A DNA stretch of 64,000 nucleotides from Acidobacteria bacterium bin61 (GTDB lineage Bacteria > Acidobacteriota > Vicinamibacteria > Marinacidobacterales > SMYC01): contig CAUZCL010000008.1 in the NCBI GenBank assembly GCA_963578475.1, positions 56,997-120,996 on the forward strand, in the 5' to 3' direction. The first letter of the stretch is position 1. Each line of letters begins with the position of its first letter. The position numbers were made by a program, and so were the translations under genes. The notes below the pieces were generated by a model. That model saw only the letters and a list, made by a program, of their open reading frames with translations, had not been told where the DNA came from and made no database searches. Below are positions 1 to 64,000 of this stretch, piece after piece.

Positions 1-606
1 GGCTTCGAAATCGGTCGTCGCGTTCTCGATAAAGGCTCGATGCGTGAGACCGGATTTGATGATCTCGCGGGCGACCGCGTTCGCGAGGGCGATATCGGTG
101 CCGACATCGAGACCCAACCAGAGATCGGCCCACTGCGCTGAGCTCGTCCGCCGTGGATCGACCGTATACAGCTTTGCGCCGTTATGAATACCCTTCAAGA
201 TATGGTGGAAGAAGATAGGGTGCGCGTCGCGGGCGTTCGAGCCCCACAGGATGATGACATCCGTTTCTTCGAGCTCACGGTACGAGCTCGTACCCCCGCC
301 CGCTCCGAAAACTTTCGCCAGACCGGCGACGCTGGGAGCGTGTCACGTACGGTTGCAGCTATCGATATTGTTACTGCCCATGACGACGCGCGCGAACTTC
401 TCGGCCGTGAAGTTCATCTCGTTGGTCGACTTGGAGCAGCTGAAAAGCCCGAAGGACGTTCCGCGGCGGTCTTTGAAGCCCGCGGCGGCGCGCTCGAGCG
501 CCTCCCCCCAGCTCGCGCGACGGAGAGACCCGTTCTCGCGAACCATTGGATAGGTCAAACGTTTGTAACTTTTTCGCATGCCTTGCCTCGCGGAAGAGTT
601 TATCAC
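1..606 (-). CDS. Formate-dehydrogenase-type molybdopterin oxidoreductase alpha subunit with selenocysteine read-through at TGA 343-345. Partial: runs off the left edge. The canonical N-terminal Fe-S domain is not present upstream.
   Basis: Minus ORF 343..606 (...FTAEKFARVVMGSNNIDSCNRT) stops at TGA 343-345. The same frame stays open to position 1 as U-HAPSVAGLAKVFGAGGGTSSYRELEETDVIILWGSNARDAHPIFFHH...LYTVDPRRT. This is the C-x-R-x-[C/U]-H-x-x-S-V-A-G-L active-site block of FdhF/FdhA-type enzymes. Upstream of GTG 604-606 (ATG 577-579) the frame closes near 705 without any Cys-cluster domain. Confidence 0.75.
301..345 (-). promoter_or_regulatory. Bacterial SECIS-like hairpin immediately 3' of the UGA
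   Basis: Minus-strand RNA: UGA CACGCUCCCAGCGUCGCCGGUCUGGCGAAAGUUUUCGGAGCG. The outer stem is CGCUCC/GGAGCG and the apical stem is CGCC/GGCG, closing a GGUCU loop. The GGU begins 21 nt after the UGA, which resembles the fdhF-type SECIS as I recall it. Confidence 0.6.
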
Positions 607-644
607 GTAGGATAGTCCATGCTGATTCGCCCGACACTCGCAGC

Positions 645-2267
645 GTGCGCGGCCTGCTCGGCGTACTCTCTTGCGCGCCGGAGGACCCTGAGCCTTTCGT
701 TCTGTTTATCGGCCTCGACGGAGCGAGCCTCGACATCGTGGACGACCTGCGCGCCGAGGGACGGCTTTCGACCTTCGACCGGCTGATCCGTACCGGCATC
801 TCAGGCCCGCTCCAGTCCTGGGCGTCGAAGCCGATCATGAGCGAGAACTTGCGCCGCGGCTTCTGGTCGCCGATCGTGTGGACCTCGATCGCAACGGGTA
901 AGATTCCCGAAAAGCACGGCGTGCGCGATTTCGTCTTGCCCATCCCCGGAACGTCCGTGACGTGGATGGGCGCCGACGAAGACCCTGCCAGCGCTACGAT
1001 GACGATCCCGGAGCTGCACGGACGGACACCTTTCACTCTCACGATGCGGATGCACTCTTTCGCCCGCGCCGGCGCTCAGGCGGTGCAGGTCCTTTGGAAC
1101 GGCGAGCACGTAGACACGGTCCGGATCGAGGACACGTGGCAGGAAATCGCGGTAGAGGTGACCTCAGCGCCGGTGCGGAACACGATCGAGCTCGTTTTCG
1201 CCCGGCAAGCGCGGGCGAATGATGGGCGCAAGCTAGCCGTGGAGCTTTCGTGGGTCTCTGTCACCGACGGCTCCGGTGAGGAGATCTTTCATCTCGACCC
1301 GGTACTCCAACGCGAACAGCTCGGCGCCGGTTTCTACCCGCCGCGGGGACAGCTCACCGAGGTCCAGAGCCTACATTGGCGCGCGAAACCGTTTTGGAGC
1401 CTACTCGGAGATGCCGGAGTGCCGGTCGGGATCCTCGGCTATTGGGGCACGTGGCCCGCCTATCCGGTGAACGGGTTCATCATCTCGTCGCGAATGGGGA
1501 TTCGCGAACAACGCGAGGGGAGCAGCCGTTTGAGCTGGCCGGAAGCGCTGGCCGAAGAGATTGCCCCCATGGCTCCCGACGCCATCGATCTCGCACCCAC
1601 GTTCGAGCGTGTCCACGTCTCGGAGTGCGACCCGCCGCTCATCGAACAGCAGTCCGTCTTGAAGAAGATACTGATCCAGGACGAGTACTACGTGCGCGTG
1701 GCTCGTAAGCTCCTCCCGAAGATGGACTCCGGGATGTTCTCGATCTATCTGCGGTCCATCGATGTCGCCGGGCACCCGACGCTTCACTGGCGCCACGGAC
1801 AGCCAATCCCGGAAGGATGCCCCGAATCGGTCCGCGACATCATGGACGAAACCTACATGCAGATCGATGACTGGCTCCAGGAAATCCTCGAAGCACTCCC
1901 GCGGCGTGCCACCGTCGTGATCGTTTCCGATCATGGGATGCAGCCTATCGAAGGCGGCGGCCATCACTCGCCTTTCGGCTTGTTCATCGCGCAAGGAGAA
2001 GGCCTGCGCCGCGGGGAGGTCTTCCACGGCTCGACCGTGCTCGACGTCGCGCCGACGATCCTTCACTTGCTCGGAGCGAGCGTGCCGCTCGACATGGACG
2101 GGAAGGTAATCGCACAAATCTTCGAAAGTAACTGGCTGGCACAATACGCGCCGCGCTACGCGGACATCGACACAACGCTCGACGTCAAGGATGGAGAGGA
2201 TGGGTTTGAGACCGACGTAAGCGAAGAGGCGCTCGAGCAGCTGCGCGTGCTCGGCTACATCGAATGA
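645..2267 (+). CDS. Alkaline-phosphatase-superfamily enzyme (type I phosphodiesterase / nucleotide pyrophosphatase family), secreted
   Basis: ORF 546..2267. The likely start is GTG 645, giving the signal-like VRGLLGVLSCAPE. Family-typical motifs are FIGLDGAS, WTSIATGKIPEKHGV, VIVSDHGM and VLDVAPTILHLLG. Confidence 0.75.
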   Translation: MRGLLGVLSCAPEDPEPFVLFIGLDGASLDIVDDLRAEGRLSTFDRLIRTGISGPLQSWASKPIMSENLRRGFWSPIVWTSIATGKIPEKHGVRDFVLPIPGTSVTWMGADEDPASATMTIPELHGRTPFTLTMRMHSFARAGAQAVQVLWNGEHVDTVRIEDTWQEIAVEVTSAPVRNTIELVFARQARANDGRKLAVELSWVSVTDGSGEEIFHLDPVLQREQLGAGFYPPRGQLTEVQSLHWRAKPFWSLLGDAGVPVGILGYWGTWPAYPVNGFIISSRMGIREQREGSSRLSWPEALAEEIAPMAPDAIDLAPTFERVHVSECDPPLIEQQSVLKKILIQDEYYVRVARKLLPKMDSGMFSIYLRSIDVAGHPTLHWRHGQPIPEGCPESVRDIMDETYMQIDDWLQEILEALPRRATVVIVSDHGMQPIEGGGHHSPFGLFIAQGEGLRRGEVFHGSTVLDVAPTILHLLGASVPLDMDGKVIAQIFESNWLAQYAPRYADIDTTLDVKDGEDGFETDVSEEALEQLRVLGYIE

Positions 2268-2285
2268 CAGCGAATCAAACGCTGG

Positions 2286-3950
2286 CTACCGGAGGCCAAA
2301 ACCTTCCACAACGAGGTGCCGGTCGGCTGAGACGCGCCCCACGACTTCCTCCTTGCCGTTCGGCCAGCGGACAGTAACGTTCTCGATGGCGTCCAGGGCT
2401 CCGGTGCCGATGTGGATGTCGAGCGTTCCCTGGGACAGGTAGCTGATGCCGGTCTTGACCTCACGTATGACGGTTTTTTCGCCGATAGTCGCCGTGACCC
2501 TAGCGCCGACGGCCTCGCGGTTCGATTCTCGTCCCACGAGGCGGAAGGTTACGGCGTTGCCTTCATTGCCTCCGTCGTTTCGCAGCAGTAGGGCCGACTG
2601 CCCGCATCGGGTTACGAGCACGTCGAGGTCACCGTCGTTGTCGAAATCGCCCGGGGCGGCGCCGCGAGCAACGTTTTCCCGTCCAACCGCCTCACCCAAG
2701 CTCGCTCCCACCTCCATGAAAACACCACCGCCGGTGTTGCGGAAGACGAAATCGCGTTGCTCGTATGTCGAGATGCTGCCCAACTGCTGGATATTGTCGA
2801 TGATGTGCCCGTTCGCGACGAAGATGTCGAGTAGGCCGTCATTGTCATAGTCGAAAAAGAACGTTCCGAAACCGACGAAGTTGAGCGACGCTTCGGCAAC
2901 CCTCGCGTCGTAGGAGACGTCGAAGAAAATGCCGGAGCTCGTGCCGGAATAAAGCGCGTTGTACTCGAAGTCGAGGTTAGTGACGGTGAGATCCATAAAG
3001 CCATCATCGTTGTAATCCGCCATGTCAGTGCCCATGCCGGCCTGGGTCTGGCCGTCTTCACTGTAGCCGACGCCAGACAGAAGGCTTACGTCCGCGAAGA
3101 GCCCGTCGCCCTCGTTGCGATAGAGAAAGTTACGCATCGAATCGTTGGCGACGTAGAGGTCCGCGTCGCCGTCATTGTCGTAATCGCCCCAGACAACACC
3201 GAGACTCTTCCCCTCGACCTCCGTGTACATGCCTGCGGCGTGTGTCACGTCCTCGAAAGTCCCGTCTCCGTTGCCGTGAAACAAGTACCCGGGCGCGGGG
3301 TTGTAGACGTCGGGATGACAATAGGCTTTGATCTTTTTCGCCTGATTGCCGCAGAACTTGTGGTTTTCGAGCGTGAAGTCCACATAGCGGGATACGTAGA
3401 GGTCGAGCCAGCCATCGGCGTCGTAGTCGGCGAACGCAGCGCTCGTGCTGAATCCGTCGACGGACAGGCCGGAAACGGCGGTGACATCGGTGAACGTCCC
3501 GTCTCCGTTATTCCGGTAGAAGACATCAGAGCCGAAGTTCGAAACGTACAAGTCGAGGTCTCCGTCGTTGTCGACGTCACCTGCGGTCATCCCCATGCCG
3601 TAAGTTGCGTCTCCGACGCCGGCTTCGAGCGTCACGTTGGTAAAGCCCGCGACACCGTCGTTGCGGTACAGCACGTTAGTCGGAGTCGCGGCGGCCGCAG
3701 CCGAGCCTGGCAACGGAGCCCCATTGACCAGATAAATGTCGAGGTCTCCGTCACCGTCGTAGTCGAAGAAGCCACCGCCGGACCCCATGGTCTCGACCAG
3801 GTACTTCTCGTCGGTCGCGGCGCTATAGTGAACGAAGTCGATACCCATTTCGAACGTAACGTCTTCGAAAAGGATCGGTTCGTTGCGGGCAAGACCTCCC
3901 GCGGAGAGCGCTGCAACGAGGGCCGCCGTAAAAGCTTGCATCCGAGCCAT
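2286..3950 (-). CDS. FG-GAP/VCBS repeat protein with ASPIC/UnbV C-terminal domain (CRTAC1 family), secreted
   Basis: Signal peptide MARMQAFTAALVAALSAGG. Repeated DxDxDGxxD Ca-binding loops (DYDGDGDLDIY, DVDNDGDLDLY, DYDADGWLDLY, DYDNDGDADLY, DFDNDGDLDV). C-terminal IGARV...G..SYLSQ block. Confidence 0.85.
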   Translation of the reverse strand: MARMQAFTAALVAALSAGGLARNEPILFEDVTFEMGIDFVHYSAATDEKYLVETMGSGGGFFDYDGDGDLDIYLVNGAPLPGSAAAAATPTNVLYRNDGVAGFTNVTLEAGVGDATYGMGMTAGDVDNDGDLDLYVSNFGSDVFYRNNGDGTFTDVTAVSGLSVDGFSTSAAFADYDADGWLDLYVSRYVDFTLENHKFCGNQAKKIKAYCHPDVYNPAPGYLFHGNGDGTFEDVTHAAGMYTEVEGKSLGVVWGDYDNDGDADLYVANDSMRNFLYRNEGDGLFADVSLLSGVGYSEDGQTQAGMGTDMADYNDDGFMDLTVTNLDFEYNALYSGTSSGIFFDVSYDARVAEASLNFVGFGTFFFDYDNDGLLDIFVANGHIIDNIQQLGSISTYEQRDFVFRNTGGGVFMEVGASLGEAVGRENVARGAAPGDFDNDGDLDVLVTRCGQSALLLRNDGGNEGNAVTFRLVGRESNREAVGARVTATIGEKTVIREVKTGISYLSQGTLDIHIGTGALDAIENVTVRWPNGKEEVVGRVSADRHLVVEGFGLR

Positions 3951-4009
3951 CTTACGCCAAACGGAGGGCTTGCTGGACCCTGTCTCCGATGGCTAGAACG
4001 AATTACGGA

Positions 4010-4432
4010 CTATCGAGATGTTTGCGTCCTTCCGCAATCGTTGGGAAGAACGTCGTTCTTCCCAACGAACTCGTAAATCGTCAGATTCTTCCTCAATAAC
4101 CCGACGTCGCTCTTCATCGACTTCAGTTTGGCCATCAGCTTTTCCGCGTTCTCGGAGTCCGGCGTCACAATTACGTTGAGCTGAACACATTTGCCGTCGA
4201 CGTCGTAGATCGTGTTGCGTAGACTTTCGATCTCCGCTCCGAGCTTCTCGGCTATTGAGGCAACTTGCGGACTGGGGACTTCGAAATCGGTTTCCACTTT
4301 CCAGCCCGACGGCATATCGGGAGCGGGAGGCGCTTCTGAAGAGGCGATGCTCGCGCCACCAGCGGTACAGCAGCTGAGGCAGAGAAGGATCGCCCAACAG
4401 GTGTGCCAAAGGGATCGGCTTACAGGGAACAC
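4010..4432 (-). CDS. Hypothetical small secreted or lipoprotein-like protein
   Basis: N-terminal hydrophobic segment WAILLCLSCCTAGG, then natural-looking composition (AEKLMAKLKSMKSDVGLLRKNLTIYEFVGKNDV). The segment looks AT-richer than its flanks. I recognise no family. Confidence 0.5.
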   Translation of the reverse strand: MFPVSRSLWHTCWAILLCLSCCTAGGASIASSEAPPAPDMPSGWKVETDFEVPSPQVASIAEKLGAEIESLRNTIYDVDGKCVQLNVIVTPDSENAEKLMAKLKSMKSDVGLLRKNLTIYEFVGKNDVLPNDCGRTQTSR

Positions 4433-4562
4433 GACAACCTCCCTATCTTCGGGGATAGATCAATTATGCTGGGAGCTACACGAGATGGGAAGTCATGGGC
4501 ACCGAGCCCACCCAACAAGGGTGGTCTCGTCAGGACGATGAAACGACAGGCTGAGGCACGTG

Positions 4563-5738
4563 CTATGTCGTCGGGCGCACGAAAAAGCGATCGAGAGCGC
4601 GCACCGATGTCGCGCCCGCTAAACGCATGGCGAGCTCGAGCTCACGGCGTAAGGTCGTGAGCACCATCTCCACGCCCTCTTGTCCAAAGCTCGCGAGGCC
4701 CCAAATATAGGGGCGCCCCACAGCCACCGCCGTCGCGCCGAGTGCAAGCGCTTTGAAGATATCCGTGCCCCGTCGGAAGCCGCTGTCGACGATTACGGGA
4801 ATGCGGCCGCGAACCGCGTCGATCACTTCGGGTAGGATCTCGATGGTAGAGACGCCGCTCTCCTCGGCACGGCCGCCGTGGTTCGACACGATGAGCCCAT
4901 CGGCGCCGTGCTCGACCGCAAGCGCAGCGTCTTCGCGTCCGACGATGCCTTTGATGAGCACCTTCATCGTCGTGTGCTCCTTCAGACGCTCGATGAACAA
5001 CCACGTGAGGCTAGGCGCATCCAGATTGGTGAGCCCGGTGACGTCAACGTTATCGAACATCGGTTTGCGTCCGAGCCGAAAATAGATGGGCCCACTCTCG
5101 TGGCAAACGGAGCAATCCCGCGCGTCCATCCGTGCCAGGCGTTGCGCCGTCTCGCGATAACTGATCACGGGAAGGTCGACCGTCAAGACGACAGCGGGAC
5201 AGCCAGCGCGCTCGGCGCGCTTCAAAAGTCCTTCGGTCACGTCCCAGCTCGCGGTCGGATAGAGCTGATACCAGACCGGCTTGTCGTGTGCGGCGTTGAC
5301 GTCTTCGACAGAAGACGTCGTCATCGTCGAGAGGATTTGAAGATGGCCGCGGGTTTTCGCGGCACGCGCGACGGCTACTTCACCTTCAGGGTGAAACGCT
5401 TTCTGGCTTCCGACGGGCGCGAGCACGATAGGCGTTTCCCACCGCGTTCCGAACATCTCGATGGAAGTATCCACCTCCCGCACGTCGACGAGTCGGCGCG
5501 CGCGGATGCTGAACTTGTCGAAGCCTTCGCGATTGGCGTGCAACGTGCGATCGCCATCGACGCCGGTCGCCAAGTATCCCCAATGCGCGGGCGGAAGCAC
5601 GTCGCGGGCAACGCGCTCGAAATCGAAGACACTGAACGCCTCCTCGGGGGACGTGATGGCCTTCTCGCCTGGAATCTGCGGCAAGCCCATGAAAAAGGGG
5701 CTCCCCGCGAGAAAACGAAGAAGCTCGCGTCGATGCAT
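4563..5738 (-). CDS. FMN-dependent alpha-hydroxy-acid dehydrogenase/oxidase (LldD / glycolate oxidase family) with Tat-like N-terminus
   Basis: ORF 4563..6026. The best start is ATG 5736-5738, with AGGAG 8-12 nt upstream, giving MHRRELLRFLAGSPFF. TIM-barrel FMN motifs are present: VLAPVG, VSNHGGR, VDSGFRRGTDIFKALALGA. Confidence 0.85.
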   Translation of the reverse strand: MHRRELLRFLAGSPFFMGLPQIPGEKAITSPEEAFSVFDFERVARDVLPPAHWGYLATGVDGDRTLHANREGFDKFSIRARRLVDVREVDTSIEMFGTRWETPIVLAPVGSQKAFHPEGEVAVARAAKTRGHLQILSTMTTSSVEDVNAAHDKPVWYQLYPTASWDVTEGLLKRAERAGCPAVVLTVDLPVISYRETAQRLARMDARDCSVCHESGPIYFRLGRKPMFDNVDVTGLTNLDAPSLTWLFIERLKEHTTMKVLIKGIVGREDAALAVEHGADGLIVSNHGGRAEESGVSTIEILPEVIDAVRGRIPVIVDSGFRRGTDIFKALALGATAVAVGRPYIWGLASFGQEGVEMVLTTLRRELELAMRLAGATSVRALDRFFVRPTT

Positions 5739-5837
5739 GATTGGGTGGTCTCCTCTTTGGCACGCGTCGTGACGGCATTGTATGGTGCAGGGAACATCTA
5801 GGTCTATTGCGCTCGTAGCTACTGGTAAGATGGTTCG

Positions 5838-6594
5838 ATGTTTCAAGATATACGCATAGGAACGCGCCAACTTCTGAAGCGCCCGGGCTGGGCGATAGCT
5901 GTCATCGTTGTGCTCGCGGTCGGCATTGGCGCGAACACGACCATGTTCTCCGGCTTCGAAGCATGGGTTCTGAGACCCCTCGACTTCAACGAGCCGGGCC
6001 AGCTCGTTGCGCTGCCTGGGATGCATCTATGTTCCCTACGCGGACTCGCCCACGACACGCCTCGCGGTGGCGGTCTACGACAGTGCGCCGAACCGCGGCC
6101 TCGCGGCGGCGATGCGTGAAGGATTTCAGGCCTCCGCTCCGGGCGTGCCGTTTGGCGAGGTGTTGACGATGGCGGCCTCGGTTTTCCGCTTGCGCTGGGT
6201 GAGCAGCTTTTTCAGCCGGCAGCTCGTGGCCTACGCCATCCTCGCGATGATCGTCGCGGAGGTCGGGCTCTATGGGTTGACAGCGGACTCCGTGAGCCGG
6301 CGAACGCGGGAGCTTGCGATCCGAACGGCGCTCGGCGCTGAGCGGGCTGGCTTGATACGCTTGATCGTCGTCGAGGCGGTCAAGCTCGGTGTGGTCGGCG
6401 TCCCGATCGGCGTCGTGCTGTCGCTCGGTGTTACGCGCTTCGCGGCACGCATGCTCGTGGATGTTGGCGCTCGCGATCCTTTGGTCTTCACTTCCGTCAC
6501 GGTCTTGCTGCTCGGCGTCGTCATCGTCGCCGCCTTCGTTCCCGCCCGCCGCGCTAGCGCGCTTGACCCCATCCGTGCGCTTCGCACCGAATAG
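5838..6594 (+). pseudogene. ADOP-type MacB/FtsX permease remnant #1: about 58 N-terminal codons fused out of frame to about 190 C-terminal codons
   Basis: 5838.. reads MFQDIRIGTRQLLKRPGWAIAVIVVLAVGIGANTTMFSGFEAWVLRPLDFNEPGQLVAL, a typical ADOP N-terminus. It then switches to the frame of ORF 6007..6594: IYVPYADSP...GLYGLTADSVSRRTRELAIRTALGAERAGL...PARRASALDPIRALRTE, the last FtsX domain. Full-length family members are much longer, so I infer that most of the middle is missing (not measured against a homolog). Confidence 0.8.
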
Positions 6595-6606
6595 GATCTA
6601 CTGATC

Positions 6607-7125
6607 GTGTTGCGCTCTCTCTTGATTTCGAGCTGGGGCATGATGGGCGTCGCAGCCTTCATCCTGCGCGCTCTACTGACACTCACACCCATCGCCCTCG
6701 AGCCAATCCAGAACGGGAGTCTCTCGAGCTGGCACTGGGTCCTTCTCTGTGGATGGGTAGTGTTCAGCGTTTACGCAGAGGGCTATCGGGGTTTCCACCG
6801 GAGCTTTTCGCCCCGCGTCGTGGGGCGGGCGATGGCGCTCGGAGACAGCCGGAGCTGGCTCAGAGTTTTGTTCGCGGCTCCCTATTGCATGGGACTCTTC
6901 GACGCACCGCGTGGGATCCTTATCAGGAGCTGGGTTTTGGTCTTCGCCATGATCTGTATCGTCATCTTCGTCCGTCAGCTCGCGCAGCCTTGGCGAGGGA
7001 TCATCGACGCTGGCGTGGTCGTGGGACTCGGAACAGGGCTTTTGAGCATGCTGTTTCTCTTTGCGCGTGCGATCGCCGACAAAGGAAACGGCTATGACAA
7101 CGAACGCGCAGAATCCCTGAGCTAA
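6607..7125 (+). CDS. Hypothetical polytopic membrane protein
   Basis: 172-aa ORF with about 4-5 hydrophobic helices (GMMGVAAFILRALLTLTPI, WHWVLLCGWVVFSVY, WVLVFAMICIVIFV, VVVGLGTGLLSMLFLF). GTG start 6607, or ATG 6640. No family recognised. Confidence 0.55.
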   Translation: MLRSLLISSWGMMGVAAFILRALLTLTPIALEPIQNGSLSSWHWVLLCGWVVFSVYAEGYRGFHRSFSPRVVGRAMALGDSRSWLRVLFAAPYCMGLFDAPRGILIRSWVLVFAMICIVIFVRQLAQPWRGIIDAGVVVGLGTGLLSMLFLFARAIADKGNGYDNERAESLS

Positions 7126-7283
7126 TAGCCTAGTAGTCCCCGGCCATCGGGAACAAATTGAATTCTTTGCCGGATGCCAAGCGCAGCGTACCGGAAACAA
7201 CATCTTCGCGCTCGGCGTCGACAGTGATGCATTCGTCCGTCAACGTGCCCGCTCCTTTGGGGCCGCTAATCTCGAAAAACGAA

Positions 7284-8706
7284 CACGTTCTCGCCGGGCT
7301 CATCGCCCGTTGGGGCGTCGAGATGCTGAAGCTCTTCGGTCCGACGCAGCTACCGCGGCTCGCAAGTGTCGAGGTTTCCGGGCGTGTCCTGCTGTTGGCG
7401 CTTGCGCTCGCTGTGACAACCTCCGTCGTCTTCGGGATTGTCTCCGCACTCCACATCTCGCAAGGCGGCGCCGCGTTGAAGGTCGGCGCGCGCTCGCCTG
7501 GCGATGTAGGGCGGCAACGCGCACGCCGCCTGCTCGTCGCTTCCGAGGTCGCGCTCTCCGTCGTGCTCTTGACAGGGGCGGGCCTGCTCGCGCGAAGCTT
7601 CGTGAAGCTCGCCGAGGTCGACCCCAGCTTCGATAGCCAGGGCGTGCACACGGTGAAGCTCTCGCTTGTCGATAGCCACTATCCCTACAGCGAATATCGC
7701 CGTATCGCCGGTTTCTACCGGCAGTTGCTGCAACGCCTCGACGAGCTCGGCGAAGTAGAAGCTGCCGGCGCGACGAGCGAGCTCCCGCTCGACGGAAGCT
7801 CGTACGACCTGGGACCCTACGCCTATGACACGCCCGAAGGCGTCGTCGAGTGGGAGTCCGTCGCGGCAAACTATCGCGTGGTTACGCCGGGATTTCTTCG
7901 AGCCGTGCGGGCCCGACTCGTCGAGGGACGCTTCTCGAATGGACGGACGATCTCGACCATCCTACGGTCGTCGTCATCGATGACAAGCTCGCGAGAACCG
8001 TCTTCAAAGACCGCTCTCCCATCGGCGAGCGTCTCCGCGTCGTCGTTTTCATCGAGTCTACACGACCCGTCTGGGCAGAGATCGTCGGTGTCGTCGAGCA
8101 TATGAGGCACCATCCGCGCGAAGACGGTATCGGGCAAATTTATCTGCCGCATCAGCAATCGCTGCAGCGAACCATGGCTTTGGCGATCCGCAGCCCAATG
8201 GGCAAAGCGGCGCTCCTCGATGTCGTGAGAAAGGAAGTCGCGGCACAGAACCCCGCGCAGCCGGTCCAGGGCGTGCGCGCGATGAACGCTTATCTCACGG
8301 AAGCGATGGCACCGACGCGTTTCGCGCTAACACTTCTCGGCATCTTCGCTGTCGTGGCCGTCATCCTCGCGGGGATTGGCCTCTATGGCGTGATCTCATA
8401 CAGCGTGGGCCAGCGCGTCCAGGAGTTCGGTGTGCGGCTCGCCCTCGGTGCCACGCCAGGGAACGTGCGACGGACGATCTTGCTCGAAGGCGCACTTCTC
8501 ACCGCCTTAGGCCTCGCGCTCGGGCTCTCGCTGGCGTCGCTTTGAGTGGCCTGCTACAGAACCAACTCTACGAGATCGGCGCTCGCGACCCGCTCACCTT
8601 CGCTTCGATCGCGTTGTTGTTGAGCGTTATCTCGCTCGCGGCGGTCTACGTCCCGGGACACCGCGCCTCACGTCTGAGCCCGAAGGTAGCACTGCGCGGT
8701 GAGTAG
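7284..8706 (+). pseudogene. ADOP-type MacB/FtsX permease remnant #2: N-terminal third missing, at least 2 frameshifts
   Basis: Homology runs through three frames. Frame of ORF 7158..8105: LAGLIARWGVEML...LVASEVALSVVLLTGAGLLARSFVKLAEVDPSF...VTPGFLRAVRARLVEGRF. Frame of 7850..8545: HPTVVVIDDKLARTVF...GLYGVISYSVGQRVQEFGVRLALGATPG. Third frame: GLLQNQLYEIGARDPLTF...VPGHRASRLSPKVALRGE, stop 8704-8706. Confidence 0.8.
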
Positions 8707-9071
8707 CTCTCGAGCTGCGGGCTCGCGGGCTGCGCTCACGCGGTCCAAGCCTAGACTGCGGGCCGTGTCCCATCCGAAAGCCCACACGTTCGCGCAACGG
8801 TCGACGAGTTTGCCGCATGCCCGTTCCGAGCTCATATATGAACCCGTTCCCATGATGACACCGACGAGCCGAGCCTTTCGTCAGAGTGAGACGCGTCTCC
8901 AACAAGCTCCTCTTTCGGAACGAGCGCCTGCGCCAAACTGAAGCCGAGGACTTGGACGTCACGGTCGAGCTTCGTAACGCACGCGCGACAGACGGCTCCT
9001 ATCGCACCGGCGCCAATTGGCTTGACGACGTCGTAGTGGGCTAGCTTCGTAGCTGGCTCAATGCTCATCAC
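8668..9071 (-). pseudogene. Ser/Thr protein kinase remnant (N-lobe plus a short C-lobe piece, frameshifted and deleted)
   Basis: ORF 8832..9071 reads KLAHYDVVKPIGAGAIGAVCRACVTKLDRDV, a glycine-loop / VAIK-region look-alike. ORF 8668..8853 contains ANVWAFGWDTARSL, similar to the SDVWAFG subdomain IX. The catalytic loop is absent. Confidence 0.55.
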
Positions 9072-9157
9072 TCCCGTTTCGGGAGTATTTCATAGCATCA
9101 AACGTCCGGCGGAGCGCGCTCTGCGTTCCCACCGTCGAGTCATTGATGCTGGGCTCA

Positions 9158-9173
9158 GCGAACACGTGTTCGC
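9158..9173. promoter_or_regulatory. Perfect 16-bp palindrome GCGAACACGTGTTCGC upstream of the amidase gene (candidate operator)
   Basis: Read directly from the sequence. It lies 78 nt upstream of ATG 9251 in non-coding DNA. Confidence 0.3.
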
Positions 9174-9250
9174 TGGCGTCGCAACCCCGCATTTGAACCC
9201 GGCGCCCAGTGCCACTACGATCGAGCTCCGAGGACTCGTGGAGGACGACC

Positions 9251-10807
9251 ATGCGGATGACCACCGGCCAAACGAAGGCGAGCGTTCTGTTCATGCTGTG
9301 CTTGAGTATCATCGCTGCGACCGCGCACGCGGAGTTTCGTGTGGATGAAGCCACCATCGCGGAGATACACGCCGCGATGAAGTCGGGTGAGCTGACTACG
9401 CGCCGCCTCGTCGAGATTTATCGCGATCGGATCGCTGCCTATGATCAAAACGGCCCAGCGATCAATGCCGTCATCCTGGTCAACCCTAATGCCATCACTC
9501 GTGCCGAAGCGCTCGACGAGCAGTTCGCACGCTCGGGCTTTTCTGGAATCCTCCACGGCATCCCGGTTTTGTTAAAGGACAACGTCGAGACGGCGGACAT
9601 GCCGACGACCGGCGGCTCGCTTGCTCTCGAAGGCTACCGGCCCAAAGCGGACGCGTTTCTCACACGAAAGCTCCGGGAAGCCGGTGCTGTCATAATCGCG
9701 AAAGTGAACTTGACCGAATTCGCGGCCTCAGGCATCACCAAGAGCTCGCTCCAAGGACAAACGCTGAATCCCTATGACCTCACGCGAACACCGGGAGGCT
9801 CGAGCGGCGGCACCGGTGCGGCGGTGGCGGCGAACTTTGGCGTCGTGGGGATCGGCACCGATACCGTCAACTCCATCCGCTCGCCCTCTTCCGCGAACAA
9901 CCTCGTCGGCATCAGGCCAACGCGGGGGCTCGTGAGCCGAGCCGGCATCATTCCTTTCTCGCTCACTCAAGATATTGCTGGGCCAATCGCGCGAAGAGTC
10001 GAGGATGCCTCACGGGTCCTCGACGCGATCGCGGGTTACGATCCCGAAGATCCCACGACAGCGTGGAGCGTTGGGCGTATTGGGAGCTATGTGGGAGCCG
10101 TCGATCCCCATGGCTTGAAAGAAGCGCGGCTCGGAGTGCTACGCTCGTTTTTCGGCGCCGCCGAGATTCATCGAGATGTGACCCGCGTCGTGAACGAGGC
10201 GATCGAAGCCATGCGGCAAATGGGTGCGGAGATCGTCGAGCTCGAAGCGGACATCGACGCCGACGAGCTCATCTCCAAAATGTCGGTCTCGGGTTACGAG
10301 CTCGACGCCCACCTGAGCGCCTACTTGAGCGCGACCGGAACGGCGGTGGGCTCGCTCAGAGACGTCCTCGCTTCCGGTAAATATGAGCCCATGCTCGAGG
10401 GACTCTACCAACGCGCGCTCACGCGGAGCGTAGAAGAGCCGGAATACGGGGTGCGGCTCCAGGCGAGACTGGACCTCCGTGACAAAGTAATGAAACTGAT
10501 GGCCGATCATCGGTTGGACGCTCTCGTCTACCCGCACCAAAAAAGACTCGTCGTTCCCCTGGGCGAGGACCAAGTCGACCGCAATGGCGTGCTCGGGGCG
10601 ATCACGGGCTTTCCGGCGATAACGGTTCCCGCGGGCTTCTCGCCGAAGACCGCAAGCGCCCCTCTGGGCGTACCCATCGGCGTGGAGTTTCTAGGACGAC
10701 CCTTTACCGAGCCGGTCTTGATTCGCCTGGCATCGGCCTTTGAGCAGAGCACAGGGCACCGCCACGCACCCGCAAGCACCCCACCACTCATGCAACAAGA
10801 ACCGTAG
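9251..10807 (+). CDS. Amidase (amidase-signature family), secreted
   Basis: GGAGGA sits 5 nt before ATG 9251. Signal MRMTTGQTKASVLFMLCLSIIAATAHA. Motifs: LLKDNVETADMPTTGGS, PGGSSGGTGAAVAA, GTDTVNSIRSPS. Confidence 0.9.
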   Translation: MRMTTGQTKASVLFMLCLSIIAATAHAEFRVDEATIAEIHAAMKSGELTTRRLVEIYRDRIAAYDQNGPAINAVILVNPNAITRAEALDEQFARSGFSGILHGIPVLLKDNVETADMPTTGGSLALEGYRPKADAFLTRKLREAGAVIIAKVNLTEFAASGITKSSLQGQTLNPYDLTRTPGGSSGGTGAAVAANFGVVGIGTDTVNSIRSPSSANNLVGIRPTRGLVSRAGIIPFSLTQDIAGPIARRVEDASRVLDAIAGYDPEDPTTAWSVGRIGSYVGAVDPHGLKEARLGVLRSFFGAAEIHRDVTRVVNEAIEAMRQMGAEIVELEADIDADELISKMSVSGYELDAHLSAYLSATGTAVGSLRDVLASGKYEPMLEGLYQRALTRSVEEPEYGVRLQARLDLRDKVMKLMADHRLDALVYPHQKRLVVPLGEDQVDRNGVLGAITGFPAITVPAGFSPKTASAPLGVPIGVEFLGRPFTEPVLIRLASAFEQSTGHRHAPASTPPLMQQEP

Positions 10808-10843
10808 GTTTCTTCTGCCCAACTGTAATAGAGAAGGAGTCGC

Positions 10844-11590
10844 GTGGAAATGGAACGCATTGCCGTTGTCACCGGTGCGGCGCGGGGAATTGGCTTAGCC
10901 ATAACCCGCGCCCTCTTGAAAGACGAGCTTGCCGTTGTTGGCGTCGATGTGAATGAGGCCGGATTGTCCGCCACGGCCGAGAAGCTCACCGCAGACGGCG
11001 CTTCTTTTGTCCCCAAACTCGCAGATTTAGCGGACCCAACCCAGGTGGCGCGCATTTTTGCCGAGATTGAGGAAACATTCGGAGGCGTAGACGCATTGGT
11101 GAACAACGCAGGAACCTGCTTCGTCAACGATTTCGTCGATATTAGCCCAGATGAGCTTCAGCGTCAGATGGCGATAAACTTTGACAGTACGTTCTATTGC
11201 TGTCAGCGGGCCATCCCCTTGATGCTTCGCCGCCCTGGTATCAAGAAAATCGTCAACATCTCATCCAACGCCGCCTACAATTTTGATGTGTTTGATCCGG
11301 CCCACTATCGCGCCAGCAAAGCTGCCGTCGATAACATGACCAAACATCTGGCTCGGTGCTACGCCAAAGAGAACATTGTCGTGAACTCCATCGCTCCTGC
11401 AATGACGCGCACCGATTTATTTGACGTCGTGGAGCCGGAGGTGCTGGCTCGCGCTATCGCTGAGATGCCACAAGGTAAACCCATGGAACCTGAAGAAGTA
11501 GCGGCCTGGGTGGCCTTTCTGGTTTCAGCAGCCGGCAACTGCGCCAGTGGCAATGTCATTATTCTCAACCAGGGTCGAGACGTTCGTTAG
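10844..11590 (+). CDS. Short-chain dehydrogenase/reductase (SDR)
   Basis: TGAARGIGLA (TGxxxGxG), NNAG, YRASKAAV (YxxxK). AAGGAG lies upstream of GTG 10844. Confidence 0.85.
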   Translation: MEMERIAVVTGAARGIGLAITRALLKDELAVVGVDVNEAGLSATAEKLTADGASFVPKLADLADPTQVARIFAEIEETFGGVDALVNNAGTCFVNDFVDISPDELQRQMAINFDSTFYCCQRAIPLMLRRPGIKKIVNISSNAAYNFDVFDPAHYRASKAAVDNMTKHLARCYAKENIVVNSIAPAMTRTDLFDVVEPEVLARAIAEMPQGKPMEPEEVAAWVAFLVSAAGNCASGNVIILNQGRDVR

Positions 11591-11647
11591 CCGCCGCTCG
11601 GAGAAAGGTGGGTCGGGCCGGGGCGGTGTCCACGACGCTCATTGACT

Positions 11648-12518
11648 TCACGAAACGATACCGAGCGGCTCGCGAGCTTTCCATTTGCCGCGCGTAAAGT
11701 CGGGTACGTCCACCGGACGTGACCGGTTGTTGACGGACACTTCGCTCAACGGTGCTACCGCAGACCAAGCGGCGGCATCGTACACGTCCTGGTCGAGGGA
11801 AAGACCGTTTCTGAGGCAATAGACCATACGCCACACCATCACGAAATCCATGCCTCCGTGGCCTCCCGCGCGCGTGGCCTCTTCACCGACACGTTTCCAC
11901 AGAGGATGCTCGAATTCGCGGCGAATGGGTTCGAGGTCTTGCCAGTCGTGGGTCTCGCCGCGGCCTTCGATGACCACGCGGTTCGGGTAGCCGCCGAACA
12001 TACCGCGGGTGCCTTGGATCAAGTTGAGACGGCTATAGGGTCTCGGTGTGGTCGTCTCCCACTGCACCATGATGCTACGGCCTTTGGCGGTCTGAATGAG
12101 CGTCGTGTTCATGTCGCCCGCGATGTAGCGCGCTTGGTTTTTGGAATGTTCAGGTGGGAAATTCTCTTTCGTCATATTCCCCGCGCGCATAGCCATCGGG
12201 CCGAGGCGCGCCCTGCGCCTCGGCATAATCCATATGCTCACGCATCGTGGGCTCATGGATATCGCAGAGGGCTTTCACCTCGACGCCTTCGAGCAGAAGT
12301 AGCTGGCGTAAGTGAAACCCGCCGCGGGCGCCAAGACCGATGAGACCCGTGCGCACGGTGTCCATTGATATGGACGCGCCTGCGGGGACTTGAGCGAGCG
12401 CCAGGCTTGCGCCGGCGCCACCGATCGTCTTCAGAAATTGTCTTCGGTTCGACACGCGGGGGAGTATACGAGTAGACTTCCCAACCTCACAAGTGGAGGG
12501 AACCATGAAGAACGCCAT
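11648..12518 (-). pseudogene. Gfo/Idh/MocA-family (GH109-like) oxidoreductase with Tat signal: internal deletion plus frameshift
   Basis: ORF 12150..12518 reads SNRRQFLKTIGGAGASLALA...VRTGLIGLGARGGFHL...VKALCDI (Tat signal plus Rossmann start). ORF 11648..12256 supplies only the C-terminal part (GNMTKENFP...[21 protein letters not shown]...). The two pieces overlap in different frames, and by my judgement of typical family length (not measured against a homolog) much of the middle is missing. Confidence 0.7.
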
Positions 12519-13860
12519 CGCGTTGCTTACTATCGCGCTCTTGGCTGGCTGTGCTTCCGAAGAGCCGCCGGCCCCGTCGACCGCGACCCATTACCAAGGC
12601 ATGAACGTCATCGTGGGTGATGGCACGTCCGTCATCGAGAACGCGGGGATGATCGTGGACGGCGGCAAGATCGTCGCTCTCGGCCCCTCCGCCGATGTCG
12701 AGGCGCCGGCCGGTGCCTCGCATGTCGATTGGACCGGCCGAACGATCATGCCGCTTCTTCACTCGCTTCATGTCCATGTCGGCTATCTCGTCGGCGACGG
12801 CATGGCGGCCGAGAACTACACGCGCGAGTCCATCCTCGCGGACCTCGATCGGCACGCCCATTACGGCGTGGGCGCAGTACTCGTGCTCGGCAGCGATGTC
12901 GGTGATATCGCTTTCGCGATTCGAGAGGACCAGCGCCAAGGCCATGTGGGAGGCGCCAAGCTCTATACCGTCGGACGCGGGCTGACGAGCGTCGGCGGCT
13001 GGCCCACCATCATCGCCGCGATCGCCGCGGCGCCGCAGCAAGTGGAAACGGAAGAGCAAGCCCGAGAAGCGGTGCGCGCGCTCGCCGGGCAGAAAGCCGA
13101 CGCCGTCAAAGTGTGGGTGGACGATGCGGGCGGACGTTTGCCGAAGATCACGCCCGAGCTCTACGGAGCCACCATCGACGAAGCGAACCAGCACGGATTG
13201 AAGGTTTACGTTCACGTCTACTATCTCGACGACGCCAAGAGGCTCGTCGAAGCGGGCGTCTCGTTTCTCGCCCACAGCATTCGCGACCAGGAAGTCGATG
13301 ACGAGCTCATTACGATGATGCGAGAGCGTGGCGTAGGCTACATCCCAACGCTCGTCGCGCACGAGGCCTCTATCGCTTATGCGGACCAGTCGGATTGGAT
13401 TGGAGAGTCCGCGATGCGCGAGACGGTGGATGCGAGCTTGATCGAGACGCTGACGAGCGAAGCTTTCGTCGAGAATGCGCGCGCGAACCCAGGGCTCGCC
13501 GCGACGCGGGAGCAATACGCGACGGCGCTCGTGAACGTGAAGAAGCTGCACGATGGCGGCGTTGCGATAGGTCTCGGGACGGACTCGGGAACGACGAACC
13601 GTTTTCCCGGCTATTTCGAACAGCGTGAGATCGAGCTCTTGGTAGATGCCGGCCTCACAGCGAATCAGGCGATCGCAGCGGTTACGAAAAATTCCGCGGA
13701 AGCGCTCGGACTCGACGGCACGCTCCACGTTGGTGCGCCGGCGGGCTTCGTCTTGTTGCGTAGCGACCCGCTAAGCGATGTTCGAAACACGCGCGACATC
13801 GAGGCCGTCTATTTCGACGGCGAAAAGATCGATCGCGCCGGAGGCGGCGCGTCTGACTAG
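12505..13860 (+). CDS. Metal-dependent amidohydrolase-family protein, lipoprotein
   Basis: GGAGGG sits before ATG 12505. Lipobox LLAGCAS. Motifs: LHVHVGY (HxH), KVWVDD, YVHVYY, LAHS, GLGTDSG. Confidence 0.8.
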   Translation: MKNAIALLTIALLAGCASEEPPAPSTATHYQGMNVIVGDGTSVIENAGMIVDGGKIVALGPSADVEAPAGASHVDWTGRTIMPLLHSLHVHVGYLVGDGMAAENYTRESILADLDRHAHYGVGAVLVLGSDVGDIAFAIREDQRQGHVGGAKLYTVGRGLTSVGGWPTIIAAIAAAPQQVETEEQAREAVRALAGQKADAVKVWVDDAGGRLPKITPELYGATIDEANQHGLKVYVHVYYLDDAKRLVEAGVSFLAHSIRDQEVDDELITMMRERGVGYIPTLVAHEASIAYADQSDWIGESAMRETVDASLIETLTSEAFVENARANPGLAATREQYATALVNVKKLHDGGVAIGLGTDSGTTNRFPGYFEQREIELLVDAGLTANQAIAAVTKNSAEALGLDGTLHVGAPAGFVLLRSDPLSDVRNTRDIEAVYFDGEKIDRAGGGASD

Positions 13861-13954
13861 CATAGCGTAGCCTCGCCAACCTCATTGTGGGAATGGGTCG
13901 TGGCTTGATTGAGCCACTGCGTGGGGCGACCCTTGGGGAAGCGCGAGGAGGCAC

Positions 13955-14152
13955 TTGGGAGGAATCAAGGAAGAAAAGCTCAACTGGGCCACCGTCGATC
14001 TCGACGACGAGGAAGCACTCGACAGCTTCGAGGAGCAAGAGCTTGATCGCGCCGGTGAGCGCATCCGGAAAGCTGTGAAGGAGCTCGAGGAGCTCGGTAT
14101 CGTGGACGAGAGAGGGCGGCGCATCAAGAAAGAGCTGCCTCCAGACATGTAG
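13955..14152 (+). CDS. Small acidic protein, putative antitoxin partner of the downstream zeta-like kinase
   Basis: 65 codons, TTG start with GAGGAGG just upstream. Strongly acidic and helical (DLDDEEALDSFEEQELDRAGERIRKAVKELEELG). Ends 46 nt before the P-loop gene. No family recognised. Confidence 0.4.
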   Translation: MGGIKEEKLNWATVDLDDEEALDSFEEQELDRAGERIRKAVKELEELGIVDERGRRIKKELPPDM

Positions 14153-14198
14153 CCAGATTCGAAAACCGACGTCTAGCTCTTCTGGGGCGACATCAAGG

Positions 14199-14825
14199 AT
14201 GCAGCCTCGTATGGTCGTCATCGCCGGGCCCGCCGGCAGTGGCAAATCCACCGCTTTTCCAGTCGTTGAAAGTGGCGTCGACGGCTTCAACATCGATGAT
14301 CGCGCTGCCGAGCTCAACGGCGGCTCCCACAGGAACATCCCCACTCAAACACGGGCTCGAGTCAACAAAGAGTGCGAGGAATTCATCGAAGCGCATATTC
14401 GCGAAGGTAAGAGTTTCGCGGTCGAGACCACCCTTCGTAGCGACATCACCCTTCGGCAGGCGGCTGCCGTCCGCCGCAAGGGCTTTTCTCTTCAAATGAG
14501 GTATGTCGCGCTCGAGGATCCCGAAACGAACGTTGAGCGAATCGCGAACCGGGCCGAACGAGGTGGTCACTCGGCCACGCCTAGCCGCATCCGCGAGGTC
14601 CGCGAGGCCGGTCTGAAGAATTTCCCCAAGGCCGTTCGCGAGTTCGACCGCGTCCGTGCTTACGACAATACCCGATGGGCGGAACGGCCCCGACTGGTCT
14701 TCCACGCCCGCGATGGCAAGGCCCGCTACGTCGCCGAGAAATTCCCGTCGTGGCTTCAGGGAAGCCTCAGGGACACAGAGTACGAGATCCGCGACCCAGA
14801 GTCCGGAAAGGAAGTTGAGAAATAG
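14199..14825 (+). CDS. Zeta-toxin-family / COG4185-type P-loop kinase
   Basis: MVVIAGPAGSGKST Walker A at the N-terminus. About 200 aa, with family-typical size and layout (FNIDD..., ETTL, ...NVERIANRAERGGH). Confidence 0.65.
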   Translation: MQPRMVVIAGPAGSGKSTAFPVVESGVDGFNIDDRAAELNGGSHRNIPTQTRARVNKECEEFIEAHIREGKSFAVETTLRSDITLRQAAAVRRKGFSLQMRYVALEDPETNVERIANRAERGGHSATPSRIREVREAGLKNFPKAVREFDRVRAYDNTRWAERPRLVFHARDGKARYVAEKFPSWLQGSLRDTEYEIRDPESGKEVEK

Positions 14826-14852
14826 ACGCCCCACAGAGGGCTGCGCAGCTTG

Positions 14853-16400
14853 CTAGACCTCTCGAGGACCCGGCCTCCCGTCCTCGATCTCGAAAGAAGC
14901 TAAGGTCTCGATCCCGGTATCGGGATCGGTGACGTCTCCGACGGCGCGGAGGTCGACTTGGGCGCGCTCTTTGGTGAGCTCTACACGGGCATAGCCGTGC
15001 CGAGCGCTGTTTCCGTACTGGATGTGCGGATTGTCCTTTTGTATTGCGGCGCGACGCTCTTCGGGCATGCCTGAGGACGTGATCGAGCCGCCGACGATTT
15101 CGCTCGCGATGGGTTTCGCATGCCCGTCACGAAAGTCAGTTTTGAGGTCCGACACCCAGAACGCGTGCACGTCGCCGCCAATGACGAGAGGGTTTCTTGG
15201 CGCGCTCTCGGCAATGAACTCCAGAAGCCGGGCCCGGGCCGCTGGGTAGCCGTCCCAACCATCGGTCCAAAAGGCGCGCCCGGGGCCAGGTGCGCGGTCG
15301 AGCTCGGCCATGAGCGTCTGCTGCGCGAGAATGTTCCACCGAGCCGTCGACCGCTCGAGATTTCGATGGAGCCAGGCTTCCTGCGCATCGCCTAGAAGGG
15401 TCAAGCTCGGGTCGAGCCGCGCGGGACAATCTGCAACGGTGTTCGAGCCGCCCTCGCCGGGACGCGGGCAAACTTGCGGCGTTCGATATTGCCGGTCGTC
15501 GAGCACTTGAAAGCGCGCGAGCTCGCCATAGGCGACTTCCGTGTAGAGACGCAGATGCTCGCCGAGTGGCGCCGCGCTGCGCCGGAGAGGCATGTGCTCG
15601 TAATACGCGTGGTACGCTGCCGTGCGGCGGCGGCGAAACCACGCTTCGGGATGGAGCTCTTCGCTGGCAAGATCGGCGTAGTCGTTGTCCACTTCGTGAT
15701 CGTCCCAGGTCACCAGCCAAGGGGCCGCCGCGTGCGCCGCTTGAAGATCCGTGTCGCTTTTATACTGCGCATAACGGTTTCGGTAGTCCTCGAGGGTCAC
15801 GGGTTCCGGCGCCGCGTGCCGGCGAACGCGCACACCGCTCGCTTTCCCTTCGTAGATGTAGTCTCCGAGATGGATCACGAGGTCGGGCTCGTCCGCGATC
15901 ATGTGGCGATAGGCACTGTAGTAACCCTTCTCGTAATGCTGGCACGAGGCGAACGCAAACCGGAGGCGTTCGGGAGTCGACTCCAAAAGCGGCGCCGTAC
16001 GCGAGCGACCGATGACACTCTCTTCGCTACCGACGCGGAACCGATACCAATAGGGGCGTTCCGGCTCGAGCTCTTCGACCTCGACGTGCACCGAGTGCGC
16101 CCAGTCCGGCGAGGCAATGGCGGAACCGTTCCGCACAACATTGGCCATACGGTCGTCGTTCGCGACTTCCCACTCCACGACAACGGGGGAGGGAGGCATC
16201 CCTCCGCCCATGAGCGGCACGGGTGCGAGGCGTGTCCAGATGACAAACCCTTCCGAAAGAGGGTAGCCGGAAGCAACACCCAACGTGAACGGATTTCTCG
16301 AAAAACGTACGGGACTTTGCCGGATCAAGAGCGCTGGCGCGGCCGCCGCCGTGCTTTTCAGAAAGTGGCGTCGTGAAACTCCGTGTTTTGGTGTTCGCAT
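14853..16400 (-). CDS. phoD: Alkaline phosphatase D (PhoD), Tat-exported
   Basis: ATG 16398-16400 gives MRTPKHGVSRRHFLKSTAAAAPALL (twin-arginine). Motifs: FASCQHYEKGYY, HLGDYIYE, WDDHEVDNDY, GGDVHAFW. Confidence 0.9.
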   Translation of the reverse strand: MRTPKHGVSRRHFLKSTAAAAPALLIRQSPVRFSRNPFTLGVASGYPLSEGFVIWTRLAPVPLMGGGMPPSPVVVEWEVANDDRMANVVRNGSAIASPDWAHSVHVEVEELEPERPYWYRFRVGSEESVIGRSRTAPLLESTPERLRFAFASCQHYEKGYYSAYRHMIADEPDLVIHLGDYIYEGKASGVRVRRHAAPEPVTLEDYRNRYAQYKSDTDLQAAHAAAPWLVTWDDHEVDNDYADLASEELHPEAWFRRRRTAAYHAYYEHMPLRRSAAPLGEHLRLYTEVAYGELARFQVLDDRQYRTPQVCPRPGEGGSNTVADCPARLDPSLTLLGDAQEAWLHRNLERSTARWNILAQQTLMAELDRAPGPGRAFWTDGWDGYPAARARLLEFIAESAPRNPLVIGGDVHAFWVSDLKTDFRDGHAKPIASEIVGGSITSSGMPEERRAAIQKDNPHIQYGNSARHGYARVELTKERAQVDLRAVGDVTDPDTGIETLASFEIEDGRPGPREV

Positions 16401-16448
16401 GAACAGGTTTCCTCTCGAACGACGAGAGCGTAGCACACGATGCAGAAA

Positions 16449-16480
16449 CCGGAGCGCTACTATAAGGAACAACGCTCCGG
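16449..16480 (-). terminator. Candidate intrinsic terminator of the propeller/ADH operon
   Basis: Minus-strand RNA CCGGAGCG-(16 nt)-CGCUCCGG followed by UUUCUGC, starting 52 nt after the stop at 16532. The loop is large, so this is tentative. Confidence 0.35.
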
Positions 16481-16531
16481 GTGGACGTTCCCCACCGAGT
16501 TTGGGGTCCCGATGATGATGCAGGCTTCAAT

Positions 16532-17650
16532 TCAGGAAATGTCAGAGCCGAAGGCGTACAGAATGCCGTCCTGCGAGCCGATGACGACCCGTCCATCGGC
16601 GAGCGCGGGGGAGGCGCCGAACGGAGCGCCCGCGTCGAACTGCCACAACTTCTCGCCGGTCGTGAGCTCGAAAACGTAGAAGCGGCCGTCACCCGAGCCG
16701 ATATAGACGCGGTTGCCCGCGATGACGGGAGAGGACTCGACGCGCGCGCCCGTACGGTAGGTCCAGAGAGAGGCGCCCGATTCTTGATCAATCGCGTGCA
16801 CAATCTTGTCACGGCCGCCGATGACGACGACGCCATTCGCTACCGCCGGGGAGGAATAGAAAGGGAAGTGGCGGATCGGGTGCTCATACCGCCAGAGGTA
16901 CTCTTTGTTCTTCAAATCGACCGCAAGCACGTCGTTGTTGAACGTTCCGTAATAAGCTATACCGTCGACGAGAGCCGGAGAGGAAGCCGTATAAGCGCCT
17001 GAGTTCAACTGCAGCTTCTCGGTGCCATCTTCGAGATCGATGCCGCGCAACAGGGCGTCGCATCCCGTTACGTAAACGAGCTCGCCGTCAAATCCGGGCG
17101 TGCTGTGAAGAGGCCCGAGGCTTTCAAAGGTCCACTGAAGCTCGCCCGTCTTGCGGTCGAGCGAGTATAGGTGCTCGTCATAGGACGCGATGAGCACACG
17201 GTTACCAATGACGACCGGAGAGGCTTTGATTTCCGCGCCGGTCTCGAACGTCCAGCGGGTCTCGCCGTTCGCTGTGTCAAAAGCGTGCACGACGCCGAGC
17301 AAGTCGCCGACATAGACGGTGCCGGCGATCACCATAGGCGAGGATTCGCCAAAGCGGTCCTCCTCCTCGCCGAAATCGCGCTTCCAGAGGACCGAGCCGT
17401 CGTCGAGGGCGAGCGCAGCGACGAGCCCTGGCAGTGCGGTCATATAAACGACGTTGTCGACGATGGCGGCGGAGGAGTCGATGGAAAAGCCGGCCTCGAA
17501 GCTCCAGAGAAGCGTCAGCTCGTCGGGGATCTCGGCGGCAGAGCGTCCCGTGCGCATTGGGCTTCCGCGAAACTGATTCCACGTGTCTTTCGGCGCGACG
17601 GTCTCTTGCGACGCGACCGCCAACAAAGCGAGGACACTCAGTAGGCGCAT
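16532..17650 (-). CDS. PQQ-like (BamB-type) beta-propeller repeat protein P1, secreted
   Basis: Signal MRLLSVLALLAVAS. The mature N-terminus has the WNQFRG motif shared by all six paralogs. Repeated blades of the type G.vy.g..dg.l.A.d..tG...W. Confidence 0.85.
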   Translation of the reverse strand: MRLLSVLALLAVASQETVAPKDTWNQFRGSPMRTGRSAAEIPDELTLLWSFEAGFSIDSSAAIVDNVVYMTALPGLVAALALDDGSVLWKRDFGEEEDRFGESSPMVIAGTVYVGDLLGVVHAFDTANGETRWTFETGAEIKASPVVIGNRVLIASYDEHLYSLDRKTGELQWTFESLGPLHSTPGFDGELVYVTGCDALLRGIDLEDGTEKLQLNSGAYTASSPALVDGIAYYGTFNNDVLAVDLKNKEYLWRYEHPIRHFPFYSSPAVANGVVVIGGRDKIVHAIDQESGASLWTYRTGARVESSPVIAGNRVYIGSGDGRFYVFELTTGEKLWQFDAGAPFGASPALADGRVVIGSQDGILYAFGSDIS

Positions 17651-18750
17651 CGGTAAATCTCCAGAGCGGCCGCTTCGTCGAAGGGCCGCGGGTTAAAGTG
17701 TCCCGTCCACTGCTTCGTGGCGGCGTGGGCGAGGCTCGGAAGGTCTTCTTCCAGGATGCCGTCATCACGAAGGCGCCGCGGAAGACCTCCGAGCTCGGCA
17801 AGCTCTTCTAGGCGGCTCGCGAGCGACTCGCCATCTTGGTGGAGCGCCGCGTAAGCCTGTACCACCGTATCCGCGTTGAAGCGCACCACGCTCGGCAAGC
17901 ACATCGCGATGGCGCGTCCATGGGCGGTTCCATAGCGCTGGGTGAGGGGGTTCGCGCAGGCATGGGTGGCGCCGAGCATCGAGTTCTCGATGGCGACCCC
18001 TGCATAGAAAGCACCGAGCTGCATCGCGCTTCGAGCTTCGAGGTCTTCGGGCTCCTCAAGAACGCGGGCGTAGTTTCCCACGAGCAATCGAAAAGCCTCC
18101 CGGGAGTAGAAATCGGACAAGGCGTTTCTCTTCGTGGTCACTGCGGTCTCGACAGCATGGGCAAGGGCATCGTAGCCCGTGATTGCCGTGACCGCCGTCG
18201 GCTGTGTTACGGTGAGCTCGGGGTCGAGAATCGCTATGCGAAAGCGCGAGGAGAGATCGGAGCAGGCCATCTTCACATGCGTCTTCGCGTCCGAGATGAG
18301 CGCGTAGGATTGCGCCTCGCTCCCGGTCCCGGCCGTCGTCGGGACGCCAATCATGGGGAGAAGCGGCTTCTTGTTCTTTGCGAAGCCGACATAGTCGCGT
18401 ATGACACCGCCATTGGTGAGGACAAAATTGACGCCCTTGGCGCAATCCATCGAGCTTCCTCCACCGAAGCCGATGAACGAATCGACGTTCTTCGACGACG
18501 CGAAGGCGCGTCCCCGCTCGACCATGTCGGTGTCGGGGTTCTCTGTGAAATCGCCGAAGACGAAGACTTCGATCCCGACGCGCGCAAGCAAGCCGAGGGC
18601 GCGATCAACATGGGGCGTCGCGAGAAGTCCGGGGTCGGCCGCCAACATCGTACGTTCAAAGCCGAGCTCTTTCGCGAGCTCGCCTAGGCGCTCGAGAGCG
18701 CCGCGGCCAAACACAACCCGCGGCTCGGGTCGGTAGTCGAAAGATTTCAT
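17638..18750 (-). CDS. Iron-containing (group III) alcohol dehydrogenase, no signal peptide
   Basis: GFGGGSSMDCAKG, PTTAGTGSE, GYDALAHAVE, GATHACANPL. The stop overlaps the P1 start by 13 nt, and the start lies 3 nt after the P2 stop. Confidence 0.9.
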   Translation of the reverse strand: MKSFDYRPEPRVVFGRGALERLGELAKELGFERTMLAADPGLLATPHVDRALGLLARVGIEVFVFGDFTENPDTDMVERGRAFASSKNVDSFIGFGGGSSMDCAKGVNFVLTNGGVIRDYVGFAKNKKPLLPMIGVPTTAGTGSEAQSYALISDAKTHVKMACSDLSSRFRIAILDPELTVTQPTAVTAITGYDALAHAVETAVTTKRNALSDFYSREAFRLLVGNYARVLEEPEDLEARSAMQLGAFYAGVAIENSMLGATHACANPLTQRYGTAHGRAIAMCLPSVVRFNADTVVQAYAALHQDGESLASRLEELAELGGLPRRLRDDGILEEDLPSLAHAATKQWTGHFNPRPFDEAAALEIYRCAY

Positions 18751-18753
18751 GCT

Positions 18754-20184
18754 CTATTCGTTGGCGAGCGCGAACAGCTGATTTCGGCTCGCGATATATA
18801 AAACGCCGTGCGCGGGAACCGCTGTCCCGTAGACGGAGCTCCCGAGGTTCATCTCGACGAGAACTTTTTCTTCTTTGCCTGGCGCAAGGACGACGACATC
18901 GCCGTCTTCGTCCCCGAGATAGATCTTGCCATCGACGACCATGGGCGACGACCAGACGGCCGCGAAGGTGTCGTGCACCCAATACGGCTCTCCTGTCTCG
19001 ACGTTCAGCGCATGGAAGAAACCGCTGAAATCCGGCATATAGATGATGCCTTCATGGATCGCCGGCGTCGAGATCGAGCGGCGGATCTTGTCGTAATGCC
19101 AGACGCGGCCGCTTTGGGTGATGTCGCCGCGCTTGGTCGCGTCGATAGCGTAGAAGTGCCCCACGCCCTCGCCGTGCTCCGGGTCCTGACCGTTTGCGAT
19201 ATAGACCTTGTCGTTGTAGATCACGGGAGTGCTGATGATGTTGTTGCGTGTTTTCGGCCAGGTAGTGCCGGGCGGGTTGCTGTCGAACACCCACAGCTTT
19301 TCGCCGGTCTCGGCTAAGTAGCCGCGCACCCAGCCGTCGCCTTCGCCCATTACGACTTGAACAACGCCTCCGATCTCACCGACAGCGGCCGAGGACCACT
19401 GCCCGTGAAGTATTTTCTCTCCCACGGGGTTGTTCTCCCACACGAGCTCGCCCGTGTTCTTGTTGATGGCTACCAGGTCGGGGCTCAGCGGAGAGGGGAT
19501 ATTTACGTGGCTTTCGTCATGTCCGTTCGAAGTGTTCACGAAAATCAAGTCGCCATACATCACGGGCGACGAGTTCGACATGTTGTGCGGGAAGGCCCCG
19601 AGCTCTTCCATCATGTCGAACTTCCAGATGATGTCTCCGTCCTGCGGGCTCTTGTACTGCTCGTCCTGATAGGGCCCGTCGTTCTCGCCGTCGAGAAAGC
19701 CCTCGGTGTCGAGCGCGAGCACTTCGCCTCTGTTGGTGACGTAGTAGAGCACGTCACCGTCGACGAGCGGCGAGGAGCAAACGCCTTGGAACGGCCAATC
19801 GTTGACGCGGCCCGCGGGATGCTTGTCGGTGACCATTTGCCACAAGAATTTACCGTCGGCCTCATTGATCGCGACGAGAATGCCTTTGTCTCCCGGCATC
19901 TCTTTGTCATAAAGCGCCTCGTTGTTCGTTCCGACAAAGACTTTGCCGTTAGATACAACGGGGTTCCCATAGGTCTGTGAGCCGAGCGCGGCGACCCATT
20001 TCACGTTGGTGCCGGCATTGACATCCCACTCGAGGGGAAGACCGGTCATCGAGGACACCATGTTGCGATCGGCGCTGCCGCCCCACATGGTCCAATTGCC
20101 GTCCTTTGAATTCTCAGCGTAGACGTCGAGGGTTACCATGATCGCTAAAACGGAAAGTGCGGTTGCCCAAACGAGCTTTTTCAT
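18754..20184 (-). CDS. PQQ-like beta-propeller repeat protein P2, secreted
   Basis: ATG 20182-20184 (AGGAAG upstream) gives MKKLVWATALSVLAIMVTLDVYA, then WTMWGG. Propeller blades throughout. Confidence 0.85.
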   Translation of the reverse strand: MKKLVWATALSVLAIMVTLDVYAENSKDGNWTMWGGSADRNMVSSMTGLPLEWDVNAGTNVKWVAALGSQTYGNPVVSNGKVFVGTNNEALYDKEMPGDKGILVAINEADGKFLWQMVTDKHPAGRVNDWPFQGVCSSPLVDGDVLYYVTNRGEVLALDTEGFLDGENDGPYQDEQYKSPQDGDIIWKFDMMEELGAFPHNMSNSSPVMYGDLIFVNTSNGHDESHVNIPSPLSPDLVAINKNTGELVWENNPVGEKILHGQWSSAAVGEIGGVVQVVMGEGDGWVRGYLAETGEKLWVFDSNPPGTTWPKTRNNIISTPVIYNDKVYIANGQDPEHGEGVGHFYAIDATKRGDITQSGRVWHYDKIRRSISTPAIHEGIIYMPDFSGFFHALNVETGEPYWVHDTFAAVWSSPMVVDGKIYLGDEDGDVVVLAPGKEEKVLVEMNLGSSVYGTAVPAHGVLYIASRNQLFALANE

Positions 20185-20195
20185 CTTCCTGCCTT

Positions 20196-22385
20196 TCATT
20201 CGTTGGCGCGTACTTCGAGATTGTCGATAAACACTTCGGTCGGCAAGGCGTCGGCGAAGATGCCGGGACTTCCTTGCCGGCTCGGGTTCTCGTCGCGCCG
20301 CTCGATTTGCCACTCAGAGGGCTCGACCTCCCCGCGTAGCCATACTTTGCCGCGAGCGCGGACGGAGCCGTCCTCGAGCGTGGCGACTTCGAGCTTCATT
20401 CGATACCACGTGTCCGGCTCCCATTTGAACGAGACTCTAGCGGTGCGCTCGGTCTCGGGCTGCCACGACTGAAGCTCGAGCCGCTGATGGCTTCCGAGAA
20501 GCATCAAGAGATAACGCTGCGCGATAAGGCCGGCATGTCCCATTTGGCGGCGCTGCCTCGTGGCAAGAACGTCCGCTTGCACCGTGTAGTCGGACCAGTC
20601 CGAAGGTCCCAGGAACACGCGCGCGCGGTGCAGAAAAGGATTGTCGGCCTTCTTCACGAGCACCTTTTCGCCATCGACCTCGCGGATCTCGAACTTTCCC
20701 GTAGCGTTGATCCACGGCCGCGGAACATTCTCGAGCACGTCGAAATTCTCGCTCCATGGAAGAGGCGGGATCACGCGCGCGCGGGCCGAGCCCGATAGCA
20801 CGCCCAGGCTCGCGTGGATCTTTCCACCTTGGGGCGTCGAGCCGCGGGCCGCGGTGAAGCGCCCGCCCTCGACCGTCCCATCCAGACCTTCGAGGGACCA
20901 CGTGGCTTCGCCGATCCGCGCGACCCGTAAGAAACGTCCGGCCGCGTTGAACAGACGCGCTTCGAGCTCGACGGTGCCACCGGGCTCGAGTGTTACGTCT
21001 GTGGGCGCGACTTGAATCCAAGTCGGCGCGCCGGGTGTACCGCTCGGAGCGGTGGGTGGCGGCGGCACCGCTGATTCCTTGCGCGCCGACCCGATCGCGT
21101 AGAGCGCCTGCGCCGAGGCCAGATAGACGCGGCCATCCGCAATCGCGACCGAGGCGTAAATCTCTTCGAACTCGTCGCCGGCGGTCAGCTCCTCTCGGTC
21201 ACGGATCACAGCACCATCGGCCTGAAGCTCCAAAATGTAGAACGTGCCGTTGACGGTGCCGACATAGAGCTTGCCGTCGGCGAGAACCGGCGACGCGCGC
21301 TGGATGGTGCCGAGGTTCAAGGTCCATTCTTCGGCGCCACTCACCACATCGAACGCTTTGAGGTTGGCGCTGTTGTCGAGCTGGTAGAAGCGGTCGCCGT
21401 CGAGGACGGGGGACGAATAGCCGCCAAGAAAGCCGCCCACGGACCATTTCGCGCTGTCGACGTCGATGGAGCCGCGCATGGTCGCATCGATCGCTGCCAC
21501 GAGACCCATCTGGCTCGTGCGAAGGTTCTCCTCGCCCTGGCTCACGATTGCGATGTTGCCCTTGAGGATAGCGCCGGTGTTGATGCCGCGCTTGGAATAT
21601 TCGAAGCGCCACACCGACTCGCCCGTCTGAGGCATGATCGCGTGCATCGCTCCATCGCCGCCTCCCGTGATGAGAAGTCGCACACCTCCGACGTCGGCGA
21701 TGACAGGCGGCGCGTAGGTCGTGTCATAAGGGCGCCCACCGGGAGAGCTGACCCATTGTGTTTCCCCCGTGGTTTTGTCGAAAGCGAAGAAACGCTGGCC
21801 GCCGCGAGCTTGCTCGCCCCACCCCGAGCTCAGACCGCTCACGATGAGCAGGTTGCCGTCGATGATAGGTGAGGCGGTGCGGCCGCCATGGGTCGTGATG
21901 AGGCCGAAGTCTTCGGCAAGCGAGCGCTCCCACAAAACGGCGCCGTCGGCGCTGAACGCGTACACAGAGCCTCCGACGGTATAAACAAAGATGTTGCCCG
22001 TTATCGGGTCCGCGACCGGGGAGGCCCAGCCTACGCGGTGAGGCGGTACGTCGCTCAAGTAGATGTTCATGCGATGCTCCCACAAGAGCTCGCCCGTCTC
22101 GACATCGAGACACATGATGCGCTCCTGCAGGCTCGCGCCTTCTCCAGCAGCGTTTTGCAGATAGATGTGGTCGCCGAGAATGATGGGCGTCGAGCGGCCG
22201 CCATAGGGAGCCCGCCAAGCGAGATTCTCGCCATCGCGAGACCAGCTCGTGGGAAGGCCGGTCTCCGCGGAACGGCCGTCTCGGCTCGGGCCTCGCCAAT
22301 CCGTCCAGTCTTCACTGGATGAGCCTGCGAAAGATCCTGCCCCTATGAACGTCACGAAGATCGTGAAGAGAGTTTTTCTGAACAT
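20196..22385 (-). CDS. PQQ-like beta-propeller P3 fused to a C-terminal Ig-like domain and a concanavalin/DUF1080-like jelly-roll (tentative), secreted
   Basis: ATG 22383-22385 gives MFRKTLFTIFVTFIGAGSFAGSS, then WTDWRGPSRDG. The propeller runs to about aa 500. It is followed by VAPTDVTLEPGGTVELEARL (Ig-like) and PWINATGKFEIREVDGEKVLV...WYRMKLEV...VFIDNLEV (beta-sandwich). Confidence 0.8.
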   Translation of the reverse strand: MFRKTLFTIFVTFIGAGSFAGSSSEDWTDWRGPSRDGRSAETGLPTSWSRDGENLAWRAPYGGRSTPIILGDHIYLQNAAGEGASLQERIMCLDVETGELLWEHRMNIYLSDVPPHRVGWASPVADPITGNIFVYTVGGSVYAFSADGAVLWERSLAEDFGLITTHGGRTASPIIDGNLLIVSGLSSGWGEQARGGQRFFAFDKTTGETQWVSSPGGRPYDTTYAPPVIADVGGVRLLITGGGDGAMHAIMPQTGESVWRFEYSKRGINTGAILKGNIAIVSQGEENLRTSQMGLVAAIDATMRGSIDVDSAKWSVGGFLGGYSSPVLDGDRFYQLDNSANLKAFDVVSGAEEWTLNLGTIQRASPVLADGKLYVGTVNGTFYILELQADGAVIRDREELTAGDEFEEIYASVAIADGRVYLASAQALYAIGSARKESAVPPPPTAPSGTPGAPTWIQVAPTDVTLEPGGTVELEARLFNAAGRFLRVARIGEATWSLEGLDGTVEGGRFTAARGSTPQGGKIHASLGVLSGSARARVIPPLPWSENFDVLENVPRPWINATGKFEIREVDGEKVLVKKADNPFLHRARVFLGPSDWSDYTVQADVLATRQRRQMGHAGLIAQRYLLMLLGSHQRLELQSWQPETERTARVSFKWEPDTWYRMKLEVATLEDGSVRARGKVWLRGEVEPSEWQIERRDENPSRQGSPGIFADALPTEVFIDNLEVRANE

Positions 22386-22500
22386 GTCTGGTTTATGCTT
22401 TCGTGAACCGATGCCTGAATCCGTCCTAGAGGACCCTATTATCTTTTTCTGGGTGTGCGGCGTCAAAGAAATGGCCGGCGCCTGGAACTTTAGCTTGAAC

Positions 22501-22518
22501 AAACCTGAGACCAGGTTT
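22501..22518. promoter_or_regulatory. 18-bp palindrome AAACCTG-agac-CAGGTTT in the divergent promoter region between the two propeller operons
   Basis: Read directly. It lies in the 209-bp gap between start 22385 (-) and start 22595 (+). Confidence 0.3.
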
Positions 22519-22594
22519 CTGGAGTGGGCCCTTATGGAGTACGATTGCGTAGTCACAGAAAGGGAGTGCCTGTGAGGCGCTCGGCTGCCACTTC

Positions 22595-23992
22595 ATGCGT
22601 TTTGTCTTCGCTGTTCTCATCCTTGTCCTTCCCTCGACGCTTCTCGCCTCCGAATGGTCGCGTTTTCGCGGGCCGAACGGAACCGGCGTCGTCGACACCG
22701 ACAAGCTTCCGCTTCACTTCGGTCCGTCCCAAAACGTTGTGTGGAAGACGCCACTTCCTCCCGGACATTCGTCTCCAATCCTCACCGAAGAAAGGATCTT
22801 CCTGACGGCGTTCGAAGACGAGACTCTCTTCACTTATTGTATCGATCGCGGAACCGGCGAGATCTTGTGGCGAAGAGAAGCACCCCGCACACGCGTCACG
22901 GATTTCGACGCCCGCAATAACTCCGCATCGCCGAGCCCTGTGGTCGACGACAAGAGCGTTTTCGTCTTTTTTTCCGACTTTGGACTTCTTGCCTATGACT
23001 TCGAAGGCGAGGAACTCTGGCGATTCGCCGTCGAAGACTTCGACAACATTTACGGGATGGGGGCCTCGCCCATCCTCGCGGGCGACCACGTCGTCCTCGT
23101 ATGCGACCAGGCCACGAACTCCTACATCATCGCGCTCGACAAGAGGCGTGGGAAAGTCGTCTGGCGAAAGCGCCGCCCCGAAGCCAAGAGCGGTCACTCG
23201 ACGCCCGTGCTCCACGAGACCAAGGACGGATTACTCGAGATCCTGGTCCCCGGTTCGTTTCTTCTGACCTCCTACGCCGCCAAGACCGGTGAGAAGCTTT
23301 GGTGGGTGAGCGGTCTTTCGTTCGAGATGAAGTCGACGCCCGTTCTCGCCGGCGACATGCTATACATCAACGGCTATGGTGCGCCGGAGAACCAACCAGG
23401 GCGCGACGTCGTGGCCGCTCCGTTTACGGAGGTCGAGCCGAACGGTGATGGATTGCTTACTCAAGAGGAGGCCACGGGACATGTGCGCTCGTGGTTTGGC
23501 TTCGTTGACCTGAACGCTGACGGGCGCCTCGACGCGGCCGAGTATGACTACTACGTCGCGGCGCTCGCGTCGAAGAACGGTATTCTCGCGGTCCGCATAG
23601 GCGGTGAAGGCGACATGACGGAGCACAACGTGGTGTGGACCTATCACAAGCGTGTCCCCCAGCTCCCGTCGCCTCTTTTTTATTGGGATGTTCTGTACAT
23701 GGTGAATGACGGCGGGATCGTCACGACGCTCGAGCCAGAAACAGGGAGCATCATCGCGCAGGGACGCCTCAAAGGCGCCGTCGACAACTATTACGCCTCG
23801 CCCGTCGCGGCGGACGGCAAGATCTTCATGGCGAGCCAGCTCGGGAAAGTCGCGGTGCTCAGTCCTGCGGGCGATCTGGAAGTGCTGGCGGTCAATGACC
23901 TCGACGATTTGATCCACGCAACACCTGCCATTGGCGACGGGCGCCTGTACATACGCACCCGCAACACGCTCTATTGCTTTGGGCGAGAGTGA
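22595..23992 (+). CDS. PQQ-like beta-propeller P4 with an inserted EF-hand pair, secreted
   Basis: MRFVFAVLILVLPSTLLASE, then WSRFRGPNGTG. The insert EPNGDGLLTQEE...DLNADGRLDAAEYD (nt 23435-23548) matches the DxNxDGxIxxxE loop. Confidence 0.85.
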   Translation: MRFVFAVLILVLPSTLLASEWSRFRGPNGTGVVDTDKLPLHFGPSQNVVWKTPLPPGHSSPILTEERIFLTAFEDETLFTYCIDRGTGEILWRREAPRTRVTDFDARNNSASPSPVVDDKSVFVFFSDFGLLAYDFEGEELWRFAVEDFDNIYGMGASPILAGDHVVLVCDQATNSYIIALDKRRGKVVWRKRRPEAKSGHSTPVLHETKDGLLEILVPGSFLLTSYAAKTGEKLWWVSGLSFEMKSTPVLAGDMLYINGYGAPENQPGRDVVAAPFTEVEPNGDGLLTQEEATGHVRSWFGFVDLNADGRLDAAEYDYYVAALASKNGILAVRIGGEGDMTEHNVVWTYHKRVPQLPSPLFYWDVLYMVNDGGIVTTLEPETGSIIAQGRLKGAVDNYYASPVAADGKIFMASQLGKVAVLSPAGDLEVLAVNDLDDLIHATPAIGDGRLYIRTRNTLYCFGRE

Positions 23993-23994
23993 GC

Positions 23995-26127
23995 ATGTTC
24001 TGGCTTGTAGCGCTCCTCCTTATCCAAAACGGTGAGGACCTCCACGAAGCCGCGCGGCGAGGCGATCTTGCGAGAGCGTGGGCACTCATCGAGCAAGGCG
24101 TCGACGTCAATGCGCGGAATCGCTATGGCGCGACGGCACTTTTCTTCGCTGCAGAAAAAGGCGACCTCGACATGGTGACGCTCCTCGTGGAGCACGGAGC
24201 ACGCCTCGACATTGAAGACAGCTTCTACAACATGAGCGCGCTCAGCCGTGCTTTGAGCGGTGAGCATTTCGACGTCGCGCGGTTTCTACTCTCTCGCGGC
24301 TCGCCGGGCGCGGACGCCGTTCTACATGTGGGCGTCGCGAACGAGGACCAGGCGCTCGTCGAGGCTGCTCTCGCGGGAGACTTAACACGCCCAGCCTTCG
24401 ACCGCGCTCTAGCGATTGCGGCGGGAGACGTTCGCGCACTTCTCGAGGCCGCCAAAGCTCCAGCCGGCGCACCCGCCGCGCCCGTAGAGCTCTCGCCGGT
24501 AGAGCTCTCGCGCGAGGAGCTCGAGCGCTTTACCGGCGGCTATGAAAATGAATCCGAGCGTCGGTCTCTCACGATTGCTCTACGTGACGGGGCGCTCGAA
24601 GTGTCGGGAGATCTTTCCGTGCGGCTTCGTCCGAAAGGCGAGCAACGCTTCGAAGTTATCGGCAGCGACGCCGAAGTCTTTTTTGGAGGCCGTGGCGGTA
24701 TGATTGAGCGCCTCGTCCTTCGCCAGGGCGAGACCTCCACTACCTTTCGCCCGCTCGACGAATCGGAGGCTCGTGGGGAGGCGGCTCCTGTCGACAACCC
24801 GAACGTCGTCGTTTCGACAGACGTTGCCAGCTCCGCCCGCGCGCCGGCCGCTCCGTGGCCAGGATTCCGCGGTCCGAACCGATCCGGTATTGCGGACGGG
24901 CAGGGCGTGCCGATCGAGTGGGATGCCGAGACAGGGAAGCACATCCGTTTCAAAACAGAGCTTCCGGGCTTCAGCGTGTCGAGCCCGGTCATTTGGGGCG
25001 AGCGCATCTTTGTTTTGACCGCGGTAAGCGGCGCCGGGAACGACACCTTTCGGACCGGCCTCTACGGGGACGTCACTCCGGTGGAAGATCTCTCAGAGCA
25101 TCGCTGGCTTCTCTACGCCTTGAGCACCACGGACGGTGCGATTGTCTGGGAGCGCGAGCTTCACAGGGGTGAGCCGGGAACGAAGCGGCATCCCAAGTCG
25201 AGCCAAGCCAATGCGACGCCGGTGACGGACGGCAAGCACGTCGTGACCGTGCTCGGCTCGGTCGGTCTCTTGCTTTGCTACGACGTCGACGGAAACCTTC
25301 TCTGGAAGAAAGACATCGGAGTCCTCAACGCAGGCTGGTTCTACGATCCGGATTATCAGTGGGGGCACTCAAGCTCGCCCATTATCTACGGCGACACAGT
25401 GATTCTGCAGGCGGACCTCCACAACGGATCGTTTCTCGCCGCCTATGACCTCGATAGCGGGGAAGAAGTCTGGCGAACGCCGCGGGACGAGGTTATCCCG
25501 ACATTCAGCACCCCGGCGGTGTATCACGGCGAGATGCGCGATGAGCTCATCACCAACGGCACCGTGATCCGCGGCTACGACCCCAAGACGGGCGAGCTTC
25601 TCTGGTTTCTCGGCCCCAACTCCGAAATCCCGATCGGCGTGCCCGTGGTAACCGAAGATCTCATCTACGTAACCGCGGGCTACCCGCCCATCCGACCCAT
25701 CTATGCCATCCGTCCAGGAAGCCGCGGAGACCTCGCGCTGCCCGAAGGTGTCGACAAGAGCGAAGCACTCGCGTGGAGCAAGAACCGCGGCGGCACCTAC
25801 ATACCGTCTCCACTCGTCTATCGCGGACACTTCTACACGAACGCCAATAATGGCCGCTTGACGTGCTACGACGCGGTGACGGGGGAGCGCGTCTACCGCG
25901 CACGCATTGGTGGTGTCGGCGGCTCCTACGCGGCATCGCCGGTGGCCGCGGATGGACGTCTCTACTTCACTAACGAGGAAGGGGACACCTTCGTCGTGCG
26001 TGCAGGAGATGAGTACGAGCTTCTCGCAAAAAACGGCGTGGACGGGACGGTGCTATCCACGCCCGCAGCTTCGAACGGGCTTCTAGTCATCCGCACGCTA
26101 ACGCATGTATACGGGATTTCCGAATAA
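23995..26127 (+). CDS. Ankyrin repeats + small beta domain (DUF3471-like, tentative) + PQQ-like beta-propeller P5
   Basis: ATG 23995 lies 2 nt after the P4 stop. ANK repeats: LHEAARRGDLARAWALIEQGVDVNARNRYGATALFFAAEKGDLDMVTLLVEHGA. Linker domain: FTGGYENESERRSLTIALRDGALEV...ERLVLRQGETSTTFRPL. Then WPGFRGPNRSG and propeller blades. Confidence 0.8.
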   Translation: MFWLVALLLIQNGEDLHEAARRGDLARAWALIEQGVDVNARNRYGATALFFAAEKGDLDMVTLLVEHGARLDIEDSFYNMSALSRALSGEHFDVARFLLSRGSPGADAVLHVGVANEDQALVEAALAGDLTRPAFDRALAIAAGDVRALLEAAKAPAGAPAAPVELSPVELSREELERFTGGYENESERRSLTIALRDGALEVSGDLSVRLRPKGEQRFEVIGSDAEVFFGGRGGMIERLVLRQGETSTTFRPLDESEARGEAAPVDNPNVVVSTDVASSARAPAAPWPGFRGPNRSGIADGQGVPIEWDAETGKHIRFKTELPGFSVSSPVIWGERIFVLTAVSGAGNDTFRTGLYGDVTPVEDLSEHRWLLYALSTTDGAIVWERELHRGEPGTKRHPKSSQANATPVTDGKHVVTVLGSVGLLLCYDVDGNLLWKKDIGVLNAGWFYDPDYQWGHSSSPIIYGDTVILQADLHNGSFLAAYDLDSGEEVWRTPRDEVIPTFSTPAVYHGEMRDELITNGTVIRGYDPKTGELLWFLGPNSEIPIGVPVVTEDLIYVTAGYPPIRPIYAIRPGSRGDLALPEGVDKSEALAWSKNRGGTYIPSPLVYRGHFYTNANNGRLTCYDAVTGERVYRARIGGVGGSYAASPVAADGRLYFTNEEGDTFVVRAGDEYELLAKNGVDGTVLSTPAASNGLLVIRTLTHVYGISE

Positions 26128-26168
26128 GCGCTAAAGTTCCCCGGGACGTTCTGGAGGTAAACGAACGA

Positions 26169-27425
26169 ATGAAGGCGTTACCCTTACTCATAGTCGTGAC
26201 GACACTCGTAAGCTCCGTACTCGCCGAGGACTGGCCGCAATGGCGGGGGCCCACGGGCGACGGCATCAGCGGCGAGACCGGACTTCCTAGTGTCTGGAGC
26301 ACGACGAAGAACGTCGCGTGGCGGATCCCCATGCCCGACCGTACCGGCGCGACGCCCATCATCTGGGGCGAGACCGTTTTCCTGAACGTGGCCGGTGGAG
26401 GCGAGCTCCATCTTTGGGCGCTCGACCGCAAGGACGGACGCATCAAGTGGAAGAAGTTTCTGAGCGGCGGCGATCACCGCGAGCGCAAACAAAACATGTC
26501 ATCGCCGTCGCCGGTAACGGATGGCAAGCACGTTTGGGTGATGACGGGGACCGGCATCTTGAAGTCCGTCGACTTCGACGGCAATGAGCTCTGGTCGCGC
26601 AACATCCCGGCTGATTACGGTAAGTTCGGCCTCAACTGGGGCTATGCATCGTCGCCGCTTCTGTTCCAAGGCGCACTCTACTTGCCCGTGCTGCACGGCA
26701 TGAAGACCGACGAGCCGTCTTATCTCTTGCGCATCGACGCCGCAACGGGAAAGACGGTCTGGCGGGTCGAGCGGTTGACGGACGCCATCCGCGAATCCCC
26801 GGATGCCTACATCACGCCCGCGCTTCTGGAATATGACGGCAAGCACGAGATCGTACTAACGGGCGGTGACGTCGTGACTGGCCACGACCTAGAGACGGGC
26901 AGAGAGCTTTGGAGAGCCGATGGGCTCAACCCGAACAACGATCGTAATTACCGCATCATCGCCTCTCCGGTCGTCATGGACGGCATCATCTACGCACCGA
27001 CCCGCGTGCGCCCCATGCTCGCCCTCAAAGCGGGAGGCCGCGGCGACATCACGACGAGCCATCTGCTGTGGACCTTCAACAATGGTCCAGACGTTCCGAC
27101 ACCCGTTACGGACGGCAAGTATCTCTATGTCGTGAACGACCGCGGCGTGACGTTCAATCTCGATGCGAAGACCGGCGAGGTCATTTGGGGTTCGAAGCGT
27201 ATCGCGGCTGGAACCTACAGCTCGTCGCCCGTGCTCGCGGACGGGAAGGTCTACATAACGAACGAAGACGGGGTGACCACGGTCATGAAGGCGGGAGCCG
27301 AGTTCGGCGTGATCGCGGAGAACGATCTCGAGAGCTACACGTTGAGCTCCGTCGCCGTTTCCCAAGGGCAACTGTTCTTGAGGAACGCCGATTTTCTTTA
27401 TTGTATTGGCGACAGGCGTCCCTAG
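26169..27425 (+). CDS. PQQ-like beta-propeller repeat protein P6, secreted
   Basis: [21 protein letters not shown], then [11 protein letters not shown]. Propeller blades throughout. Confidence 0.85.
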
Positions 27426-27542
27426 GCTCTAACCCGTCAGAAGCGAGGATTTTGTTCGCGTTTTAGAATTCAATAGGTACGACGGACGCATTCGGTAGGT
27501 TTCGCCTTTTCACTTACCTTAGATTCAGTAAGCTCGGCCCGT

Positions 27543-29480
27543 TCACGGCACGGTCTTCTTTCTGCCGTACTGCCGGACGATGACGATAACCAGCAACACG
27601 AACCCTGCTGCGTTGGCCACGGACAACCCTACGCCCGCGAAGCTCACGTCACGGCCGGGGTAGAACAGAAGCGCTGCCGCGATGATGAGTACGGCGCGCA
27701 TGGCCGCTGAGAGCGCTCCGCCGAAATAGCCCGCGATAGCGGCGGCAAGGGGCACGATGCCTGTGATGGCGATCGCCGAAGCGAGAAAGGGACGTAAGAA
27801 GCCGACCTCTGATCCGTCCGCGCTCAACAATAAGAGCTCGGGGCGGAAGACGAACATGAAAGGGAGCGTGAACCCCACGAGGGCGAAGCGAAAAGCGGCG
27901 AGCGCGGCGCTCATGATGTGGCAATCCGCTATAGACGCCGCCGCATAGGCTGCGAGTGCGACCGGCGGAGTCACCATGGACATCATCCCGAAATAGAAGA
28001 TGAAAAAATGTGCGGCGAGTGGCACGACCCCGAGCTTTCCGATAATGGGCCCGATGAGGGTGGCCATCAAAAGATAGCAGACCGCCGACGGCAAGCCCAT
28101 GCCGAGGACGATCGATCCAACCATAATGAGAGTTAGCGCGAGGAGCAAATTATCGCCAGCAATCATCAGGATCGTCGACGGAAACTTGGTGCCGATTCCG
28201 GTCAGAGTGACGACGCCGAGAATGATGCCGACTGACGCCGCCGCGGCCACCAGTGGGACGCCGCCTCTCGCCGTTTTCGCGAATGCTTTTTCGACCGACC
28301 GCCAGCTGAGACGTGTTCGCTCGTTCAAAAAGCTGAGGACGATTACGAGCAGAAGCGCGACGCTGACCGATCGGAACACGGTATAGCCGGCTACGATAAA
28401 GCCCACGAGCGCAGACAGTGCCAGTGCAAAAAGAAACCCTTCATAGCGAAAGCTCGAGCTCTCGGGCACGGCACTGTCCTTCGGCTCGATGTCGCCGGCA
28501 CCGATGCGCTGCGAATAGAAGTGCACGATCAGAAAAAGCGCAAGGTAATAGATGAACGCGGGGATGAGCGCCGCACGGATGATCTGCAAATAAGTCACGG
28601 GCGGTGTCACGAGCTCGAGCATCATATAGGCGCCCGCACCCATGACGGGGGGCACGAGCGCGCCACCCGAGCTCGCCGCCGCGGTCACGCCGGCTGCGAG
28701 ATGCGGGCGAAAGCCGATGCTGCGCATGAGCGGGATCGTGAACGTTCCTGTTGTCGCTGTGTTCGCGACCGCGCTTCCTGAAAGCGAGCCCATGAGTCCG
28801 CTGCTCAAGACCGCAACTTTCGCCGCCCCCCCAGGGCTCTTTCGGAACAAGCGTTTCGCGAGATCCACGATGAAACCGGTCGCTCCGGTCGCTTCTAGAA
28901 AAGCCCCAAAGAGCACGAACAAGAAGACGTAGGAGAACATCACCTTGAGCGCGATGCCGAACACGCCTTGGCTGTGAAGAAAGGTCTGAGCGACGATGCG
29001 CTCGATCGAGTAGCCGCGATGGGGAAAGAGCCAAGTGGGAAACGAAGAGCCGCTGAGGGAGTAGATAAGAAAGATGGACGCGAGAACAGGAATCGCCCAT
29101 CCGAGGCAGCGCCGGGTCGCCTCCAGGACGATGAGAACACCGAGGCCTCCGACGAAGAAATCGAGCGCCGACTCGGCGCCCGCACGGTCGCCGAGCGACA
29201 AGCCTCCCGTCCAGATCAAGCGGAACGCCGGCTCCGTTTGCACCACGACGTAGAGACAGACGAACACGGCGGCGAGGCCCGAGACCAAGTCGACGAGCCA
29301 CGCCGCCTTATGCTCGAAGCCTATTGGAAACAAGAGAAAGCAAAGAGAAAGGCCGAAGAGCCCGAAAATAGCCAGCTGCGATTGCGGTGAGAGCTGGGCG
29401 TAGTTCACTTCCGCAAGAACGAAAAGGGACAGAGCGACCCCAAGCGCTCGAACAAGATGCCCGCGGATCGAGCTGGGCAT
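27543..29480 (-). CDS. TRAP transporter fused (4TM/12TM, DctQM-like) permease of the TAXI type
   Basis: ATG 29478-29480 lies 7 nt after the TAXI stop. 645-aa polytopic membrane protein directly downstream of a TAXI receptor gene. Confidence 0.8.
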   Translation of the reverse strand: MPSSIRGHLVRALGVALSLFVLAEVNYAQLSPQSQLAIFGLFGLSLCFLLFPIGFEHKAAWLVDLVSGLAAVFVCLYVVVQTEPAFRLIWTGGLSLGDRAGAESALDFFVGGLGVLIVLEATRRCLGWAIPVLASIFLIYSLSGSSFPTWLFPHRGYSIERIVAQTFLHSQGVFGIALKVMFSYVFLFVLFGAFLEATGATGFIVDLAKRLFRKSPGGAAKVAVLSSGLMGSLSGSAVANTATTGTFTIPLMRSIGFRPHLAAGVTAAASSGGALVPPVMGAGAYMMLELVTPPVTYLQIIRAALIPAFIYYLALFLIVHFYSQRIGAGDIEPKDSAVPESSSFRYEGFLFALALSALVGFIVAGYTVFRSVSVALLLVIVLSFLNERTRLSWRSVEKAFAKTARGGVPLVAAAASVGIILGVVTLTGIGTKFPSTILMIAGDNLLLALTLIMVGSIVLGMGLPSAVCYLLMATLIGPIIGKLGVVPLAAHFFIFYFGMMSMVTPPVALAAYAAASIADCHIMSAALAAFRFALVGFTLPFMFVFRPELLLLSADGSEVGFLRPFLASAIAITGIVPLAAAIAGYFGGALSAAMRAVLIIAAALLFYPGRDVSFAGVGLSVANAAGFVLLVIVIVRQYGRKKTVP

Positions 29481-29487
29481 AGACGAG

Positions 29488-30465
29488 CTAACTTTCGTCG
29501 TCCGTTTCGGGCCAAATCCCAATCTCGCGATAGAAGCGGATCGCGCCCGAATGGAACTCGACGCCCGTGTCCCGGACAACGTTTCCGGGGTTGATGAAAT
29601 TGCCGGCCGGATGTTTCTCGGTGACGCTCTCGCGGTTTTGGTAGATGGTTTTGGTGATCTGGTAGATCAGCTCTTCGTTCGCCTTTGCAGAGGCAATGAG
29701 ATGCATCGAGCCGACATCGAGGCCGTGATAGTCCTCGTCTTGGCCGCGATAGGTGCCCGCGGGGACGGTGTGTTCGTAGAAGAACGGAAAGTTGGCGACG
29801 AGCTCGGCGCGTGCCCCCATGTCGAAGGGCACGAGCAAGATGTCTTGTGACGTGGATGCCTGCACGATGGACGCGGTGGGAACAGCTCCGCCCAGAAACG
29901 CCGCCACCGCCGAACCGTCCGCCAAGTTGTCGACCGCGCCTGCTTGCGTGTTGTTGAGAGGCGTGAAGTCATCATAGGTCACCCCGTGCGCTTCGACGAT
30001 CGGCCGGACGAAGGATTTCCACCCGGCACCCGCGGGACCTACGACCGCGCGTTTGCCCCGGATATCCGCAATCGACGCGACGCCCGAGTCGCGGGGTGCT
30101 ACGAACATCGCGACATTCGGCGCGAGCGTCATTACGGAACGCAAACCGTAAGCCTTTTCCCAGAGGCCTTCGCCGCGCACGGCGAAATAGGTAATGGCCG
30201 CGTTCGATAGCGCGATGTCGAGCTCTCCCGATTCGAGACGGCGGATGTTCTCCTGCGAGCCCTTCGTCGCCTCGGAGGTGACCTCCCAACCCGGTCCGTA
30301 TTGGTTGAGCACTTCACCGAGTGCTCCTCCGACAACGAAGAAAGCACCTCCGGGAGGCGCCGTGCCGATGCTGACGAAACGCAGGCTCGAAGTCGAGTCT
30401 TCGCCTCCGCTACCGCAAGCGGTCAGCGCGACGAGTGCGAGTACCGAATAAACTATCTTGGACAT
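29488..30465 (-). CDS. TAXI-family TRAP transporter solute-binding lipoprotein
   Basis: ATG 30463-30465 gives MSKIVYSVLALVALTACGS. FVSIGTAPPGGAFFVVGGALGEVL is the typical TAXI N-terminal block. Confidence 0.8.
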   Translation of the reverse strand: MSKIVYSVLALVALTACGSGGEDSTSSLRFVSIGTAPPGGAFFVVGGALGEVLNQYGPGWEVTSEATKGSQENIRRLESGELDIALSNAAITYFAVRGEGLWEKAYGLRSVMTLAPNVAMFVAPRDSGVASIADIRGKRAVVGPAGAGWKSFVRPIVEAHGVTYDDFTPLNNTQAGAVDNLADGSAVAAFLGGAVPTASIVQASTSQDILLVPFDMGARAELVANFPFFYEHTVPAGTYRGQDEDYHGLDVGSMHLIASAKANEELIYQITKTIYQNRESVTEKHPAGNFINPGNVVRDTGVEFHSGAIRFYREIGIWPETDDES

Positions 30466-30534
30466 CGGCGGGGATGATAGTGGGGCACTACGGTCGAAGC
30501 AAGCCCTCATCGTCATCAATCAGGCGCGCCCAAC

Positions 30535-32673
30535 TCAGAGCCGGAAGTCCACGCCGAGATAAGCCGTAAAAGGCGGCGCTGGGATAACCGAGGTAGCGCC
30601 GAAGCCACGGAGAAAATACTCGCGATTCGTGAGATTCTTGAGGTTCAGCCGCAAGCGGGCCATCCCGAAATCGTAATAGGCCATCGCATCGAACGTCATC
30701 ACGCTGTCGATGGCGAACGCGTTGTCCTCGGCAATGAATTGATCGCTCACGAAGCGACCGCCGCCGCCGATTCCCCAATTTTCGGAGAGGTCTTTGCTCA
30801 ACCAGAAGTTCAAAATATGCTTCGGCGCGAATGCGGCGCGATTGCCGGTGCGGTCGACCACGAACAGGATCGGCGGGTTCACAGAGACGAGAAAAGACTC
30901 CGCGAAATTGGTGAGCTCGGAGTCGTTGAAGGCGTAGGAGAAAAAAGCGCGTGCGCCACGCAAAGGCTCGGCGGCGAAATCGACCTCGAAGCCGCGCGAG
31001 CGCTGATTTCCTATTTGCTGAGTGAAACCATTGTCGTCAGGAATGGCAATATTGTCGCGCTCGAGTTGATAGACGGCGAAAGTCGCTTCGGCGCCAATGC
31101 TCGAAAAGCCTTTCTTTACGCCCGCCTCATATTGCGTGCTGCGCTCCGGCATGAGCTCGCCAAAGGCGCGGGCTGACGGCGGCGAAAAGGATCGCGAGTA
31201 GTTGGCGTAGATGGAGAACTCTGGGTGCGGCGACGCGAGCAGGCCGACCATTGGTGAGAACTCGCTGTCATTGGTCTCGCGGCCGCTCGCTTGATCCTCG
31301 AAGTCGATTTTGTCGAGCCGGCCTCCAATGAGAACGTGGAACTTCTCGCCGAATTGGAGCTGGTCGATGACGTAAGGCGCCGCGACGAGACTGCGCGCAT
31401 CCCCTGCGAAGCCAGCGCCTGGAAGCGGAAATGGAGGGGAGTCGATGCCTTCGGTCGGGTCGAGCGGGTTAACGGGGGCGAGCAAGTTGACGTCGAGGGT
31501 GAACACGTCGGTGAGATGTGTGACCTCGAAGCCGGTCAGCAGGTTGTGCTGCAGCCCACCGGTGTCGAAAGAAAAGATCGCTTCTAGCTGATTCCCGGTG
31601 AGCGCCTGGCGATCGTCGAGCTCGAGGAAAGTCCGCACGAGGAGACCCACCCTGGGGTCGACCCCGTTGAAGAGTGTTCCATTGCTCACCCAGTCGAGAT
31701 CGCGCCGGTAGAACTTGTTGCGGATGGTTATCGAGGGCGAGAGAACTTTTTCGAAGTCCGCCTGAAAACGCAGAACGTCTTGCTCCGAGCTATCGAGCGG
31801 TGATTGGTAGTTCGTCTGGCGGTCGACGGAGGCGACGTTGTCGCCGAGTACGGGAATGCCGCTATCCGGCCTAAAGTCGGCGCTGAGATATTCGAAGTTT
31901 ACGTTTACCCGGCCCGTGTCATCGAACTGCCACGAAAAGGCGGGATTGATCGCCGTTGTGCGCCCCTCCTTACCATCCCGGTAGCTACCCTGGTCGCGAA
32001 AAAGCCCGTTCAAGCGGAAGGACTTCGAACCATCCACCGTACTCGCGTTCCAGTCGAAGGTTCCCTCATAGTTGTCGTGGGAGCCGAACGTGGCGCCGAA
32101 GTCGAGACCGTTTGTCGGCGTGGGCTGTTTGCGGACCAGATTGACCGCGCCCGCAAGCGGATTGCTCCCATAGAGGAAGCCGGCCGGCCCCTTGAGGACC
32201 TCTACACGCTCGACGTTATAGAGCTGATAGAAGGTTGCTTCCGGCTCTGCCGCCCCGTCGGTGAGCATGAGTCCGCTCGACAGTGAATCAAAGCCGCGGA
32301 TATAGAAAAAATCGTGCACGCCGCTCTGCGCCTGGATGTTGACGTTGCTCACGTTGACGAGCGACTCGCTCACCACGCGATCATATTGCTCCCGGAAGAG
32401 AGGCGCCGTCACGATCCCGATATTGTTGGGCGTCCACCGAAGCGCGAGCGGCAGTTTCGAAACGATTGTATTCGCTGTGGGTACGTAGGGAAAACTGCCC
32501 TCGACGAAAACATATTCCGTGACTGTGAGCCTGGGATCGGAACCCGACACGTTCTCAGGATCGTCCTGTCGTGGCTCTTCGTCTTGGGCCCCGAGAAAAG
32601 GAACTTGGACAACAAACGAAACGACGCTCCACGCCGCAAGGAATTTAAAGAGTGAACGCTGCTCGATACTCAT
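30535..32673 (-). CDS. TonB-dependent outer-membrane receptor (siderophore-receptor-like)
   Basis: AAGGAG sits before ATG 32671-32673. Signal sequence, then plug motifs (IVTAPLFREQ, NVERVEVLKGPAGFLYGSNPLAGAVNLV) and a long beta-barrel. Confidence 0.9.
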   Translation of the reverse strand: MSIEQRSLFKFLAAWSVVSFVVQVPFLGAQDEEPRQDDPENVSGSDPRLTVTEYVFVEGSFPYVPTANTIVSKLPLALRWTPNNIGIVTAPLFREQYDRVVSESLVNVSNVNIQAQSGVHDFFYIRGFDSLSSGLMLTDGAAEPEATFYQLYNVERVEVLKGPAGFLYGSNPLAGAVNLVRKQPTPTNGLDFGATFGSHDNYEGTFDWNASTVDGSKSFRLNGLFRDQGSYRDGKEGRTTAINPAFSWQFDDTGRVNVNFEYLSADFRPDSGIPVLGDNVASVDRQTNYQSPLDSSEQDVLRFQADFEKVLSPSITIRNKFYRRDLDWVSNGTLFNGVDPRVGLLVRTFLELDDRQALTGNQLEAIFSFDTGGLQHNLLTGFEVTHLTDVFTLDVNLLAPVNPLDPTEGIDSPPFPLPGAGFAGDARSLVAAPYVIDQLQFGEKFHVLIGGRLDKIDFEDQASGRETNDSEFSPMVGLLASPHPEFSIYANYSRSFSPPSARAFGELMPERSTQYEAGVKKGFSSIGAEATFAVYQLERDNIAIPDDNGFTQQIGNQRSRGFEVDFAAEPLRGARAFFSYAFNDSELTNFAESFLVSVNPPILFVVDRTGNRAAFAPKHILNFWLSKDLSENWGIGGGGRFVSDQFIAEDNAFAIDSVMTFDAMAYYDFGMARLRLNLKNLTNREYFLRGFGATSVIPAPPFTAYLGVDFRL

Positions 32674-32687
32674 GGAATCTCCTTGCC

Positions 32688-32716
32688 GGTGCGTCTCCCT
32701 CCAGAGAGAACGCACC
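32688..32716 (-). promoter_or_regulatory. 5'-UTR hairpin directly upstream of the TBDR ribosome-binding site
   Basis: Minus-strand RNA GGUGCGU-UCUCUC-UGGA-GGGAGA-ACGCACC (about 12 bp with one bulge), ending about 2 nt before the AAGGAG ribosome-binding site. A candidate -35 TTGCTC / 18 nt / -10 TAATAT lies just upstream. Confidence 0.35.
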
Positions 32717-32754
32717 ATATTAGAGGTTGGGGGTCTTGGGGAGCAAATGACCAG

Positions 32755-32775
32755 CATTCAACATTCAACATTCAG
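32755..32775. repeat. Three tandem heptamers CATTCAA CATTCAA CATTCAG upstream of the TBDR promoter
   Basis: Read directly. The last copy, CATTCAGGA, has an inverted partner TCCTGAATG at 32827-32835. Confidence 0.5.
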
Positions 32776-32839
32776 GAACTCTCGAGACTGCCGCAGCAAG
32801 GGCTCGTCGCGGCGGTCCTGAGAGCATCCTGAATGCTGA

Positions 32840-33460
32840 TTAGTGAATCCGAGGCTCTACGGGCAGGTTGGCGACTATCGCGGCTTCGGCCTCGGCTAGC
32901 TCGGTCACACGGCGCCCGACCGCGTCGTCATCGTCGTAGCGGCTAGCGAGGTCCACGAAGAGCTTGGAGTGACGGGATTCGGCGTTGGCGAGCTCGGTAT
33001 ATAAGCGGGAGAGCTCCGGGGATTCTAGATTCTGGGCCAGAAGCTCGAGGCGTTCGTGGGAGCGGGCTTCGATGAAGCCGAAGATCAGAAGGCGGTCCGT
33101 GAGGCGGCCCGCTCTCGGCCGTGCGAGGGCGATGAGCTGTTGGGCATAGGGGTCGCCGGGGTCACGGCCTAGGGACAGGCCGCGTGCGACGAGACGCTCG
33201 TAGACAGCGCGGAAGTGCTGAAGCTCTTCGATGGCTAGTGCGCTCATCTTACGCACTAGCTCATCATAGGAGGAATAGCCGGCGACGAGAGACATCGCCG
33301 AAGCAGCTGCTTTCTTCTCGCAATGCGCATGGTCGAGCAGCACCGCGTCCATGTCCGCGAGTGCTTTGGCGAGCCATTCAGGCGACGTCTTGGACAAGAG
33401 CACGTACCATTTTAAACAGCTGCTCGTATCAGTTATCATTTTTCTACAGGAGGTTTTCAT
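32840..33460 (-). CDS. miaE: tRNA-(ms2io6A37)-hydroxylase MiaE-family di-iron protein
   Basis: LLDHAHCEKKAAASAMSLV, IEELQHF and IEARSHERL (ExxH di-iron motifs), ESRHSKLF. Start is ATG 33458-33460 or ATG 33437-33439. Confidence 0.7.
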   Translation of the reverse strand: MKTSCRKMITDTSSCLKWYVLLSKTSPEWLAKALADMDAVLLDHAHCEKKAAASAMSLVAGYSSYDELVRKMSALAIEELQHFRAVYERLVARGLSLGRDPGDPYAQQLIALARPRAGRLTDRLLIFGFIEARSHERLELLAQNLESPELSRLYTELANAESRHSKLFVDLASRYDDDDAVGRRVTELAEAEAAIVANLPVEPRIH

Positions 33461-33962
33461 GACGCGATTTCTTGCTGCATTCGTGGTGATTGCTGCGACG
33501 GCGCAGCCCAGGTGCCGAGAGGCACCGCCAAGATCACGCTCAACGCGCACAGCGTGAGCATCGACTATGGGCGTCCCTCACTCAAAGGGCGAGACATGCT
33601 CGCGAAAGCGCCGGTCGGGACGGTTTGGCGTCTTGGCGCGGATCAGGCCACCACGATGACCCTCACGGGCGTTACTGTTTTCGGGAACATCGTGGTGCGC
33701 GAGGCTCCTTCAGTCTGTTCCTACAGAGAACCGAGGATAAGCAATGGATGCTTCTCCTCAACGGGCAAACGGGACAATGGGGAACGGAGCACGACGCGAG
33801 CAAGGACTTGATGGCGATCCCTTTGAAGTGGGAGACGCAGGAAGAGTCCACTGAAGAGCTCACCATGAGCTCACACCGCAGACGAAAGAAATCGGTCAGC
33901 TATCGATCCGTTGGGTGACCAACGTTCTAAAGCAGAACTTCCGCATCCCTCCGCTACCCTAA
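33459..33962 (+). pseudogene. DUF2911-family secreted protein with at least 3 frameshifts
   Basis: AGGAGG sits before ATG 33459, giving the signal MTRFLAAFVVIAATAQP. Frame of ORF 33512: AKITLNAHSVSIDYGRPSLKGRDMLAKAPVGTVWRLGADQATTMTL. Frame of ORF 33490: FSLFLQRTEDKQWMLLLNGQTGQWGTEHDASKD...EELTM. Another frame: ELTPQTKEIGQLSIRWVTNVL, stop 33960-33962. Confidence 0.7.
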
Positions 33963-34017
33963 TCCTAGCCAGGTAAACCTGAAAGCGTTCTAAATCCAAA
34001 CCTTAGAGCTGACTCTC

Positions 34018-34101
34018 ATCCCCACATCCCCTTGCCTTTAAAAACGCCGCTAAAAGCAAGGAGAGGTGGGGATAGGAGGGGATAGGAGGGGATGTGGGGA
34101 T
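34018..34101 (+). repeat. GGGGAT repeat array: 14-bp inverted repeat plus four phased G4 tracts (G-quadruplex motif)
   Basis: ATCCCCACATCCCC (34018-34031) is the exact reverse complement of GGGGATGTGGGGAT (34088-34101). GGGG-ATAGGA-GGGG-ATAGGA-GGGG-ATGT-GGGG spans 34068-34099. An inner hairpin CCTTGCCTTTA...TAAAAGCAAGG spans 34029-34061. Confidence 0.8.
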
Positions 34102-34205
34102 AAGAAAGAACTTGCTCCAGAACATGGAACAGAATCCTCGGTTCTGACGGTTAAGAGGTTAGTTAGTTAGTACTTTTCGGGGTGGGGGATACTGTAAGAT
34201 GTCGA

Positions 34206-34832
34206 ATGATGCCGCTCATTTCACTGGCTGACCAGGAAAAGCTCCGAACGGAGCTCGCGAACAAGCTTGCAAGCCCCGTTAGTGTCGAGCTCGAGCGGCA
34301 TGCGCGCGACAAGAACTGCAAGCCTTGCGAGCAAAGCGAGGAGCTGCTCCGGGAAATCACGGCGCTGTCGACAACGCTCACGCTTCACACCCGTCTCACC
34401 ACTTCGGAGCTCGCTCCGGCGATCCGCCTCGTCGGCAAGGCTCGGGGGCAGGTTCGGTTTCTGGGCGTTCCAGCGGGGTACGAACTTCCAAGTTTGATCG
34501 AAGCGCTCGTGGACGTTTCACGAGGGCAGACGGAATTGAGTGAAACGGCGCGCGGCCAGCTGAACGCCCTGTCGCACCACGTTCAAGTCCGCGTCTTCAC
34601 GACCCCGACGTGACCGTTCTGCCCCGGAGTGAGCCGGTTGGCTCACCAGGCGGCGGTCGAAAGCCGCCAAGTCGACGCTGAAGTCGTGGAGATTACCGAG
34701 TTCCCGGATATCGCCCGGCGCCACGCGGTCACCAGTGTTCCCAAATTGGTGATCAACGATTCCGTGGAGTTTCTGGGTTCATTGACCGAGGAGCGGTTCA
34801 TAACCGCCTTGACCCTGGTTCCGCGCCAATAA
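34206..34832 (+). CDS. Two-domain thioredoxin-fold (glutaredoxin-like / PDO-type) protein, candidate selenoprotein with U-P-F-C (TGA 34611-34613)
   Basis: ORFs 34182..34613 and 34629..34832 share one frame and are separated only by TGA. Joined: ...NCKPCEQSEELL...VQVRVFTTPT-U-PFCPGVSRLAHQAAVESRQVDAEVVEITEFPDIARRHAVTSVPKLVIND. Here TGA replaces the first Cys of T-P-T-C-P-x-C-P. Confidence 0.7.
34611..34668 (+). promoter_or_regulatory. SECIS-like hairpins downstream of UGA 34611
   Basis: GUGAGCC-GGUU-GGCUCAC (34629-34646), with the stem starting 15 nt after the UGA and the apical GGU 22 nt after it. Then GGCGGC-GGUCGAAA-GCCGCC (34649-34668). Confidence 0.55.
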
Positions 34833-34883
34833 TTCGAGGTATCATTGGGCAGACAGGGTTCTAGACACCGGAGAAAGATTGAT

Positions 34884-36299
34884 TTGGTTCGATTGCGCAC
34901 ATTTCTAGCCGGCCTCGCACTGCTCCTTGCACTCCCAGTTCTCGTTCCCGCCAACGATTTCGACAATCCTCTGGCGAAGCGACTCGATCAACTGCGCCGA
35001 GGCTTTCGTCTCCGGCGCGCCATTGGCGTCAAGGTCGTCGACCTGACGACGGGGGAGACGCTCTACGCTCACAACCCCACCAAACGCTTCATTCCCGCTT
35101 CTGGAATGAAGCTCGCCATCATGGGAGCGAGCCTTCACTATCTCGGGCCGAACTATCGCTTCGAAACGACGTTTCTCGTCGACGGACCCCTCGAGGATGG
35201 CATCGTCCATGGAAATCTATCTATCCGGGGAAGCGGCGACCCTTCGCTAACGCGGTACGAGATGGACTACCTCACCCGTCAGCTTGCCGCGGGCGGCCTC
35301 AAAGAAATCCGAGGGAACATCGTTCTCGACGACAGCTTCTTCGACGATCAAGTTCGAGGCCCGGCTTCCTACGGCGACATCTTGAAAAAAGGCCTTCCAA
35401 TCCAAAGCGCACTTTCTTACAATTTCAATCTCGTCGAGCTTCGTTTGACACCGAGCCATGCGGGCTCGCGCGCAGAGCTTCACGACGAAGGCTACGGCTA
35501 TTTCGAAGTCCTCAACCGCGTCACCACCGCGGCGCGCGGCCGCCCATGGACGCGGGTGCAGAAGCTTCGCGGCGATCGCGTGATCGTCCGCGGCCGTGTG
35601 ATCCAGGGCAACGAAGAAGAGAGCATCGGAAGCTTTATCGCACCGGACCCGACGCAGTATTTCGCCTCCGCGTTCGTTGGCAAACTCCGAGAGCAAGGTA
35701 TCCGCGTTCCCGGCCAAATCATCAAGGGCCGAGTCGAGCTGAAGGACGTGAAGCCTCTCTACATTCACCGTTCGGCGCGCCTCGTCGAAGTGCTGGCAGC
35801 CCTTGGCAAACACAGCAATAACTTCTCGGCCGAGCAAATGTTGAAAGCGCTCGGCGCCCATCGCTGGGGGGTTCCGGGGAGCTTTGACGCGGGCGGGCGC
35901 GCAGTCGGCGAGTATCTCGTAGGTCTAGGCTTTAGACAGAAAGACTTTCGCATCGATGACGGCTCGGGCCTTTCCTTCGAGAACAAGGTTACCGCGAGCA
36001 TCCTCGTACGGGTGCTGCAAGAGCTCTACAAGGCGCCCGAGATGCGAAGCGACTTCATCTGCACTCTCGCTCTCGGCGGGGTCGACGGCACGCTCCGGAA
36101 GCGCTTCTTGAACGAGAAACACATGGGCCGTATTATGGCCAAGACTGGGAGCTTGGCCAATGTCAGCTCGCTCTCCGGCTTCGCGTTCTCCGAAAGCCGC
36201 GAGCCGCTCGTGTTCTCCGTTATCACAAACGGGATCGGAAGGCAGTATCGGGCGGACTACGTCGAAGACGAGATGGCACGGGCGCTCCTGGAATATTGA
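34884..36299 (+). CDS. dacB: D-alanyl-D-alanine carboxypeptidase/endopeptidase (PBP4, peptidase S13)
   Basis: ORF 34845..36299. Preferred start is TTG 34884 (GGAGAAAG 10 nt upstream), giving the signal VRLRTFLAGLALLLALPVLVPA. Motifs: PASGMKL (SxxK), HSNNF (SxN), KTGSL (KTG). Confidence 0.85.
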   Translation: MVRLRTFLAGLALLLALPVLVPANDFDNPLAKRLDQLRRGFRLRRAIGVKVVDLTTGETLYAHNPTKRFIPASGMKLAIMGASLHYLGPNYRFETTFLVDGPLEDGIVHGNLSIRGSGDPSLTRYEMDYLTRQLAAGGLKEIRGNIVLDDSFFDDQVRGPASYGDILKKGLPIQSALSYNFNLVELRLTPSHAGSRAELHDEGYGYFEVLNRVTTAARGRPWTRVQKLRGDRVIVRGRVIQGNEEESIGSFIAPDPTQYFASAFVGKLREQGIRVPGQIIKGRVELKDVKPLYIHRSARLVEVLAALGKHSNNFSAEQMLKALGAHRWGVPGSFDAGGRAVGEYLVGLGFRQKDFRIDDGSGLSFENKVTASILVRVLQELYKAPEMRSDFICTLALGGVDGTLRKRFLNEKHMGRIMAKTGSLANVSSLSGFAFSESREPLVFSVITNGIGRQYRADYVEDEMARALLEY

Positions 36300-36310
36300 G
36301 CGAGCGCGAC

Positions 36311-36727
36311 ATGCGAGGAACAGATCCTCTGACAACGTCTATCGGAGAGAGAGACAAAGACGAAGGCGTCCTCATCCCGCGCCATTGCACCCTCACGGGA
36401 TTCACCGAAGCCACGAAGGGGCAACAAGGGATCCATGTCGGCTCTCTCGCGCCAGTAACGCGGCTGCGGGTCCTCACACGGAACACCGAGTACCAGATGA
36501 CCGTCGTCGAGCCCAAGGACTGGAAGGTCCTCATACGCGGCGGTCGGTTTTTCCCCACGGAACGGGTGGCGTTTGTTTACGGCTCTGGCTATGGCGGTAC
36601 GTTATTGAAAGTGGCGTGGATCGGCGTCGGGCTCTGTTGCGAGCTCTCGGCAGAAGGCCAGCGCGTGGTCACTTCACCAGTGCAAGAAGTCGAAGTTCTC
36701 TACAACGCGCTGCCTGGCCCGTTCTAG
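36311..36727 (+). CDS. Hypothetical protein (small, beta-rich)
   Basis: Open frame 36296..36727, ATG at 36311. Natural composition (TEYQMTVVEPKDWKVLIRGGRFFPTERVAFVYGSGYGGTLLKV). No family recognised. Confidence 0.45.
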   Translation: MRGTDPLTTSIGERDKDEGVLIPRHCTLTGFTEATKGQQGIHVGSLAPVTRLRVLTRNTEYQMTVVEPKDWKVLIRGGRFFPTERVAFVYGSGYGGTLLKVAWIGVGLCCELSAEGQRVVTSPVQEVEVLYNALPGPF

Positions 36728-36749
36728 ACGCGTACGCCTTGAGCCCATC

Positions 36750-37274
36750 TTGATATTGTCGAAATGGTCGCGCCCGAAGCCCAACTCCCGCAAGGTGGAC
36801 GTCGTCGTCCGATCCGCTCGCACGCAGGACGCGGCATTCATTCGTTCCATGGCCCTAAACACCTTTCTCGCCTATGGCAGTTACGACCGCTACCTCGAAG
36901 ACTGGTTCAAAAACGCCGCCGTAACGACCTCCATAGCGGAGCTCGACGGACGAGCCGCAGGATTCTCCATGATCACCGCCTATGCCGATCCGGATCGTCC
37001 GCGAGAAAACGTCGCCGATCTCGTTGCCATCGCGGTCTCGAAGCCGCACCAGTCACGCGGCATCGGGGGCCAGCTTCTCGCTCATGCCCTCTCATTTGCG
37101 GAAAGCTCGCCGAGCAAGCCCCGTGAAGTCTGGCTCGTCGTCGCCGAGGACAACGCGTGCGCGCAACGCCTTTTTCGAAGCGCTGGTTTCCGCCTCGGAG
37201 AGGGTCTCGGAATCTATCCCTCGGGGCAGCGGGCGCTGCGAATGATAAAACCCTTCTCACGGGAGTCATCATGA
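36750..37274 (+). CDS. GNAT-family N-acetyltransferase
   Basis: VADLVAIAVSKPHQSRGIGGQLL (motif A, Q/R-x-x-G-x-G/A) ... ACAQRLFRSAGFRL. The start codon is uncertain (TTG 36750 or an internal GTG). Confidence 0.75.
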   Translation: MILSKWSRPKPNSRKVDVVVRSARTQDAAFIRSMALNTFLAYGSYDRYLEDWFKNAAVTTSIAELDGRAAGFSMITAYADPDRPRENVADLVAIAVSKPHQSRGIGGQLLAHALSFAESSPSKPREVWLVVAEDNACAQRLFRSAGFRLGEGLGIYPSGQRALRMIKPFSRESS

Positions 37275-38491
37275 AACTGGATCGCAGAGAGTTTTTAAGC
37301 ACGGCCGCGGCTACTGTCGCGGCCGCGAATAGCGCGAGCAGCTTTGAATCGTCGGCAAGCGCCGCTCTTGATTTCGGCCTGCGCGCGGATTTTCCGGCGG
37401 CCGCGAAATCGAACTACCTCAACACACCCTATATCGGCCCGCCTCCGCGCGCGGTCGAACAGGCGGGTATTGCCTTTGTGCGCTCGAAGTCCGAAGACCC
37501 CATCCTGCTCGGAGCGATGCTCGAGAAAGCGAACGAGGTGCGCCGGAGCTTCTCGTCTCTTTTCGGGGCCAAGCCCGAGGAGGTCTCGTTTCTCTTCGCG
37601 ACGAGCGAAGGCGAGAACATCGTTGCGGAAGCGCTCGACTTGAAGCCGGGGGACAACGTCGTCATCGACGATCTGCACTACGAGACGACCTACGTTTTGT
37701 ACAAGACGCTGGAGAAGACCAAAGGTATAGAGGTGCGTGTCGTGAATGCCGTCGACGGACGGGCTGACCCGGCACATTTCGAGCCCTATGTTGATGACAA
37801 GACCCGCGTGGTCTCCGTTTCCTGGGTGTCGCATCAAAATGGCTTCCGCCACAATCTCCGGGGGCTCTCTGATCTCGCTCACGCACATGGCGCGTATCTC
37901 TATGCGGACGCGGTCCAAGCGCTCGGCATGTTCGAAACGAACTTCCACGACGAAGGCGTAGACTTCTTGACTTCCGGCACCTACAAGTGGCTTTTCGCGA
38001 GCTATGGCGTCGCACCTTTCTATATTCGCGAAGAGCATCTCGATTGGGTCGTTCCCGACCGTTTGGGCTCGCTGTCGATTCGCGACACTCTGCCAAACTA
38101 CGAGTTCCGTCTCTACGAAACCGCGCGCAAATACGAATATGCAACGCTCGCGTTCGGTCCGCTCTATCAGCTCGGCGCCTCACTCGACTATCTCGCGAAG
38201 GTCGGATTGGGAAAGATCGAGGCCCACACGGTGGACCTCGCGCACGATTTGCAAAAGGGACTCCTCGATCAGGGACTTCTCGTGCGTACGCCCCAAGGGA
38301 ACAGGTCGAGCATTGTGTCCTTCGAGCACGGGAGAGACCCGAAAGCTGTAGAGTCGCTGTTCGAAAAAGAGAACATCAAAGTGAGCTTTCGTGAGAACGG
38401 TCGGATGATCCGCGCCGGGGCAGCGCTCTTCAATAGCAAGTCCGACATCGACCACCTACTCGATACCGTCAAGAAAATCGCCTCTCTATGA
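37271..38491 (+). CDS. Class-V aminotransferase-fold PLP enzyme with twin-arginine signal
   Basis: ATG 37271 overlaps the GNAT stop (ATGA). MKLDRREFLSTAAATVAAA. Motifs: SWVSHQNGFRH, DAVQALG, SGTYKWL (PLP Lys). Confidence 0.8.
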   Translation: MKLDRREFLSTAAATVAAANSASSFESSASAALDFGLRADFPAAAKSNYLNTPYIGPPPRAVEQAGIAFVRSKSEDPILLGAMLEKANEVRRSFSSLFGAKPEEVSFLFATSEGENIVAEALDLKPGDNVVIDDLHYETTYVLYKTLEKTKGIEVRVVNAVDGRADPAHFEPYVDDKTRVVSVSWVSHQNGFRHNLRGLSDLAHAHGAYLYADAVQALGMFETNFHDEGVDFLTSGTYKWLFASYGVAPFYIREEHLDWVVPDRLGSLSIRDTLPNYEFRLYETARKYEYATLAFGPLYQLGASLDYLAKVGLGKIEAHTVDLAHDLQKGLLDQGLLVRTPQGNRSSIVSFEHGRDPKAVESLFEKENIKVSFRENGRMIRAGAALFNSKSDIDHLLDTVKKIASL

Positions 38492-39597
38492 AACGCTACG
38501 CCGCCTACGATCCTCCGGAATATCAGAACTGGCGTCCCGATCCCGCCGTCATGGAAGAGTTCCGGACGCGCGTGATGCAGGACCCGACCCGCCGGAGTGT
38601 CGTATCCGCACTGACGCCGCCGCAACACCTCCGGCTCTACAAGGGTCTCGTACGTAATCGACTCCACGACATCGCGCTCAAGCGATGGGTCCGTCAGGGT
38701 GTCATCTCGAAAGCCTGGCTCGGAACGGGGGAAGAGGCCACGACTATCGGTGCGGTCCATGCACTCCAAAAAGGCGACATGGTCGGTCCGATGATCCGAA
38801 ACGCCGGTGCGTGTCATGAAATGGGCATGTCGATTGCGGACATGCTGCGCGCATATCTGGGCACGGAAGACTCGCCCTCGCGAGGCCGTGATATTCACTT
38901 CGGTGACTTGGTGAACGGTGTCGTCGCGCCCATCAGCATGGTCGGCGCGCTCGTTCCGGTTTGCGCTGGCCTAGCTCTGTCGTTCAAGCTTCAGAAAAAA
39001 GAGAATATCGCGCTCACATGGGTGGGTGACGGCACCACCTGCACTACTGCATTTCACGAAGGGATGATGTGCGCGAAATCATTGTCGCTGCCCCTCGTCG
39101 TCTTCGTGCAGGACAATCAGATAGCCCTCGGAACGCCGCGCGAGAGCCATAGCGCGGCGCCCATGGGACGGGTGGCAACAATTTATGCGGCGACGAAATA
39201 CATTTGCAACGGCAACAACGTTCTCGACGTCTATGCGACGACCGCGCTCGCGGCGGAGCTCGCTCGTCTCGGCGAGGGTCCGATCGTAGTGACCGCCAAA
39301 ACCTTCCGCATGGGCGGCCACGCCACCCATGACGAGGGAGAGTCCCGGAAGATTCTCCGTGAAGAGGCTTTCGCTTACTGGGGCAAGCGGGACCCGATCG
39401 GCATGTATGAGACATTTCTTGCCGAGTCCGATCTCGAGCTCGCGACCGATCTCTCGAACCGCGAAGTCCTCGAGCAGGCGGAGCAAGAGGTTCACGAGGA
39501 GGTCGAGGAAGCGGCGCGGCAAGCTCTCGAAAGCTCGAAGCACTCGATCCCGAATCCCGCCGAGCAACAGCTCGGTGTTTTTGCTGGAGTTTCATGA
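38488..39597 (+). CDS. Thiamine-diphosphate-dependent 2-oxoacid dehydrogenase E1 alpha subunit (no E1 beta adjacent)
   Basis: ATGA overlap with the upstream gene. Motifs: GTGEEATTIGA, GRDIHFG, WVGDGTTCTTAFHEGMMCAKSLSLPLVVFVQDNQIALGTP (GDG...N TPP motif), RMGGHATHD. Confidence 0.8.
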   Translation: MKRYAAYDPPEYQNWRPDPAVMEEFRTRVMQDPTRRSVVSALTPPQHLRLYKGLVRNRLHDIALKRWVRQGVISKAWLGTGEEATTIGAVHALQKGDMVGPMIRNAGACHEMGMSIADMLRAYLGTEDSPSRGRDIHFGDLVNGVVAPISMVGALVPVCAGLALSFKLQKKENIALTWVGDGTTCTTAFHEGMMCAKSLSLPLVVFVQDNQIALGTPRESHSAAPMGRVATIYAATKYICNGNNVLDVYATTALAAELARLGEGPIVVTAKTFRMGGHATHDEGESRKILREEAFAYWGKRDPIGMYETFLAESDLELATDLSNREVLEQAEQEVHEEVEEAARQALESSKHSIPNPAEQQLGVFAGVS

Positions 39598-40457
39598 CCG
39601 AACAACCCACCAATGTGATCGACGTCACCGACGAGACTTTCGAATCGGACGTGCTGGAGCAATCGCACCATCTTCCCATCGTCGTCGATTTCTGGGCGGA
39701 GTGGTGTGGGCCCTGCCGCGTGCTCGGCCCGACACTCGAGAAGCTCGCTTACGAGGGAAAAGGGAAGTTCTTGCTCGCTAAAGTCGACACCGACAGCGCT
39801 CAGCGGGTGGCGCAGAGTTTCGGTATCCAGAGCATTCCAACGGTGATCGCTTTTCGCGACGGCAAACTTGCAGCCAAGTTCTCGGGCGCTCTTCCCGAAG
39901 ACGCCGTACGCGAGTTTCTCGAGCGCTTGTTGCCGTCACCCACAGACGAAATCGTGGCGGAAGCGGACAAGCTTCGTGCGTCAGCGCCCGAGCAGGCGGA
40001 GCTGCTCTATCTGCGCGCACTCGAAATAGACGACGGTCATGTCGGTGCCCGCATTGGCCTCGCAGAGATACTGGCCGGGCGCGGCGAGCGTGACGAGGCG
40101 CAGGCGATTGTGGGAAACCTCCTGCCAGCAGCCGATGGGGAGGTGGAGCGGATCGCTCAATTGCAGTCGGAACTAGCGCTCGGAGGCGTCATATCGGAGT
40201 CGAGCGAAGAGGAGCTTCGCGAACGGCTCGCGGCAAATCCACGGGACACGAGTGTTTTGATGGAGCTCGGCCAAGTGCTCGCGGCGAACCGCCGCTATCC
40301 GGAGGCACTCGATTCATTCCTTCAAGCGGCCGAGGGCGACCGCGCGCTCGCGAACGGTGAGGCCAAGAAGCGGATGGTCGAAGTTTTTCATGTCGTCGGT
40401 GTCCGAAGCGCACTGGCCGACGACTATCGCAAAAAGCTCAGACGCCTGCTTTATTAA
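39594..40457 (+). CDS. Thioredoxin-domain + TPR-like co-chaperone (YbbN/CnoX family)
   Basis: ATGA overlap with the E1 alpha gene. VVDFWAEWCGPCRVLGP, IQSIPTVIAF, and a helical-repeat C-terminal half. Confidence 0.8.
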   Translation: MTEQPTNVIDVTDETFESDVLEQSHHLPIVVDFWAEWCGPCRVLGPTLEKLAYEGKGKFLLAKVDTDSAQRVAQSFGIQSIPTVIAFRDGKLAAKFSGALPEDAVREFLERLLPSPTDEIVAEADKLRASAPEQAELLYLRALEIDDGHVGARIGLAEILAGRGERDEAQAIVGNLLPAADGEVERIAQLQSELALGGVISESSEEELRERLAANPRDTSVLMELGQVLAANRRYPEALDSFLQAAEGDRALANGEAKKRMVEVFHVVGVRSALADDYRKKLRRLLY

Positions 40458-40469
40458 GAAACCCTGCGG

Positions 40470-40964
40470 CTATAGCGCGCCGGTCCTGTCACTGCGCGGC
40501 AACGTGGCGCTCTCGTTTGCAATACCTCTTGCACTCCAGGCGACCGTGCGTTTCTTCAGCCTCGTGTCAATTTTCTTCTGCTGTTTCAGTACCTGAACCT
40601 GCGTGTCGGCCGAGAGGAACCGATGCGCAGTGTGAATGCCCTCGACCGTGACGGAGAGCTCGGCGGTGAAGGGCTCGTCGTCATCGAAATAGTTGCCTTC
40701 GACACGCACACGCACTTGCTCGGGCAAGAGGACCTTCCGTTCGGCGTAGTAGGTGAACTGGAACAAACGCTCCGCGGGCATCAGGGAGATCGGGCGGTCG
40801 TTCTCGTAGAGGATCCCGTCCGCGAGGTGCTCGCAGAGCTCGAAGTCGATCGGCATGTAGATACTTCGGTTGAGCAGTTTCCTCGATTTAGCCGCCAAAG
40901 GTGTGTTTACGACGGAGGCGAGCAGGAAGACCATCAAGTAGCTCTTTGTTCTGTTTGTTCTCAC
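40470..40964 (-). CDS. Hypothetical secreted protein
   Basis: Signal-like MRTNRTKSYLMVFLLASVVNTPLAA. Natural composition, in an AT-richer segment. No family recognised. Confidence 0.45.
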   Translation of the reverse strand: MRTNRTKSYLMVFLLASVVNTPLAAKSRKLLNRSIYMPIDFELCEHLADGILYENDRPISLMPAERLFQFTYYAERKVLLPEQVRVRVEGNYFDDDEPFTAELSVTVEGIHTAHRFLSADTQVQVLKQQKKIDTRLKKRTVAWSARGIANESATLPRSDRTGAL

Positions 40965-41106
40965 GGCGACTCTCCTTGGTTGCTATACTCCTGCCGCAAA
41001 GAACGTGCCAGAGGCAGGACATCGCTAACCAACAGATACAGCTAACCTTCCGCCCTTTCGGCTCTGTATCCCATCCCATCACAGCTAGCGCGTTGTAGCG
41101 CTTGGC

Positions 41107-41135
41107 TTGACGGTCGTTCGCGTTTCGGTCACAAT
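41107..41135 (+). promoter_or_regulatory. Candidate sigma-70-type promoter of the Phe leader / pheA-DAHPS unit
   Basis: TTGACG (41107-41112), 17-nt spacer, CACAAT (41130-41135). The leader ORF starts 16 nt downstream. Confidence 0.4.
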
Positions 41136-41150
41136 GCGCGTGTTGGAGTG

Positions 41151-41219
41151 ATGCAAGTGGCCGCCAAAACGATTCGACCTACCTTCTGCGGCACCTTCTT
41201 CTTCTTTTTTGGCGCCTAG
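41151..41219 (+). CDS. pheL-like leader peptide (22 aa) with five consecutive Phe codons
   Basis: ATG CAA GTG GCC GCC AAA ACG ATT CGA CCT ACC TTC TGC GGC ACC TTC TTC TTC TTT TTT GGC GCC TAG encodes [26 protein letters not shown] lies at 41145-41148. The ORF ends 80 nt before the chorismate mutase / prephenate dehydratase fusion gene. Confidence 0.6.
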
Positions 41220-41299
41220 CGCGCCGACGATTACACCACCCACGCCCCCCCTTTTTCGCCGACAGATCCGTATGGCTCCTATCCTCGAGAGGACAAGAA

Positions 41300-43366
41300 A
41301 TGACTAGAGACAAACGCGACATCCAGCCGGTCCGAGACGCCATCGACAAGATCGATCGAGAGTTGCTCCGATTGCTCGCTGAGCGTCGCAAACGCAGTAT
41401 CGAAGCGGCGAAGGTCAAAGAAGTCGAGGCCGATTGGTTCCGGGACAAGACGCGGGAGGAAGAGCTCATCGCCGACCGTGTCGAGGTGGGTGCGAGTCAC
41501 GGGCTCGACTCCCACTACGTGACGAGCGTCTTTCATGACGTTCTAGAAGACTCGACCCGTATCCAAGAAGAGTATTACCAGGACCGTGCCAATGAAGGGC
41601 CCGGGTCACTGCGTGTCGCGTTCCAAGGTATCGAAGGTGCGTATAGCCATCTCGCAGCACAAGAATATTTCTCGCGGAAGGGCGCCGCCGCGTCTTATCT
41701 CGGTTACGCTCAGTTCAAAGACGTGGTCGATACCGTCGAGAAGGGCCACGCGGATATTGCAATCCTGCCGATCGAGAACACCACGTCGGGCGGCATCACC
41801 GACGTTTACGATCTTTTGCTCCACGCGCAGCTATCGATCGTGGGAGAAGTGAAGCTCAAGGTGGAACACTGCCTTCTGGCGCTTCCCGACGCAAAACTTT
41901 CTGATATCCACACCATTTATTGTCATCCCCAAACCGTGCTGCAGTGCAGCGATTTTCTCACGCGGATGCCCCAGTGCAAGATCGAGTACTTCAGCGACAC
42001 GGCGCTCTCGGGGAAGAAGATCCACGAGGACGGTCTCGTTTCCCAGGCGGCAATCGCCAGTGAAGAGGCGGCGCGGATCTTCGGGCTCAGTGTCATCGAG
42101 CGCAGCATCGCGAATCAACGTGAGAACTACACGCGCTTTCTCGTGAGCGCACGCAAAGCCGTCCACGTGGATCCTCGAATCCCGTGCAAGACATCGATCA
42201 TGATGATGACGGGGAATGAGCCGGGCTCGCTCCTAGACGCGCTTTCAGTGTTCCGGGAGCATGGCATCAACCTCACCAAGCTCGAGTCTCGGCCGATCCT
42301 CGAGAACCCATGGGAGGAGATGTTCTATCTCGACTTTCAAGGCAATCTGGCCGACGAGAAGATTCAGAATGGACTCGACGAAGTTACGAGACGCGCTCGT
42401 TTCATCAAGGTGCTCGGTTGCTATCCGTCGAAGGACTTACCCGCGCCCGCCAATCAAGCGCTGCTTTCCGGCCAAAACGATGTGAGCGAGGAAACCGTCG
42501 TCGCGCCGATAGCGGCACCGCCGCCGGACGTGCGGAAGGCGAGTGGCTACCGACTGGCGAGCCGCGAGTACAAAGCCGACGACACCGTCATCGAAGTCAA
42601 AGGCATCAGGCTAGGGGGCGACAGCTTGGTAATGATCGCGGGTCCCTGCGCGGTCGAAACGCGCGAGCAGATCATGACTTGTGCGCGCGAGGTCAAAGAA
42701 CAGGGAGGACACATTTTGCGGGGCGGATGTTTCAAACCGCGGACCTCTCCTTACAGCTTTCAGGGTCTCGGCTACGAGGGGCTCGAGATGCTCGTCGAGG
42801 CGGGACAGAAATACGGGCTGCCGGTCGTCACGGAAGTTTTGTCACCGGACGATGTTGCCCGAGTCGCAGAGACGGCGGACATCCTCCAGATTGGCGCTCG
42901 AAACATGCAAAACTTCACGCTGCTATCGGAAGTCGGTAGAGTGCGGCGCCCTGTTATGTTGAAGCGCGGCATGAGCAGCTCGCTCGATGAGCTCCTACAA
43001 GCCGCGGAATACATTCTCGCGGGAGGCAACCAGCAAGTGTTTCTGTGCGAGCGCGGCATCCGCACGTTCGAGACCGCTACGCGGAACACCCTCGACTTGA
43101 GCGCCGTCCCAGTCCTTCGGAGCCGCACTCATTTGCCGATCATCGTCGACCCGTCTCATGCTGCCGGCAAGCGCGAGCTCGTCGTTCCCCTTGCGCTCGC
43201 GAGCAAGACCGTCGGCGCGCACGGCGTCATGGTCGAGATCCACCCGGAGCCCGAGAAAGCGCTGAGCGACGGTCCCCAAGCGCTACTCTTTCCTCAGTTC
43301 AGCGACCTGATGGACCGCCTCTACAATGGCCGGCATAAGACACCGCAGGGATCGCCACGCCAATAA
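41300..43366 (+). CDS. pheA: Fusion protein: chorismate mutase + prephenate dehydratase + ACT domain + type I-beta DAHP (DAH7P) synthase
   Basis: One uninterrupted 688-aa ORF. CM: [23 protein letters not shown]: [13 protein letters not shown]...IENTTSGGI...NYTRFLV. ACT: [35 protein letters not shown]. Linker, then DAHPS: [13 protein letters not shown]...[19 protein letters not shown]...IGARNMQNF...[13 protein letters not shown]...[17 protein letters not shown]. Confidence 0.9.
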
Positions 43367-43384
43367 GAAACGGATGGCTCGACG

Positions 43385-43798
43385 CTAAGTCTTGCGGCTC
43401 AACCCGGCAGGGAAGTGGTTCAATTGCAGCTTCGCCGCCGCTTTGTCGGTCATGTCCACGATCGCCGCCGCGTTGACCCCGACTGCGATCACGATGCACT
43501 CGCTGATCTCCTCCTTGGTCGCGCCTTCCTTGAGCGCCTTCTTGATATGCCCCTCGATGCAACCATCGCATTTCGCGACCAACGAGCATCCCAACGCGAT
43601 GAGCTCCTGGCTCTTTGCATCCAAGACCTTCTTGTCAGTGTAGTAGGTCTCTTTGTAGAACTGCGCGTAGATGTTCTTCAAGCGCGGCTCGATCATCGAG
43701 TAAGAGGCCGGGCCCTTCTTTTCGCCAGGGTCGTAGTCAATCCCCGGAATGCTGTCCTTCTTGTTAGCGACCTCCGAATCGTTCGCCATCTGATTCAA
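43385..43798 (-). CDS. Carboxymuconolactone decarboxylase / AhpD-like family protein
   Basis: ELIALGCSLVAKCDGCIEGHIKKALKEGATKEEISECI (CxxC core of the CMD/AhpD fold). Confidence 0.75.
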   Translation of the reverse strand: MNQMANDSEVANKKDSIPGIDYDPGEKKGPASYSMIEPRLKNIYAQFYKETYYTDKKVLDAKSQELIALGCSLVAKCDGCIEGHIKKALKEGATKEEISECIVIAVGVNAAAIVDMTDKAAAKLQLNHFPAGLSRKT

Positions 43799-44005
43799 CC
43801 TCCTCTTACAGAAAACCCAAGCTCCCAGGGCGTCGTCATGATACCACGCGGGAAGATTGCACTAATGCATACGACGAAAGCGACGCAAAGTTCCTGAATG
43901 CAGCAGTTGCGCCGAACCTCGCCGGACGAAAAGATTGACAGGAATGCCAATTCTATTCGACATCTTGACGTTTATTGGACTGTTCGAGACCGAGCCGCAC
44001 CACCG

Positions 44006-46402
44006 ATGAAGCTTGCACTTCGGTGGCTCTTCAAACGCCCCGCTTTCGCCGCCGCCGCCATTTCGAGCTTGGCGCTCGGGATTGGAGCAAATGCCGCCGT
44101 CTTCAGCTTGATCGACGCGGTGCTGTTCCGACCGTTTCCCGTCCGTAGCCAGAACGAGCTCGTGTTGCTTCGCTCGCAGCGAGGTGTCGAGGTTCCCACA
44201 AAGGTCTCGCTGCCCGACTATCGCGATTTCCGCGAAGGCCAAGAGGTTTGCACGGATATTCTCGCGCATGCGCGGTTCGACTTCAGCATTCGTGCGGGGG
44301 AGCGCACGGAGCGCGTCGCGGGTGAGCTCGTCTCGTGGAATTATCTCGACGTCCTTGGTGTTCCAGTTTCGTACGGACGCAGTTTGACTCCCGCCGAAGA
44401 AGACATCGCGTCACCCGTCGTCATTATCAGCGACCGATTGTGGCGGAGAAGCTTTGGTGAGGATCTCGACACGGTAGGGAAGATGCTTCTCGTCAACGGC
44501 CACTCGCTCACGGTGGTGGGATTGCTCCTCCGCGTTTTTCCGGACTTTATGTCGGCGCCGAAATGGATCTTTGGATGCCGATGTCGATGCTCGAGACGCT
44601 CTGGCCCCGCGTGACCGAGTTTGTCGGCGGTCGCGATCAAGGGGCTGTGACTGTGCTGGGACGGCTTCGTCCAAGGGTCGGACTGGTCGAGGCGCAAGTC
44701 GGCATGCAAACGCTCGCGGCACAGCTCGCGGAAGCTTATCCAGACACGAATGAAGACAAGAGCGTTCTCGTCGAGTCGTTCGATCGCGCGCGCATCGCCG
44801 ATCGCGGCGAGGCCGTCTCCTATTTCGGTCTATTATCCGCGGTCGTATTCCTCGTCCTCGTGATCGCGTGCGCGAACGTCGCTTCACTGCGCCCTGTAGA
44901 GCTCGCCGGACGCGACGGAGAAATGGCGATGCGGCGCGCGCTCGGTGCGACCCAGCTCCAACTGGCCGACAGCTTCTCATGGAGAATCTCGTCCTCTATA
45001 TGGCGGCTCTCGCCGCTAACCTCGTCGTGGCGCGAATCGCGACCGACATATTCGAGACCTTGACATTTTTTTCCGGTCCCGATCGGCACCTTGGACTTGA
45101 GGGTCGATCACCGCGTGCTACTCTTCACCGCGCTCCTGGCGATTGTTGGCGGCTTGCTCGCAAGCGTAGTGCCGATCTTGCGGGCCGGACATGCAGGGCT
45201 TCCGGGGTGTGCCGCGTTGCTTGCAAGCAGTCAGCGATCGAAGCTCGTTGGCGGGCTTGTGATCATTCAAATCGCCCTTTCATCCGTGCTACTCGTGGGG
45301 ACGGGATTGCTGTTGCGCTCGCTCCAAAGCACCTATGCGTCGAGCCCGGCTACCGTCTCGACAACGTGCTCTTTCTCTCCGTCGACCTTCAGTCGATGGG
45401 ACCGCGCTACGACGAAACGCGGACGCAGCAGTTCTTCCGCGAAGTCCTCGAGCGCGTCGGGACGATTTCAGGCGTTCACAACAGCGCGTGGTCGGCGGAC
45501 ATTCCTTTCGAGCGCATGACCATCGTCACGCTCTTCGTTCCCGAAGCGCTCGACACTTCGGATGAGCCTGATTGACTCACCGCCGACGCCGATATCGTCA
45601 CGCCCGGCTACTTGACGACGATGGAAATCCCGCTCTTGCGGGGGCGTGACTTTCGTGAGAGCGACGACGAGACCGCTCCCCGCGTCGTGCTCGTCAACGA
45701 GACGATGGCGGCGCGCCATTTCCGCGGAGAGGATGCTCTCGGAAAGCGCATCCGTCACAGCGTTTATGAGATCGTCGGTATCGTGTCGGACGTGCGCTAC
45801 GCGGCTCTTTTCGAAGAGCCCGGACCTTACGTCTACTATCCCGTCGCGCAACGATTCTTTCAGAACATGAACTTGCACGTTCACGTCGCAGGTAACCCCG
45901 CCGCATTCGTTCCCGCGGTGCGCGCCGCGATCGGCGAAGTCGACGACGACCTTCCGATTTTTGATGCAAGGCCGCTCTCCGAGGAGCGCGCTATCTCGCT
46001 CTCACGACGAAAGACGGCCGCCACACTGCTCGGCCTTTCGGGAATACTCGCCTCGCGCTCACGATCCTCGGTACGTACAGCGTGACGGCCTATGCCGTGA
46101 GCCAGCGCACTTCGGAAATGGGTGTGCGCATGGCACTCGGCGCCGACCGCGGCGCGATTCTGTACCTGGTCCTCGGGCGGGGGAGCGCCCTCATTGGCAC
46201 CGGTCTCGCCCTCGGGCTCGTTACCTCCGTGGCGCTCGGCAGCCGCATCGAATCTCTCCTTCTCGGCGTGGGCCGCGACGACGTGGTCGCCTATCTCGGC
46301 AGTCTCGGACTTCTGGCGCTGACCGCGGTAGCAGCCTGCTACTTCCCGGCCCGCCGGGCCGCCCAGATCGAACCGTCCACGGCGCTGCGCCACGATTTCT
46401 AG
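44006..46402 (+). pseudogene. ADOP-type MacB/FtsX permease #3: full length but with at least 5 frameshifts and one in-frame TGA
   Basis: Homology hops between frames. 44006-: MKLALRWLFKRPAFAAAAISSLALGIGANAAVFSLIDAVLFRPFP. 44563-: MSMLETLW...VIACANVASL. 44960-: RQLLMENLVLYMAALAA. 45091-: LDLRVDHRVLLFTALLAIVGG...LVIIQIALSSVLLVGTGLLLRSL. 45340-: GYRLDNVLFLSVDL. TGA at 45573. 45612-: IPLLRGRDF...VVLVNETMAARHF. 46082-: YAVSQRTSEMGVRMALGA...PARRAAQIEPSTALRHDF. Confidence 0.85.
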
Positions 46403-46415
46403 CCGAGCACTCGGA

Positions 46416-46862
46416 CTAGTCGAGCCTCAACTCTTCCCATCGCACCCGGCCGCCCTGCACGGCATCCCGTAATCGCCGCTCGCGCTTCGTCAGATTAGCA
46501 GACGGCCCGGTCTTGACTTCCACAAAAACGATCTCTTCGAGCGCATCCTCGTCCAACCCGTCGAACACGATGAGGTCCACTGGGGTTCCGAGGAAGCGTA
46601 CGTCTTTCGGGTTGTAATGGAAATCTCCGAGCCATGGCGCGAGATGCTCGCTCACTTTGCCGGCAATGACAGCGCGGCTGCGCTCGACGGCGTCGCGGCG
46701 GATCTCGGACTCTGCTTCGAGCTTCCAATGATCGAGAAGCTCGGAGGCGCGGCGCTCGGCACGGTTTCTGACATCGAGTCGAGTTTGGAGGAGCAGCAGC
46801 ACGAGCACAGCGATGACGAATACCAGAAACGGCAACAGCCAATCCGTCGAGCTCATCCCCAC
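46416..46862 (-). CDS. Membrane-anchored PD-(D/E)xK nuclease related to archaeal Holliday-junction resolvase (Endonuc_Holl-like)
   Basis: N-terminal TM segment WLLPFLVFVIAVLVLLLL. Then GTPVDLIVFDG...IVFVEVKTGPSANLTKRERRLRDAV (D...E-V-K core). Confidence 0.6.
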   Translation of the reverse strand: MGMSSTDWLLPFLVFVIAVLVLLLLQTRLDVRNRAERRASELLDHWKLEAESEIRRDAVERSRAVIAGKVSEHLAPWLGDFHYNPKDVRFLGTPVDLIVFDGLDEDALEEIVFVEVKTGPSANLTKRERRLRDAVQGGRVRWEELRLD

Positions 46863-47266
46863 CTCTCGTGATAGCGGCGCGCCTTTGCGCGGTTACCGCA
46901 CGTGCTCATGTCGCACCAACGACGCGAGCGATTGCGGCTCCAGTCGACAAAGACCCACTCGCAATCGTCACCGGCACAAACCCGAAGCCGGGACCGATCC
47001 TCGGACGTCAATAGCTCGACGGCCGAGCGCACAATGGCTGCCCGGCCGCCGCCCCCCCACGACAAATTGTAGGGACGGGTCTCGAGCCTAGGCGCTCGGT
47101 AGGCGGGTGCCAGCTCCCGTCGGAGAGCCTCTCGAGGAGCTTGGCCAGCAGTCCGGCCGCGGGCCTCCGCACTGAAGATCGCTCGGAGGGCGTCACGCAG
47201 CTTGTCCGAACCACTGTCGTTCACGAAATCGAGGCACGCATAGTCTTCTCGCATATAACCGGTCAA
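46853..47266 (-). CDS. CGNR zinc-finger domain protein
   Basis: C-terminal RVCAGDDCEWVFVDWSRNRSRRWCDMSTCGNRAKARRYHER. The stop overlaps the downstream nuclease start by 10 nt. Confidence 0.75.
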   Translation of the reverse strand: MTGYMREDYACLDFVNDSGSDKLRDALRAIFSAEARGRTAGQAPREALRRELAPAYRAPRLETRPYNLSWGGGGRAAIVRSAVELLTSEDRSRLRVCAGDDCEWVFVDWSRNRSRRWCDMSTCGNRAKARRYHERWG

Positions 47267-47311
47267 TTAGTTTATGATGGTTAGCAGCGAAATGCAACAA
47301 GGAGGCAAGAA

Positions 47312-47950
47312 ATGATCGCGCGAATCTGGCAAGGCGAACCAAAGGCGTCAAGATGCCCAACGTCTACACGAACGTCCTCATCCGTCGGTGGACGGCCTTC
47401 ACGAACCTGGACATCTCAGGGGCGAGCGCTCCGGGGATGTACCACACCGGGGTTCGGCTTGGCCAGTCTGTGCAGTTCGGTGACTACCAACCCTCCACAT
47501 CCCCTGACGACCCAATGATTTTGCACATGTCCAGGGTGCCTTGCGCTCCGGGACGCCCAAAGAAGGAGCAGCATCGTATCGGGCGCGGATCTGTTGGCCA
47601 CGACCTTCGAGACCTTCGAGCGCAACATCCGGGACCAACTCGGTCGAACCCTAGAGGGCGGGGGTTTCGACCCGGCCCGGGACATCGAAGCGATCACGGT
47701 GAATCGCTGGCCGCACGGCTATGCCTATAGCTACGACACTTTGAACGATCCGATCGAGTGGGCGCTATTCGCCCCCGACGATCGGCCCTGTGTGATCGGG
47801 AGGCGTCGATTCGGTCGGATTTCCATCGCGAACTCCGATGCCGCCGCCTCGACGCACACGGACTCGGCCATCGACGAGGCGCATCGAGCGGCCCGGGAGC
47901 AGCTAGCCGTTCGAAGCCGGGCCCGGCGCAGGACCTCCAGTAACGGATAG
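47312..47950 (+). pseudogene. Chimeric remnant: about 13 codons of an ABM-like start (MIARIWQG...) joined to a frameshifted C-terminal third of a flavin amine-oxidoreductase-like gene
   Basis: AAGGAGG sits before ATG 47312. ORF 47353..: VYTNVLIRRWTAFTNLDISGASAPGMYHTGVRLGQSVQFGDY...PMILHMSRVPCAPG. ORF 47594..: TFETFERNIRDQLGRTL...ITVNRWPHGYAYSY...ISIANSDAAASTHTDSAIDEAHRA. No N-terminal FAD-binding part is present. Confidence 0.55.
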
Positions 47951-48010
47951 GAAATTCAGTCGTTACGATAGCCCTGCATGCACAACGCTGTGGAGCTAGG
48001 GTGGCGCCAT

Positions 48011-48241
48011 TCAGAATCTGTTGCTGAACATCAACGCCGGCATCAACTTCGACAATCCCCCATTTCGAATAATTATGCCGCTGTTACGACGGCGGGTATC
48101 GCTCACGCCGTCGAATAACCAGCCGCCCCGAATGATAAGGACACCCTCTTTCGGCTCAGCCCATTGCGCTAGCGACGCGACGGGAACCATGACGATTAGA
48201 ATCTTGATTGCGAGCGTTAGCGCCAGTCGCCAACCGTTCAT
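48011..48241 (-). pseudogene. N-terminal fragment (about 75 codons) of a secreted amidohydrolase
   Basis: MNGWRLALTLAIKILIVMVPVASLAQ...GVLIIRGGWLFDGVSDTRRRNSGIIIRNG, then unrelated sequence and a stop. The metal-binding core is absent. Confidence 0.5.
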
Positions 48242-48297
48242 GTTTACTCCATTCCGTCTGTTATCCGGTGAAAATGTCATTCATGCGATAGTTCCCC

Positions 48298-50172
48298 TCA
48301 GCCTCGCCCGATCCTTCCGTGAGCCCGTACCAGCTCGAGGATGTCGTCTCCGAATCGCGCGACCTTCGCCGGCCCGAGCCCGGGGATACGCTCTAGCTCC
48401 GCGAGGCTCTGGGGCTCCGTTCTCTCGATCTCGAGCATCACTTTGCGCTGAAACACCATGTAGATTTTCCACTGGAGCGCTTTCGCCTTGCGGCGGCGGT
48501 AGTTGTCGAGAGCGCGCGCGACCGAGCCGCCGTAGCGTGAAGTTCGGCGCCGCGGCGCCGCCGCGCTCGTCTCCCAACCTGCGCTGCGAATCGATTTGCC
48601 CGGAATCCACACCGTCGGGTATTTACGCCCGGTGCGCTTCAAACTCCCGTCGTCGAGCAGCTCGCCGACCGCTGCCACGATATCGGCTTCACTGTACTGC
48701 ACTAGAGAGCCGTATTCCGGAAGTGTCAAAAGGCCCCCGCGCGCGAGCGATTTCGCGCGACTGCCTCGGAGAGCCCTCGCGAGGTTGGTCTTGCCAACCG
48801 GTCGCCGAAGCCGGCCGACGGCTGCAAGGATGACCTTTTTCGCTTCAGGTGCGAGCCTTCGTACTGGGTCGGGATTCGTTTCGGCTGCTCTTTGCGCCTC
48901 TCGGACGGCGTCGGAATCCATGCACACATCGCACCGGCCGCAAGCCGGCTCTTCGCTCAGAGGGCTCGAGGTGAAGTGAGCGACGAGAGCCTGGTGCCTG
49001 CACCGAACGGAGGTTGCATAGCGCTCTATCGCTTCGAGAGCGTTTTCTCTGCGCGCCTCGAGCACCGCGTTTCGCGAGCTGTTCTGAGCCAGGCGACGTT
49101 GGGTCATCAGGTCGCCGGCCCCGAAATAGAGCACGCAGCGGGCCGGCTCTCCGTCCCGACCGGCGCGCCCTGCTTCTTGGTAGTACGCCTCGACACTGCC
49201 AGGTGTCTGGAAGTGAACGATCAGACGAATGTCGGGCACGTCCACGCCCATGCCGAAGGCGTTCGTCGCGACGAGTACTCGTGTTCGGCCGACGTCGAAG
49301 GCACGCTGAGCGCGTTCGCGCGCAAGCTTCGTCCGGCCGGCGTGGTAGTAGCCGACGGCGAAGCCTTCCGACCGAAGCGTCTTCGCTACAGACTCGACAG
49401 TCTTGCGCGTGCTGCAATAGACGATCCCGCGACCGGCGCCGCGGCTCGGTCGCAGCCCGCTCGAGTCGAGTTCTCTGCGTAGCTCCTCTAGACGCACCTT
49501 TTGCGTCCTGGCTCGCAGGACCGCGAACTGTAGGTTCGGCCGAGCGAAGCCCGAGCGAACCGGAACAGGGCTACGAAGCTCGAGCAGCGTCTCGATCTCC
49601 GCGACCACCGCTTGGGTTGCGGTCGCGGTCAACGCGAGCGCCGGGCAGTCGAACTGCTCGCGGAGCTCACCGAGCCGCAAATAATCCGGACGGAAGTCGT
49701 GACCCCATTGGCTCACGCAGTGCGCTTCGTCGATAGCAAGAAGCGCCACCCTCGCTCGCTGCAGCGTTCTTCGAAAATTAGGGGAAGCGCTGCGCTCGGG
49801 GGAGACGTAGAGTAGATCGAGCTCCCCGCGCTCAAACGCTTCGATCGAAGCGCGTTGATGCGAGAATGCTTGATGGCTATGAAGGGCGGCAGCGTGGACG
49901 CCGTGACCCTCGAGCGCTGCCACCTGGTCGTTCATGAGTGCTATCAGAGGGGAGACGACCAGCGTGGTTCCGGCTTGACGACGACGAAAGACGAGCGCAG
50001 GGACCTGGTAGCAGAGCGACTTTCCTGAGCCGGTAGGGAGCAGCACGACCGCATCGCGTCCCGAAAGCACGGCGGCCAGCGCGTCTGCCTGCCCTGGCCG
50101 AAAATCAGGATAGCCAAAGACCTCCGCAAGAACTTCACGAGCCTCGCCTCCTGGTCCTGTTGGCTGTAACAT
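48298..50172 (-). CDS. recQ: ATP-dependent DNA helicase RecQ (with zinc-binding and HRDC regions)
   Basis: FGYPDFRPGQ, LLPTGSGKSLCYQ, IDEAHCVSQWGHDFRPDY, CGRCDVC, and a C-terminal HRDC-like IERTEPQSLAELERIPGLGPAKVARFG. ATG 50170-50172. Confidence 0.9.
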   Translation of the reverse strand: MLQPTGPGGEAREVLAEVFGYPDFRPGQADALAAVLSGRDAVVLLPTGSGKSLCYQVPALVFRRRQAGTTLVVSPLIALMNDQVAALEGHGVHAAALHSHQAFSHQRASIEAFERGELDLLYVSPERSASPNFRRTLQRARVALLAIDEAHCVSQWGHDFRPDYLRLGELREQFDCPALALTATATQAVVAEIETLLELRSPVPVRSGFARPNLQFAVLRARTQKVRLEELRRELDSSGLRPSRGAGRGIVYCSTRKTVESVAKTLRSEGFAVGYYHAGRTKLARERAQRAFDVGRTRVLVATNAFGMGVDVPDIRLIVHFQTPGSVEAYYQEAGRAGRDGEPARCVLYFGAGDLMTQRRLAQNSSRNAVLEARRENALEAIERYATSVRCRHQALVAHFTSSPLSEEPACGRCDVCMDSDAVREAQRAAETNPDPVRRLAPEAKKVILAAVGRLRRPVGKTNLARALRGSRAKSLARGGLLTLPEYGSLVQYSEADIVAAVGELLDDGSLKRTGRKYPTVWIPGKSIRSAGWETSAAAPRRRTSRYGGSVARALDNYRRRKAKALQWKIYMVFQRKVMLEIERTEPQSLAELERIPGLGPAKVARFGDDILELVRAHGRIGRG

Positions 50173-50189
50173 CCGCGCCTCTCCCACTA

Positions 50190-51800
50190 TCAAGGGTCGA
50201 TGCTCTCTTCAGGGAGTGGCGGAGTATAGGGCGGCACACGGCGTGCTCGAGTCAGTTGTTCGAAGGCGTAGCCGAGCGCGAACAGGCGCGGCTCACTGAA
50301 AGCCACACCGAGAAACGAGATCGATACCGGCAGCCCGCCAGACGTAAAACCGGCAGGGACGACCAGGTCAGGGAAGCCGGCCAGACTGGCCAGGTTGGTT
50401 GGCGTCGAGCCCATGGTCGCGTTCAATGCGCTGCCGCCGACCAGGTCCCGCGGCGGGTCCGCGTCGAGGCGAGTAGCCCGCGTGGGCGCCGTGGGATAGA
50501 CAATCGCATCGAGGTTTTGGGTCGCGAAGACGCCTGCGAGCACGTCTCGCAATAAAGGAAGTCCATCGTCGCGGACCGCGAGATAGTCGTAATCCTCGAG
50601 CGCGCCACTCTCCGATTCACGTTTGAGCACGTGACCGCGCGAGGCATTGGGAAAGAACCCCTCCGGAGACGGTGCGGTCAATGCGCGCGTCCTTTCCAAG
50701 AGTTCGGCGACGGTCTTGGGGTATTCGGGAGCCAGAGTGGCCAAATAGTCCCCCATTCGCGCCTTGAACTCGCGGGCCCGGAGCGTCCAGTAGAGGTCCA
50801 CCCGCGCACGGAGAAACCACTCCGGTACTTCGACATCGATGATGGTGACGCCTGCCGCGCGCATCTTCTCGATGGACGCTTCCATGACCCAGTCGACGTC
50901 TCCGTCCTGTCCAAAGAATTGACGAGCCACGCCGACGCGCGCGCCATTCAGTGCGTCGGCGTCGAGGTACTTCGTATAGTCGGTCTCGAACTTGCCTTCG
51001 CTGGCTTGCGTCGTGGGGTCTGCGGCATCGCTGCCGGTGAGAACACCGAGTGCGATCGCGACGTCTTCGACGGTGCGCGCCATCGGGCCCGGCATGTCGA
51101 AGGTCGATGACAGCGGAATGATACCGTCCCGGCTCAGAAGCCCCTGCGTCGGCCGGATCCCGGCGATCCCGTTGGCTGATGTCGGGAGTCTGATCGAGCC
51201 GCCTGTATCCGTTCCGAGCCCCATCGGAACGTAACCCGCGGCGACGGCGACAGCGGTTCCTTGCGAGGAGCCGGATGGGGAGCGATTCGAATCGTACGGG
51301 TTGTGGGTGACGCCTCCTAAAGAGCTCCCCGCATCTCCCGAGGCCAGCTCACTCATGTTGGTTTTTGCGAGGATGATCGCACCCGCGTCGCGAAGCTTCT
51401 TGACCAGGAATGCGTCGTCCGGAGGGAACGAACCTGCTAGAACGAAAGAGCCGCCGGTGGTCGGCATGTCGGACGTATCGAAATTGTCCTTCAGAACGAC
51501 CCGGATACCGTGAAGGGGAGAGCGTGGCCCGCGGCTCCTCCGCTCCGCATCGAGAGCACGCGCCCTCTCGAGCGCTTTCGGGTTCAGCGTGAGAACTGCG
51601 TTCAGCTTGGGACCGACGTTGTCGAAGGCTTTGATACGCGCAAGCGACAGCTCAACGAGTCGTTCCGACGTGAGCTCGCCGGTCTCGAAGGCGGCGTTGA
51701 TCTCTGCGATGGAGAGCTTGGCAAGCTCGAGTGCCGTGACGGGCACGGAGCTGAAGCCAGCAAACCACAGGGCGGCAAGGCAGAATGACGAGCGCTTCAT
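50190..51800 (-). CDS. Amidase (amidase-signature family), secreted; paralog of 9251..10807
   Basis: MKRSSFCLAALWFAGFSS. Motifs: VLKDNFDTSDMPTTGGS, SPSGSSQGTAVAVAAG, GTDTGGSIRLPT. Confidence 0.85.
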   Translation of the reverse strand: MKRSSFCLAALWFAGFSSVPVTALELAKLSIAEINAAFETGELTSERLVELSLARIKAFDNVGPKLNAVLTLNPKALERARALDAERRSRGPRSPLHGIRVVLKDNFDTSDMPTTGGSFVLAGSFPPDDAFLVKKLRDAGAIILAKTNMSELASGDAGSSLGGVTHNPYDSNRSPSGSSQGTAVAVAAGYVPMGLGTDTGGSIRLPTSANGIAGIRPTQGLLSRDGIIPLSSTFDMPGPMARTVEDVAIALGVLTGSDAADPTTQASEGKFETDYTKYLDADALNGARVGVARQFFGQDGDVDWVMEASIEKMRAAGVTIIDVEVPEWFLRARVDLYWTLRAREFKARMGDYLATLAPEYPKTVAELLERTRALTAPSPEGFFPNASRGHVLKRESESGALEDYDYLAVRDDGLPLLRDVLAGVFATQNLDAIVYPTAPTRATRLDADPPRDLVGGSALNATMGSTPTNLASLAGFPDLVVPAGFTSGGLPVSISFLGVAFSEPRLFALGYAFEQLTRARRVPPYTPPLPEESIDP

Positions 51801-51869
51801 GTGCACGGACCTCGACGTTGAGTCTACTCCACGACGCCCGCCCGCGGAGGTTCGCGCAACTCTGGGACG

Positions 51870-52953
51870 CTACGATCGCGGCAGGCGCGGCACCGTAACA
51901 GGGCTGGCTGCCTCCACCTGACTCCAGATCCGCCGCCCAACCTTGTCGGTTTCGGCAATGAGGCCGGGCTCATCGACCGTGAGAATCTTACGATCGCGCA
52001 TGATGAACTGGCCATCGACGAGGACGGACTCAACGTCCGAAGCTTGACCGTTATTGATCCACGCGGAGAGGATGCGCCCTGCCGGGACGAGGTGAGCGCG
52101 CTGTGTGTCCAGGACAATGAGGTCTGCCTTCTTACCCACTTCGAGCGAGCCGAGGAGCGCTTCCTGCCGCACGGCTCGCGCCCCCCCTTGCACGGTGTCT
52201 GCGAGCATGTCTTCTGGCTGAGGCTGGCTGCCGGGGGTCGCATCGTCGCGCTGGATACGTTCCGTCACCAGGGCGATCCGCATCGTCTCCAGCATGTCGC
52301 TGGTATTGTTGTCGGTGCCTTGAGCGATGGGGCAGCCCGCTGCTCGCAGGGCGGAGATGGGCGGGATGACCCCTCGGTTCGCTGCCATGTGAGCCTGATG
52401 TGAATGATCGTGCCGGAGCGGCCAAGCAACGCGATCTCGGAATCGTTGACGTAGCGACAGTGCGCCGCAAACAGCCGGGGGCCGAGGAAGTCGTGCTTGG
52501 CGAGATACTCCGAAGGGCGAAGGCCATGGTGGCGCAGCATGTACTCCACCTCCCAGGTACTCTGGGCGAGGTGGATCGTGTATCCGAGATCGTTCTTCTC
52601 CGCAAAGTCGCGGATGGCGTGCAGGAGCTCAGGCGATGAGTCCTCGGCGAGCGCCGTCGTGGGGAACACGCTGATGCGTCCCTGCCTCGCGCCATGCCAA
52701 GACACGAACAGGTCATGGGCGCTCTCTAAGCCCTCGTCTCGCAGCCTAGCCGAGAATCTGGGCGCTTCACTGCGGGCGAGGCTCTCTGCGGACAAAGGAC
52801 CAGCTCCGTTCTCGATGTCGCGGACGGACTCCGCGAACACCCAGCGCAGCCCTGTCTCCACCAGCGCTGCGGCCGAGCTGCCGATGCCTCCGTGTACTCC
52901 ACAACCGTGGTGACCCCGCCCCGTATGGATTCCAGAGCACCCACAACCGCCAT
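51870..52953 (-). pseudogene. Amidohydrolase (MTA/SAH-deaminase / chlorohydrolase-like): frameshifted and N-terminally truncated
   Basis: Three overlapping ORFs in different frames read as one protein. 52726..52953: ALESIRGGVTTVVEY. 52265..52861: LGYTIHLAQSTWEVEYMLRHHG...LFAAHCRYVNDSEIALLGRSGTIIH. 51870..52388: ANRGVIPPISALRAAGCPIAQGTDNN...GKKADLIVLD. The HxH start region is not recognisable. Confidence 0.7.
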
Positions 52954-53194
52954 CAGCGTGGACTCCTCTTCGGAAAGGAGACTTCTAGGCCGGATGGCCA
53001 GGCGATAGCTGTTGGGGAATCCGAAGTCCTCGTCCCCGCCCAGTCCACTCTCGAGATCGATGGATATGGCGCTACTTACGGGGTAAGGCGCTCATCTGCA
53101 CTGGCAACCTCGCAGCCTGACCGAGGCACGGTTACGCCTATTCGACTGGAGTTATTGTTCGCGGGCCCTTAGTCGCGAGCGCTTTCACACTTGC

Positions 53195-55570
53195 CTATAC
53201 GCCTGCGGCCTCGAGCTCCGCGAGCACGCGTTCGTCTCGGAACGGAACCCGGCGAAGACGCACCCCCGTCGCGTCGTAGATGGCGTTGGCGACCGCCGCA
53301 ATCAGCGGTTTGCATACCGCTTCGCCCGCTCCGTAGGGCGGCAGATCGGGCCGGTCTGGATTAGGATCCCCGTTGACCAGGACGACATCGATAACGGCCG
53401 GCGTGTCGGCATGAGTGAGGCTTGGATGAGAACGCCAATCCACACTCGTGACCTTTTCGGTGTCGAAGCGCACCTCCTCGTGGAGCGCGCGGCTTAGCGA
53501 GTGGAGCATCCCACCCTCGATCGTGCCGAGCAGCGCTTCGGGGTTGATGACCAGGCCGCAGTCATGCGCGCAGACAAGCCGCTTGACCCAGACGTGACCG
53601 GTTTTGCGATTCACTTCGACCTCGGCAATCTCCGCAACCACTGTCTGGCTGCGGTACGAGTACGCCATACCGCGCCCCGTCAAGATGGTTTCGTCGCCGC
53701 GTGGTTTCGGCGAGACGCGGGTTTCCCAGCCATAGGCATCCGCGGCCGCGCGAATGACCGCGATCGAGCGCGCGCGTCTGAACCCGCTATCATCGTCGGT
53801 GCTGGCGGTGAGCAGCTTCAGTCGAAAGGCGACCGGATCGGCCTGCGCCGCCGCCGCAAGCTCGTCCATGAACGATTCGGAGGCGAAGGTCACCTGCGGT
53901 CCGTTCGGATCTCGAAGGTTCCCGGTTCGGAGCGGCGTTTCCCAGACCTCGGGAAGGCGCACGACCTTGCCCGTCACGCGCCGGTTCGGGATCGCGTACA
54001 GGTCCGTGGGTGTGGTCGCCCGGCCGGCGCTCGGCGTCTCTTTCCGCGCCCCCATGAGTTGTGCGACCAGAACTGTCTCGGCCTCGTTGTACCCGACGTG
54101 GTTGTAGTCGGCGCTCTGAGCCGTGTAATCGAACGCAACGACATTTCCCTCGGCGTCCAACCCACCACGTAAAGTGAACGTATAGGGCGGGCCCTTCGTG
54201 TCCCACGCAGTTTCTTCCTCCCGCATCCACTGCACGCGAACCGGCCTGCCGATCTCTTTCGCGAGAAACGCTGCCTCGAAGCCGGCATCGTCCGCGGCCG
54301 AGCGTCCGTAGGCCTGAGGGCCCTCTAACCATACCACGCGCACTTGATCGTTTGGCATCCCGAGAAACTTGGCAACCCCGCGCCGCATGCCGTAGGATTT
54401 CATGTCGTTGGAGTAAATCGTCATCTGACCGCCAGACGGGTCGGCCAGAGCATGGGCTGGACCGAAAGCCGTGTGCCCTTGGAAAGGGAAGTCGTACTCG
54501 GCTTCGACAACCGTCGCCGCGCTCTCGAGCGCCGCCTGCGGATCTCCCACCACATCCGGATCCCAGCTCGACGTGGGCGTTGCGTCGCGCATATAGGCGT
54601 ACAGCTCGTCGGATGTCGGGAACGGCGCAGCCGCCGGCTTCTCCCAATCCACTTTGAGTTTTCTGGAGGCGTCGATCGCCTGCTCTTCTCGCTCGCAGAC
54701 CACCGCCACATAGTTCCCTTTGCTGACCACTCGGATGAACCCTGGGAGATCCTTGACGGAAGACGCGTCGATGCCGATGAGCTTCGCGCCGACAACAGAC
54801 GGCCGGACGTTGCGAGCATGCACCATCCCGGGAAGCTTGACATCCACCGCCCATGTCAGCGACCCGTCCACCTTGGGTGGAATGTCGTAGCGCTCTAGAG
54901 ACTGGCCGACGTTCCGGAGCTCTTGCACCGGCTTGACCGCGGCTGTGCCGGTAGTTTCGTTGACGTTTTCCCCCGTCAGCGTGACATGGAACTGCTTCGC
55001 ATCGATCAACTCCGCGTAGGTGAGTTTCTTCGAGGGGTCCGACTTCAGCGTGATTACCGCGTCGCTGACGTTTAGCTGCGCGACCGGCACGCCGAACCGC
55101 TTGGAGGCCAGCTCCAGCAAGACGCGTCTGGCCTCGGCGGCCACCCTTCGCATCGGCCAACCATCTCTCTGTATCGCATCGGAACCGCCGGATCCGCCCT
55201 GGTCCGGAGTGACGTCGGTGCTGCCCATGATGACGTCGGTGTCCTCGTAGGCGATATCCAGCTCGTCGGACATCATCTGCCGAAACGCCGTTCCCGTCCC
55301 TTGGCCGCAATCTGTCTTACCGACGAAAAAGGTCGCGGTGTTGTTCTCATGAATCGCGATCCACGTATCGAGCTCCCTGAAGTCGGGCTCGGGATAGGGG
55401 CCGGCTGTCGGTTCACCTTGCGCCGCGACAGTAAACGAGAGGGCAGGAGAGACGGCCGCCGCGCCGAAGCTCACCACAAAGACACCTGACGTCTTGAGGA
55501 AATTCCTACGAGAGCTCCGCTGCTCCAGCACGTCCTCGATCCTCTTCGGGATAGTCGTGAAGGTTGTCAT
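53195..55570 (-). CDS. Molybdopterin-binding large subunit of a xanthine-dehydrogenase-family oxidoreductase (IorB / aldehyde-oxidoreductase type), Tat signal
   Basis: SSRRNFLKTSGVFVVSFGAAA. 791 aa, immediately downstream of and overlapping a 2Fe-2S subunit gene. Typical blocks: GQGTGTAFRQMMSDEL, CAHDCGLVINPE. Confidence 0.85.
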   Translation of the reverse strand: MTTFTTIPKRIEDVLEQRSSRRNFLKTSGVFVVSFGAAAVSPALSFTVAAQGEPTAGPYPEPDFRELDTWIAIHENNTATFFVGKTDCGQGTGTAFRQMMSDELDIAYEDTDVIMGSTDVTPDQGGSGGSDAIQRDGWPMRRVAAEARRVLLELASKRFGVPVAQLNVSDAVITLKSDPSKKLTYAELIDAKQFHVTLTGENVNETTGTAAVKPVQELRNVGQSLERYDIPPKVDGSLTWAVDVKLPGMVHARNVRPSVVGAKLIGIDASSVKDLPGFIRVVSKGNYVAVVCEREEQAIDASRKLKVDWEKPAAAPFPTSDELYAYMRDATPTSSWDPDVVGDPQAALESAATVVEAEYDFPFQGHTAFGPAHALADPSGGQMTIYSNDMKSYGMRRGVAKFLGMPNDQVRVVWLEGPQAYGRSAADDAGFEAAFLAKEIGRPVRVQWMREEETAWDTKGPPYTFTLRGGLDAEGNVVAFDYTAQSADYNHVGYNEAETVLVAQLMGARKETPSAGRATTPTDLYAIPNRRVTGKVVRLPEVWETPLRTGNLRDPNGPQVTFASESFMDELAAAAQADPVAFRLKLLTASTDDDSGFRRARSIAVIRAAADAYGWETRVSPKPRGDETILTGRGMAYSYRSQTVVAEIAEVEVNRKTGHVWVKRLVCAHDCGLVINPEALLGTIEGGMLHSLSRALHEEVRFDTEKVTSVDWRSHPSLTHADTPAVIDVVLVNGDPNPDRPDLPPYGAGEAVCKPLIAAVANAIYDATGVRLRRVPFRDERVLAELEAAGV

Positions 55571-56067
55571 GAGCCCACCACCTTCCTGCCGGACTTGGCA
55601 TCAGCGGCCGACGATCCTCCCGCGGCACGTTTGACCGCCGCCTGGATCCGGTAATAGGTCATACACCGGCACAACGCTCTAGCCATACCCTCACGGATTT
55701 CGGCGTCGGTCGGATTCGGATTTCGGTCCAGAAGCGCCTTGGCCGTCATGATCTGTCCGTTCTGGCAGAAGCCGCATTGAGGAACCTGCTCGTCGATCCA
55801 GGCTTGCTGCACCGGGTGCAGCGTGCCGTCTTTGGCAAGTCCTTCGAGCGTGGTTATCTCCCCTTTGACTCGCGACGTCGGCGTGACACACGATCGCGTC
55901 GCCACACCGTTGATGATGACCGTGCACGCCCCGCACTGGCCGAGTCCGCAACCAAACCGCGGGCCTCGCAAGCCGAGATCGTTTCGCAGGACGTAGAGCA
56001 GTCGAGTCGAAGGGTCGATATCCACGGTGTGTGTGGTGCCGTTCACATTCAAAGTCACGTTGCTCAT
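55567..56067 (-). CDS. (2Fe-2S)-binding small subunit of the xanthine-dehydrogenase-family oxidoreductase (IorA type)
   Basis: GCGLGQCGACTV and QCGFCQNGQIM cluster motifs. 4-nt overlap with the large-subunit start. Confidence 0.9.
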   Translation of the reverse strand: MSNVTLNVNGTTHTVDIDPSTRLLYVLRNDLGLRGPRFGCGLGQCGACTVIINGVATRSCVTPTSRVKGEITTLEGLAKDGTLHPVQQAWIDEQVPQCGFCQNGQIMTAKALLDRNPNPTDAEIREGMARALCRCMTYYRIQAAVKRAAGGSSAADAKSGRKVVGS

Positions 56068-56612
56068 CGTCCTTGCTCCTTAGACATCGGATGGATGGGT
56101 CGAAGTGGGTACGATCTTGCTGCCGGTCTGTCCAAGGGCTCGCAGCAGTTCATCGGATCGTATCGCCTCCAGTGAGACAGCTGGCTCGCAACGGCCGCGC
56201 CAACGCGCAACGACTGTACCGGATCGCCACCTGTTCGACAACCGAAACCGATAGGTCTGAGCCTCGGCCGCGCCTCAGCGGCACCTGGCCCACAAAATCG
56301 CGGCCAGCAACCTTCTCGATCATGGTCCCACCCGTGCGGCAAGTTCCGCGATCAATGATTCCCAAAACCGAGAAAAAAAACGCGTAGCAGCATACCGCTC
56401 TCTCGATCGTTCTCAACGCTGGAGCGAACCACGTGACAACGGGGTGGATCGCGTGAGTCATCACTGTTGCGCTCACCCCACTCCTACGGTATACGTGTCC
56501 AGCCTCGAGATCTTGAAGTACCCCATGATCTTTGTTGTCCAGCTTCTCTTGGCCCAGATGACGCCAGCCATGCGCTTCTAAGAGACGAAAGTCGTACATC
56601 GTAGACAAACAG

Positions 56613-58025
56613 ATGAGACACGCGGTTCTTCTCGCTATTTTGTCGATTTCCGCGCCACGCGACGTAGCCCTTGCTCAGTCTGCGTCCGAGCTCTCGCCCA
56701 ACGTGTTGGAGCTCGTACGGGTTCGAGCTACGGTCTTCGTTCTGGCGAACGTCCGCGTGGTGGACGGCACCGGCGCCCCTCCGCAGACAGATCAGGCGAT
56801 CGTCGTGGAACGAGGACGAATCACCGCCATCGGTGCGACCGACCAGGTTACCGTCCCGAGCGGCGCCGACGTGCTTGATCGTGCAGGGCACACCGTGATA
56901 CCCGGTCTCGTCGGCATGCATGATCACACGGACTACGCCGGAGCCCGGGCGCGACTGACATTGAGCTTCAGCGCGCCCCGGATGTATCTGGCGTCCGGGG
57001 TCACGACGATACGTACCGCTGGAAGTCTGTCCCCGTACACCGAGATCAACTTGAAGAAGGCCATCGATGTGGGCGAGATGGTGGGCCCGCGAATGCACAT
57101 CGCGGGTCCGCGGCTGAGTGAGGGGCTCCAAAACTATGCACCCTCGTCTCCCGAGGACGCGCGCCGGATGGTGCGCTACTGGGCCCAAGAGGGTGCTACG
57201 TGGATCAAGGCCCACGCTCGAATCAGCCGCGAGCACCTGAAAGCGGCGATCGACGAGGCCCATCGCCAGGGCATCAAGTTCACGGGCCATCTCTGCTCGG
57301 TGACCTATGGAGAGGCCGTCGATTTAGGCATCGATGGCTTGGAGCACGGGTTGTTCGTGGCGTCGGATTTCGCTCCCGCAAAACAGCCGGACATCTGCCC
57401 GCCCTCGCAGCGGGCCAGCATCGCGAGCGTTGATATCGAGAGCGAAGAAGTGAAATCCTTGATCCAGCGCATGGTGGACAACAACGTGGCCCTGACGTCG
57501 ACGTTGTCTGTCATCGAACAGCTCGTACCTGGGCGGCCGGTAGAGGATCGTGTCCTCGAGATCATGGCGCCCGAGGTGCGCCAGGCTTTTCTGGAGCGCC
57601 ATCGCGTGCTTCAAGAGTCGGCGGCTGAATCTTTGATGCCGAAGGTCTGGGCGCGCGGGCTTGCTTTCGAAAAAGCGTTCGCCGACGCGGGAGGCCTCTT
57701 GGCTGCAGGCGTCGATCCGACGGGAAACGGAGGCGCCATTCCTGGTTTCGGGGATCAGCGCAACTTCGAGCTTCTGATCGAGGCGGGCTTCGACCCGGTG
57801 CAGGCGATCGAGATCATGACCGCCAACGGCGCGAGGATCCTCGGGGAATACGATCGCCTGGGCTCCGTCTCCGTGGGAAAGCGTGCCGACATGGTGGTTC
57901 TTCGGGGCGACCCGGTCGCGCGTCCCGCCGACATCCGCAACGTTACCATCGTTTTCAAGGACGGGGTGGGTTACGACGCGCCGAAGATTCTGGATTCGGT
58001 GAAGGGAATCGTTGGCGTTCGCTGA
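56613..58025 (+). CDS. Metal-dependent amidohydrolase-family protein, secreted
   Basis: Signal [18 protein letters not shown]. Motifs: [18 protein letters not shown] (HxH), [31 protein letters not shown]. Confidence 0.8.
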
Positions 58026-58120
58026 GGAGCATGCGGTTCCGCTATATGAGACGAAGCAATGATAATGGTACGCAAGGTACGGCTTTCCCGTCACCGCGAT
58101 CACATCGCGAGAGCGAACCA

Positions 58121-58477
58121 ATGGTCGTCGAGAGAAATGGTGTCCGCCGTCTGACCAAAACGCCTACCAGTCCACGGCGCAACGCATCGAAGCTTCTCGT
58201 ATTGATAGTCCTCGTGAACGCGGCGCTGGCTCAGGGGCAGGATTTCAAGGTCACGTTGCTTGGCACCGCCTCGCCCGCACCTCGGCCTGACCGTTTCGGA
58301 CCAAGCACGCTGGTGGAGGTAGGACCCGAGAAGTTTTTGTTCGATGTGGGGCGCGGCGTGCCGATACGCCTCTGGCAACTTCGAGTCCCGATGGGCGAGA
58401 TTACCGTTCTCCGACGAAGGGCCGGCATGGCGACCCCGAACCAGAACGCGTCGTCCACGATGTCGGCAGCGGGATAG
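58121..58477 (+). pseudogene. N-terminal fragment of an MBL-fold metallo-hydrolase (RNase Z-like)
   Basis: Signal-like [15 protein letters not shown], then [46 protein letters not shown]. Homology ends before the HxHxDH motif. Confidence 0.55.
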
Positions 58478-58540
58478 CGTGGATTCCAAACGAAACGGTT
58501 CAGTCCTCTTTTCGTCGATACGCTTTCAAGGTGAGCGAGC

Positions 58541-60325
58541 TCAGCAAGAAACGCAGCGGTTGTTGTTCACCGCGCCGAGGCTCACGAGCAGATCGCGCGC
58601 CTCCGGGAACGGCTGCACGCGCTGAACGGGTCCATTGGCCATATCGGCGGTGGAGCGCCCCTCGCGGTTGACGGCGGTGACGTCGGCGCCTTTCGAGACG
58701 AGATACTCGACCAGCTCGACGTGACCCATCGAGGCGGCGTTGTGGAGCGGCGTGCTGCCTTCCTGGTCGCGCGCGTTCACGTCCGCCCCGCACTCTTCCA
58801 CGAGATAGCGGACCGCGGGCATGAAACCGGCCGGGTGGTTGCGATGGTCGTTCGCGGCGAAGCCTTCGCCATAGCCCGCGCCCGTCGCGCCGTGTAGCGG
58901 TGACATCGCGGGCCCGCCGACAGGAACGGGCTCGAGCCCGGACACGTCCTTGATCTCCCGCGCGCGCTGGTTCGCGACTAGCGGACGAACTCCGGCATTC
59001 TTCGTCGGGATAGTCGTGTCGGCGCCGTAGGCGCGTAGGAGCTTCATTGCAGCGACGTCGCTTCCGTAGGCGGCGCGCCAAAAAGGTGTGGCGCCGATCT
59101 CGTTGATCGACGAGCGGTCGAAGTTATAGCCCATGAACCACACTTTTTTCTTCACGCGAACGTTCGGGTCCGCGCCCGCTAAAAGGAGCGCCTCCATCAG
59201 CTCGAGATGGGTGAGTTTTTGTTGTTTGTGCGCGGTCGGTTGCGGGTAGGCCGCCCGCGGCGCCCAAGCTAGATTGATCGTCGCGTAGAGCGGCGTGACG
59301 TCCGCCGGCTCGCTCGCGAGATTCGGGTCAGCGCCCTCGTCGACGAGAAGCTTGGCGAGCTCGAAGTGGCCGTTCATCGTCGCGATGAGGAGCGGGCTCG
59401 TCTCGCTGCCTTCGGCGACCCGATCGATGTCCGCGCCCGCCTCGAGAAGCGCTCGGACGGAGTCCGGGTGGCCCTGCCGCGCCGCGAAAAGAAGCGCGCT
59501 CATCCCGCCTTGCTTGCCAACGCGGTCACCGAACGGCTCCCGCCCGCGCCGAGGCGGTGCTTTCTCCTCGCCGCTACCAGGGATCATCCAGCCAAAGAGC
59601 TTCGCGAAGAAGCTCTTTTTGGGCTTTTTGTCCTCTACTTGCGCTACGTCGTCACCCGCGGCTTCGGCGCGCGCCTTGTGCAAGTCTTGGAGTCGTTTTT
59701 TGAAACCGTCTTGGATCGCTTTGTTGAGCGTCGGCACGTCGATGACGTCGGTCACGAGGCTCACGTCGGCGCCGCGCTCGATGAGAAGCTCGATCACCGG
59801 GTGTCGACCATTGGCCGCGGCGAACATGAGAGCTGTTTGGCCGCCGTTCAACTCGCGTGCGTTGACGTCGGGCTCACGATCGAGAAGGAGCCGGACGGAC
59901 GCGATGCTTCCCGAGGCGGAGGCGAACATGAGCGCGGTTGCGCCTGTCGTCGTAGCGTCGCTCGCGTCGGCCCCCGCACCGAGAAGCGTTTCGACTATCG
60001 ACGCGTTACCGTGCTTGCTCGCGAAGAGGAGCGGCGTATGAGCTCCGAGACGAGTGGTCGCGCGCGCGTTCGCACCTGCATAGAGGAGCATCTCCGCCAT
60101 TTCGACGTCGTTCGCGCGCGCGGCCCAGTGGAGCGCCGTCGTACCCCCGCCTTGAGCCGCGTTGACGTCGATGCCTTGCTGCAACAAAGCGCGTACCGTT
60201 TCACGGTTGCCTTGCTCCGCCGCGTCCGCGATGGGAAAGGGGCTCGTCTCGACGTCGACCGGCCCTGCTGCCGCCAAAGCAAAAACGCCAAGCGCGAGAA
60301 TCATCCGATATCCCATCTCTCTCAT
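58541..60325 (-). CDS. Secreted ankyrin-repeat protein (594 aa)
   Basis: Signal MILALGVFALAAAG. At least 8 ANK units, for example GGTTALHWAARANDVEMAEMLLYAGANA, GQTALMFAAANGRHPVIELLIERGADV, GSTPLHNAASMGHVELVEYLVSKGADV. The start lies 3 nt after the DUF1552 stop. Confidence 0.85.
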   Translation of the reverse strand: MREMGYRMILALGVFALAAAGPVDVETSPFPIADAAEQGNRETVRALLQQGIDVNAAQGGGTTALHWAARANDVEMAEMLLYAGANARATTRLGAHTPLLFASKHGNASIVETLLGAGADASDATTTGATALMFASASGSIASVRLLLDREPDVNARELNGGQTALMFAAANGRHPVIELLIERGADVSLVTDVIDVPTLNKAIQDGFKKRLQDLHKARAEAAGDDVAQVEDKKPKKSFFAKLFGWMIPGSGEEKAPPRRGREPFGDRVGKQGGMSALLFAARQGHPDSVRALLEAGADIDRVAEGSETSPLLIATMNGHFELAKLLVDEGADPNLASEPADVTPLYATINLAWAPRAAYPQPTAHKQQKLTHLELMEALLLAGADPNVRVKKKVWFMGYNFDRSSINEIGATPFWRAAYGSDVAAMKLLRAYGADTTIPTKNAGVRPLVANQRAREIKDVSGLEPVPVGGPAMSPLHGATGAGYGEGFAANDHRNHPAGFMPAVRYLVEECGADVNARDQEGSTPLHNAASMGHVELVEYLVSKGADVTAVNREGRSTADMANGPVQRVQPFPEARDLLVSLGAVNNNRCVSC

Positions 60326-60328
60326 GGC

Positions 60329-61735
60329 CTACCCCGTGACCTCCGTTTGGCTCACTGGAACGCTCGTCAAGTCGAGCGGCTCGGTGCTGTCTCCGAACGA
60401 CTCACGATCGTCGAAACCGAGCTTGTGCAGAATGCTCAGCATGGCGTTCGCCATCGGCGTCTCGTCGGCCGCTTTGATGTGAAGGTTCCCCGGGATCTGG
60501 CCATTCGCGTGGCCCGCGAGAAAGAAGGGGACGCGTTTGTGGTTGTGAATGTTCGGGTCTCCCATCGGAGAGCCGTAGAGGATCAGGCTCTTTTCGAGAA
60601 GGTTGCTCCCGTTCTCCTCGGCGTCTTGAAGCTTCTTCAGCAGATAGGGCACGAGGCTCACGTGGTAGCGGTTGATCTTTGAGAGCTTGATGACGTTGGG
60701 CTCCTGGTTCCTGTGATGAGAGGCATTGTGGAAGCCTTCGTAAACGCCGCTCTCGGGAAACGACCGTCCTGAGACGTCGCGGCTCATTTTCAACGAGACC
60801 ACGCGCGTCATGTCGGCCATGAAAGCGAGCGTCATCAAATCGAGCATGATCTCGACGTGCTCGCCGTAGGAGTCGGGCACGCCGATGGGCGCATCCGGAA
60901 GCTCGCGGAGCTCACCGCTCTGGTTGCGCTCTTCGACTTTCTCGATGCGCCGCTCGATCTCCCGGATGTTCTCGAGATAGGCATCGAGCCGGTTCCGATC
61001 GCTCGGTCCGAGCGTTCTTTTGAGCCGCGCGACTTCGCTCGGGATCCAGTCGAGGATGCTGCGATGGGCCTGGCGCCGTTCGGCACGCTTTTCCGGACTT
61101 CCGCCGGAGCCGAAGAGCTGGTCGAAGGCAAGGCGCGGATCGCGGATCATGGGGAGCGGCTCTGTCGCCGACGCCCAGCTGATCGTGTCCATGTAGACGC
61201 AGGCATAGCCGTAGAGGCAGCCGCCCGACTGGTCCACGTTCTCGATACAAAGCTGCATCGAGGGGATGGGATTATCTTGGCCGAACCGCTGGGCGTAGAG
61301 CTGATCGAGCGACGTTCCCGCGGTAATGTCCGAGCCTTCGGTTTGCTTCGGATGTGACTGCGTGAGGTAGACGGAGCTCGAGCGGAAATGGTCACCGCCC
61401 GTTTCCGGCGGTGTGAACGCTTCGGCGTTGCGGCAGTCGGTGTTGCTCACGATCGTGACGTAGTCGCGAAAGGGCTCGAGCGGGCTCAAGCTGCTCGGGG
61501 TCAGGTCGAAATCGTGGCCCACGGCCGCGGGTGCCCAAAGGTTTTTCTCAGCGCCGATCTTGTTGCTGCCGGCGGCGCCATGCACCATCTCCATGCACAC
61601 CAAACGCGTCGGGTCCGTGGTCGCCCCCCAGGCTTTGCGGGCGGGGATCATCGCCTCTAACATCGGAAGCGCCATCGTCGCGCCCATACCGCGCAGCACG
61701 CTACGGCGGGATATGTATTTGTTCGTTACGTACAC
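60329..61735 (-). CDS. DUF1552 (HXXSHH) family protein with Tat signal
   Basis: GAGGAGAG sits before GTG 61733-61735, giving VYVTNKYISRRSVLRGMGATMALPMLE. FHNASHH motif. Confidence 0.8.
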   Translation of the reverse strand: MYVTNKYISRRSVLRGMGATMALPMLEAMIPARKAWGATTDPTRLVCMEMVHGAAGSNKIGAEKNLWAPAAVGHDFDLTPSSLSPLEPFRDYVTIVSNTDCRNAEAFTPPETGGDHFRSSSVYLTQSHPKQTEGSDITAGTSLDQLYAQRFGQDNPIPSMQLCIENVDQSGGCLYGYACVYMDTISWASATEPLPMIRDPRLAFDQLFGSGGSPEKRAERRQAHRSILDWIPSEVARLKRTLGPSDRNRLDAYLENIREIERRIEKVEERNQSGELRELPDAPIGVPDSYGEHVEIMLDLMTLAFMADMTRVVSLKMSRDVSGRSFPESGVYEGFHNASHHRNQEPNVIKLSKINRYHVSLVPYLLKKLQDAEENGSNLLEKSLILYGSPMGDPNIHNHKRVPFFLAGHANGQIPGNLHIKAADETPMANAMLSILHKLGFDDRESFGDSTEPLDLTSVPVSQTEVTG

Positions 61736-61745
61736 TTGACTCTCC

Positions 61746-64000
61746 TCACGGATTTTGAACGACAGCCACAGTTTCGGCATCCTCAGTCTCGACGGTGCTC
61801 ATCCGAAACGGCACACTGTTCACGATGCCGAGGATGAAGGAGGACATCCGGTTGTCGTTCTTGGCGGCGTCGGCCGTGATCTTACGGATTGCCGGCATGT
61901 CGAAATACTCGACCCTTCGTCCGAGCGCGTAGGTCATGAGGCTTTCGGTGAAGGTCAGGATGACAGAGTCTTGATAATTGAGCATCGCGTCGCGAAGGCC
62001 GAGCGGGCCGTCGAGCGGGGTTCCGTCATAGAGCTCGCCCGTGGCGTCGATCGGAACGCCGTCATCCTTCGTGCGCCACGCGCCGGTCACGTCGAAATTC
62101 TCGAGTGCGAGGCCGATGGGGTCGATCACCGCGTGGCACGAGTTGCAGGCCGGGTTCGCGCGATGTGACTCCATGCGCTCGCGCACCGAAAGACGTCTGT
62201 CGCCCGCGATGGCCTCCGTCTCCTCTAGCGCAGGCACGTTGGGCGGCGGCGGGGGAGGCGGGCTTCCGAGCAGAACTTCCATGACCCACTTCCCGCGCTG
62301 GACCGGCGAGGTGCGATTGGCGATGGCCGTGAGCGCGAGGATGCTGCCATGGCCGAAAAGCCCTCGTCGGTTTCGGTTGATGCCGTCGAGCGGGACCCGG
62401 CGGAACCTGTCGCCGGTGACGTTAGGGATACGGTAATGCCGCGCGAGCCTTTCGTTGACGAAAGTGTAGTCGGCGGTCAGTAGCTCGACGACGCTCCGGT
62501 CCTCGCGCACGAGATTTTCGAAGAACAGCTCGGTCTCGCGCTTCATCGCGTCCGCGAGGGTCGCGTCATAGAGCGGATAGGTCAAAGCGTCCGGGTGCAG
62601 CTTGTGGAGGTCCTGGAGCCGCAGCCACAGGGACGCAAAGCGCGTGGCGAGCGTCACCGATCGTTCATCGTCCACCATGCGACGGACTTGTTGGTCAAAG
62701 ATTTCGGCGTCCGATAGCTTTCCGTCCGCGGCGAGCGCCAAGAGCTCTTCGTCGGGAGGGCCCGCCCACAAGAAAAACGACAAACGCGACGCGAGATCGA
62801 CGTCTGCAATGAGGTAGCTTTCGCCGGGCTCGGCGTGCGACGGCGACGGCTCCAGACGAAAGATGAAGCTCGGGCTTGCGAGGATCGCTTGAAGAGCCAT
62901 CCTGATGCCGCTCTCGAAGTCGCCTCCCTCGCGCCCGATCGAATAGAACGACATGAAGGCTTCGAGATCCGCATCGATGAGAGGGCGGCGATAAGCGCGC
63001 TTCGCGAGGTGAGTCACGATCTCTTCGGCGCAGGGAAGCTCTTCTTCGGAGGTCGTCGGGCGGCAGATGAAAATACGACGCCGGGCGGGAGTGTCAGACA
63101 CGCCGGTGACGTTATACGGCCCACTGATGTTGAAATCGCGAAGGTGCGGCACGGTCGTGACGCCGTAATCCACGCCAATTTGGCTGTCGGCGAGGGTGTG
63201 CTCGATCGGGATGAGCAAGTCTTGGACGGGAGCTTCTGAATGAACGAGAAAGGCGGCTGTTACTCTCTGCGGGCCCGCCTTGACGTAAATGGGCTCACTC
63301 TGAATCGTCAAACCGTTCAGCTCGGTCTCGGAGAGCAAGGGGTCGACGTCCAAGAGCGCGACCCGCACGCCGTTTACTGAAACCTCGATTTGCTCATTCT
63401 GGGCCGGACGGCCGAAGAGAAAACCGTCGGGCGAGCCGTGAAGCAGCGCTTTGAAGATGTAGTCGCCATCGGCGGGGAAGATGTTGACGACAGCGATGCC
63501 ACCGCGCGTTCCGAACGGTGCGCCTTCGGCGCGACGCGTCTGCGATGCCGTTCGCGGGACTTTGAACGTGACTTCGCTCGGGTCGGCCGTGGGATCGCCC
63601 ACGGCGAGACGGCTGACTCGGTCGGCTGCGCGCATGTAGCTGTCCATGAGCGTTGGCGACATGCCTTGAACGTCGGCGATGTTGTCGAAGCTGTGGCTTA
63701 CCGTGTCCGGCGGCAAGAGCGCGGCGACATCGACGTCGAGCGCGAGCAGGTAGGAAACGGAGCTCCTATATTCGGCGCGGTTGAGACGCTGGAAGTCTCG
63801 CCGTCCTGGGTTAGGGCTCGAGGAATAGGCCGTGTCGATCCTCGCCTCGAGTGCTCTTATGAAGGCTGCGACCTCCGCTCGGTCAGGCCGAGAGGCATAG
63901 GAGGGCGGCATCATGCCGGTGTGGAGCTTGCGGAGCATTTTTTCCGCAACTTCGGTATCGCGCCCGGGCTCCGACGCGTCGAAGGACTCCAAGGTTAGGC
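61746..64000 (-). CDS. DUF1592/DUF1588/DUF1585/DUF1587/DUF1595-family protein. Partial: the N-terminus, probably a cytochrome-c-like domain, lies beyond the right edge.
   Basis: LLTADYTFVNERLARHYRIPNV, ACNSCHAVIDPIGLALENFDVTGAWR, SFFLWAGPPDEELL. The frame is open to the window end (...MLRKLHTGMMPP). Confidence 0.8.
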   Translation of the reverse strand, partial: LTLESFDASEPGRDTEVAEKMLRKLHTGMMPPSYASRPDRAEVAAFIRALEARIDTAYSSSPNPGRRDFQRLNRAEYRSSVSYLLALDVDVAALLPPDTVSHSFDNIADVQGMSPTLMDSYMRAADRVSRLAVGDPTADPSEVTFKVPRTASQTRRAEGAPFGTRGGIAVVNIFPADGDYIFKALLHGSPDGFLFGRPAQNEQIEVSVNGVRVALLDVDPLLSETELNGLTIQSEPIYVKAGPQRVTAAFLVHSEAPVQDLLIPIEHTLADSQIGVDYGVTTVPHLRDFNISGPYNVTGVSDTPARRRIFICRPTTSEEELPCAEEIVTHLAKRAYRRPLIDADLEAFMSFYSIGREGGDFESGIRMALQAILASPSFIFRLEPSPSHAEPGESYLIADVDLASRLSFFLWAGPPDEELLALAADGKLSDAEIFDQQVRRMVDDERSVTLATRFASLWLRLQDLHKLHPDALTYPLYDATLADAMKRETELFFENLVREDRSVVELLTADYTFVNERLARHYRIPNVTGDRFRRVPLDGINRNRRGLFGHGSILALTAIANRTSPVQRGKWVMEVLLGSPPPPPPPNVPALEETEAIAGDRRLSVRERMESHRANPACNSCHAVIDPIGLALENFDVTGAWRTKDDGVPIDATGELYDGTPLDGPLGLRDAMLNYQDSVILTFTESLMTYALGRRVEYFDMPAIRKITADAAKNDNRMSSFILGIVNSVPFRMSTVETEDAETVAVVQNP

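Follow-up and report, generated by a model that had tools for sequence, protein, structure and literature searches.

Among the closest described systems is the ped/exa cluster of Pseudomonas, which comprises the PQQ-dependent alcohol dehydrogenases (ADHs) PedE, PedH and ExaA, the beta-propeller PedA2 and the cytoplasmic iron-containing alcohol dehydrogenase (Fe-ADH) YiaY/ErcA (PMC12997753). Envelope or exported propellers of the eight-bladed PQQ_2 fold include BamB (YfgL), a lipoprotein of the BAM complex, and tetrathionate hydrolase (TTH/TetH; 6L8A, 7CQY), which is cofactor-less and shows that the fold can catalyse hydrolysis without PQQ. To our knowledge, the latter is the sole characterised cofactor-less enzyme of this fold. 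YxaL of Bacillus and the archaeal surface propellers represented by 3HXJ, templates of the Cake designs, are secreted, cofactor-less PQQ_2 propellers of no assigned molecular function. A further point of comparison is the BlaI/BlaR1 (MecI/MecR1) pair, in which the sensor part of BlaR1 descends from an enzyme that recognises the same ligand. The Acidobacteriota count among the most abundant bacteria in soil, and for a large share of the genes they conserve no function has been assigned.

The 64-kb window, by which we mean the whole stretch of DNA analysed, carries two tightly packed divergent operons at 16532-27425 that encode six PQQ_2-family propellers (P1 to P6) and one Fe-ADH without a signal peptide. 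This layout is as the original prediction had it, with all seven ORFs confirmed at the coordinates listed here together with a neighbouring transporter:

P1, 16532-17650, minus strand: 372 aa; predicted exported; highly regular Beta-prop_ACSF4/PQQ_2-type propeller; closes the core operon
Fe-ADH, 17638-18750, minus strand: 370 aa; group-III iron-containing NAD(P) alcohol dehydrogenase with no signal peptide
P2, 18754-20199 (alternative start 20184), minus strand: predicted exported eight-bladed propeller
P3, 20196-22385, minus strand: 729 aa; predicted exported propeller with Ig-like and jelly-roll domains; first gene of the core operon
P3/P4 divergent intergenic region, 22386-22594, no strand: 209 bp
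P4, 22595-23992, plus strand: 465 aa; predicted exported; PQQ_2 propeller carrying an EF-hand pair as an insert
P5, 23974 (TTG) or 23995 (ATG) to 26127, plus strand: hydrophobic N-terminal leader or anchor, ankyrin, linker and propeller
P6, 26169-27425, plus strand: 418 aa; minimal, predicted exported PQQ_2 propeller
TAXI-type TRAP transporter, 27543-30519, minus strand: convergent on the end of P6; uncertain member of the cluster
Fused DctQM membrane protein of the TRAP transporter, 27543-29579, minus strand: Pfam DctM
NMT1_3/TAXI binding protein of the TRAP transporter, 29488-30519, minus strand: Pfam NMT1_3

The predicted spacings hold for the 3-nt gap between P2 and the ADH gene, the 13-nt overlap of the ADH gene with P1 and the 41-nt gap between P5 and P6, but not for the 11-nt gap proposed between P3 and P2, as both the orthologues and the overlapping ATGA at 20196-20199 speak for a P2 start at the ATG at 20199, which overlaps the P3 stop codon. 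A sigma-70-like site on the minus strand (TTGACG, 17-nt spacer, GATAAT; 22466 to 22438) precedes the P3 start by about 50 nt. The count of promoter-like sites in 22386-22594 is not above shuffled expectation, so that position is the sole argument for this site, and no Rfam family was found in the same interval.

All six propellers match Pfam PQQ_2 (PF13360) at 85-215 bits (cut-off 27.6; E 1e-24 to 2e-63), and pairwise BLASTP among them (E 1e-8 to 1e-57, identity 22-33%) bears out the claim that they are paralogous. They are evidently ancient paralogues, not recent duplicates, and fall into distinct 1:1 orthologous families. The window, translated in six frames, contains exactly six copies of their shared motif W-x-x-[FW]-[RG]-G, which had been placed at the start of every mature protein, one copy at each propeller start; the copy in P5, at residue 288, follows the ankyrin and linker domains and is therefore not the mature N-terminus of that protein. 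Since distant homologues, too, have the motif where their propellers begin, it looks like a common feature of this propeller type that adds little beyond PQQ_2 membership. Orthologues of P1, P2 and P3 have a hydrophobic N-terminal leader ahead of the motif and the ADH has none; given these leaders, Sec-type export of the propellers is most likely. The AF2 models of P2 and P3 have eight blades, with TM scores of 0.74-0.88 (target-normalised) to BamB and Cake8.

A relative of P2 is encoded in at least 586 species genomes, and the cluster occurs in hundreds of Acidobacteriota from soil and the sea, and also in at least one genome labelled Planctomycetota. Synteny was counted in the 80 best loci by P2 similarity, all acidobacterial in character. 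Among these, P3 lies upstream of P2 and directly adjoins it in 65 of 68 loci, the ADH gene is downstream of P2 in 58 of 65, P1 is downstream in 64 of 65, and a divergent arm of more propellers is present in 52 of 62. The ADH gene is missing from L015, L031, L047 and L075 and displaced in L078, and P3 is missing from L027, L032 and L034. Look-ups anchored on the ADH returned the same gene order with 4-nt P3/P2 and 13-nt ADH/P1 overlaps, the latter kept in five gene-called loci, not in all lineages. From this synteny, the conserved unit is P3-P2-ADH-P1 in fixed order. The P4-P5-P6 arm, part of the system as first proposed, varies, with 0-5 propellers and the ankyrin domain fused or separate. Because the cluster is kept across acidobacterial classes and recurs in a labelled Planctomycetota genome, recent local duplication only, named beforehand as grounds for dismissing the system, fails as an account of it. 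A literature search found no publication describing the cluster, in agreement with the suggestion that it is undescribed.

P2 (PQQ_2 at 1.7e-27) is the most constrained member. Its orthologues are 64-95% identical, with a mean column identity of 66-70%. Median identity is 68% for P2, 61% for the ADH, 56% for P3 and 52% for P1, and P2 is conserved above the other three in 56 of 56 loci, figures that are somewhat inflated for P2 by the ranking of the 80 best loci by P2 similarity; in L006, an ADH-anchored locus, P2 and the ADH are equal (64% versus 65%). For P2, a constraint exceeding that on a housekeeping-type dehydrogenase marks a specific, important activity rather than generic 'BamB-like' filler. 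The invariant motifs of P2 are NGQDPEHGEGxGH, SNGxDESHVNxPSP, LHGQW, GRVNDWPxQG, FPHN, DFSGFxH and GDEDGD, and all of its invariant His/Asp/Glu motifs map to D-A and B-C loops in the AF2 model (pLDDT 84.9). As this placing rests on loop topology, we infer that in the model the loops share one (top) face. Many of the invariant residues persist in homologues of 37-53% identity. The P2-type propeller is represented in over 1,000 sequence clusters, BlaR1-type sensors and kinases included, so that one characterised member would annotate a large family. Databases currently label these proteins 'BamB-like'.

The architecture proposed for P3 (PQQ_2 at 1.3e-24) was reproduced in its AF2 model (pLDDT 88.7, pTM 0.89), which together with DSSP delimits an eight-bladed propeller (about aa 27-431), a linker, an Ig-like (Big_2-like) sandwich (about 456-538) and a jelly-roll (about 544-727). 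Foldseek matched P3 to BamB, Cake, YxaL and tetrathionate hydrolase; the Ig-like part gave weak Big_2/LigA matches, no Pfam family matched the C-terminal jelly-roll, and full-length orthologues are 49-89% identical. P1 matches Beta-prop_ACSF4 at 2e-78 (264 bits against a cut-off of 133) and PQQ_2 at 2e-63, and its orthologues are 47-91% identical. Its PDB sequence matches are Cake8-10 and 3HXJ, so P1 strongly matches the 3HXJ/Cake group as P3 matches YxaL in structure; those propellers are single genes, in contrast to the conserved multi-paralogue operon with ADH seen here.

The ADH matches Pfam Fe-ADH and ADH_Fe_C and, in the PDB, the sequences of Mdh, DhaT and ZmADH2 (E ~1e-54 to 1e-57). Numbered by alignment to 3OWO, GGGS96-99, D194, H198, H263 and H277 are invariant in 121 of 121 family sequences, and Asn replaces the usual His at position 267. 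In ZmADH2 the four single residues are the metal ligands and GGGS the dinucleotide-binding motif. With its metal and NAD motifs all kept, the enzyme is predicted to be catalytically intact. Its best NCBIfam match is ErcA (NF041833) at 263 bits against a cut-off of 550, with the lactaldehyde reductase and choline dehydrogenase models scoring similarly, and ErcA is also the best match of the Planctomycetota orthologue. Neither the window nor any of the related loci that were inspected has a histidine kinase beside the ADH gene. With its low score and no co-cistronic kinase (ErcS/YiaZ), the ADH does not qualify for the ErcA/YiaY regulatory Fe-ADH family.

Gene fusions and an extended Planctomycetota operon mirror the four-gene core, whose order is kept in hundreds of species. 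P2 and P1 are fused in single proteins (P0363, P0370), in two further cases with an M56 domain (P0368, P0371); P3 is fused to P2 in P0401 and P0459, P5 to P2 in P0366 and P2 to P6 in P0367. The P3+P2 and P2+P1 fusions, found in other bacteria, lend support to the earlier idea of an envelope complex. In Planctomycetota, the P2-P1 tandem fills the position of the extracytoplasmic sensor domain in a BlaR1-type M56 transducer whose gene adjoins BlaI, whereas the window proteins stand alone, the cluster encoding neither an M56 domain nor BlaI. Such use as a sensor domain is compatible with pure binding as much as with catalysis. A P2-type propeller also ends the Ser/Thr-kinase-WD40 protein P0377.

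The Planctomycetota locus L089 has the order MarR, P3P2 fusion, DUF3311, SSF, AMP-binding, aldehyde dehydrogenase (ALDH), Fe-ADH and P1-like, its Fe-ADH and P1-like proteins being 49% and 38% identical to those of the window. In another locus of the same kind the order is P2, AMP-binding, small ORF, ALDH, Fe-ADH, P1. The Planctomycetota ALDH is divergent. The acidobacterial version is without the ALDH and adenylating enzyme. The SSF+DUF3311 symporter pair of L089 shares 51-54% identity with the pair found beside the cluster in about 20 acidobacterial loci, where it takes the place of the TRAP transporter. TAXI-TRAP adjacency was observed in L001/L002, L005, L009 and L010 at 58-93% identity, that is in six sources with the window counted. 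The TRAP transporter is a possible uptake partner of the cluster; transporter neighbours differ between lineages, and the adjacency could be plain synteny.

Like the ped/exa cluster, the locus combines several periplasmic PQQ-superfamily propellers with one cytoplasmic group-III Fe-ADH that scores best against ErcA, and by this analogy the propellers could be genuine quinoproteins, that is divergent PQQ-dependent (Ca or lanthanide) periplasmic dehydrogenases with the EF-hands of P4 handling the metal and the Fe-ADH as cytoplasmic counterpart. The fold would fit, as would weak Pfam PQQ and TIGR03075 matches, Trp-docking-like A-x-D-x-x-T-G-x-x-x-W repeats and a weak LanM-like match of the P4 EF-hand pair (E 0.003). 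We nevertheless consider this very unlikely, as no propeller reaches the cut-off of a characterised quinoprotein family: TIGR03075 (model ~530-600 aa) gives 26-97 bits against 480, TIGR03074 and TIGR04528 are far under cut-off, and PF01011 matches are short fragments only. The propellers measure 370-480 aa compared with ~570-700 aa for PQQ alcohol dehydrogenases, and their structural neighbours are BamB, Cake and tetrathionate hydrolase, not quinoprotein dehydrogenases. Sequence alignment with quinoproteins is weak and gives no positions for PQQ and Ca/Ln ligand residues. A vicinal Cys-Cys disulfide over PQQ is a hallmark of MDH- and ADH-type quinoproteins; the CC dipeptide occurs in none of the six propellers, which have 1-3 Cys each. 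Beyond these sub-threshold scores and the missing Cys-Cys pair, the cluster differs from ped/exa in lacking cytochrome c genes, pqq genes (neither was seen in the scanned window ORFs or in the flanks of inspected loci) and an ADH-co-cistronic histidine kinase, and in having its ADH gene inside the propeller operon, overlapping P1. Kinship with BamB, whose structures are the top Foldseek matches and whose name ('outer membrane protein assembly factor BamB') JGI gives to orthologues, might suggest paralogues aiding outer-membrane protein assembly, a role that we find scarcely credible. The earlier label 'BamB-like' is apt for the fold but not beyond it: none of the six propellers is a lipoprotein, as each lacks a lipobox Cys and has its first Cys beyond residue 40, and none reaches a BamB model cut-off (TIGR03300, 50-150 bits against 285; NF008351, 31-123 against 423). 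Identity to BamB is 16-20%, and six to eight paralogues in multiple families, with ankyrin, EF-hand, Ig and jelly-roll domains and an ADH in another genomic context, are unlike a BAM accessory role.

We tentatively favour, at somewhat below an even chance, a periplasmic multi-propeller recognition or processing complex tied to solute uptake and cytoplasmic alcohol or aldehyde oxidation. In the periplasm, P3, P2 and P1 would come together as a single unit for recognition or processing. The conserved face of P2 would be its centre for ligand binding or catalysis, the latter perhaps of hydrolase or lyase type and aided by a metal or Ca; a larger substrate may be held by the Ig and jelly-roll arm of P3, and the accessory propellers may widen or tune binding. 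The unit would capture or release a small alcohol- or aldehyde-bearing solute for import by the secondary transporter encoded next to the cluster, which is TAXI-TRAP here and SSF+DUF3311 in Blastocatellia and Planctomycetota, upon which the NAD-dependent Fe-ADH would oxidise it, with the ALDH and adenylate-forming enzyme acting next in the Planctomycetota version. Knowledge of the substrate could reveal a widespread carbon-acquisition route or sensing mode. Rather unlikely in our judgement, P3-P2-P1 would be a new periplasmic hetero-propeller enzyme with the P2 face as a PQQ-independent, possibly metal-centred active site and its product passing to a dedicated Fe-ADH pathway; the substrate may then be abundant in the environment of soil and marine Acidobacteriota and Planctomycetota, and, if true, this would add a new enzyme family and a new catabolic route to two major phyla that are among the least understood. 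Tetrathionate hydrolase is among the top sequence and structure matches, yet at 14-17% identity (sequence E 1e-6 to 1e-15) and with no sulfur-oxidation genes near the window cluster. To a sensing or structural envelope module, with the propellers as periplasmic ligand-binding scaffold and the Fe-ADH as an ErcA/YiaY-like cytoplasmic sensory or regulatory protein, we likewise give only a limited chance. The sensor-domain tandem beside BlaI, the P2-type terminus of the kinase P0377, the highly regular, scaffold-like P1 and the ErcA matches of both ADH orthologues all speak for it, as does regulation of a periplasmic PQQ propeller enzyme cluster by ErcA/YiaY (PMC12997753). However, ErcA works with a co-cistronic kinase, and in the loci inspected the acidobacterial cluster has no conserved regulator, be it a histidine kinase, BlaI or another; the ADH keeps all catalytic residues, its sub-threshold ErcA score is approached by two metabolic-enzyme models, and in Planctomycetota it sits with ALDH, adenylating enzyme and SSF symporter, a metabolic context.

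The accessory propellers of the divergent arm bear the extra domains proposed for them. In P4 (PQQ_2 at 1.7e-28) a Ca-type EF-hand pair is inserted at about aa 275-330 (EF-hand_5 at 2.3e-5 on the excised insert), and its canonical D-x-[DN]-x-[DN]-G...E loops are kept in 21 orthologues, down to 46% identity. P5 has ankyrin repeats at about aa 23-110 (Ank_2 at 1e-14), a small linker domain with a weak DUF3471 match (E 0.046) and a propeller (PQQ_2 at 5.7e-24); its generic ankyrin match was the single match to PADLOC defence-system models. P5 is truncated in the nearest relatives, and in Blastocatellia the ankyrin part (with or without DUF3471) is a separate exported gene adjoining a P5-type propeller. 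P6 (PQQ_2 at 1.8e-28) has P5 (33%) and P4 (28%) as its nearest paralogues by pairwise BLASTP, and its orthologues, 62-92% identical in several loci, at times lie downstream of P1 instead.

Every one of the seven reading frames originally predicted for the divergent cluster at 16532-27425 is present, comprising six PQQ_2-type propeller proteins (P1–P6) and a group-III iron-containing alcohol dehydrogenase (ADH), which divide into a minus-strand core (P3-P2-ADH-P1) and a plus-strand accessory arm (P4-P5-P6):

16532-17650, minus strand: P1, propeller ORF
17638-18750, minus strand: Fe-ADH, with Fe-ADH and ADH_Fe_C domains
18754-20184 or 20199, minus strand: P2, propeller ORF
20196-22385, minus strand: P3, propeller ORF
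22595-23992, plus strand: P4, propeller ORF with an EF-hand pair
23974 or 23995-26127, plus strand: P5, propeller ORF with ankyrin (Ank) repeats
26169-27425, plus strand: P6, propeller ORF

The junctions reported for P2/ADH (3 nt gap), ADH/P1 (13 nt overlap) and P5/P6 (41 nt gap) hold. The P2 start is revised, as orthologues instead keep the ATG at 20199, which overlaps the P3 stop codon (ATGA). The divergent spacer between P3 and P4 measures 209 bp and contains a single good sigma-70-like site, oriented towards P3; sites of this kind are not enriched in the spacer region over shuffled sequence, counts of promoter-like and terminator-like sites do not exceed chance, and no Rfam family matched positions 14000-30000 at permissive thresholds. 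A gene for a PhoD phosphatase with a TAT signal (14853-16472, minus strand) shares the strand of P1 and begins 59 nt past its stop, no terminator being predicted in between, and may be co-transcribed with P1 in the window. PhoD was rejected as a cluster member as it is not syntenic in other loci, apart from L008, where it lies ~4.6 kb away. Between PhoD and an amidohydrolase gene lies a 208-aa ORF for an AAA_33/zeta-toxin-like P-loop kinase (14199-14825, plus strand).

The motif W-x-x-[FW]-[RG]-G, proposed as the shared beginning of all six mature proteins, occurs exactly six times in a six-frame translation of the whole 64-kb window. It does mark the start of each propeller, but the P5 copy is not N-terminal: the Ank and linker domains precede it, and it lies at residue 288. 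All six propellers pass the Pfam threshold for PQQ_2, and P1 has an additional full-length match to Beta-prop_ACSF4. Pairwise identities among them are 22–33%, with P4, P5 and P6 forming a subgroup and P1 an outlier, and P1, P2, P3 and the ADH each have clear 1:1 orthologues in other genomes, other paralogues being ~25% identical. Judged from these sequence comparisons, the propellers are old paralogues and not recent copies.

The core is conserved and ordered. Gene-called contigs with an ADH 65–88% identical to that of the window share the order P3-like (725–732 aa), P2-like (475–501 aa), Fe-ADH and P1-like (367–373 aa), the sole departure being one lineage without P1; P3 and P2 overlap by 4 nt or are separated by 11 nt, and the ADH/P1 overlap is again 13 nt. 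A scan by P2 alignment with one genome per species found relatives in at least 586 genomes, and the best 80 of these loci all have the acidobacterial-type cluster. They are labelled Marinacidobacterales, other Vicinamibacteria, Blastocatellia/Pyrinomonadaceae, Chloracidobacterium and Terriglobia/Bryobacteraceae, the nearest relative among them belonging to Marinacidobacterales (class Vicinamibacteria; 95% identity). Among those of the 80 with sufficient flank, tblastn places P3 directly upstream of P2 in 65/68 loci, the ADH downstream in 58/65 and P1 downstream in 64/65, while 52/62 have at least one opposite-strand propeller upstream, most commonly three. The view that the cluster is more than a local duplication is thus borne out, and the possibility that it is conserved nowhere else clearly fails. 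Loci L046, L052, L057, L065, L067, L086 and L087 have typical acidobacterial clusters (P2 65–69% identical) in MAGs implausibly labelled Heliobacteriaceae, Clostridia, Heliomicrobium or Acidimicrobiia, and are probably mis-binned or mislabelled.

Clustering of all flanking ORFs gave an Ank protein (26 loci), a membrane-anchored propeller (23) and an SSF symporter (19) as the other recurrent neighbours, and no further widely conserved one. A Pyrinomonadaceae genome retains a divergent arm in which an exported Ank(+DUF3471) protein has its own gene, ahead of three propeller genes. In the closest relatives the P5 orthologue (L001/L002:2149-3711, minus strand; 505 aa) aligns only to P5 residues 1-462, so its propeller stops at around four blades, suggesting decay of the accessory arm in some lineages. 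A DUF3179 gene adjoins the cluster in L001–L004 and L007 of the ADH-anchored set, between both arms in the nearest relatives, but was rejected as a component, being absent from the window and found in 1/80 P2-anchored loci. Four copies are located as follows:

L002:5207-6154, minus strand: DUF3179 gene
L004:5257-6219, minus strand: DUF3179 gene
L007:5159-6157, minus strand: DUF3179 gene
L008:3962-4912, minus strand: DUF3179 gene

It has a conserved in-frame TGA (...AAVW-[TGA]-PL(A/G)N) with a GC-rich hairpin ~20 nt downstream, which makes its product a candidate selenocysteine protein, annotated by gene callers as two pieces.

P2 is, on present comparisons, the most constrained member. Median identities over 56 complete loci, ranked by P2 similarity, are 68% for P2, 61% for the ADH, 56% for P3 and 52% for P1, with P2 highest in 56/56; it is still higher in 4/5 of the ADH-anchored set. 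AlphaFold2 models of P2 (pLDDT 84.9) and P3 (pLDDT 88.7) are eight-bladed, and among solved structures they are closest to BamB, the designed Cake propellers, YxaL and tetrathionate hydrolase. The invariant motifs of P2 (LGSQxYGN, GTNNE, GRVNDWPxQG, FPHN, SNGxDESHVNxPSP, LHGQW, NGQDPEHGEGxGH, DFSGFxH, WVHD and GDEDGD) all fall in D-to-A and B-to-C loops according to the DSSP string of the model. These loops make up one face of the propeller, the one where proteins of this fold have their active or binding sites, and the loop topology therefore points to a single shared face for the motifs. Many of these face residues are retained in distant fused copies.

Beyond its propeller, P3 has an Ig-like sandwich, weakly similar to Big_2/LigA, and a jelly-roll. 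Pfam and PDB-sequence profile searches with its C-terminal 290 aa gave only the weak Big_2/LigA matches to the Ig domain and no dependable match to the jelly-roll (hints of ConA-like and DUF3472 similarity had E > 0.03), and Foldseek matches to full-length P3 were dominated by the propeller, leaving the jelly-roll without classification. The EF-hand pair of P4 has canonical loops retained in orthologues as low as 46% identical. P1, P2 and P3 orthologues have a hydrophobic leader before the motif, and the propellers are most likely exported; the ADH has no leader peptide in any lineage and is predicted to be cytoplasmic. It aligns residue for residue with Zymomonas ADH2, and GGGS96-99, D194, H198, H263 and H277 are invariant in 121/121 relatives, so that it looks catalytically competent. 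Its invariant HACANP signature places Asn at residue 267 instead of the His267 of the aligned ZmADH2, DhaT and methanol dehydrogenases, which may mark an unusual way of handling substrate or cofactor.

An exhaustive HMMER search with P2 returned 1,123 clusters (50% identity level) at E <= 1e-30, many of them 36–54% identical copies embedded in long proteins. The fusions, which tie P3, P2 and P1 together, include P2+P1 (P0363, P0370; P1 half 40–42% identical to window P1), BlaR1-type M56+P2+P1 (P0368, P0371) and P3+P2 (P0459 and P0401, the latter including the Ig and jelly-roll domains of P3). Domain maps also revealed P5+P2 and P2+P6 fusions and a Ser/Thr kinase-WD40 protein with a P2-type propeller at its end. 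At the Planctomycetota locus L092 (9135-13774, plus strand) a BlaI (Penicillinase_R) gene is followed by an M56 BlaR1-like gene whose product has a P2-type and P1-type propeller tandem as its extracytoplasmic part; the tandem appears to act as a ligand sensor.

The cluster recurs beside secondary transporters. P0401, from a Planctomycetota MAG, belongs to an operon of MarR, P3P2, DUF3311, SSF symporter, a short F390/PaaK-like adenylating enzyme, a divergent ALDH, Fe-ADH and a P1-like propeller (the last two 49% and 38% identical to the window proteins). The SSF and DUF3311 proteins are 51–54% identical to a pair flanking the cluster in ~20 acidobacterial loci; the window and L001, L002, L005, L009 and L010 instead have a TAXI-TRAP transporter at the P6 end. 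A second Planctomycetota-type locus encodes P2-like, AMP-binding, small ORF, ALDH, Fe-ADH and P1-like products together with a DUF1501 gene, and a third MarR, P3-like, P2-like and AMP-binding. By predicted function, the ALDH and the adenylating enzyme of the Planctomycetota loci are the next two enzymes of an alcohol to aldehyde to acid to acyl-adenylate route. Both are absent from the window and all acidobacterial loci.

That the propellers are true quinoproteins is very unlikely, and that they are BamB paralogues even less probable, as they fail the tested defining features of both. None of the six reaches the cut-offs for quinoproteins (26–97 bits against 480 for TIGR03075; far below for TIGR03074 and TIGR04528) or BamB (TIGR03300, 50–150 bits against 285). 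All lack a lipobox cysteine and the vicinal Cys-Cys that is a feature of methanol and ethanol dehydrogenases, and at 370–480 residues they are far smaller than PQQ alcohol dehydrogenases. Neither a cytochrome c gene nor a pqq gene was found in the cluster, the scanned window ORFs or the inspected related loci. A role in defence was discarded, PADLOC giving no link.

We tentatively posit that P3, P2 and P1 form one periplasmic unit whose P2 face would bind or cleave a substrate, the product being imported and then oxidised. That the three proteins physically act together is probable; the full sequence of processing, uptake and oxidation is possible. The main rival is an envelope module for binding or sensing, paired with a regulatory ADH of the ErcA type. 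It draws on the BlaR1 and kinase fusions and on ErcA as the best match of the ADH, but is rather unlikely: no regulator is conserved, the active site of the ADH is intact and the neighbours are metabolic.

The nearest described system is Pseudomonas ped/exa, with periplasmic PQQ propeller enzymes, the accessory propeller PedA2 and the cytoplasmic Fe-ADH YiaY/ErcA (PMC12997753). The window cluster differs in lacking PQQ hallmarks, cytochrome c and ErcA's kinase partner, and in having its ADH inside the propeller operon. Full-text searches found no description of the cluster, in keeping with its proposal as an undescribed system; the lanthanide/PQQ literature found concerns other families. In databases the orthologues go by generic names, either 'PQQ-binding-like beta-propeller repeat protein' or 'outer membrane protein assembly factor BamB'. 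We rate the cluster as an envelope propeller cluster linked to alcohol metabolism, with a fair chance of concealing a new enzyme family.

Elsewhere in the window, genes at 58541-63992 (minus strand) for a 594-aa ankyrin-repeat protein, a DUF1552 (HXXSHH) protein and a DUF1592/1588/1595/1587/1585 (PSD/PSCyt) protein form a probable operon and a second ankyrin-linked envelope system. A single 688-aa ORF (41300-43366, plus strand) combines chorismate mutase (CM_2), prephenate dehydratase, ACT and DAHP synthase.

Follow-up and report, generated by a model that had tools for sequence, protein, structure and literature searches.

The TGA at 34611–34613 of the analysed DNA, a stretch of 64 kb referred to here as the window, is very probably decoded as selenocysteine (Sec) in a protein disulfide oxidoreductase (PDO) made of two thioredoxin folds. 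The product would be a cytoplasmic homologue of the PDOs and of the N-terminal domain of AhpF (TIGR02187), with Sec as the attacking residue of its C-terminal active site, U135-P-F-C138. Both Sec at the attacking position and decoding aided by a hairpin had been proposed in the initial annotation of the window, and the proposal was supported by Sec/Cys pairs among the orthologues, by translation downstream of the TGA, by a minihelix linked to the TGA and by a second Sec-type TGA in the same window. The incorporation of selenium itself is a prediction from these observations.

Reading frame and identity of the joined protein

The DNA was read directly and translated, which bore out the two same-frame ORFs described earlier with only the TGA between them. 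According to the ORF list and the translation, a single frame extends from an ATG at 34206 or 34209 to the TAA at 34830–34832, and the TGA is its sole break. The second ATG was preferred as the start based on the orthologues and on the alignment with the Pyrococcus furiosus PDO (PfPDO), in which MGLIS is matched by MPLIS. The product then begins MPLISLADQ, and the residues of the C-terminal site are accordingly numbered U135 and C138. The three motifs named in the initial annotation were each located in the translation, namely C-K-P-C, T-P-T-[TGA]-P-F-C-P (34602–34625) and V-P-K. The coordinates of all features are given in Table 1.

Table 1. Features of the predicted Sec-containing PDO gene and of the second Sec-type locus in the window.
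Feature	Position	Strand	Description and basis
Predicted selenoprotein CDS	34209..34832	+	207 codons + stop; alternative ATG 34206; two thioredoxin-fold units, PDO / AhpF-N-terminal-domain type
N-unit CxxC, C37-K-P-C40	34317..34328	+	Translation; ortholog alignment
In-frame TGA, very probably read as selenocysteine, U135	34611..34613	+	First residue of C-unit U-P-F-C (34611–34622)
Probable bacterial SECIS minihelix	34629..34646	+	7-bp stem GUGAGCC/GGCUCAC, apical loop GGUU; folding
Second hairpin	34649..34668	+	GGCGGC-GGUCGAAA-GCCGCC; folds
V177-P178-K179, cis-proline loop of C-unit thioredoxin fold	34737..34745	+	Invariant in 14-sequence alignment; matches VPK of 1a8l
Sec-type TGA, formate-dehydrogenase-like molybdopterin oxidoreductase gene	343..345	-	Motif SCNRT-U-HAPSVAGL
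fdhF-like SECIS hairpin	315..329	-	UCGCC-GGUCU-GGCGA; 18 nt after FDH UGA

For the homology searches of the joined protein, Cys was put in place of the stop. The C-unit matched Pfam Thioredoxin_3 (E = 2.1e-18), and the protein matched the NCBIfam model TIGR02187.2 (now named PDO_seleno_TRX, 'protein disulfide oxidoreductase') over model positions 4–206 of 209 with 184.0 bits (E = 2.2e-54). This score lies 1 bit under the trusted cutoff of 185, a shortfall that coincides with two deletions in the N-unit, of about 7 and 10 residues, that were seen in a 14-sequence alignment. All 14 Sec-form relatives tested match the same model, the best with an E-value of 5.7e-81.

A sequence search of the PDB returned PfPDO (1a8l, E = 1.7e-28, residues 2–202 against 1–221), followed by the P. 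horikoshii enzyme 1j08, further PDOs and the N-terminal domain of AhpF. Based on these alignments, the protein consists of two thioredoxin-fold units in one chain, collinear with 1a8l and 1j08 over residues 2–202. In the 1a8l alignment, the TGA is opposite the leading Cys of the C-terminal CPYC (TPTCPYCP), and C-K-P-C is matched with the N-terminal CQYC. The two-domain, PDO/glutaredoxin-like identity suggested earlier is therefore supported by the end-to-end homology to 1a8l together with the match just under the cutoff of TIGR02187, and the claim that the stop sits exactly at the nucleophilic Cys of the CxxC motif is supported by the same alignment and by the 48 Cys orthologues described below. 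AhpF itself (TIGR03140) was considered and rejected: the match, at 60.9 bits, stayed below the cutoff of 502.9 and covered only positions 12–188 of 515, and the window protein, ending at residue 207, lacks the C-terminal FAD/NAD(P)H thioredoxin-reductase-like module.

The TGA column in orthologous loci

A database search with the joined protein gave 31 homologues, 30 of them fragments of 121–155 residues corresponding to the first 58–65% of the query, and the 13 fragment ends that were retrieved all stop at ..T-[PEK]-T. The sole full-length match among the 31 (P0009) reads TPTCPFCP at the column. On each of two encoding contigs, the N-fragment is followed by a TGA and then by an in-frame Thioredoxin_3 fragment. 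One of these two, L001, shares the gene order of the window (TonB receptor, MiaE, the Sec-PDO gene, S13 peptidase, GNAT, class-V aminotransferase and E1 dehydrogenase).

A locus scan of one genome per species yielded 80 loci, which with the two contigs and the window made a set of 83 sequences. In three of them (L015, L071 and L072) the motif column was not found; the remaining 80 include one duplicate, L001 and L003 being identical at the site. The initial annotation had left open whether orthologues carry Cys or TGA here, or whether all of them simply end at this position. Both codon types were found, with TGA in 32 of the 80 orthologous loci and TGC or TGT in 48, and the 48 Cys orthologues continue through the column. 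The TGA loci span 33–87% protein identity and at least five bacterial phyla, coming from Acidobacteriota (Ca. Marinacidobacterales and Blastocatellia), Chloroflexota (Ktedonobacterales and Dehalococcoidia), Gemmatimonadota, Rokubacteria and Bacillota. The Cys loci comprise all of the archaea together with Bipolaricaulota, Aminicenantes, WOR-3 and others. In a neighbour-joining tree the Sec forms lie in bacterial clades with a few Cys forms nested within them, which agrees with the known back-and-forth exchange of Sec and Cys. The motif position of the N-unit is never Sec among the relatives; its CxxC is present in all 48 Cys loci and, among the 31 Sec loci whose N-terminus is intact, in 29, the exceptions being two Rokubacteria loci.

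The same division was seen in a HMMER search with a Blastocatellia N-fragment as query, for which the best 150 representatives of 50%-identity clusters were examined. Among these best 150, 78 stop exactly at the last residue of the query, 72 of them with the terminus ..[VTS]TP[T], and 55 run on for at least 55 residues, with an explicit CPxC in 31.

To the 3' side of the TGA, the 201 nt of the window differ from L001 and L004 at 6/1/16 and 5/2/17 sites, respectively, in codon positions 1/2/3, and only 5–7 of the 67 residues are changed. This third-position bias, with so few residue changes, indicates that the region is translated and under purifying selection. Translation as a second polypeptide was weighed, in which a 134-aa N-unit would stop at the TGA and a 67-aa thioredoxin-like protein would start at the GTG at 34629. 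The codons between the TGA and this GTG encode the conserved, in-frame P-F-C-P, and a product starting at 34629 would be left without the entire CxxC and the first beta-strand; the called downstream starts also vary between loci, and the Cys orthologues are single chains. Two products are thus very improbable, even though the GTG-start ORF exists (34629–34832), such a Thioredoxin_3 fragment has been annotated by gene callers in L001 and L002, and some termination at the UGA is to be expected when selenium is scarce. Read-through into one chain with Sec at position 135 is the preferred reading.

Hairpins and other signs of Sec decoding

The hairpin just downstream of the TGA, at 34629–34646, was compared with the consensus model for bacterial SECIS elements (bSECIS) of Zhang and Gladyshev 2005, in the form in which it is given in PMC13188914 (Fig. 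2). The model specifies a loop of 3–9 nt starting with G[G|U], an upper stem of 4–16 bp, a spacing of 16–37 nt between the UGA and the loop and an MFE of −7.5 kcal/mol or lower. With its 4-nt loop placed 22 nt after the UGA, its 7-bp stem and its energy of −11.4 kcal/mol, the hairpin falls within every one of these limits. The test was applied here with a perfect stem required and with the energy of the hairpin alone, and it was passed at 3.5% of random window positions and after 58 of 1623 TGA triplets; on account of this background rate, the hairpin by itself is suggestive, not decisive.

More telling was the comparison of Sec and Cys loci. Most of the other Sec loci carry GGCC-AGGUU-GGCC, with the GG at positions 26–27 counted from the U of the UGA. 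The short helices of these other clades, of 4–5 bp, fail the energy term of the strict test (−4.5 to −7.4 kcal/mol), and for them the evidence is the contrast between Sec and Cys loci and not the energy filter. A 4-bp stem with a GG loop is present in 22 of the 32 Sec loci against 1 of the 48 Cys loci. While a similar R-L/M-A-H peptide is encoded at the helix in both groups alike, the Arg codon at +8 is AGG or CGG in 27 of 32 Sec loci versus 14 of 48 Cys loci, and residue +7 is Ala in 26 of 32 Sec forms and Val in 43 of 48 Cys forms. Judged by these alignments, the protein sequence is visibly constrained by the predicted RNA element, and the minihelix appears to be kept in the Sec orthologues and dispensable in the Cys orthologues.

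The 5-bp helix as named was paired in 90% of cells, against at most 55% when the partners were slid. Its closing pair covaries (GC:20, AU:5, CG:2, GU:2), both columns being synonymous third positions of Ala codons; the covariation support is limited to this one pair. RNAalifold, run on 29 Sec loci, did not return the minihelix as consensus and chose other weak pairs. In Rfam, neither the whole window (at gathering thresholds) nor 34500–34800 (E up to 10) gave a SECIS or another meaningful family, and weak matches to Xoo5 and ALIL were judged to be due to chance. In the clade of the window the helix is longer and its register is shifted by one base relative to that of the other clades, and at the A-U pair of the window, L001 and L004 are mismatched (A-C). 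Taken together, the minihelix at 34629–34646 is probably a SECIS, to which SelB is predicted to bind.

Two hairpins with G-G-U in their loops had been listed in the initial annotation. Both are present and fold as described, but only the first holds up as a SECIS candidate. The loop of the second (34649–34668) starts 41 nt after the UGA, outside the range of 16–37 nt. L001 retains this hairpin, but in the close relative L004 it is broken, and the other clades lack it. Within this clade alone, it may help to stabilise the local structure.

The formate dehydrogenase (FDH)-type gene that had been noted at the left edge of the window was borne out. On the minus strand it extends from about 579 down to 1, where it runs off the window, and the fragment reads NNIDSCNRT[TGA]HAPSVAGL with a Pfam Molybdopterin match of 4.6e-31. 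The hairpin behind its TGA has G-G-U at positions 22–24 from the U of the UGA, which match the positions of the essential loop bases in Escherichia coli fdhF. The GCC-GGU..-GGC core of this hairpin resembles the PDO hairpin, as would be expected if one SelB served both. No N-terminal Fe4S4 domain was recognisable in the FDH-like gene, and it may itself be a remnant. Within the 64-kb window, no selA, selB, selD or tRNA-Sec was found, Pfam scans of 40 ORFs and fragments included. TGA is the ordinary stop of 15 of the 30 Pfam-supported genes in the window and the commonest genuine stop, which indicates that UGA is not globally reassigned.

These observations also bear on recoding of the UGA to a residue other than Sec, whether by a near-cognate Trp, Cys or Arg tRNA or through a reassigned codon. 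Such recoding would fit the lack of Sec-machinery genes in the window but is judged to have very little probability given the 15 genes that end in TGA, a site that coincides with the catalytic Cys column in the classic Sec/Cys pairing, a suitably spaced hairpin whose G-G-U loop is of the SelB type, and an FDH-type Sec site with its fdhF-like hairpin in the same window. The last alternative, a pseudogene, recent nonsense mutation or sequencing error that turned TGC or TGT into TGA and left the downstream part untranslated, draws on the single base between these codons and on the splitting of every database copy by gene callers, and it is effectively refuted by conservation, the same TGA recurring in 32 loci of several phyla (33–87% identity) with the downstream frame under purifying selection and the P-x-C-P active site and cis-Pro V-P-K intact. 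Across the orthologues compared, the TGA is conserved and not a lesion, and its pairing with Cys is not a matter of chance; Sec remains the favoured assignment for this codon.

Proposed cycle, relation to known proteins and distribution

For the synthesis of the protein, the GGUU loop of the minihelix would be bound by SelB carrying Sec-tRNA(Sec), upon which the ribosome would insert Sec135 instead of terminating. The catalytic cycle was modelled on the archaeal pathway from thioredoxin reductase through PDO to the peroxiredoxin Bcp. In archaea, PDOs receive electrons from NADPH via thioredoxin reductase and pass them on to Bcp peroxiredoxins, and mutagenesis of SsPDO located the thiol-transferase activity in its C-terminal site (PMC7465337). 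The Sec of the window protein lies at this same C-terminal site. By analogy, the selenolate would attack a substrate disulfide to give a mixed selenenylsulfide, Cys138 would resolve this to an intramolecular Se-S bond, and a flavoprotein of the thioredoxin reductase type would re-reduce the Se-S bond with NAD(P)H. Clustering of the gene neighbourhoods of the 80 loci gave no conserved partner gene, and no thioredoxin reductase or peroxiredoxin was found as a conserved neighbour within 3.5 kb; the electron donor and the substrates are therefore assumed only.

The window gene is very probably a real selenoprotein gene, and it belongs to an established computational family whose motif and mode of decoding are also already known. 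The first cataloguing of Sec-containing homologues of the AhpF N-terminal domain is credited to Kryukov and Gladyshev 2004, with ABB15282.1 of Carboxydothermus hydrogenoformans as an example. The family was found in 2006 in C. hydrogenoformans and Symbiobacterium thermophilum (PMC1794560) and is described as having UxxC with a single Sec in the C-terminal thioredoxin unit (PMC13188914, PMC9312934). In a 2026 review it is classed as 'Predicted with high confidence', apart from the families listed earlier, and reported from Asgard archaea too (PMC13188914). A full-text literature search with the family name returned catalogue and survey papers only; the family is predicted and not biochemically characterised. 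The earlier remark that no characterised member was known was therefore correct, while the newness it implied was overstated, the family having been catalogued since 2004.

The window protein is matched by the HMM of this family just under its trusted cutoff, and it shares with the family the UxxC in the C-unit, the Sec/Cys pairing and a probable bSECIS directly downstream. It differs in its host, which belongs to Vicinamibacteria and is Ca. Marinacidobacterales-like, whereas the hosts named in the papers cited above are Firmicutes, Symbiobacterium (there listed under Actinobacteria) and Asgard archaea. It also differs in the two deletions that trim its N-unit, in the motif U-P-F-C where U-P-Y-C is usual, and in its probable 7-bp SECIS with a GGUU loop and a register shift of one base.

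With the archaeal PDOs (PfPDO 1a8l, PhPDO 1j08, ApPDO 2hls and SsPDO), the protein is collinear over its full length and has in common the two thioredoxin folds, a CxxC-type site in each unit and the cis-Pro loop. In the archaeal enzymes, which are those of hyperthermophiles, both sites are formed by Cys, whereas the window protein is a predicted Sec form from a bacterial, marine acidobacterial lineage with an N-unit about 20 residues shorter. The N-terminal domain of AhpF (1zyn, 1hyu) has the same tandem thioredoxin fold (residues 19–194 align to 15–187) and a redox CxxC in the second fold at a roughly equivalent position, but AhpF also has a C-terminal FAD/NADH module that is absent here. 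The first fold of AhpF is not known to carry a CxxC. The SECIS of E. coli fdhF is likewise a hairpin inside the CDS, directly 3' of the UGA, with a small loop starting G-G-U; the loop of the PDO hairpin lies 22 nt after the UGA rather than 18 nt, there is no bulged U, and binding of SelB is a prediction in this case.

In every database copy the gene has been split at the TGA by gene callers. Public MAGs and protein databases thus contain dozens of orthologues cut into pieces of 134–151 aa and Thioredoxin_3 pieces of about 70 aa, and as a consequence neither proteomes nor counts of the selenoproteome include the active protein. Sec is very probably decoded in this acidobacterial lineage, and the gene provides a compact second example of a probable SECIS beside the fdhF-like one of the same genome.

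Of the best 150 clusters at 50% identity, about half are truncated at the TGA. It is conceivable, although we consider it rather unlikely, that the Sec-PDO predominates in large bacterial lineages of mostly mesophilic and often aerobic habit (such as Blastocatellia, Vicinamibacteria, Ktedonobacteria, Gemmatimonadota and Rokubacteria) and is not confined, as a rarity, to a few anaerobes and thermophiles. On the same view, the Marinacidobacterales variant with its trimmed N-unit could be a functionally shifted, minimal form. PDOs have been reviewed as exclusive to thermophiles (PMC7465337), and such predominance, if true, would contradict that confinement and would place the Sec-PDO among the commoner bacterial selenoproteins other than FDH. 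What would be new is where the Sec form occurs, and its kind would stay the same.

Possible Sec/Cys exchange and putative SECIS variants among the orthologues

Orthologues of the PDO gene were compared at the first position of the CxxC motif in the C-terminal unit, where the codon is TGA (Sec form) or TGC/TGT (Cys form). In two Cys-form orthologues carrying TGT, from an Armatimonadota and a Ktedonobacteraceae host (L082:3445-3489 and L017:3448-3492, respectively), the SECIS-like helix GGCC-(C/A)GG(C/U)U-GGCC persisted. Because this helix is still present beside TGT, a recent Sec-to-Cys replacement is suggested at both loci. Two Sec forms from Rokubacteria (L054:3424-3468 and L064:3430-3474) lacked the CxxC of the N-terminal thioredoxin unit, and a distinct hairpin, CCGGGC-CGUGC-GCCUGG, was located downstream. 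These features may point to a second SECIS type or to a Sec codon that arose independently.

The N-terminal unit was also trimmed in the window clade (window 34209-34610). In the alignment of the window protein with its relatives, approximately 7 residues were missing ahead of the CxxC and approximately 10 at the site of the pre-cis-Pro helix of other members; the CxxC was retained.

Genomic surroundings of the PDO gene

The features surrounding the gene are listed below. A PQQ_2/beta-propeller cluster comparable to that of the window adjoins the PDO orthologue on the syntenic contig L001. The aminotransferase and thioredoxin-TPR genes lie 2.5-5 kb downstream of the selenoprotein gene. For the formate dehydrogenase (FDH)-like gene, no N-terminal Fe4S4 domain was found upstream in any minus-strand frame, and its 5' end abuts or overlaps a phosphodiesterase ORF. 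The gene may be a remnant or N-terminally truncated.

Features of the window around the PDO gene
Feature	Position	Strand	Remarks
FDH-like molybdopterin oxidoreductase	1-579	minus	Sec-type TGA 343-345; fdhF-like hairpin 315-329
Phosphodiesterase ORF	546-2267	plus	
Run of six PQQ_2/beta-propeller paralogues	16532-27425		one with ankyrin-repeat fusion
Iron-containing alcohol dehydrogenase	17638-18750		interrupts the PQQ_2/beta-propeller run
Intergenic inverted-repeat pair 1	34013-34040 with 34051-34078		upstream of PDO gene
Intergenic inverted-repeat pair 2	34014-34032 with 34087-34105		upstream of PDO gene
G-rich direct repeats	34059-34105		GGGGATAGGA-like; intergenic, upstream of PDO gene
Class-V aminotransferase	37157-38491		cysteine-desulfurase-like; twin-arginine-like N-terminus
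Thioredoxin-TPR protein	39594-40457		YbbN/CnoX-like

Lineage distribution of PDOs

PDOs have been described as exclusive to thermophiles (PMC7465337). In contrast, TIGR02187-type genes, in both Sec and Cys forms (loci L003-L082), extend to MAGs from numerous lineages that are not recognised as thermophilic, such as Blastocatellia, Ktedonobacterales, Nitrososphaeria and Micrarchaeota.

Follow-up and report, generated by a model that had tools for sequence, protein, structure and literature searches.

Leader-peptide attenuation is a textbook mechanism, and to our knowledge nearly all of the worked-out biosynthetic attenuators of this type belong to Proteobacteria, Firmicutes or Actinobacteria and rely on an intrinsic terminator. 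In the pheL-pheA system of Escherichia coli, the 5' leader of a gene for chorismate mutase / prephenate dehydratase contains a short ORF that has consecutive Phe codons close to its 3' end, where it also overlaps a hairpin; both features recur at the locus described here. For Corynebacterium glutamicum, the summary of Neshat et al. (2014) in PMC11802643 describes a Phe-Tyr-Phe leader (aroR) before the DAHP synthase gene aroF, with ribosome stalling under Phe limitation enhancing expression.

Leaders without a terminator have also been described. In tnaC-tnaAB and speFL-speF, a rut site follows the uORF in place of a terminator, and read-through is permitted when a ribosome detained at the uORF's 3' end covers that site (PMC12360218). 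The mycobacterial poly-cysteine sORF Ms5788A is likewise terminator-less, carries its regulatory codons at the 3' end and lies ~97 nt from its gene, whose SD pairs with the codon tract (bioRxiv 10.1101/834739). Terminator-less Cys leaders were predicted in Mycobacterium, Propionibacterium and Bifidobacterium with Rho as the proposed effector, and the same survey reported no conserved upstream RNA regulatory structures for the phenylalanine/tyrosine operons of Actinobacteria (Seliverstov et al., 2005; PMC1262725).

The locus considered here lies on the forward (+) strand of the window, by which we mean the whole 64-kb stretch of DNA that was analysed. The gene at 41300..43366 encodes a 688-aa fusion of chorismate mutase, prephenate dehydratase, an ACT domain and a type I-beta DAHP synthase (Pfam CM_2, PDT, ACT and DAHP_synth_1, with NCBIfam matches as well). 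A preliminary description of this DNA had named the gene chorismate mutase / prephenate dehydratase; both domains are there, but the DAHP synthase domain makes the product tri-functional and not a plain pheA. The additional DAHP synthase, and a host from distant phyla, set the locus apart from E. coli pheL-pheA, whereas aroR, as summarised in the source cited above, differs in controlling a stand-alone aroF operon. Homologues of the fusion protein number more than 7000, many of them full-length fusions. The sole metatranscriptome match was one 166-nt contig in the body of the fusion gene; the other matching runs were DNA contigs.

Upstream of the fusion gene, a 22-codon ORF (41151..41219) ends 80 nt before the ATG at 41300. 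Its first 11 codons, from ATG (41151), are ATG CAA GTG GCC GCC AAA ACG ATT CGA CCT ACC, and codons 12-22 are TTC TGC GGC ACC TTC TTC TTC TTT TTT GGC GCC, followed by TAG (41217-41219). Six of the 22 codons specify Phe, one of them at 41184-41186 and the other five consecutive (F16-F20, 41196..41210), the latter being the regulatory codon run. Five TTY codons in succession occur only once on both strands of the 64 kb, and in 0/100 dinucleotide shuffles; sequence, translation and shuffles alike bear out the Phe-rich ORF of the preliminary description. Among all intergenic regions of the window this is the sole mini-ORF with a biosynthetic-type codon run, and we found no second codon-run leader elsewhere in the 64 kb with which to compare it.

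Promoter and ribosome-binding motifs accompany the ORF. A -35 element TTGACG (41107-41112) and a -10 element CACAAT (41130-41135), separated by 17 nt, form the only promoter-like site in 40400-41900 (shuffle mean 0.2), and by motif and conservation this promoter (41107..41135) is sigma-70-like. TTGAC precedes the fusion-gene ATG by 184-229 nt in 17/18 relatives, and is also present in L135, while in alignment A2 the TTGA of the -35 and the A.A(A)T of the -10 are invariant or nearly so; the promoter had been proposed as plausible, and the lack of a competing site and the conservation in relatives both uphold it. Transcription is predicted to start at ~41142, some 8 nt past the conserved promoter. 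The leader does have its own GGAG (41145..41148), as had been noted, but this stands only 2 nt from the ATG at 41151, and the usual spacing of 8 nt fits the in-frame GTG at 41157, so the leader peptide may be 20 rather than 22 aa long. The SD-AUG-NNN-GUG layout is seen in L084 too.

The F-rich mini-ORF was looked for in relatives. A genome-contig scan with full-length alignment returned mostly stand-alone DAHP synthases and no relative closer than 62%, and close relatives were drawn from contigs encoding the fusion protein together with a metagenome scan. In 17 distinct sequences the fusion gene likewise follows a promoter, SD, aromatic-tailed mini-ORF, stop-in-loop hairpin and spacer, and the mini-ORF is clearly conserved. 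The carriers are Acidimicrobiia (L001, L002, L015), Acidobacteriota (L004) and Dadabacteria (L134), all of these being MAGs, together with the window's own marine clade and marine lineages. The mini-ORF is open and in frame with TAG or TAA in 17/17, with lengths of 19-28 codons, and its tail in every carrier reads (F/Y)..(Y/F)FG(A/V)*, the last Phe codon lying invariably three codons ahead of the stop. The aromatic codons differ among relatives in number and kind and are always at the 3' end; Phe and Tyr are mixed, for example in RYFYFGA, which is reminiscent of aroR as that leader is described in the summary.

Comparison with relatives shows substitutions typical of a coding sequence. Between the window and L081, whose fusion protein is 90% identical, the leader codons differ by 6 synonymous and 0 non-synonymous changes; the corresponding counts are 5 and 1 for L089, and 4 and 1 for L090. 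The L084 leader keeps RPTF despite a synonymous CGA>CGT change, and within the Phe run TTC and TTT are swapped among relatives. Judged by sequence, this mini-ORF is a true leader, conserved and translated, that carries end-product codons ahead of a gene for aromatic biosynthesis.

The end of the leader coincides with a hairpin, P1 (41209..41227), in which UUGGCGC (41209-41215) pairs with GCGCCGA (41221-41227) around the loop CUAGC (41216-41220), with a predicted energy of -10.8 kcal/mol. P1 is present in 17/17 sequences, with the UA of the stop codon in the loop every time. Its outer pairs covary (U-A, C-G, U.G), the Acidimicrobiia have CGGC/GCCG variants, and the GGCGC/GCGCC core is almost invariant. 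The preliminary description had proposed a different partner for the stop region, pairing 41207-41216 with 41159-41169 at the 5' end of the leader; that complementarity exists in the window but is not conserved, and we rejected it; 41209-41215 pairs in all relatives with 41221-41227, 3' of the stop codon. A second, downstream copy of the 5' arm of P1, which could act as a 2:3 partner, was sought in the relatives and none was conserved.

So constant a core would suit sequence-specific recognition as well as it suits pairing, and the palindrome TTGGCGCC-TAG-CGCGCCGA could then be the DNA operator of a repressor or the site of an RNA-binding protein, with the Phe codons incidental and the leader no sensor. 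We regard this as barely credible: the ORF keeps its frame to the stop in all 17 sequences despite their varying lengths, the aromatic codons vary yet are always 3'-terminal, and the substitutions are biased towards synonymous ones. The G.U pairs of the stem and its compensatory changes suit an RNA and not a DNA palindrome, and the G.U pairs in particular argue for a role of P1 in RNA rather than in DNA. The leader is almost certainly a ribosome-based phenylalanine sensor, a reading drawn from its codons and their conservation.

How sensing is coupled to expression is where the locus departs from the classic trpL/pheL type. The short leader ORF rich in end-product codons is present, and P1 corresponds to the 1:2 pause/protector hairpin that overlaps the ORF end. 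The pair that defines the classic type, a mutually exclusive antiterminator (2:3) and intrinsic terminator (3:4 plus U-tract), is absent here, unlike in E. coli pheL-pheA. No hairpin-plus-T-run terminator was found at the leader locus, in agreement with the preliminary description, whose suggestion of a Rho-dependent or RBS-occluding output was apt in this respect. The minimum free energy of 41136-41310 is no better than that of shuffles (z = +0.8), RNAalifold detects P1 as the only conserved helix, and constrained folds revealed no consistent switch. Searches of Rfam, whose leader families include Phe_leader, gave no match at E<=10 in 39000-44000 and none at the gathering score in the whole window, and nine related loci had no hit with E<=1 either. 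Of the pheL-like attenuation originally proposed, then, the conserved Phe-codon leader stands; homology to pheL and the terminator/antiterminator pair do not. We also rejected as a general mechanism a three-part RNA switch with the 5' UTR or leader SD alternating between the aromatic run and the C-rich spacer as its partner: pairing between the 5' region and the aromatic run gave a weak signal (Stouffer p ~0.002) that was not seen in the window, and pairing between the 5' region and the spacer was worse than in shuffles.

Could an intrinsic terminator have been missed, either an atypical one lacking a U-tract or P1 itself? P1, whose loop contains the stop codon, occupies the place of the classic 1:2 hairpin, and a T5 run lies at 41252-41256. 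This T-run, however, is preceded by CACGCCCCCCC, for which there is no G-rich partner; it reads GATTT in a near-identical strain (95-99% identity) and is missing from most relatives, and the alignment offers no conserved helix other than P1 to serve in its place. Downstream of P1 the sequence is rich in A or C and not in U, and if P1 were the terminator, a stalled or closely coupled ribosome would act with the wrong regulatory sign. Neither P1 nor the T5 run forms a terminator-like site, and both were rejected as terminators; a classic attenuator with an overlooked terminator is in our estimation highly improbable.

The distribution of terminators among related leaders is consistent with this. 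Aromatic leaders with ordinary hairpin-plus-U terminators precede the stand-alone DAHP synthase genes of Terriglobia (L042) and Limnocylindrales (L044), and another precedes the fusion gene of Smithella (L080); such phyla therefore do use terminators, and their absence here is a property of the fusion-gene leader family. The leader element is not universal for the fusion gene, since an aromatic leader is absent from the fusions of Ignavibacteria/Melioribacter, Holophagales, Chthoniobacterales, Planctomycetes and some Actinomycetota, and from the group of fusions with ~48% identity (L091-L122). Switching of the fusion gene probably goes by a less usual route than a terminator hairpin.

After the leader stop comes a C-rich, G-poor spacer (41220..41285; 66 nt with C30 and G11), which contains a clade-conserved block ATTACACCACCCACGC (41231-41246) and a C7 run (41245-41251) in addition to the T5 run. 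Among all segments of equal length on the two strands of the 64 kb, its excess of C over G ranks in the top 0.08%, and its predicted unpaired probability is 0.5-0.8. The same kind of C>G skew is found in 11/13 lineages of A2, and the spacer of L135 is equally C-rich (C31 and G8 of 63 nt); the longer spacers of L130, L128 and L134 show a weak skew only, and a rut-like composition is accordingly not universal. The distance from stop to ATG is 69-81 nt in 13/17 sequences, a length that is held although the sequence cannot be aligned between phyla. Neither with the SD nor with the 5' region does the spacer pair as much as its own shuffles do, and it was rejected as an anti-SD of the main gene. A C>G-biased, predicted-unstructured tract beside the uORF stop, without an intrinsic terminator, is what characterizes uORF-Rho attenuators, and this is the arrangement in the window.

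By composition and predicted lack of structure, the spacer would be a rut-like site, and here the locus resembles tnaC and speFL, its predicted-unstructured C>G tract starting ~10 nt past the leader stop. In tnaC and speFL, which are catabolic or inducible systems, an arrest peptide responds to a free ligand, whereas the proposed signal in the window is uncharged tRNA at hungry codons ahead of a biosynthetic gene. The Cys leaders of Seliverstov et al. (PMC1262725) share with the window conserved peptides, codon runs near the stop, the lack of a conserved terminator hairpin and pyrimidine-rich motifs downstream, but concern another amino acid, other genes and other phyla. Alternatively, the spacer could be poor in G so as to stay free of sequences that would compete for the Phe run, or of stop and start codons.

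We give about even odds to the proposal that the locus is a Phe/Tyr-sensing leader-peptide attenuator with Rho-dependent output, the spacer being its rut-like site. The signal would be charged tRNA-Phe (in relatives, tRNA-Phe and tRNA-Tyr), and the steps controlled would be DAHP synthase, the first common one, and chorismate mutase/prephenate dehydratase of the Phe branch. After initiation of transcription ~8 nt past the promoter, a ribosome would translate the 20-22-codon leader. With Phe-tRNA plentiful, it would reach the stop codon and leave, P1 would refold, and the ~65-80 nt spacer would be naked, so that Rho could load and end transcription at the fusion gene or shortly after its start. 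With Phe-tRNA scarce, the ribosome, plus any queue behind it, would park on the pyrimidine-rich Phe codons, melting P1 and abutting the spacer; Rho loading would be masked or sterically blocked, and RNA polymerase would read on, allowing expression of the fusion gene.

We infer both Rho as the effector and the way in which the stalled ribosome blocks it, the latter modelled on tnaC and speFL. The C-rich tract begins ~10 nt past the leader stop, and a ribosome at the last Phe codon should cover only as far as about the stop codon, short of that tract; it would therefore have to block Rho sterically or by way of the pyrimidine tract within the leader, whose pyrimidine-rich 3' half is what a stalled ribosome would mask. 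P1 has no unique account under the Rho model.

The main rival to the Rho reading is translational attenuation, as in systems of the ermC type, through occlusion of the ribosome-binding site by the Phe codons. The SD of the fusion gene, GAGAGGA (41287..41293), lies within a purine-rich tract (41287-41299), and when free the Phe run (41196-41210) would pair with this tract, which a stalled ribosome would release; any transcriptional effect would then be secondary polarity. Such occlusion has an experimental precedent in the mycobacterial poly-Cys leaders (bioRxiv 10.1101/834739), and in the window UUCUUCUUCUUUU can pair with GAGAGGACAAGAA at 12/13 positions. The relatives L081 and L089 have a perfect 13-bp helix that is present in the MFE, and their SD rises in unpaired probability from 0.32-0.36 when the leader is free to 0.5-0.74 with a ribosome on the leader's end; the C.C mismatch of the window is replaced in L081 by a U-A pair, both nucleotides having changed. 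In L004 there is a perfect 10-bp complement between GCCUCGGCGC, just ahead of the Phe codons, and the SD region GCGCCGAGGC.

Set against these cases, the duplex of the window itself is weak (-9.0 kcal/mol, with the mismatch and z = +0.43) and not in the MFE, and its SD has an unpaired probability of 0.66 when free and 0.62-0.69 with a stalled ribosome, that is, no change. Over 13 lineages the aromatic run shows no preference for its own SD, either over shuffled SD regions (mean z = 0.03) or over the SDs of other lineages (p = 0.24), and an insertion in L090 weakens the pairing further. In Ms5788A nearly the whole leader is a very stable duplex, whereas in the window the spacer is predicted to be unstructured and the pairing of Phe run and SD is weak and not conserved. 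Occlusion also leaves the conserved P1 and the ~80-nt spacer unexplained, and we consider it unlikely.

The same spacer can be considered from the standpoint of translation. In a hungry-codon frameshift, tRNA-Phe in the P site would slip +1 on U UUU UUG (41205-41211) and the leader stop would be missed; the ribosome would cross the spacer, shielding it from Rho and melting structure, and would end at the UAG at 41305-41307 that overlaps the fusion-gene start (AUGACUAG), delivering ribosomes there. In the window, no stop interrupts the +1 frame between the U-run and 41307, and the -1 frame runs without a stop directly into the fusion ORF. Alternative frames are open over the spacer in 18/26 cases versus 13.7 expected from shuffles (p ~0.02), and their stops often lie 4-8 nt inside the main gene; high-level shifting on the Phe run of E. 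coli pheL is reported in PMC3082878. The open frames largely follow from C-richness, however, and both are open in one third of random 80-nt genome segments. A slippery U6 is found only in the clade of the window and in L128, most relatives having the non-slippery ending UAU UUY GGC; in three relatives both alternative frames are interrupted by stops, and the shifted-frame peptide is not conserved. As the explanation of the locus, frameshifting is quite improbable; as a rarer extension of Rho-dependent attenuation, starvation-induced +1 slippage on U6 would take ribosomes over the spacer to a stop that overlaps the main start codon.

Returning to Rho-dependent attenuation, we propose tentatively, at somewhat less than even odds, a cross-phylum family of biosynthetic attenuators in which Rho takes the place of the terminator hairpin and a ribosome on hungry Phe/Tyr codons sits beside an ~80-nt rut-like spacer behind a stop-in-loop hairpin. 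At this locus a known sensing idea is joined to a different and strongly conserved output stage, namely the stop-in-loop hairpin and a length-constrained, C-rich spacer predicted to be unstructured. Rho was proposed to act at terminator-less leaders in 2005, and we found no demonstration for such leaders in the literature; if the proposal is true, this would be the first conserved Rho-dependent attenuator that senses tRNA charging in aromatic amino-acid synthesis. The leader motif is absent from Rfam, and adding it would improve the annotation of metagenomes. The gene controlled combines the entry to the aromatic pathway with the exit to Phe, in hosts that are poorly studied and mostly uncultured (marine Acidobacteriota-like bacteria, Acidimicrobiia and Dadabacteria), and if Rho is the effector, these leaders would provide a clean, compact and widespread model of how ribosome position governs Rho at amino-acid operons.

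The gene that follows the leader starts at ATG 41300 (+ strand), 80 nt past the leader stop, and encodes a protein of 688 aa; since matches to CM_2, PDT, ACT and DAHP_synth_1 fall within this one gene, it covers both the first common step of aromatic synthesis and the Phe branch. The nearest named homologues of the protein are from Vicinamibacteria (71% identity), and the window sequence is present in seawater metagenomes. The tri-functional fusion (41300-43366; homologous proteins P0001-P0120) is widespread, with thousands of homologues, and full-length forms are known in Acidobacteriota, Acidimicrobiia, Dadabacteria, Planctomycetes, Ignavibacteria, Syntrophales and others; an additional Aminotran_4 domain is present in one of the relatives, P0103 (1036 aa). 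Synteny is kept between the window (38488-43366) and the related loci L081-L088, L126, L127 and L130, in the order E1 dehydrogenase component, thioredoxin-TPR protein, small minus-strand ORF (40470-40964 in the window, 164 aa, no family match), leader and fusion gene, frequently with a carboxymuconolactone-decarboxylase-like (CMD) gene downstream. A weak ADOP-permease match lies near the fusion locus; together with the Vicinamibacteria homologues and the seawater matches, it makes a marine acidobacterial source of the window probable.

The leader itself comprises a promoter, TTGACG-17-CACAAT (41107-41135), which is the sole promoter-like site in 1.5 kb (shuffle mean 0.2), a GGAG Shine-Dalgarno sequence (SD; 41145-41148) and an ORF of 22 aa from ATG 41151 to TAG 41219, all on the + strand. 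Its run of five TTY codons (41196-41210) occurs once in 64 kb and in 0/100 shuffles, and a scan of the window's intergenic regions found no further mini-ORF with a biosynthetic-type codon run. Sequence and shuffles thus confirm the observation of the preliminary description, a Phe-run mini-ORF with its promoter upstream of a chorismate mutase/prephenate dehydratase gene. The GGAG lies only 2 nt from ATG 41151 and 8 nt from the in-frame GTG 41157, which may be the true start.

Relatives of the fusion gene were gathered by exact-protein look-up, metagenome scan and genome scan, with taxon names as in the MAG record titles. In 17 distinct sequences we found a common layout of TTGAC (about 185-230 nt before the start codon of the fusion gene), a -10 element spaced 17 nt from the -35, SD, mini-ORF, stop hairpin and spacer. 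The mini-ORFs have 19-28 codons and an aromatic-rich tail ending in (Y/F)FG(A/V)-stop, or YFG-stop in one case: examples are L084 (MRVVSVETRPTFRAAFFFYFGA), L088 (..AVRYFYFGA), L126 (VNANRTPVASRFYFYFGA), L130 (..AFRFFFYFGA), L134 from Dadabacteria (MRANAKSSLYFYFTAFYFGV), L004 from Acidobacteriota (..RRFFGFVYFGA), L001, L002 and L015 from Acidimicrobiia (MHAAWPESTTDRFFTARGLFGA, ..FAVFFRGYFG and ..GAFAFAGYFGA, respectively) and L135 (..TATFFRGYFGV). In L135, a 2.6-Mb contig, a divergent prephenate dehydrogenase-ACT gene (tyrA-like; 215-1243, minus strand) adjoins the leader promoter, and the intergenic region may be shared by Tyr- and Phe-branch genes. The element is missing before the fusions of several other lineages and is therefore not universal for the fusion gene.

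Most codon changes in the leader are synonymous: 6 synonymous and 0 non-synonymous against L081 (fusion protein 90% identical), 4 and 1 against L090, and 5 and 1 against L089. The residues RPTF upstream of the Phe run (41175-41186) are kept in L084, where the Arg codon differs synonymously (CGA>CGT), and are retained between lineages with fusion proteins only 79% identical. This synonymous bias, together with the persistence of RPTF in L084, shows at the codon level that the leader ORF is translated and under purifying selection. The N-terminal part of the leader, or the RNA stretch 41175-41186, may matter beyond the Phe codons. A lack of conservation of the F-rich mini-ORF in relatives, which would have spoken against an attenuator, is contradicted by the 17 sequences. 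We consider it very probable that the element is a Phe-sensing leader-peptide attenuator.

Around the leader stop lies the hairpin P1, with the 5' arm UUGGCGC (41209-41215), the loop CUAGC and the 3' arm GCGCCGA (41221-41227; + strand), predicted at -10.8 kcal/mol. In 17/17 sequences the loop contains the stop-codon UA, and the 5' arm is entered or directly adjoined by the last aromatic codon. The core GGCGC/GCGCC is almost invariant, being replaced by CGGC/GCCG in L002 and L135, and the outer pairs are compensatory, positions 6 and 9 each occurring as U-A, C-G and U.G; because G.U pairs occur, the alignment points to an RNA element and not a DNA palindrome. RNAalifold found no conserved helices besides P1 in the whole alignment. 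Of the attenuation first proposed for this leader, the sensing part largely stands, the leader being conserved and translated, whereas the specific pairing of 41159-41169 with 41207-41216 was wrong. CGCCGAC is directly repeated in the window (41220-41229, in the P1 3' arm, and 41257-41263, 37 nt further on); L130 shows a comparable pair (GCGCCAAAAU and UCGCCAAAGU), and in L004 GCGCCGA recurs at the SD. The P1 5' arm could conceivably pair with the second CGCCGAC copy; not all lineages have kept this copy.

As to the output stage, no terminator-like site was found in the leader region, as had been noted from the sequence, nor did this region match Rfam families or fold better than its own shuffles (z = +0.8). 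One candidate is occlusion of the ribosome-binding site by the aromatic run. Leader transcripts were folded either free or with 28 nt kept unpaired, as under a ribosome, on several aromatic codons or on the stop codon: L081 and L089 form, in the free state, a perfect 13-bp helix between Phe run and SD tract, the SD opening with a ribosome on the run, and in L004 a 10-bp GC-rich complement joins the segment 5' of the Phe codons to the SD. In the window, however, the fusion-gene SD is equally accessible in every state (0.62-0.69) and its duplex with the Phe run is weak (-9 kcal/mol, one C.C mismatch), and over 13 lineages neither shuffled SDs (mean z = 0.03) nor the SDs of other lineages (p = 0.24) give weaker duplexes. 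On these duplex tests and the window folding, occlusion is plausible in some lineages and is not the common principle. Pairing of the leader SD region with the aromatic run gave a weak signal (Stouffer p about 0.002) and is absent from the window.

The spacer between leader stop and fusion-gene SD has a distinctive composition, with C30 and G11 in 66 nt, a C-G excess matched by just 0.08% of same-length windows (both strands, 64 kb). C/G is 2.4-5.2 in 11/13 lineages, while L130, L128 and L134 have longer spacers with a weaker excess; the stop-to-ATG distance is 69-81 nt in 13/17 sequences, although the spacer is unalignable between phyla. Its predicted pairing with either the main SD or the 5' region is weaker than for its own dinucleotide shuffles (mean z = +0.46 each), which suggests selection to stay single-stranded. 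The T5 run at 41252-41256 was rejected as a terminator tail, since it is missing in most relatives and reads GATTT in a 95-99% identical strain. In the seawater metagenome contigs X7 and X12 the C7 run (within 41245-41256) is one shorter, and in X12 TTTTT is replaced by GATTT; C-run and T-run are thus polymorphic among near-identical strains.

Starvation slippage on the U-run could carry the ribosome across the spacer. A shift by +1 at U UUU UUG would give a frame free of stop codons from the U-run up to UAG 41305-41307, which overlaps the main start (AUGACUAG; 41209-41307, + strand), and the -1 frame has no stop either and runs on into the fusion ORF, whose frame reaches upstream to about 41196 with no start codon between. 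Alternative frames are somewhat oftener open than in shuffles (18/26 versus 13.7 expected, p about 0.02), but this openness is mostly a by-product of composition and the slippery run is missing in most relatives, making such slippage very improbable.

Rho loads on unstructured RNA that is rich in C and poor in G, over a length much like that of the spacer. The features in hand are a conserved and translated leader with aromatic codons, a hairpin that holds the stop codon in its loop and keeps a constant spacing to the last of these codons, the absence of a terminator, and a C>G spacer of constrained length that is predicted to be unstructured; we favour a Rho-dependent output, at about even confidence. 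With ample Phe-tRNA the ribosome would terminate and depart, P1 would refold, and Rho would load on the naked spacer and attenuate transcription; with scarce Phe-tRNA the ribosome would be held on the pyrimidine-rich codons beside the spacer, with P1 melted and Rho loading hindered. P1 would be the counterpart of the classic 1:2 hairpin, serving to pause RNA polymerase or to mark where the ribosome stands. For tnaC and speFL, a ribosome that waits at the end of the uORF shields the rut beside it (PMC12360218).

Some other aromatic leaders have ordinary hairpin-plus-U terminators. In L042 (Terriglobia; 2715-2785) the leader MFGTDASSFWYFTYRYWGFAPSR-stop precedes a stand-alone DAHP synthase gene and is followed by GCCCACUC..GAGUGGGC-UUUUU; in L044 (Limnocylindrales; 2663-2698) MSHYFYFRCPA-stop likewise precedes a stand-alone DAHP synthase, with the terminator GCAGAGG..CCUCUGC-UUUUUU. 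A distinct W/F/Y-rich leader with a conserved C-terminal VCPSLRR tail (e.g., ..FWFSFYYYYFLPVCPSLRRM-stop) lies 300-400 nt upstream of the fusion in the Syntrophales/Smithella loci L027, L046, L057 and L080, with a hairpin-plus-T-run terminator at 2740-2772 in L080, and looks like a classic attenuator sensing all three aromatic amino acids. The terminators of L042, L044 and L080 thus mark the terminator-less design as specific to the window-type leader family and not a phylum-wide trait.

Compared with pheL and trpL, the sensing part is alike, but the window leader is without their defining terminator/antiterminator and matches no Rfam leader family. The Corynebacterium glutamicum aroR-aroF system, with a Phe-Tyr-Phe leader before DAHP synthase, is a functional parallel (PMC11802643), and nearest in architecture are the terminator-less leaders discussed for Actinobacteria (PMC1262725) and the mycobacterial poly-Cys translational attenuators (10.1101/834739). 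In a limited literature set, searches on Acidobacteria leader peptides and on the CM/PDT/ACT/DAHP synthase fusion gene found no description.
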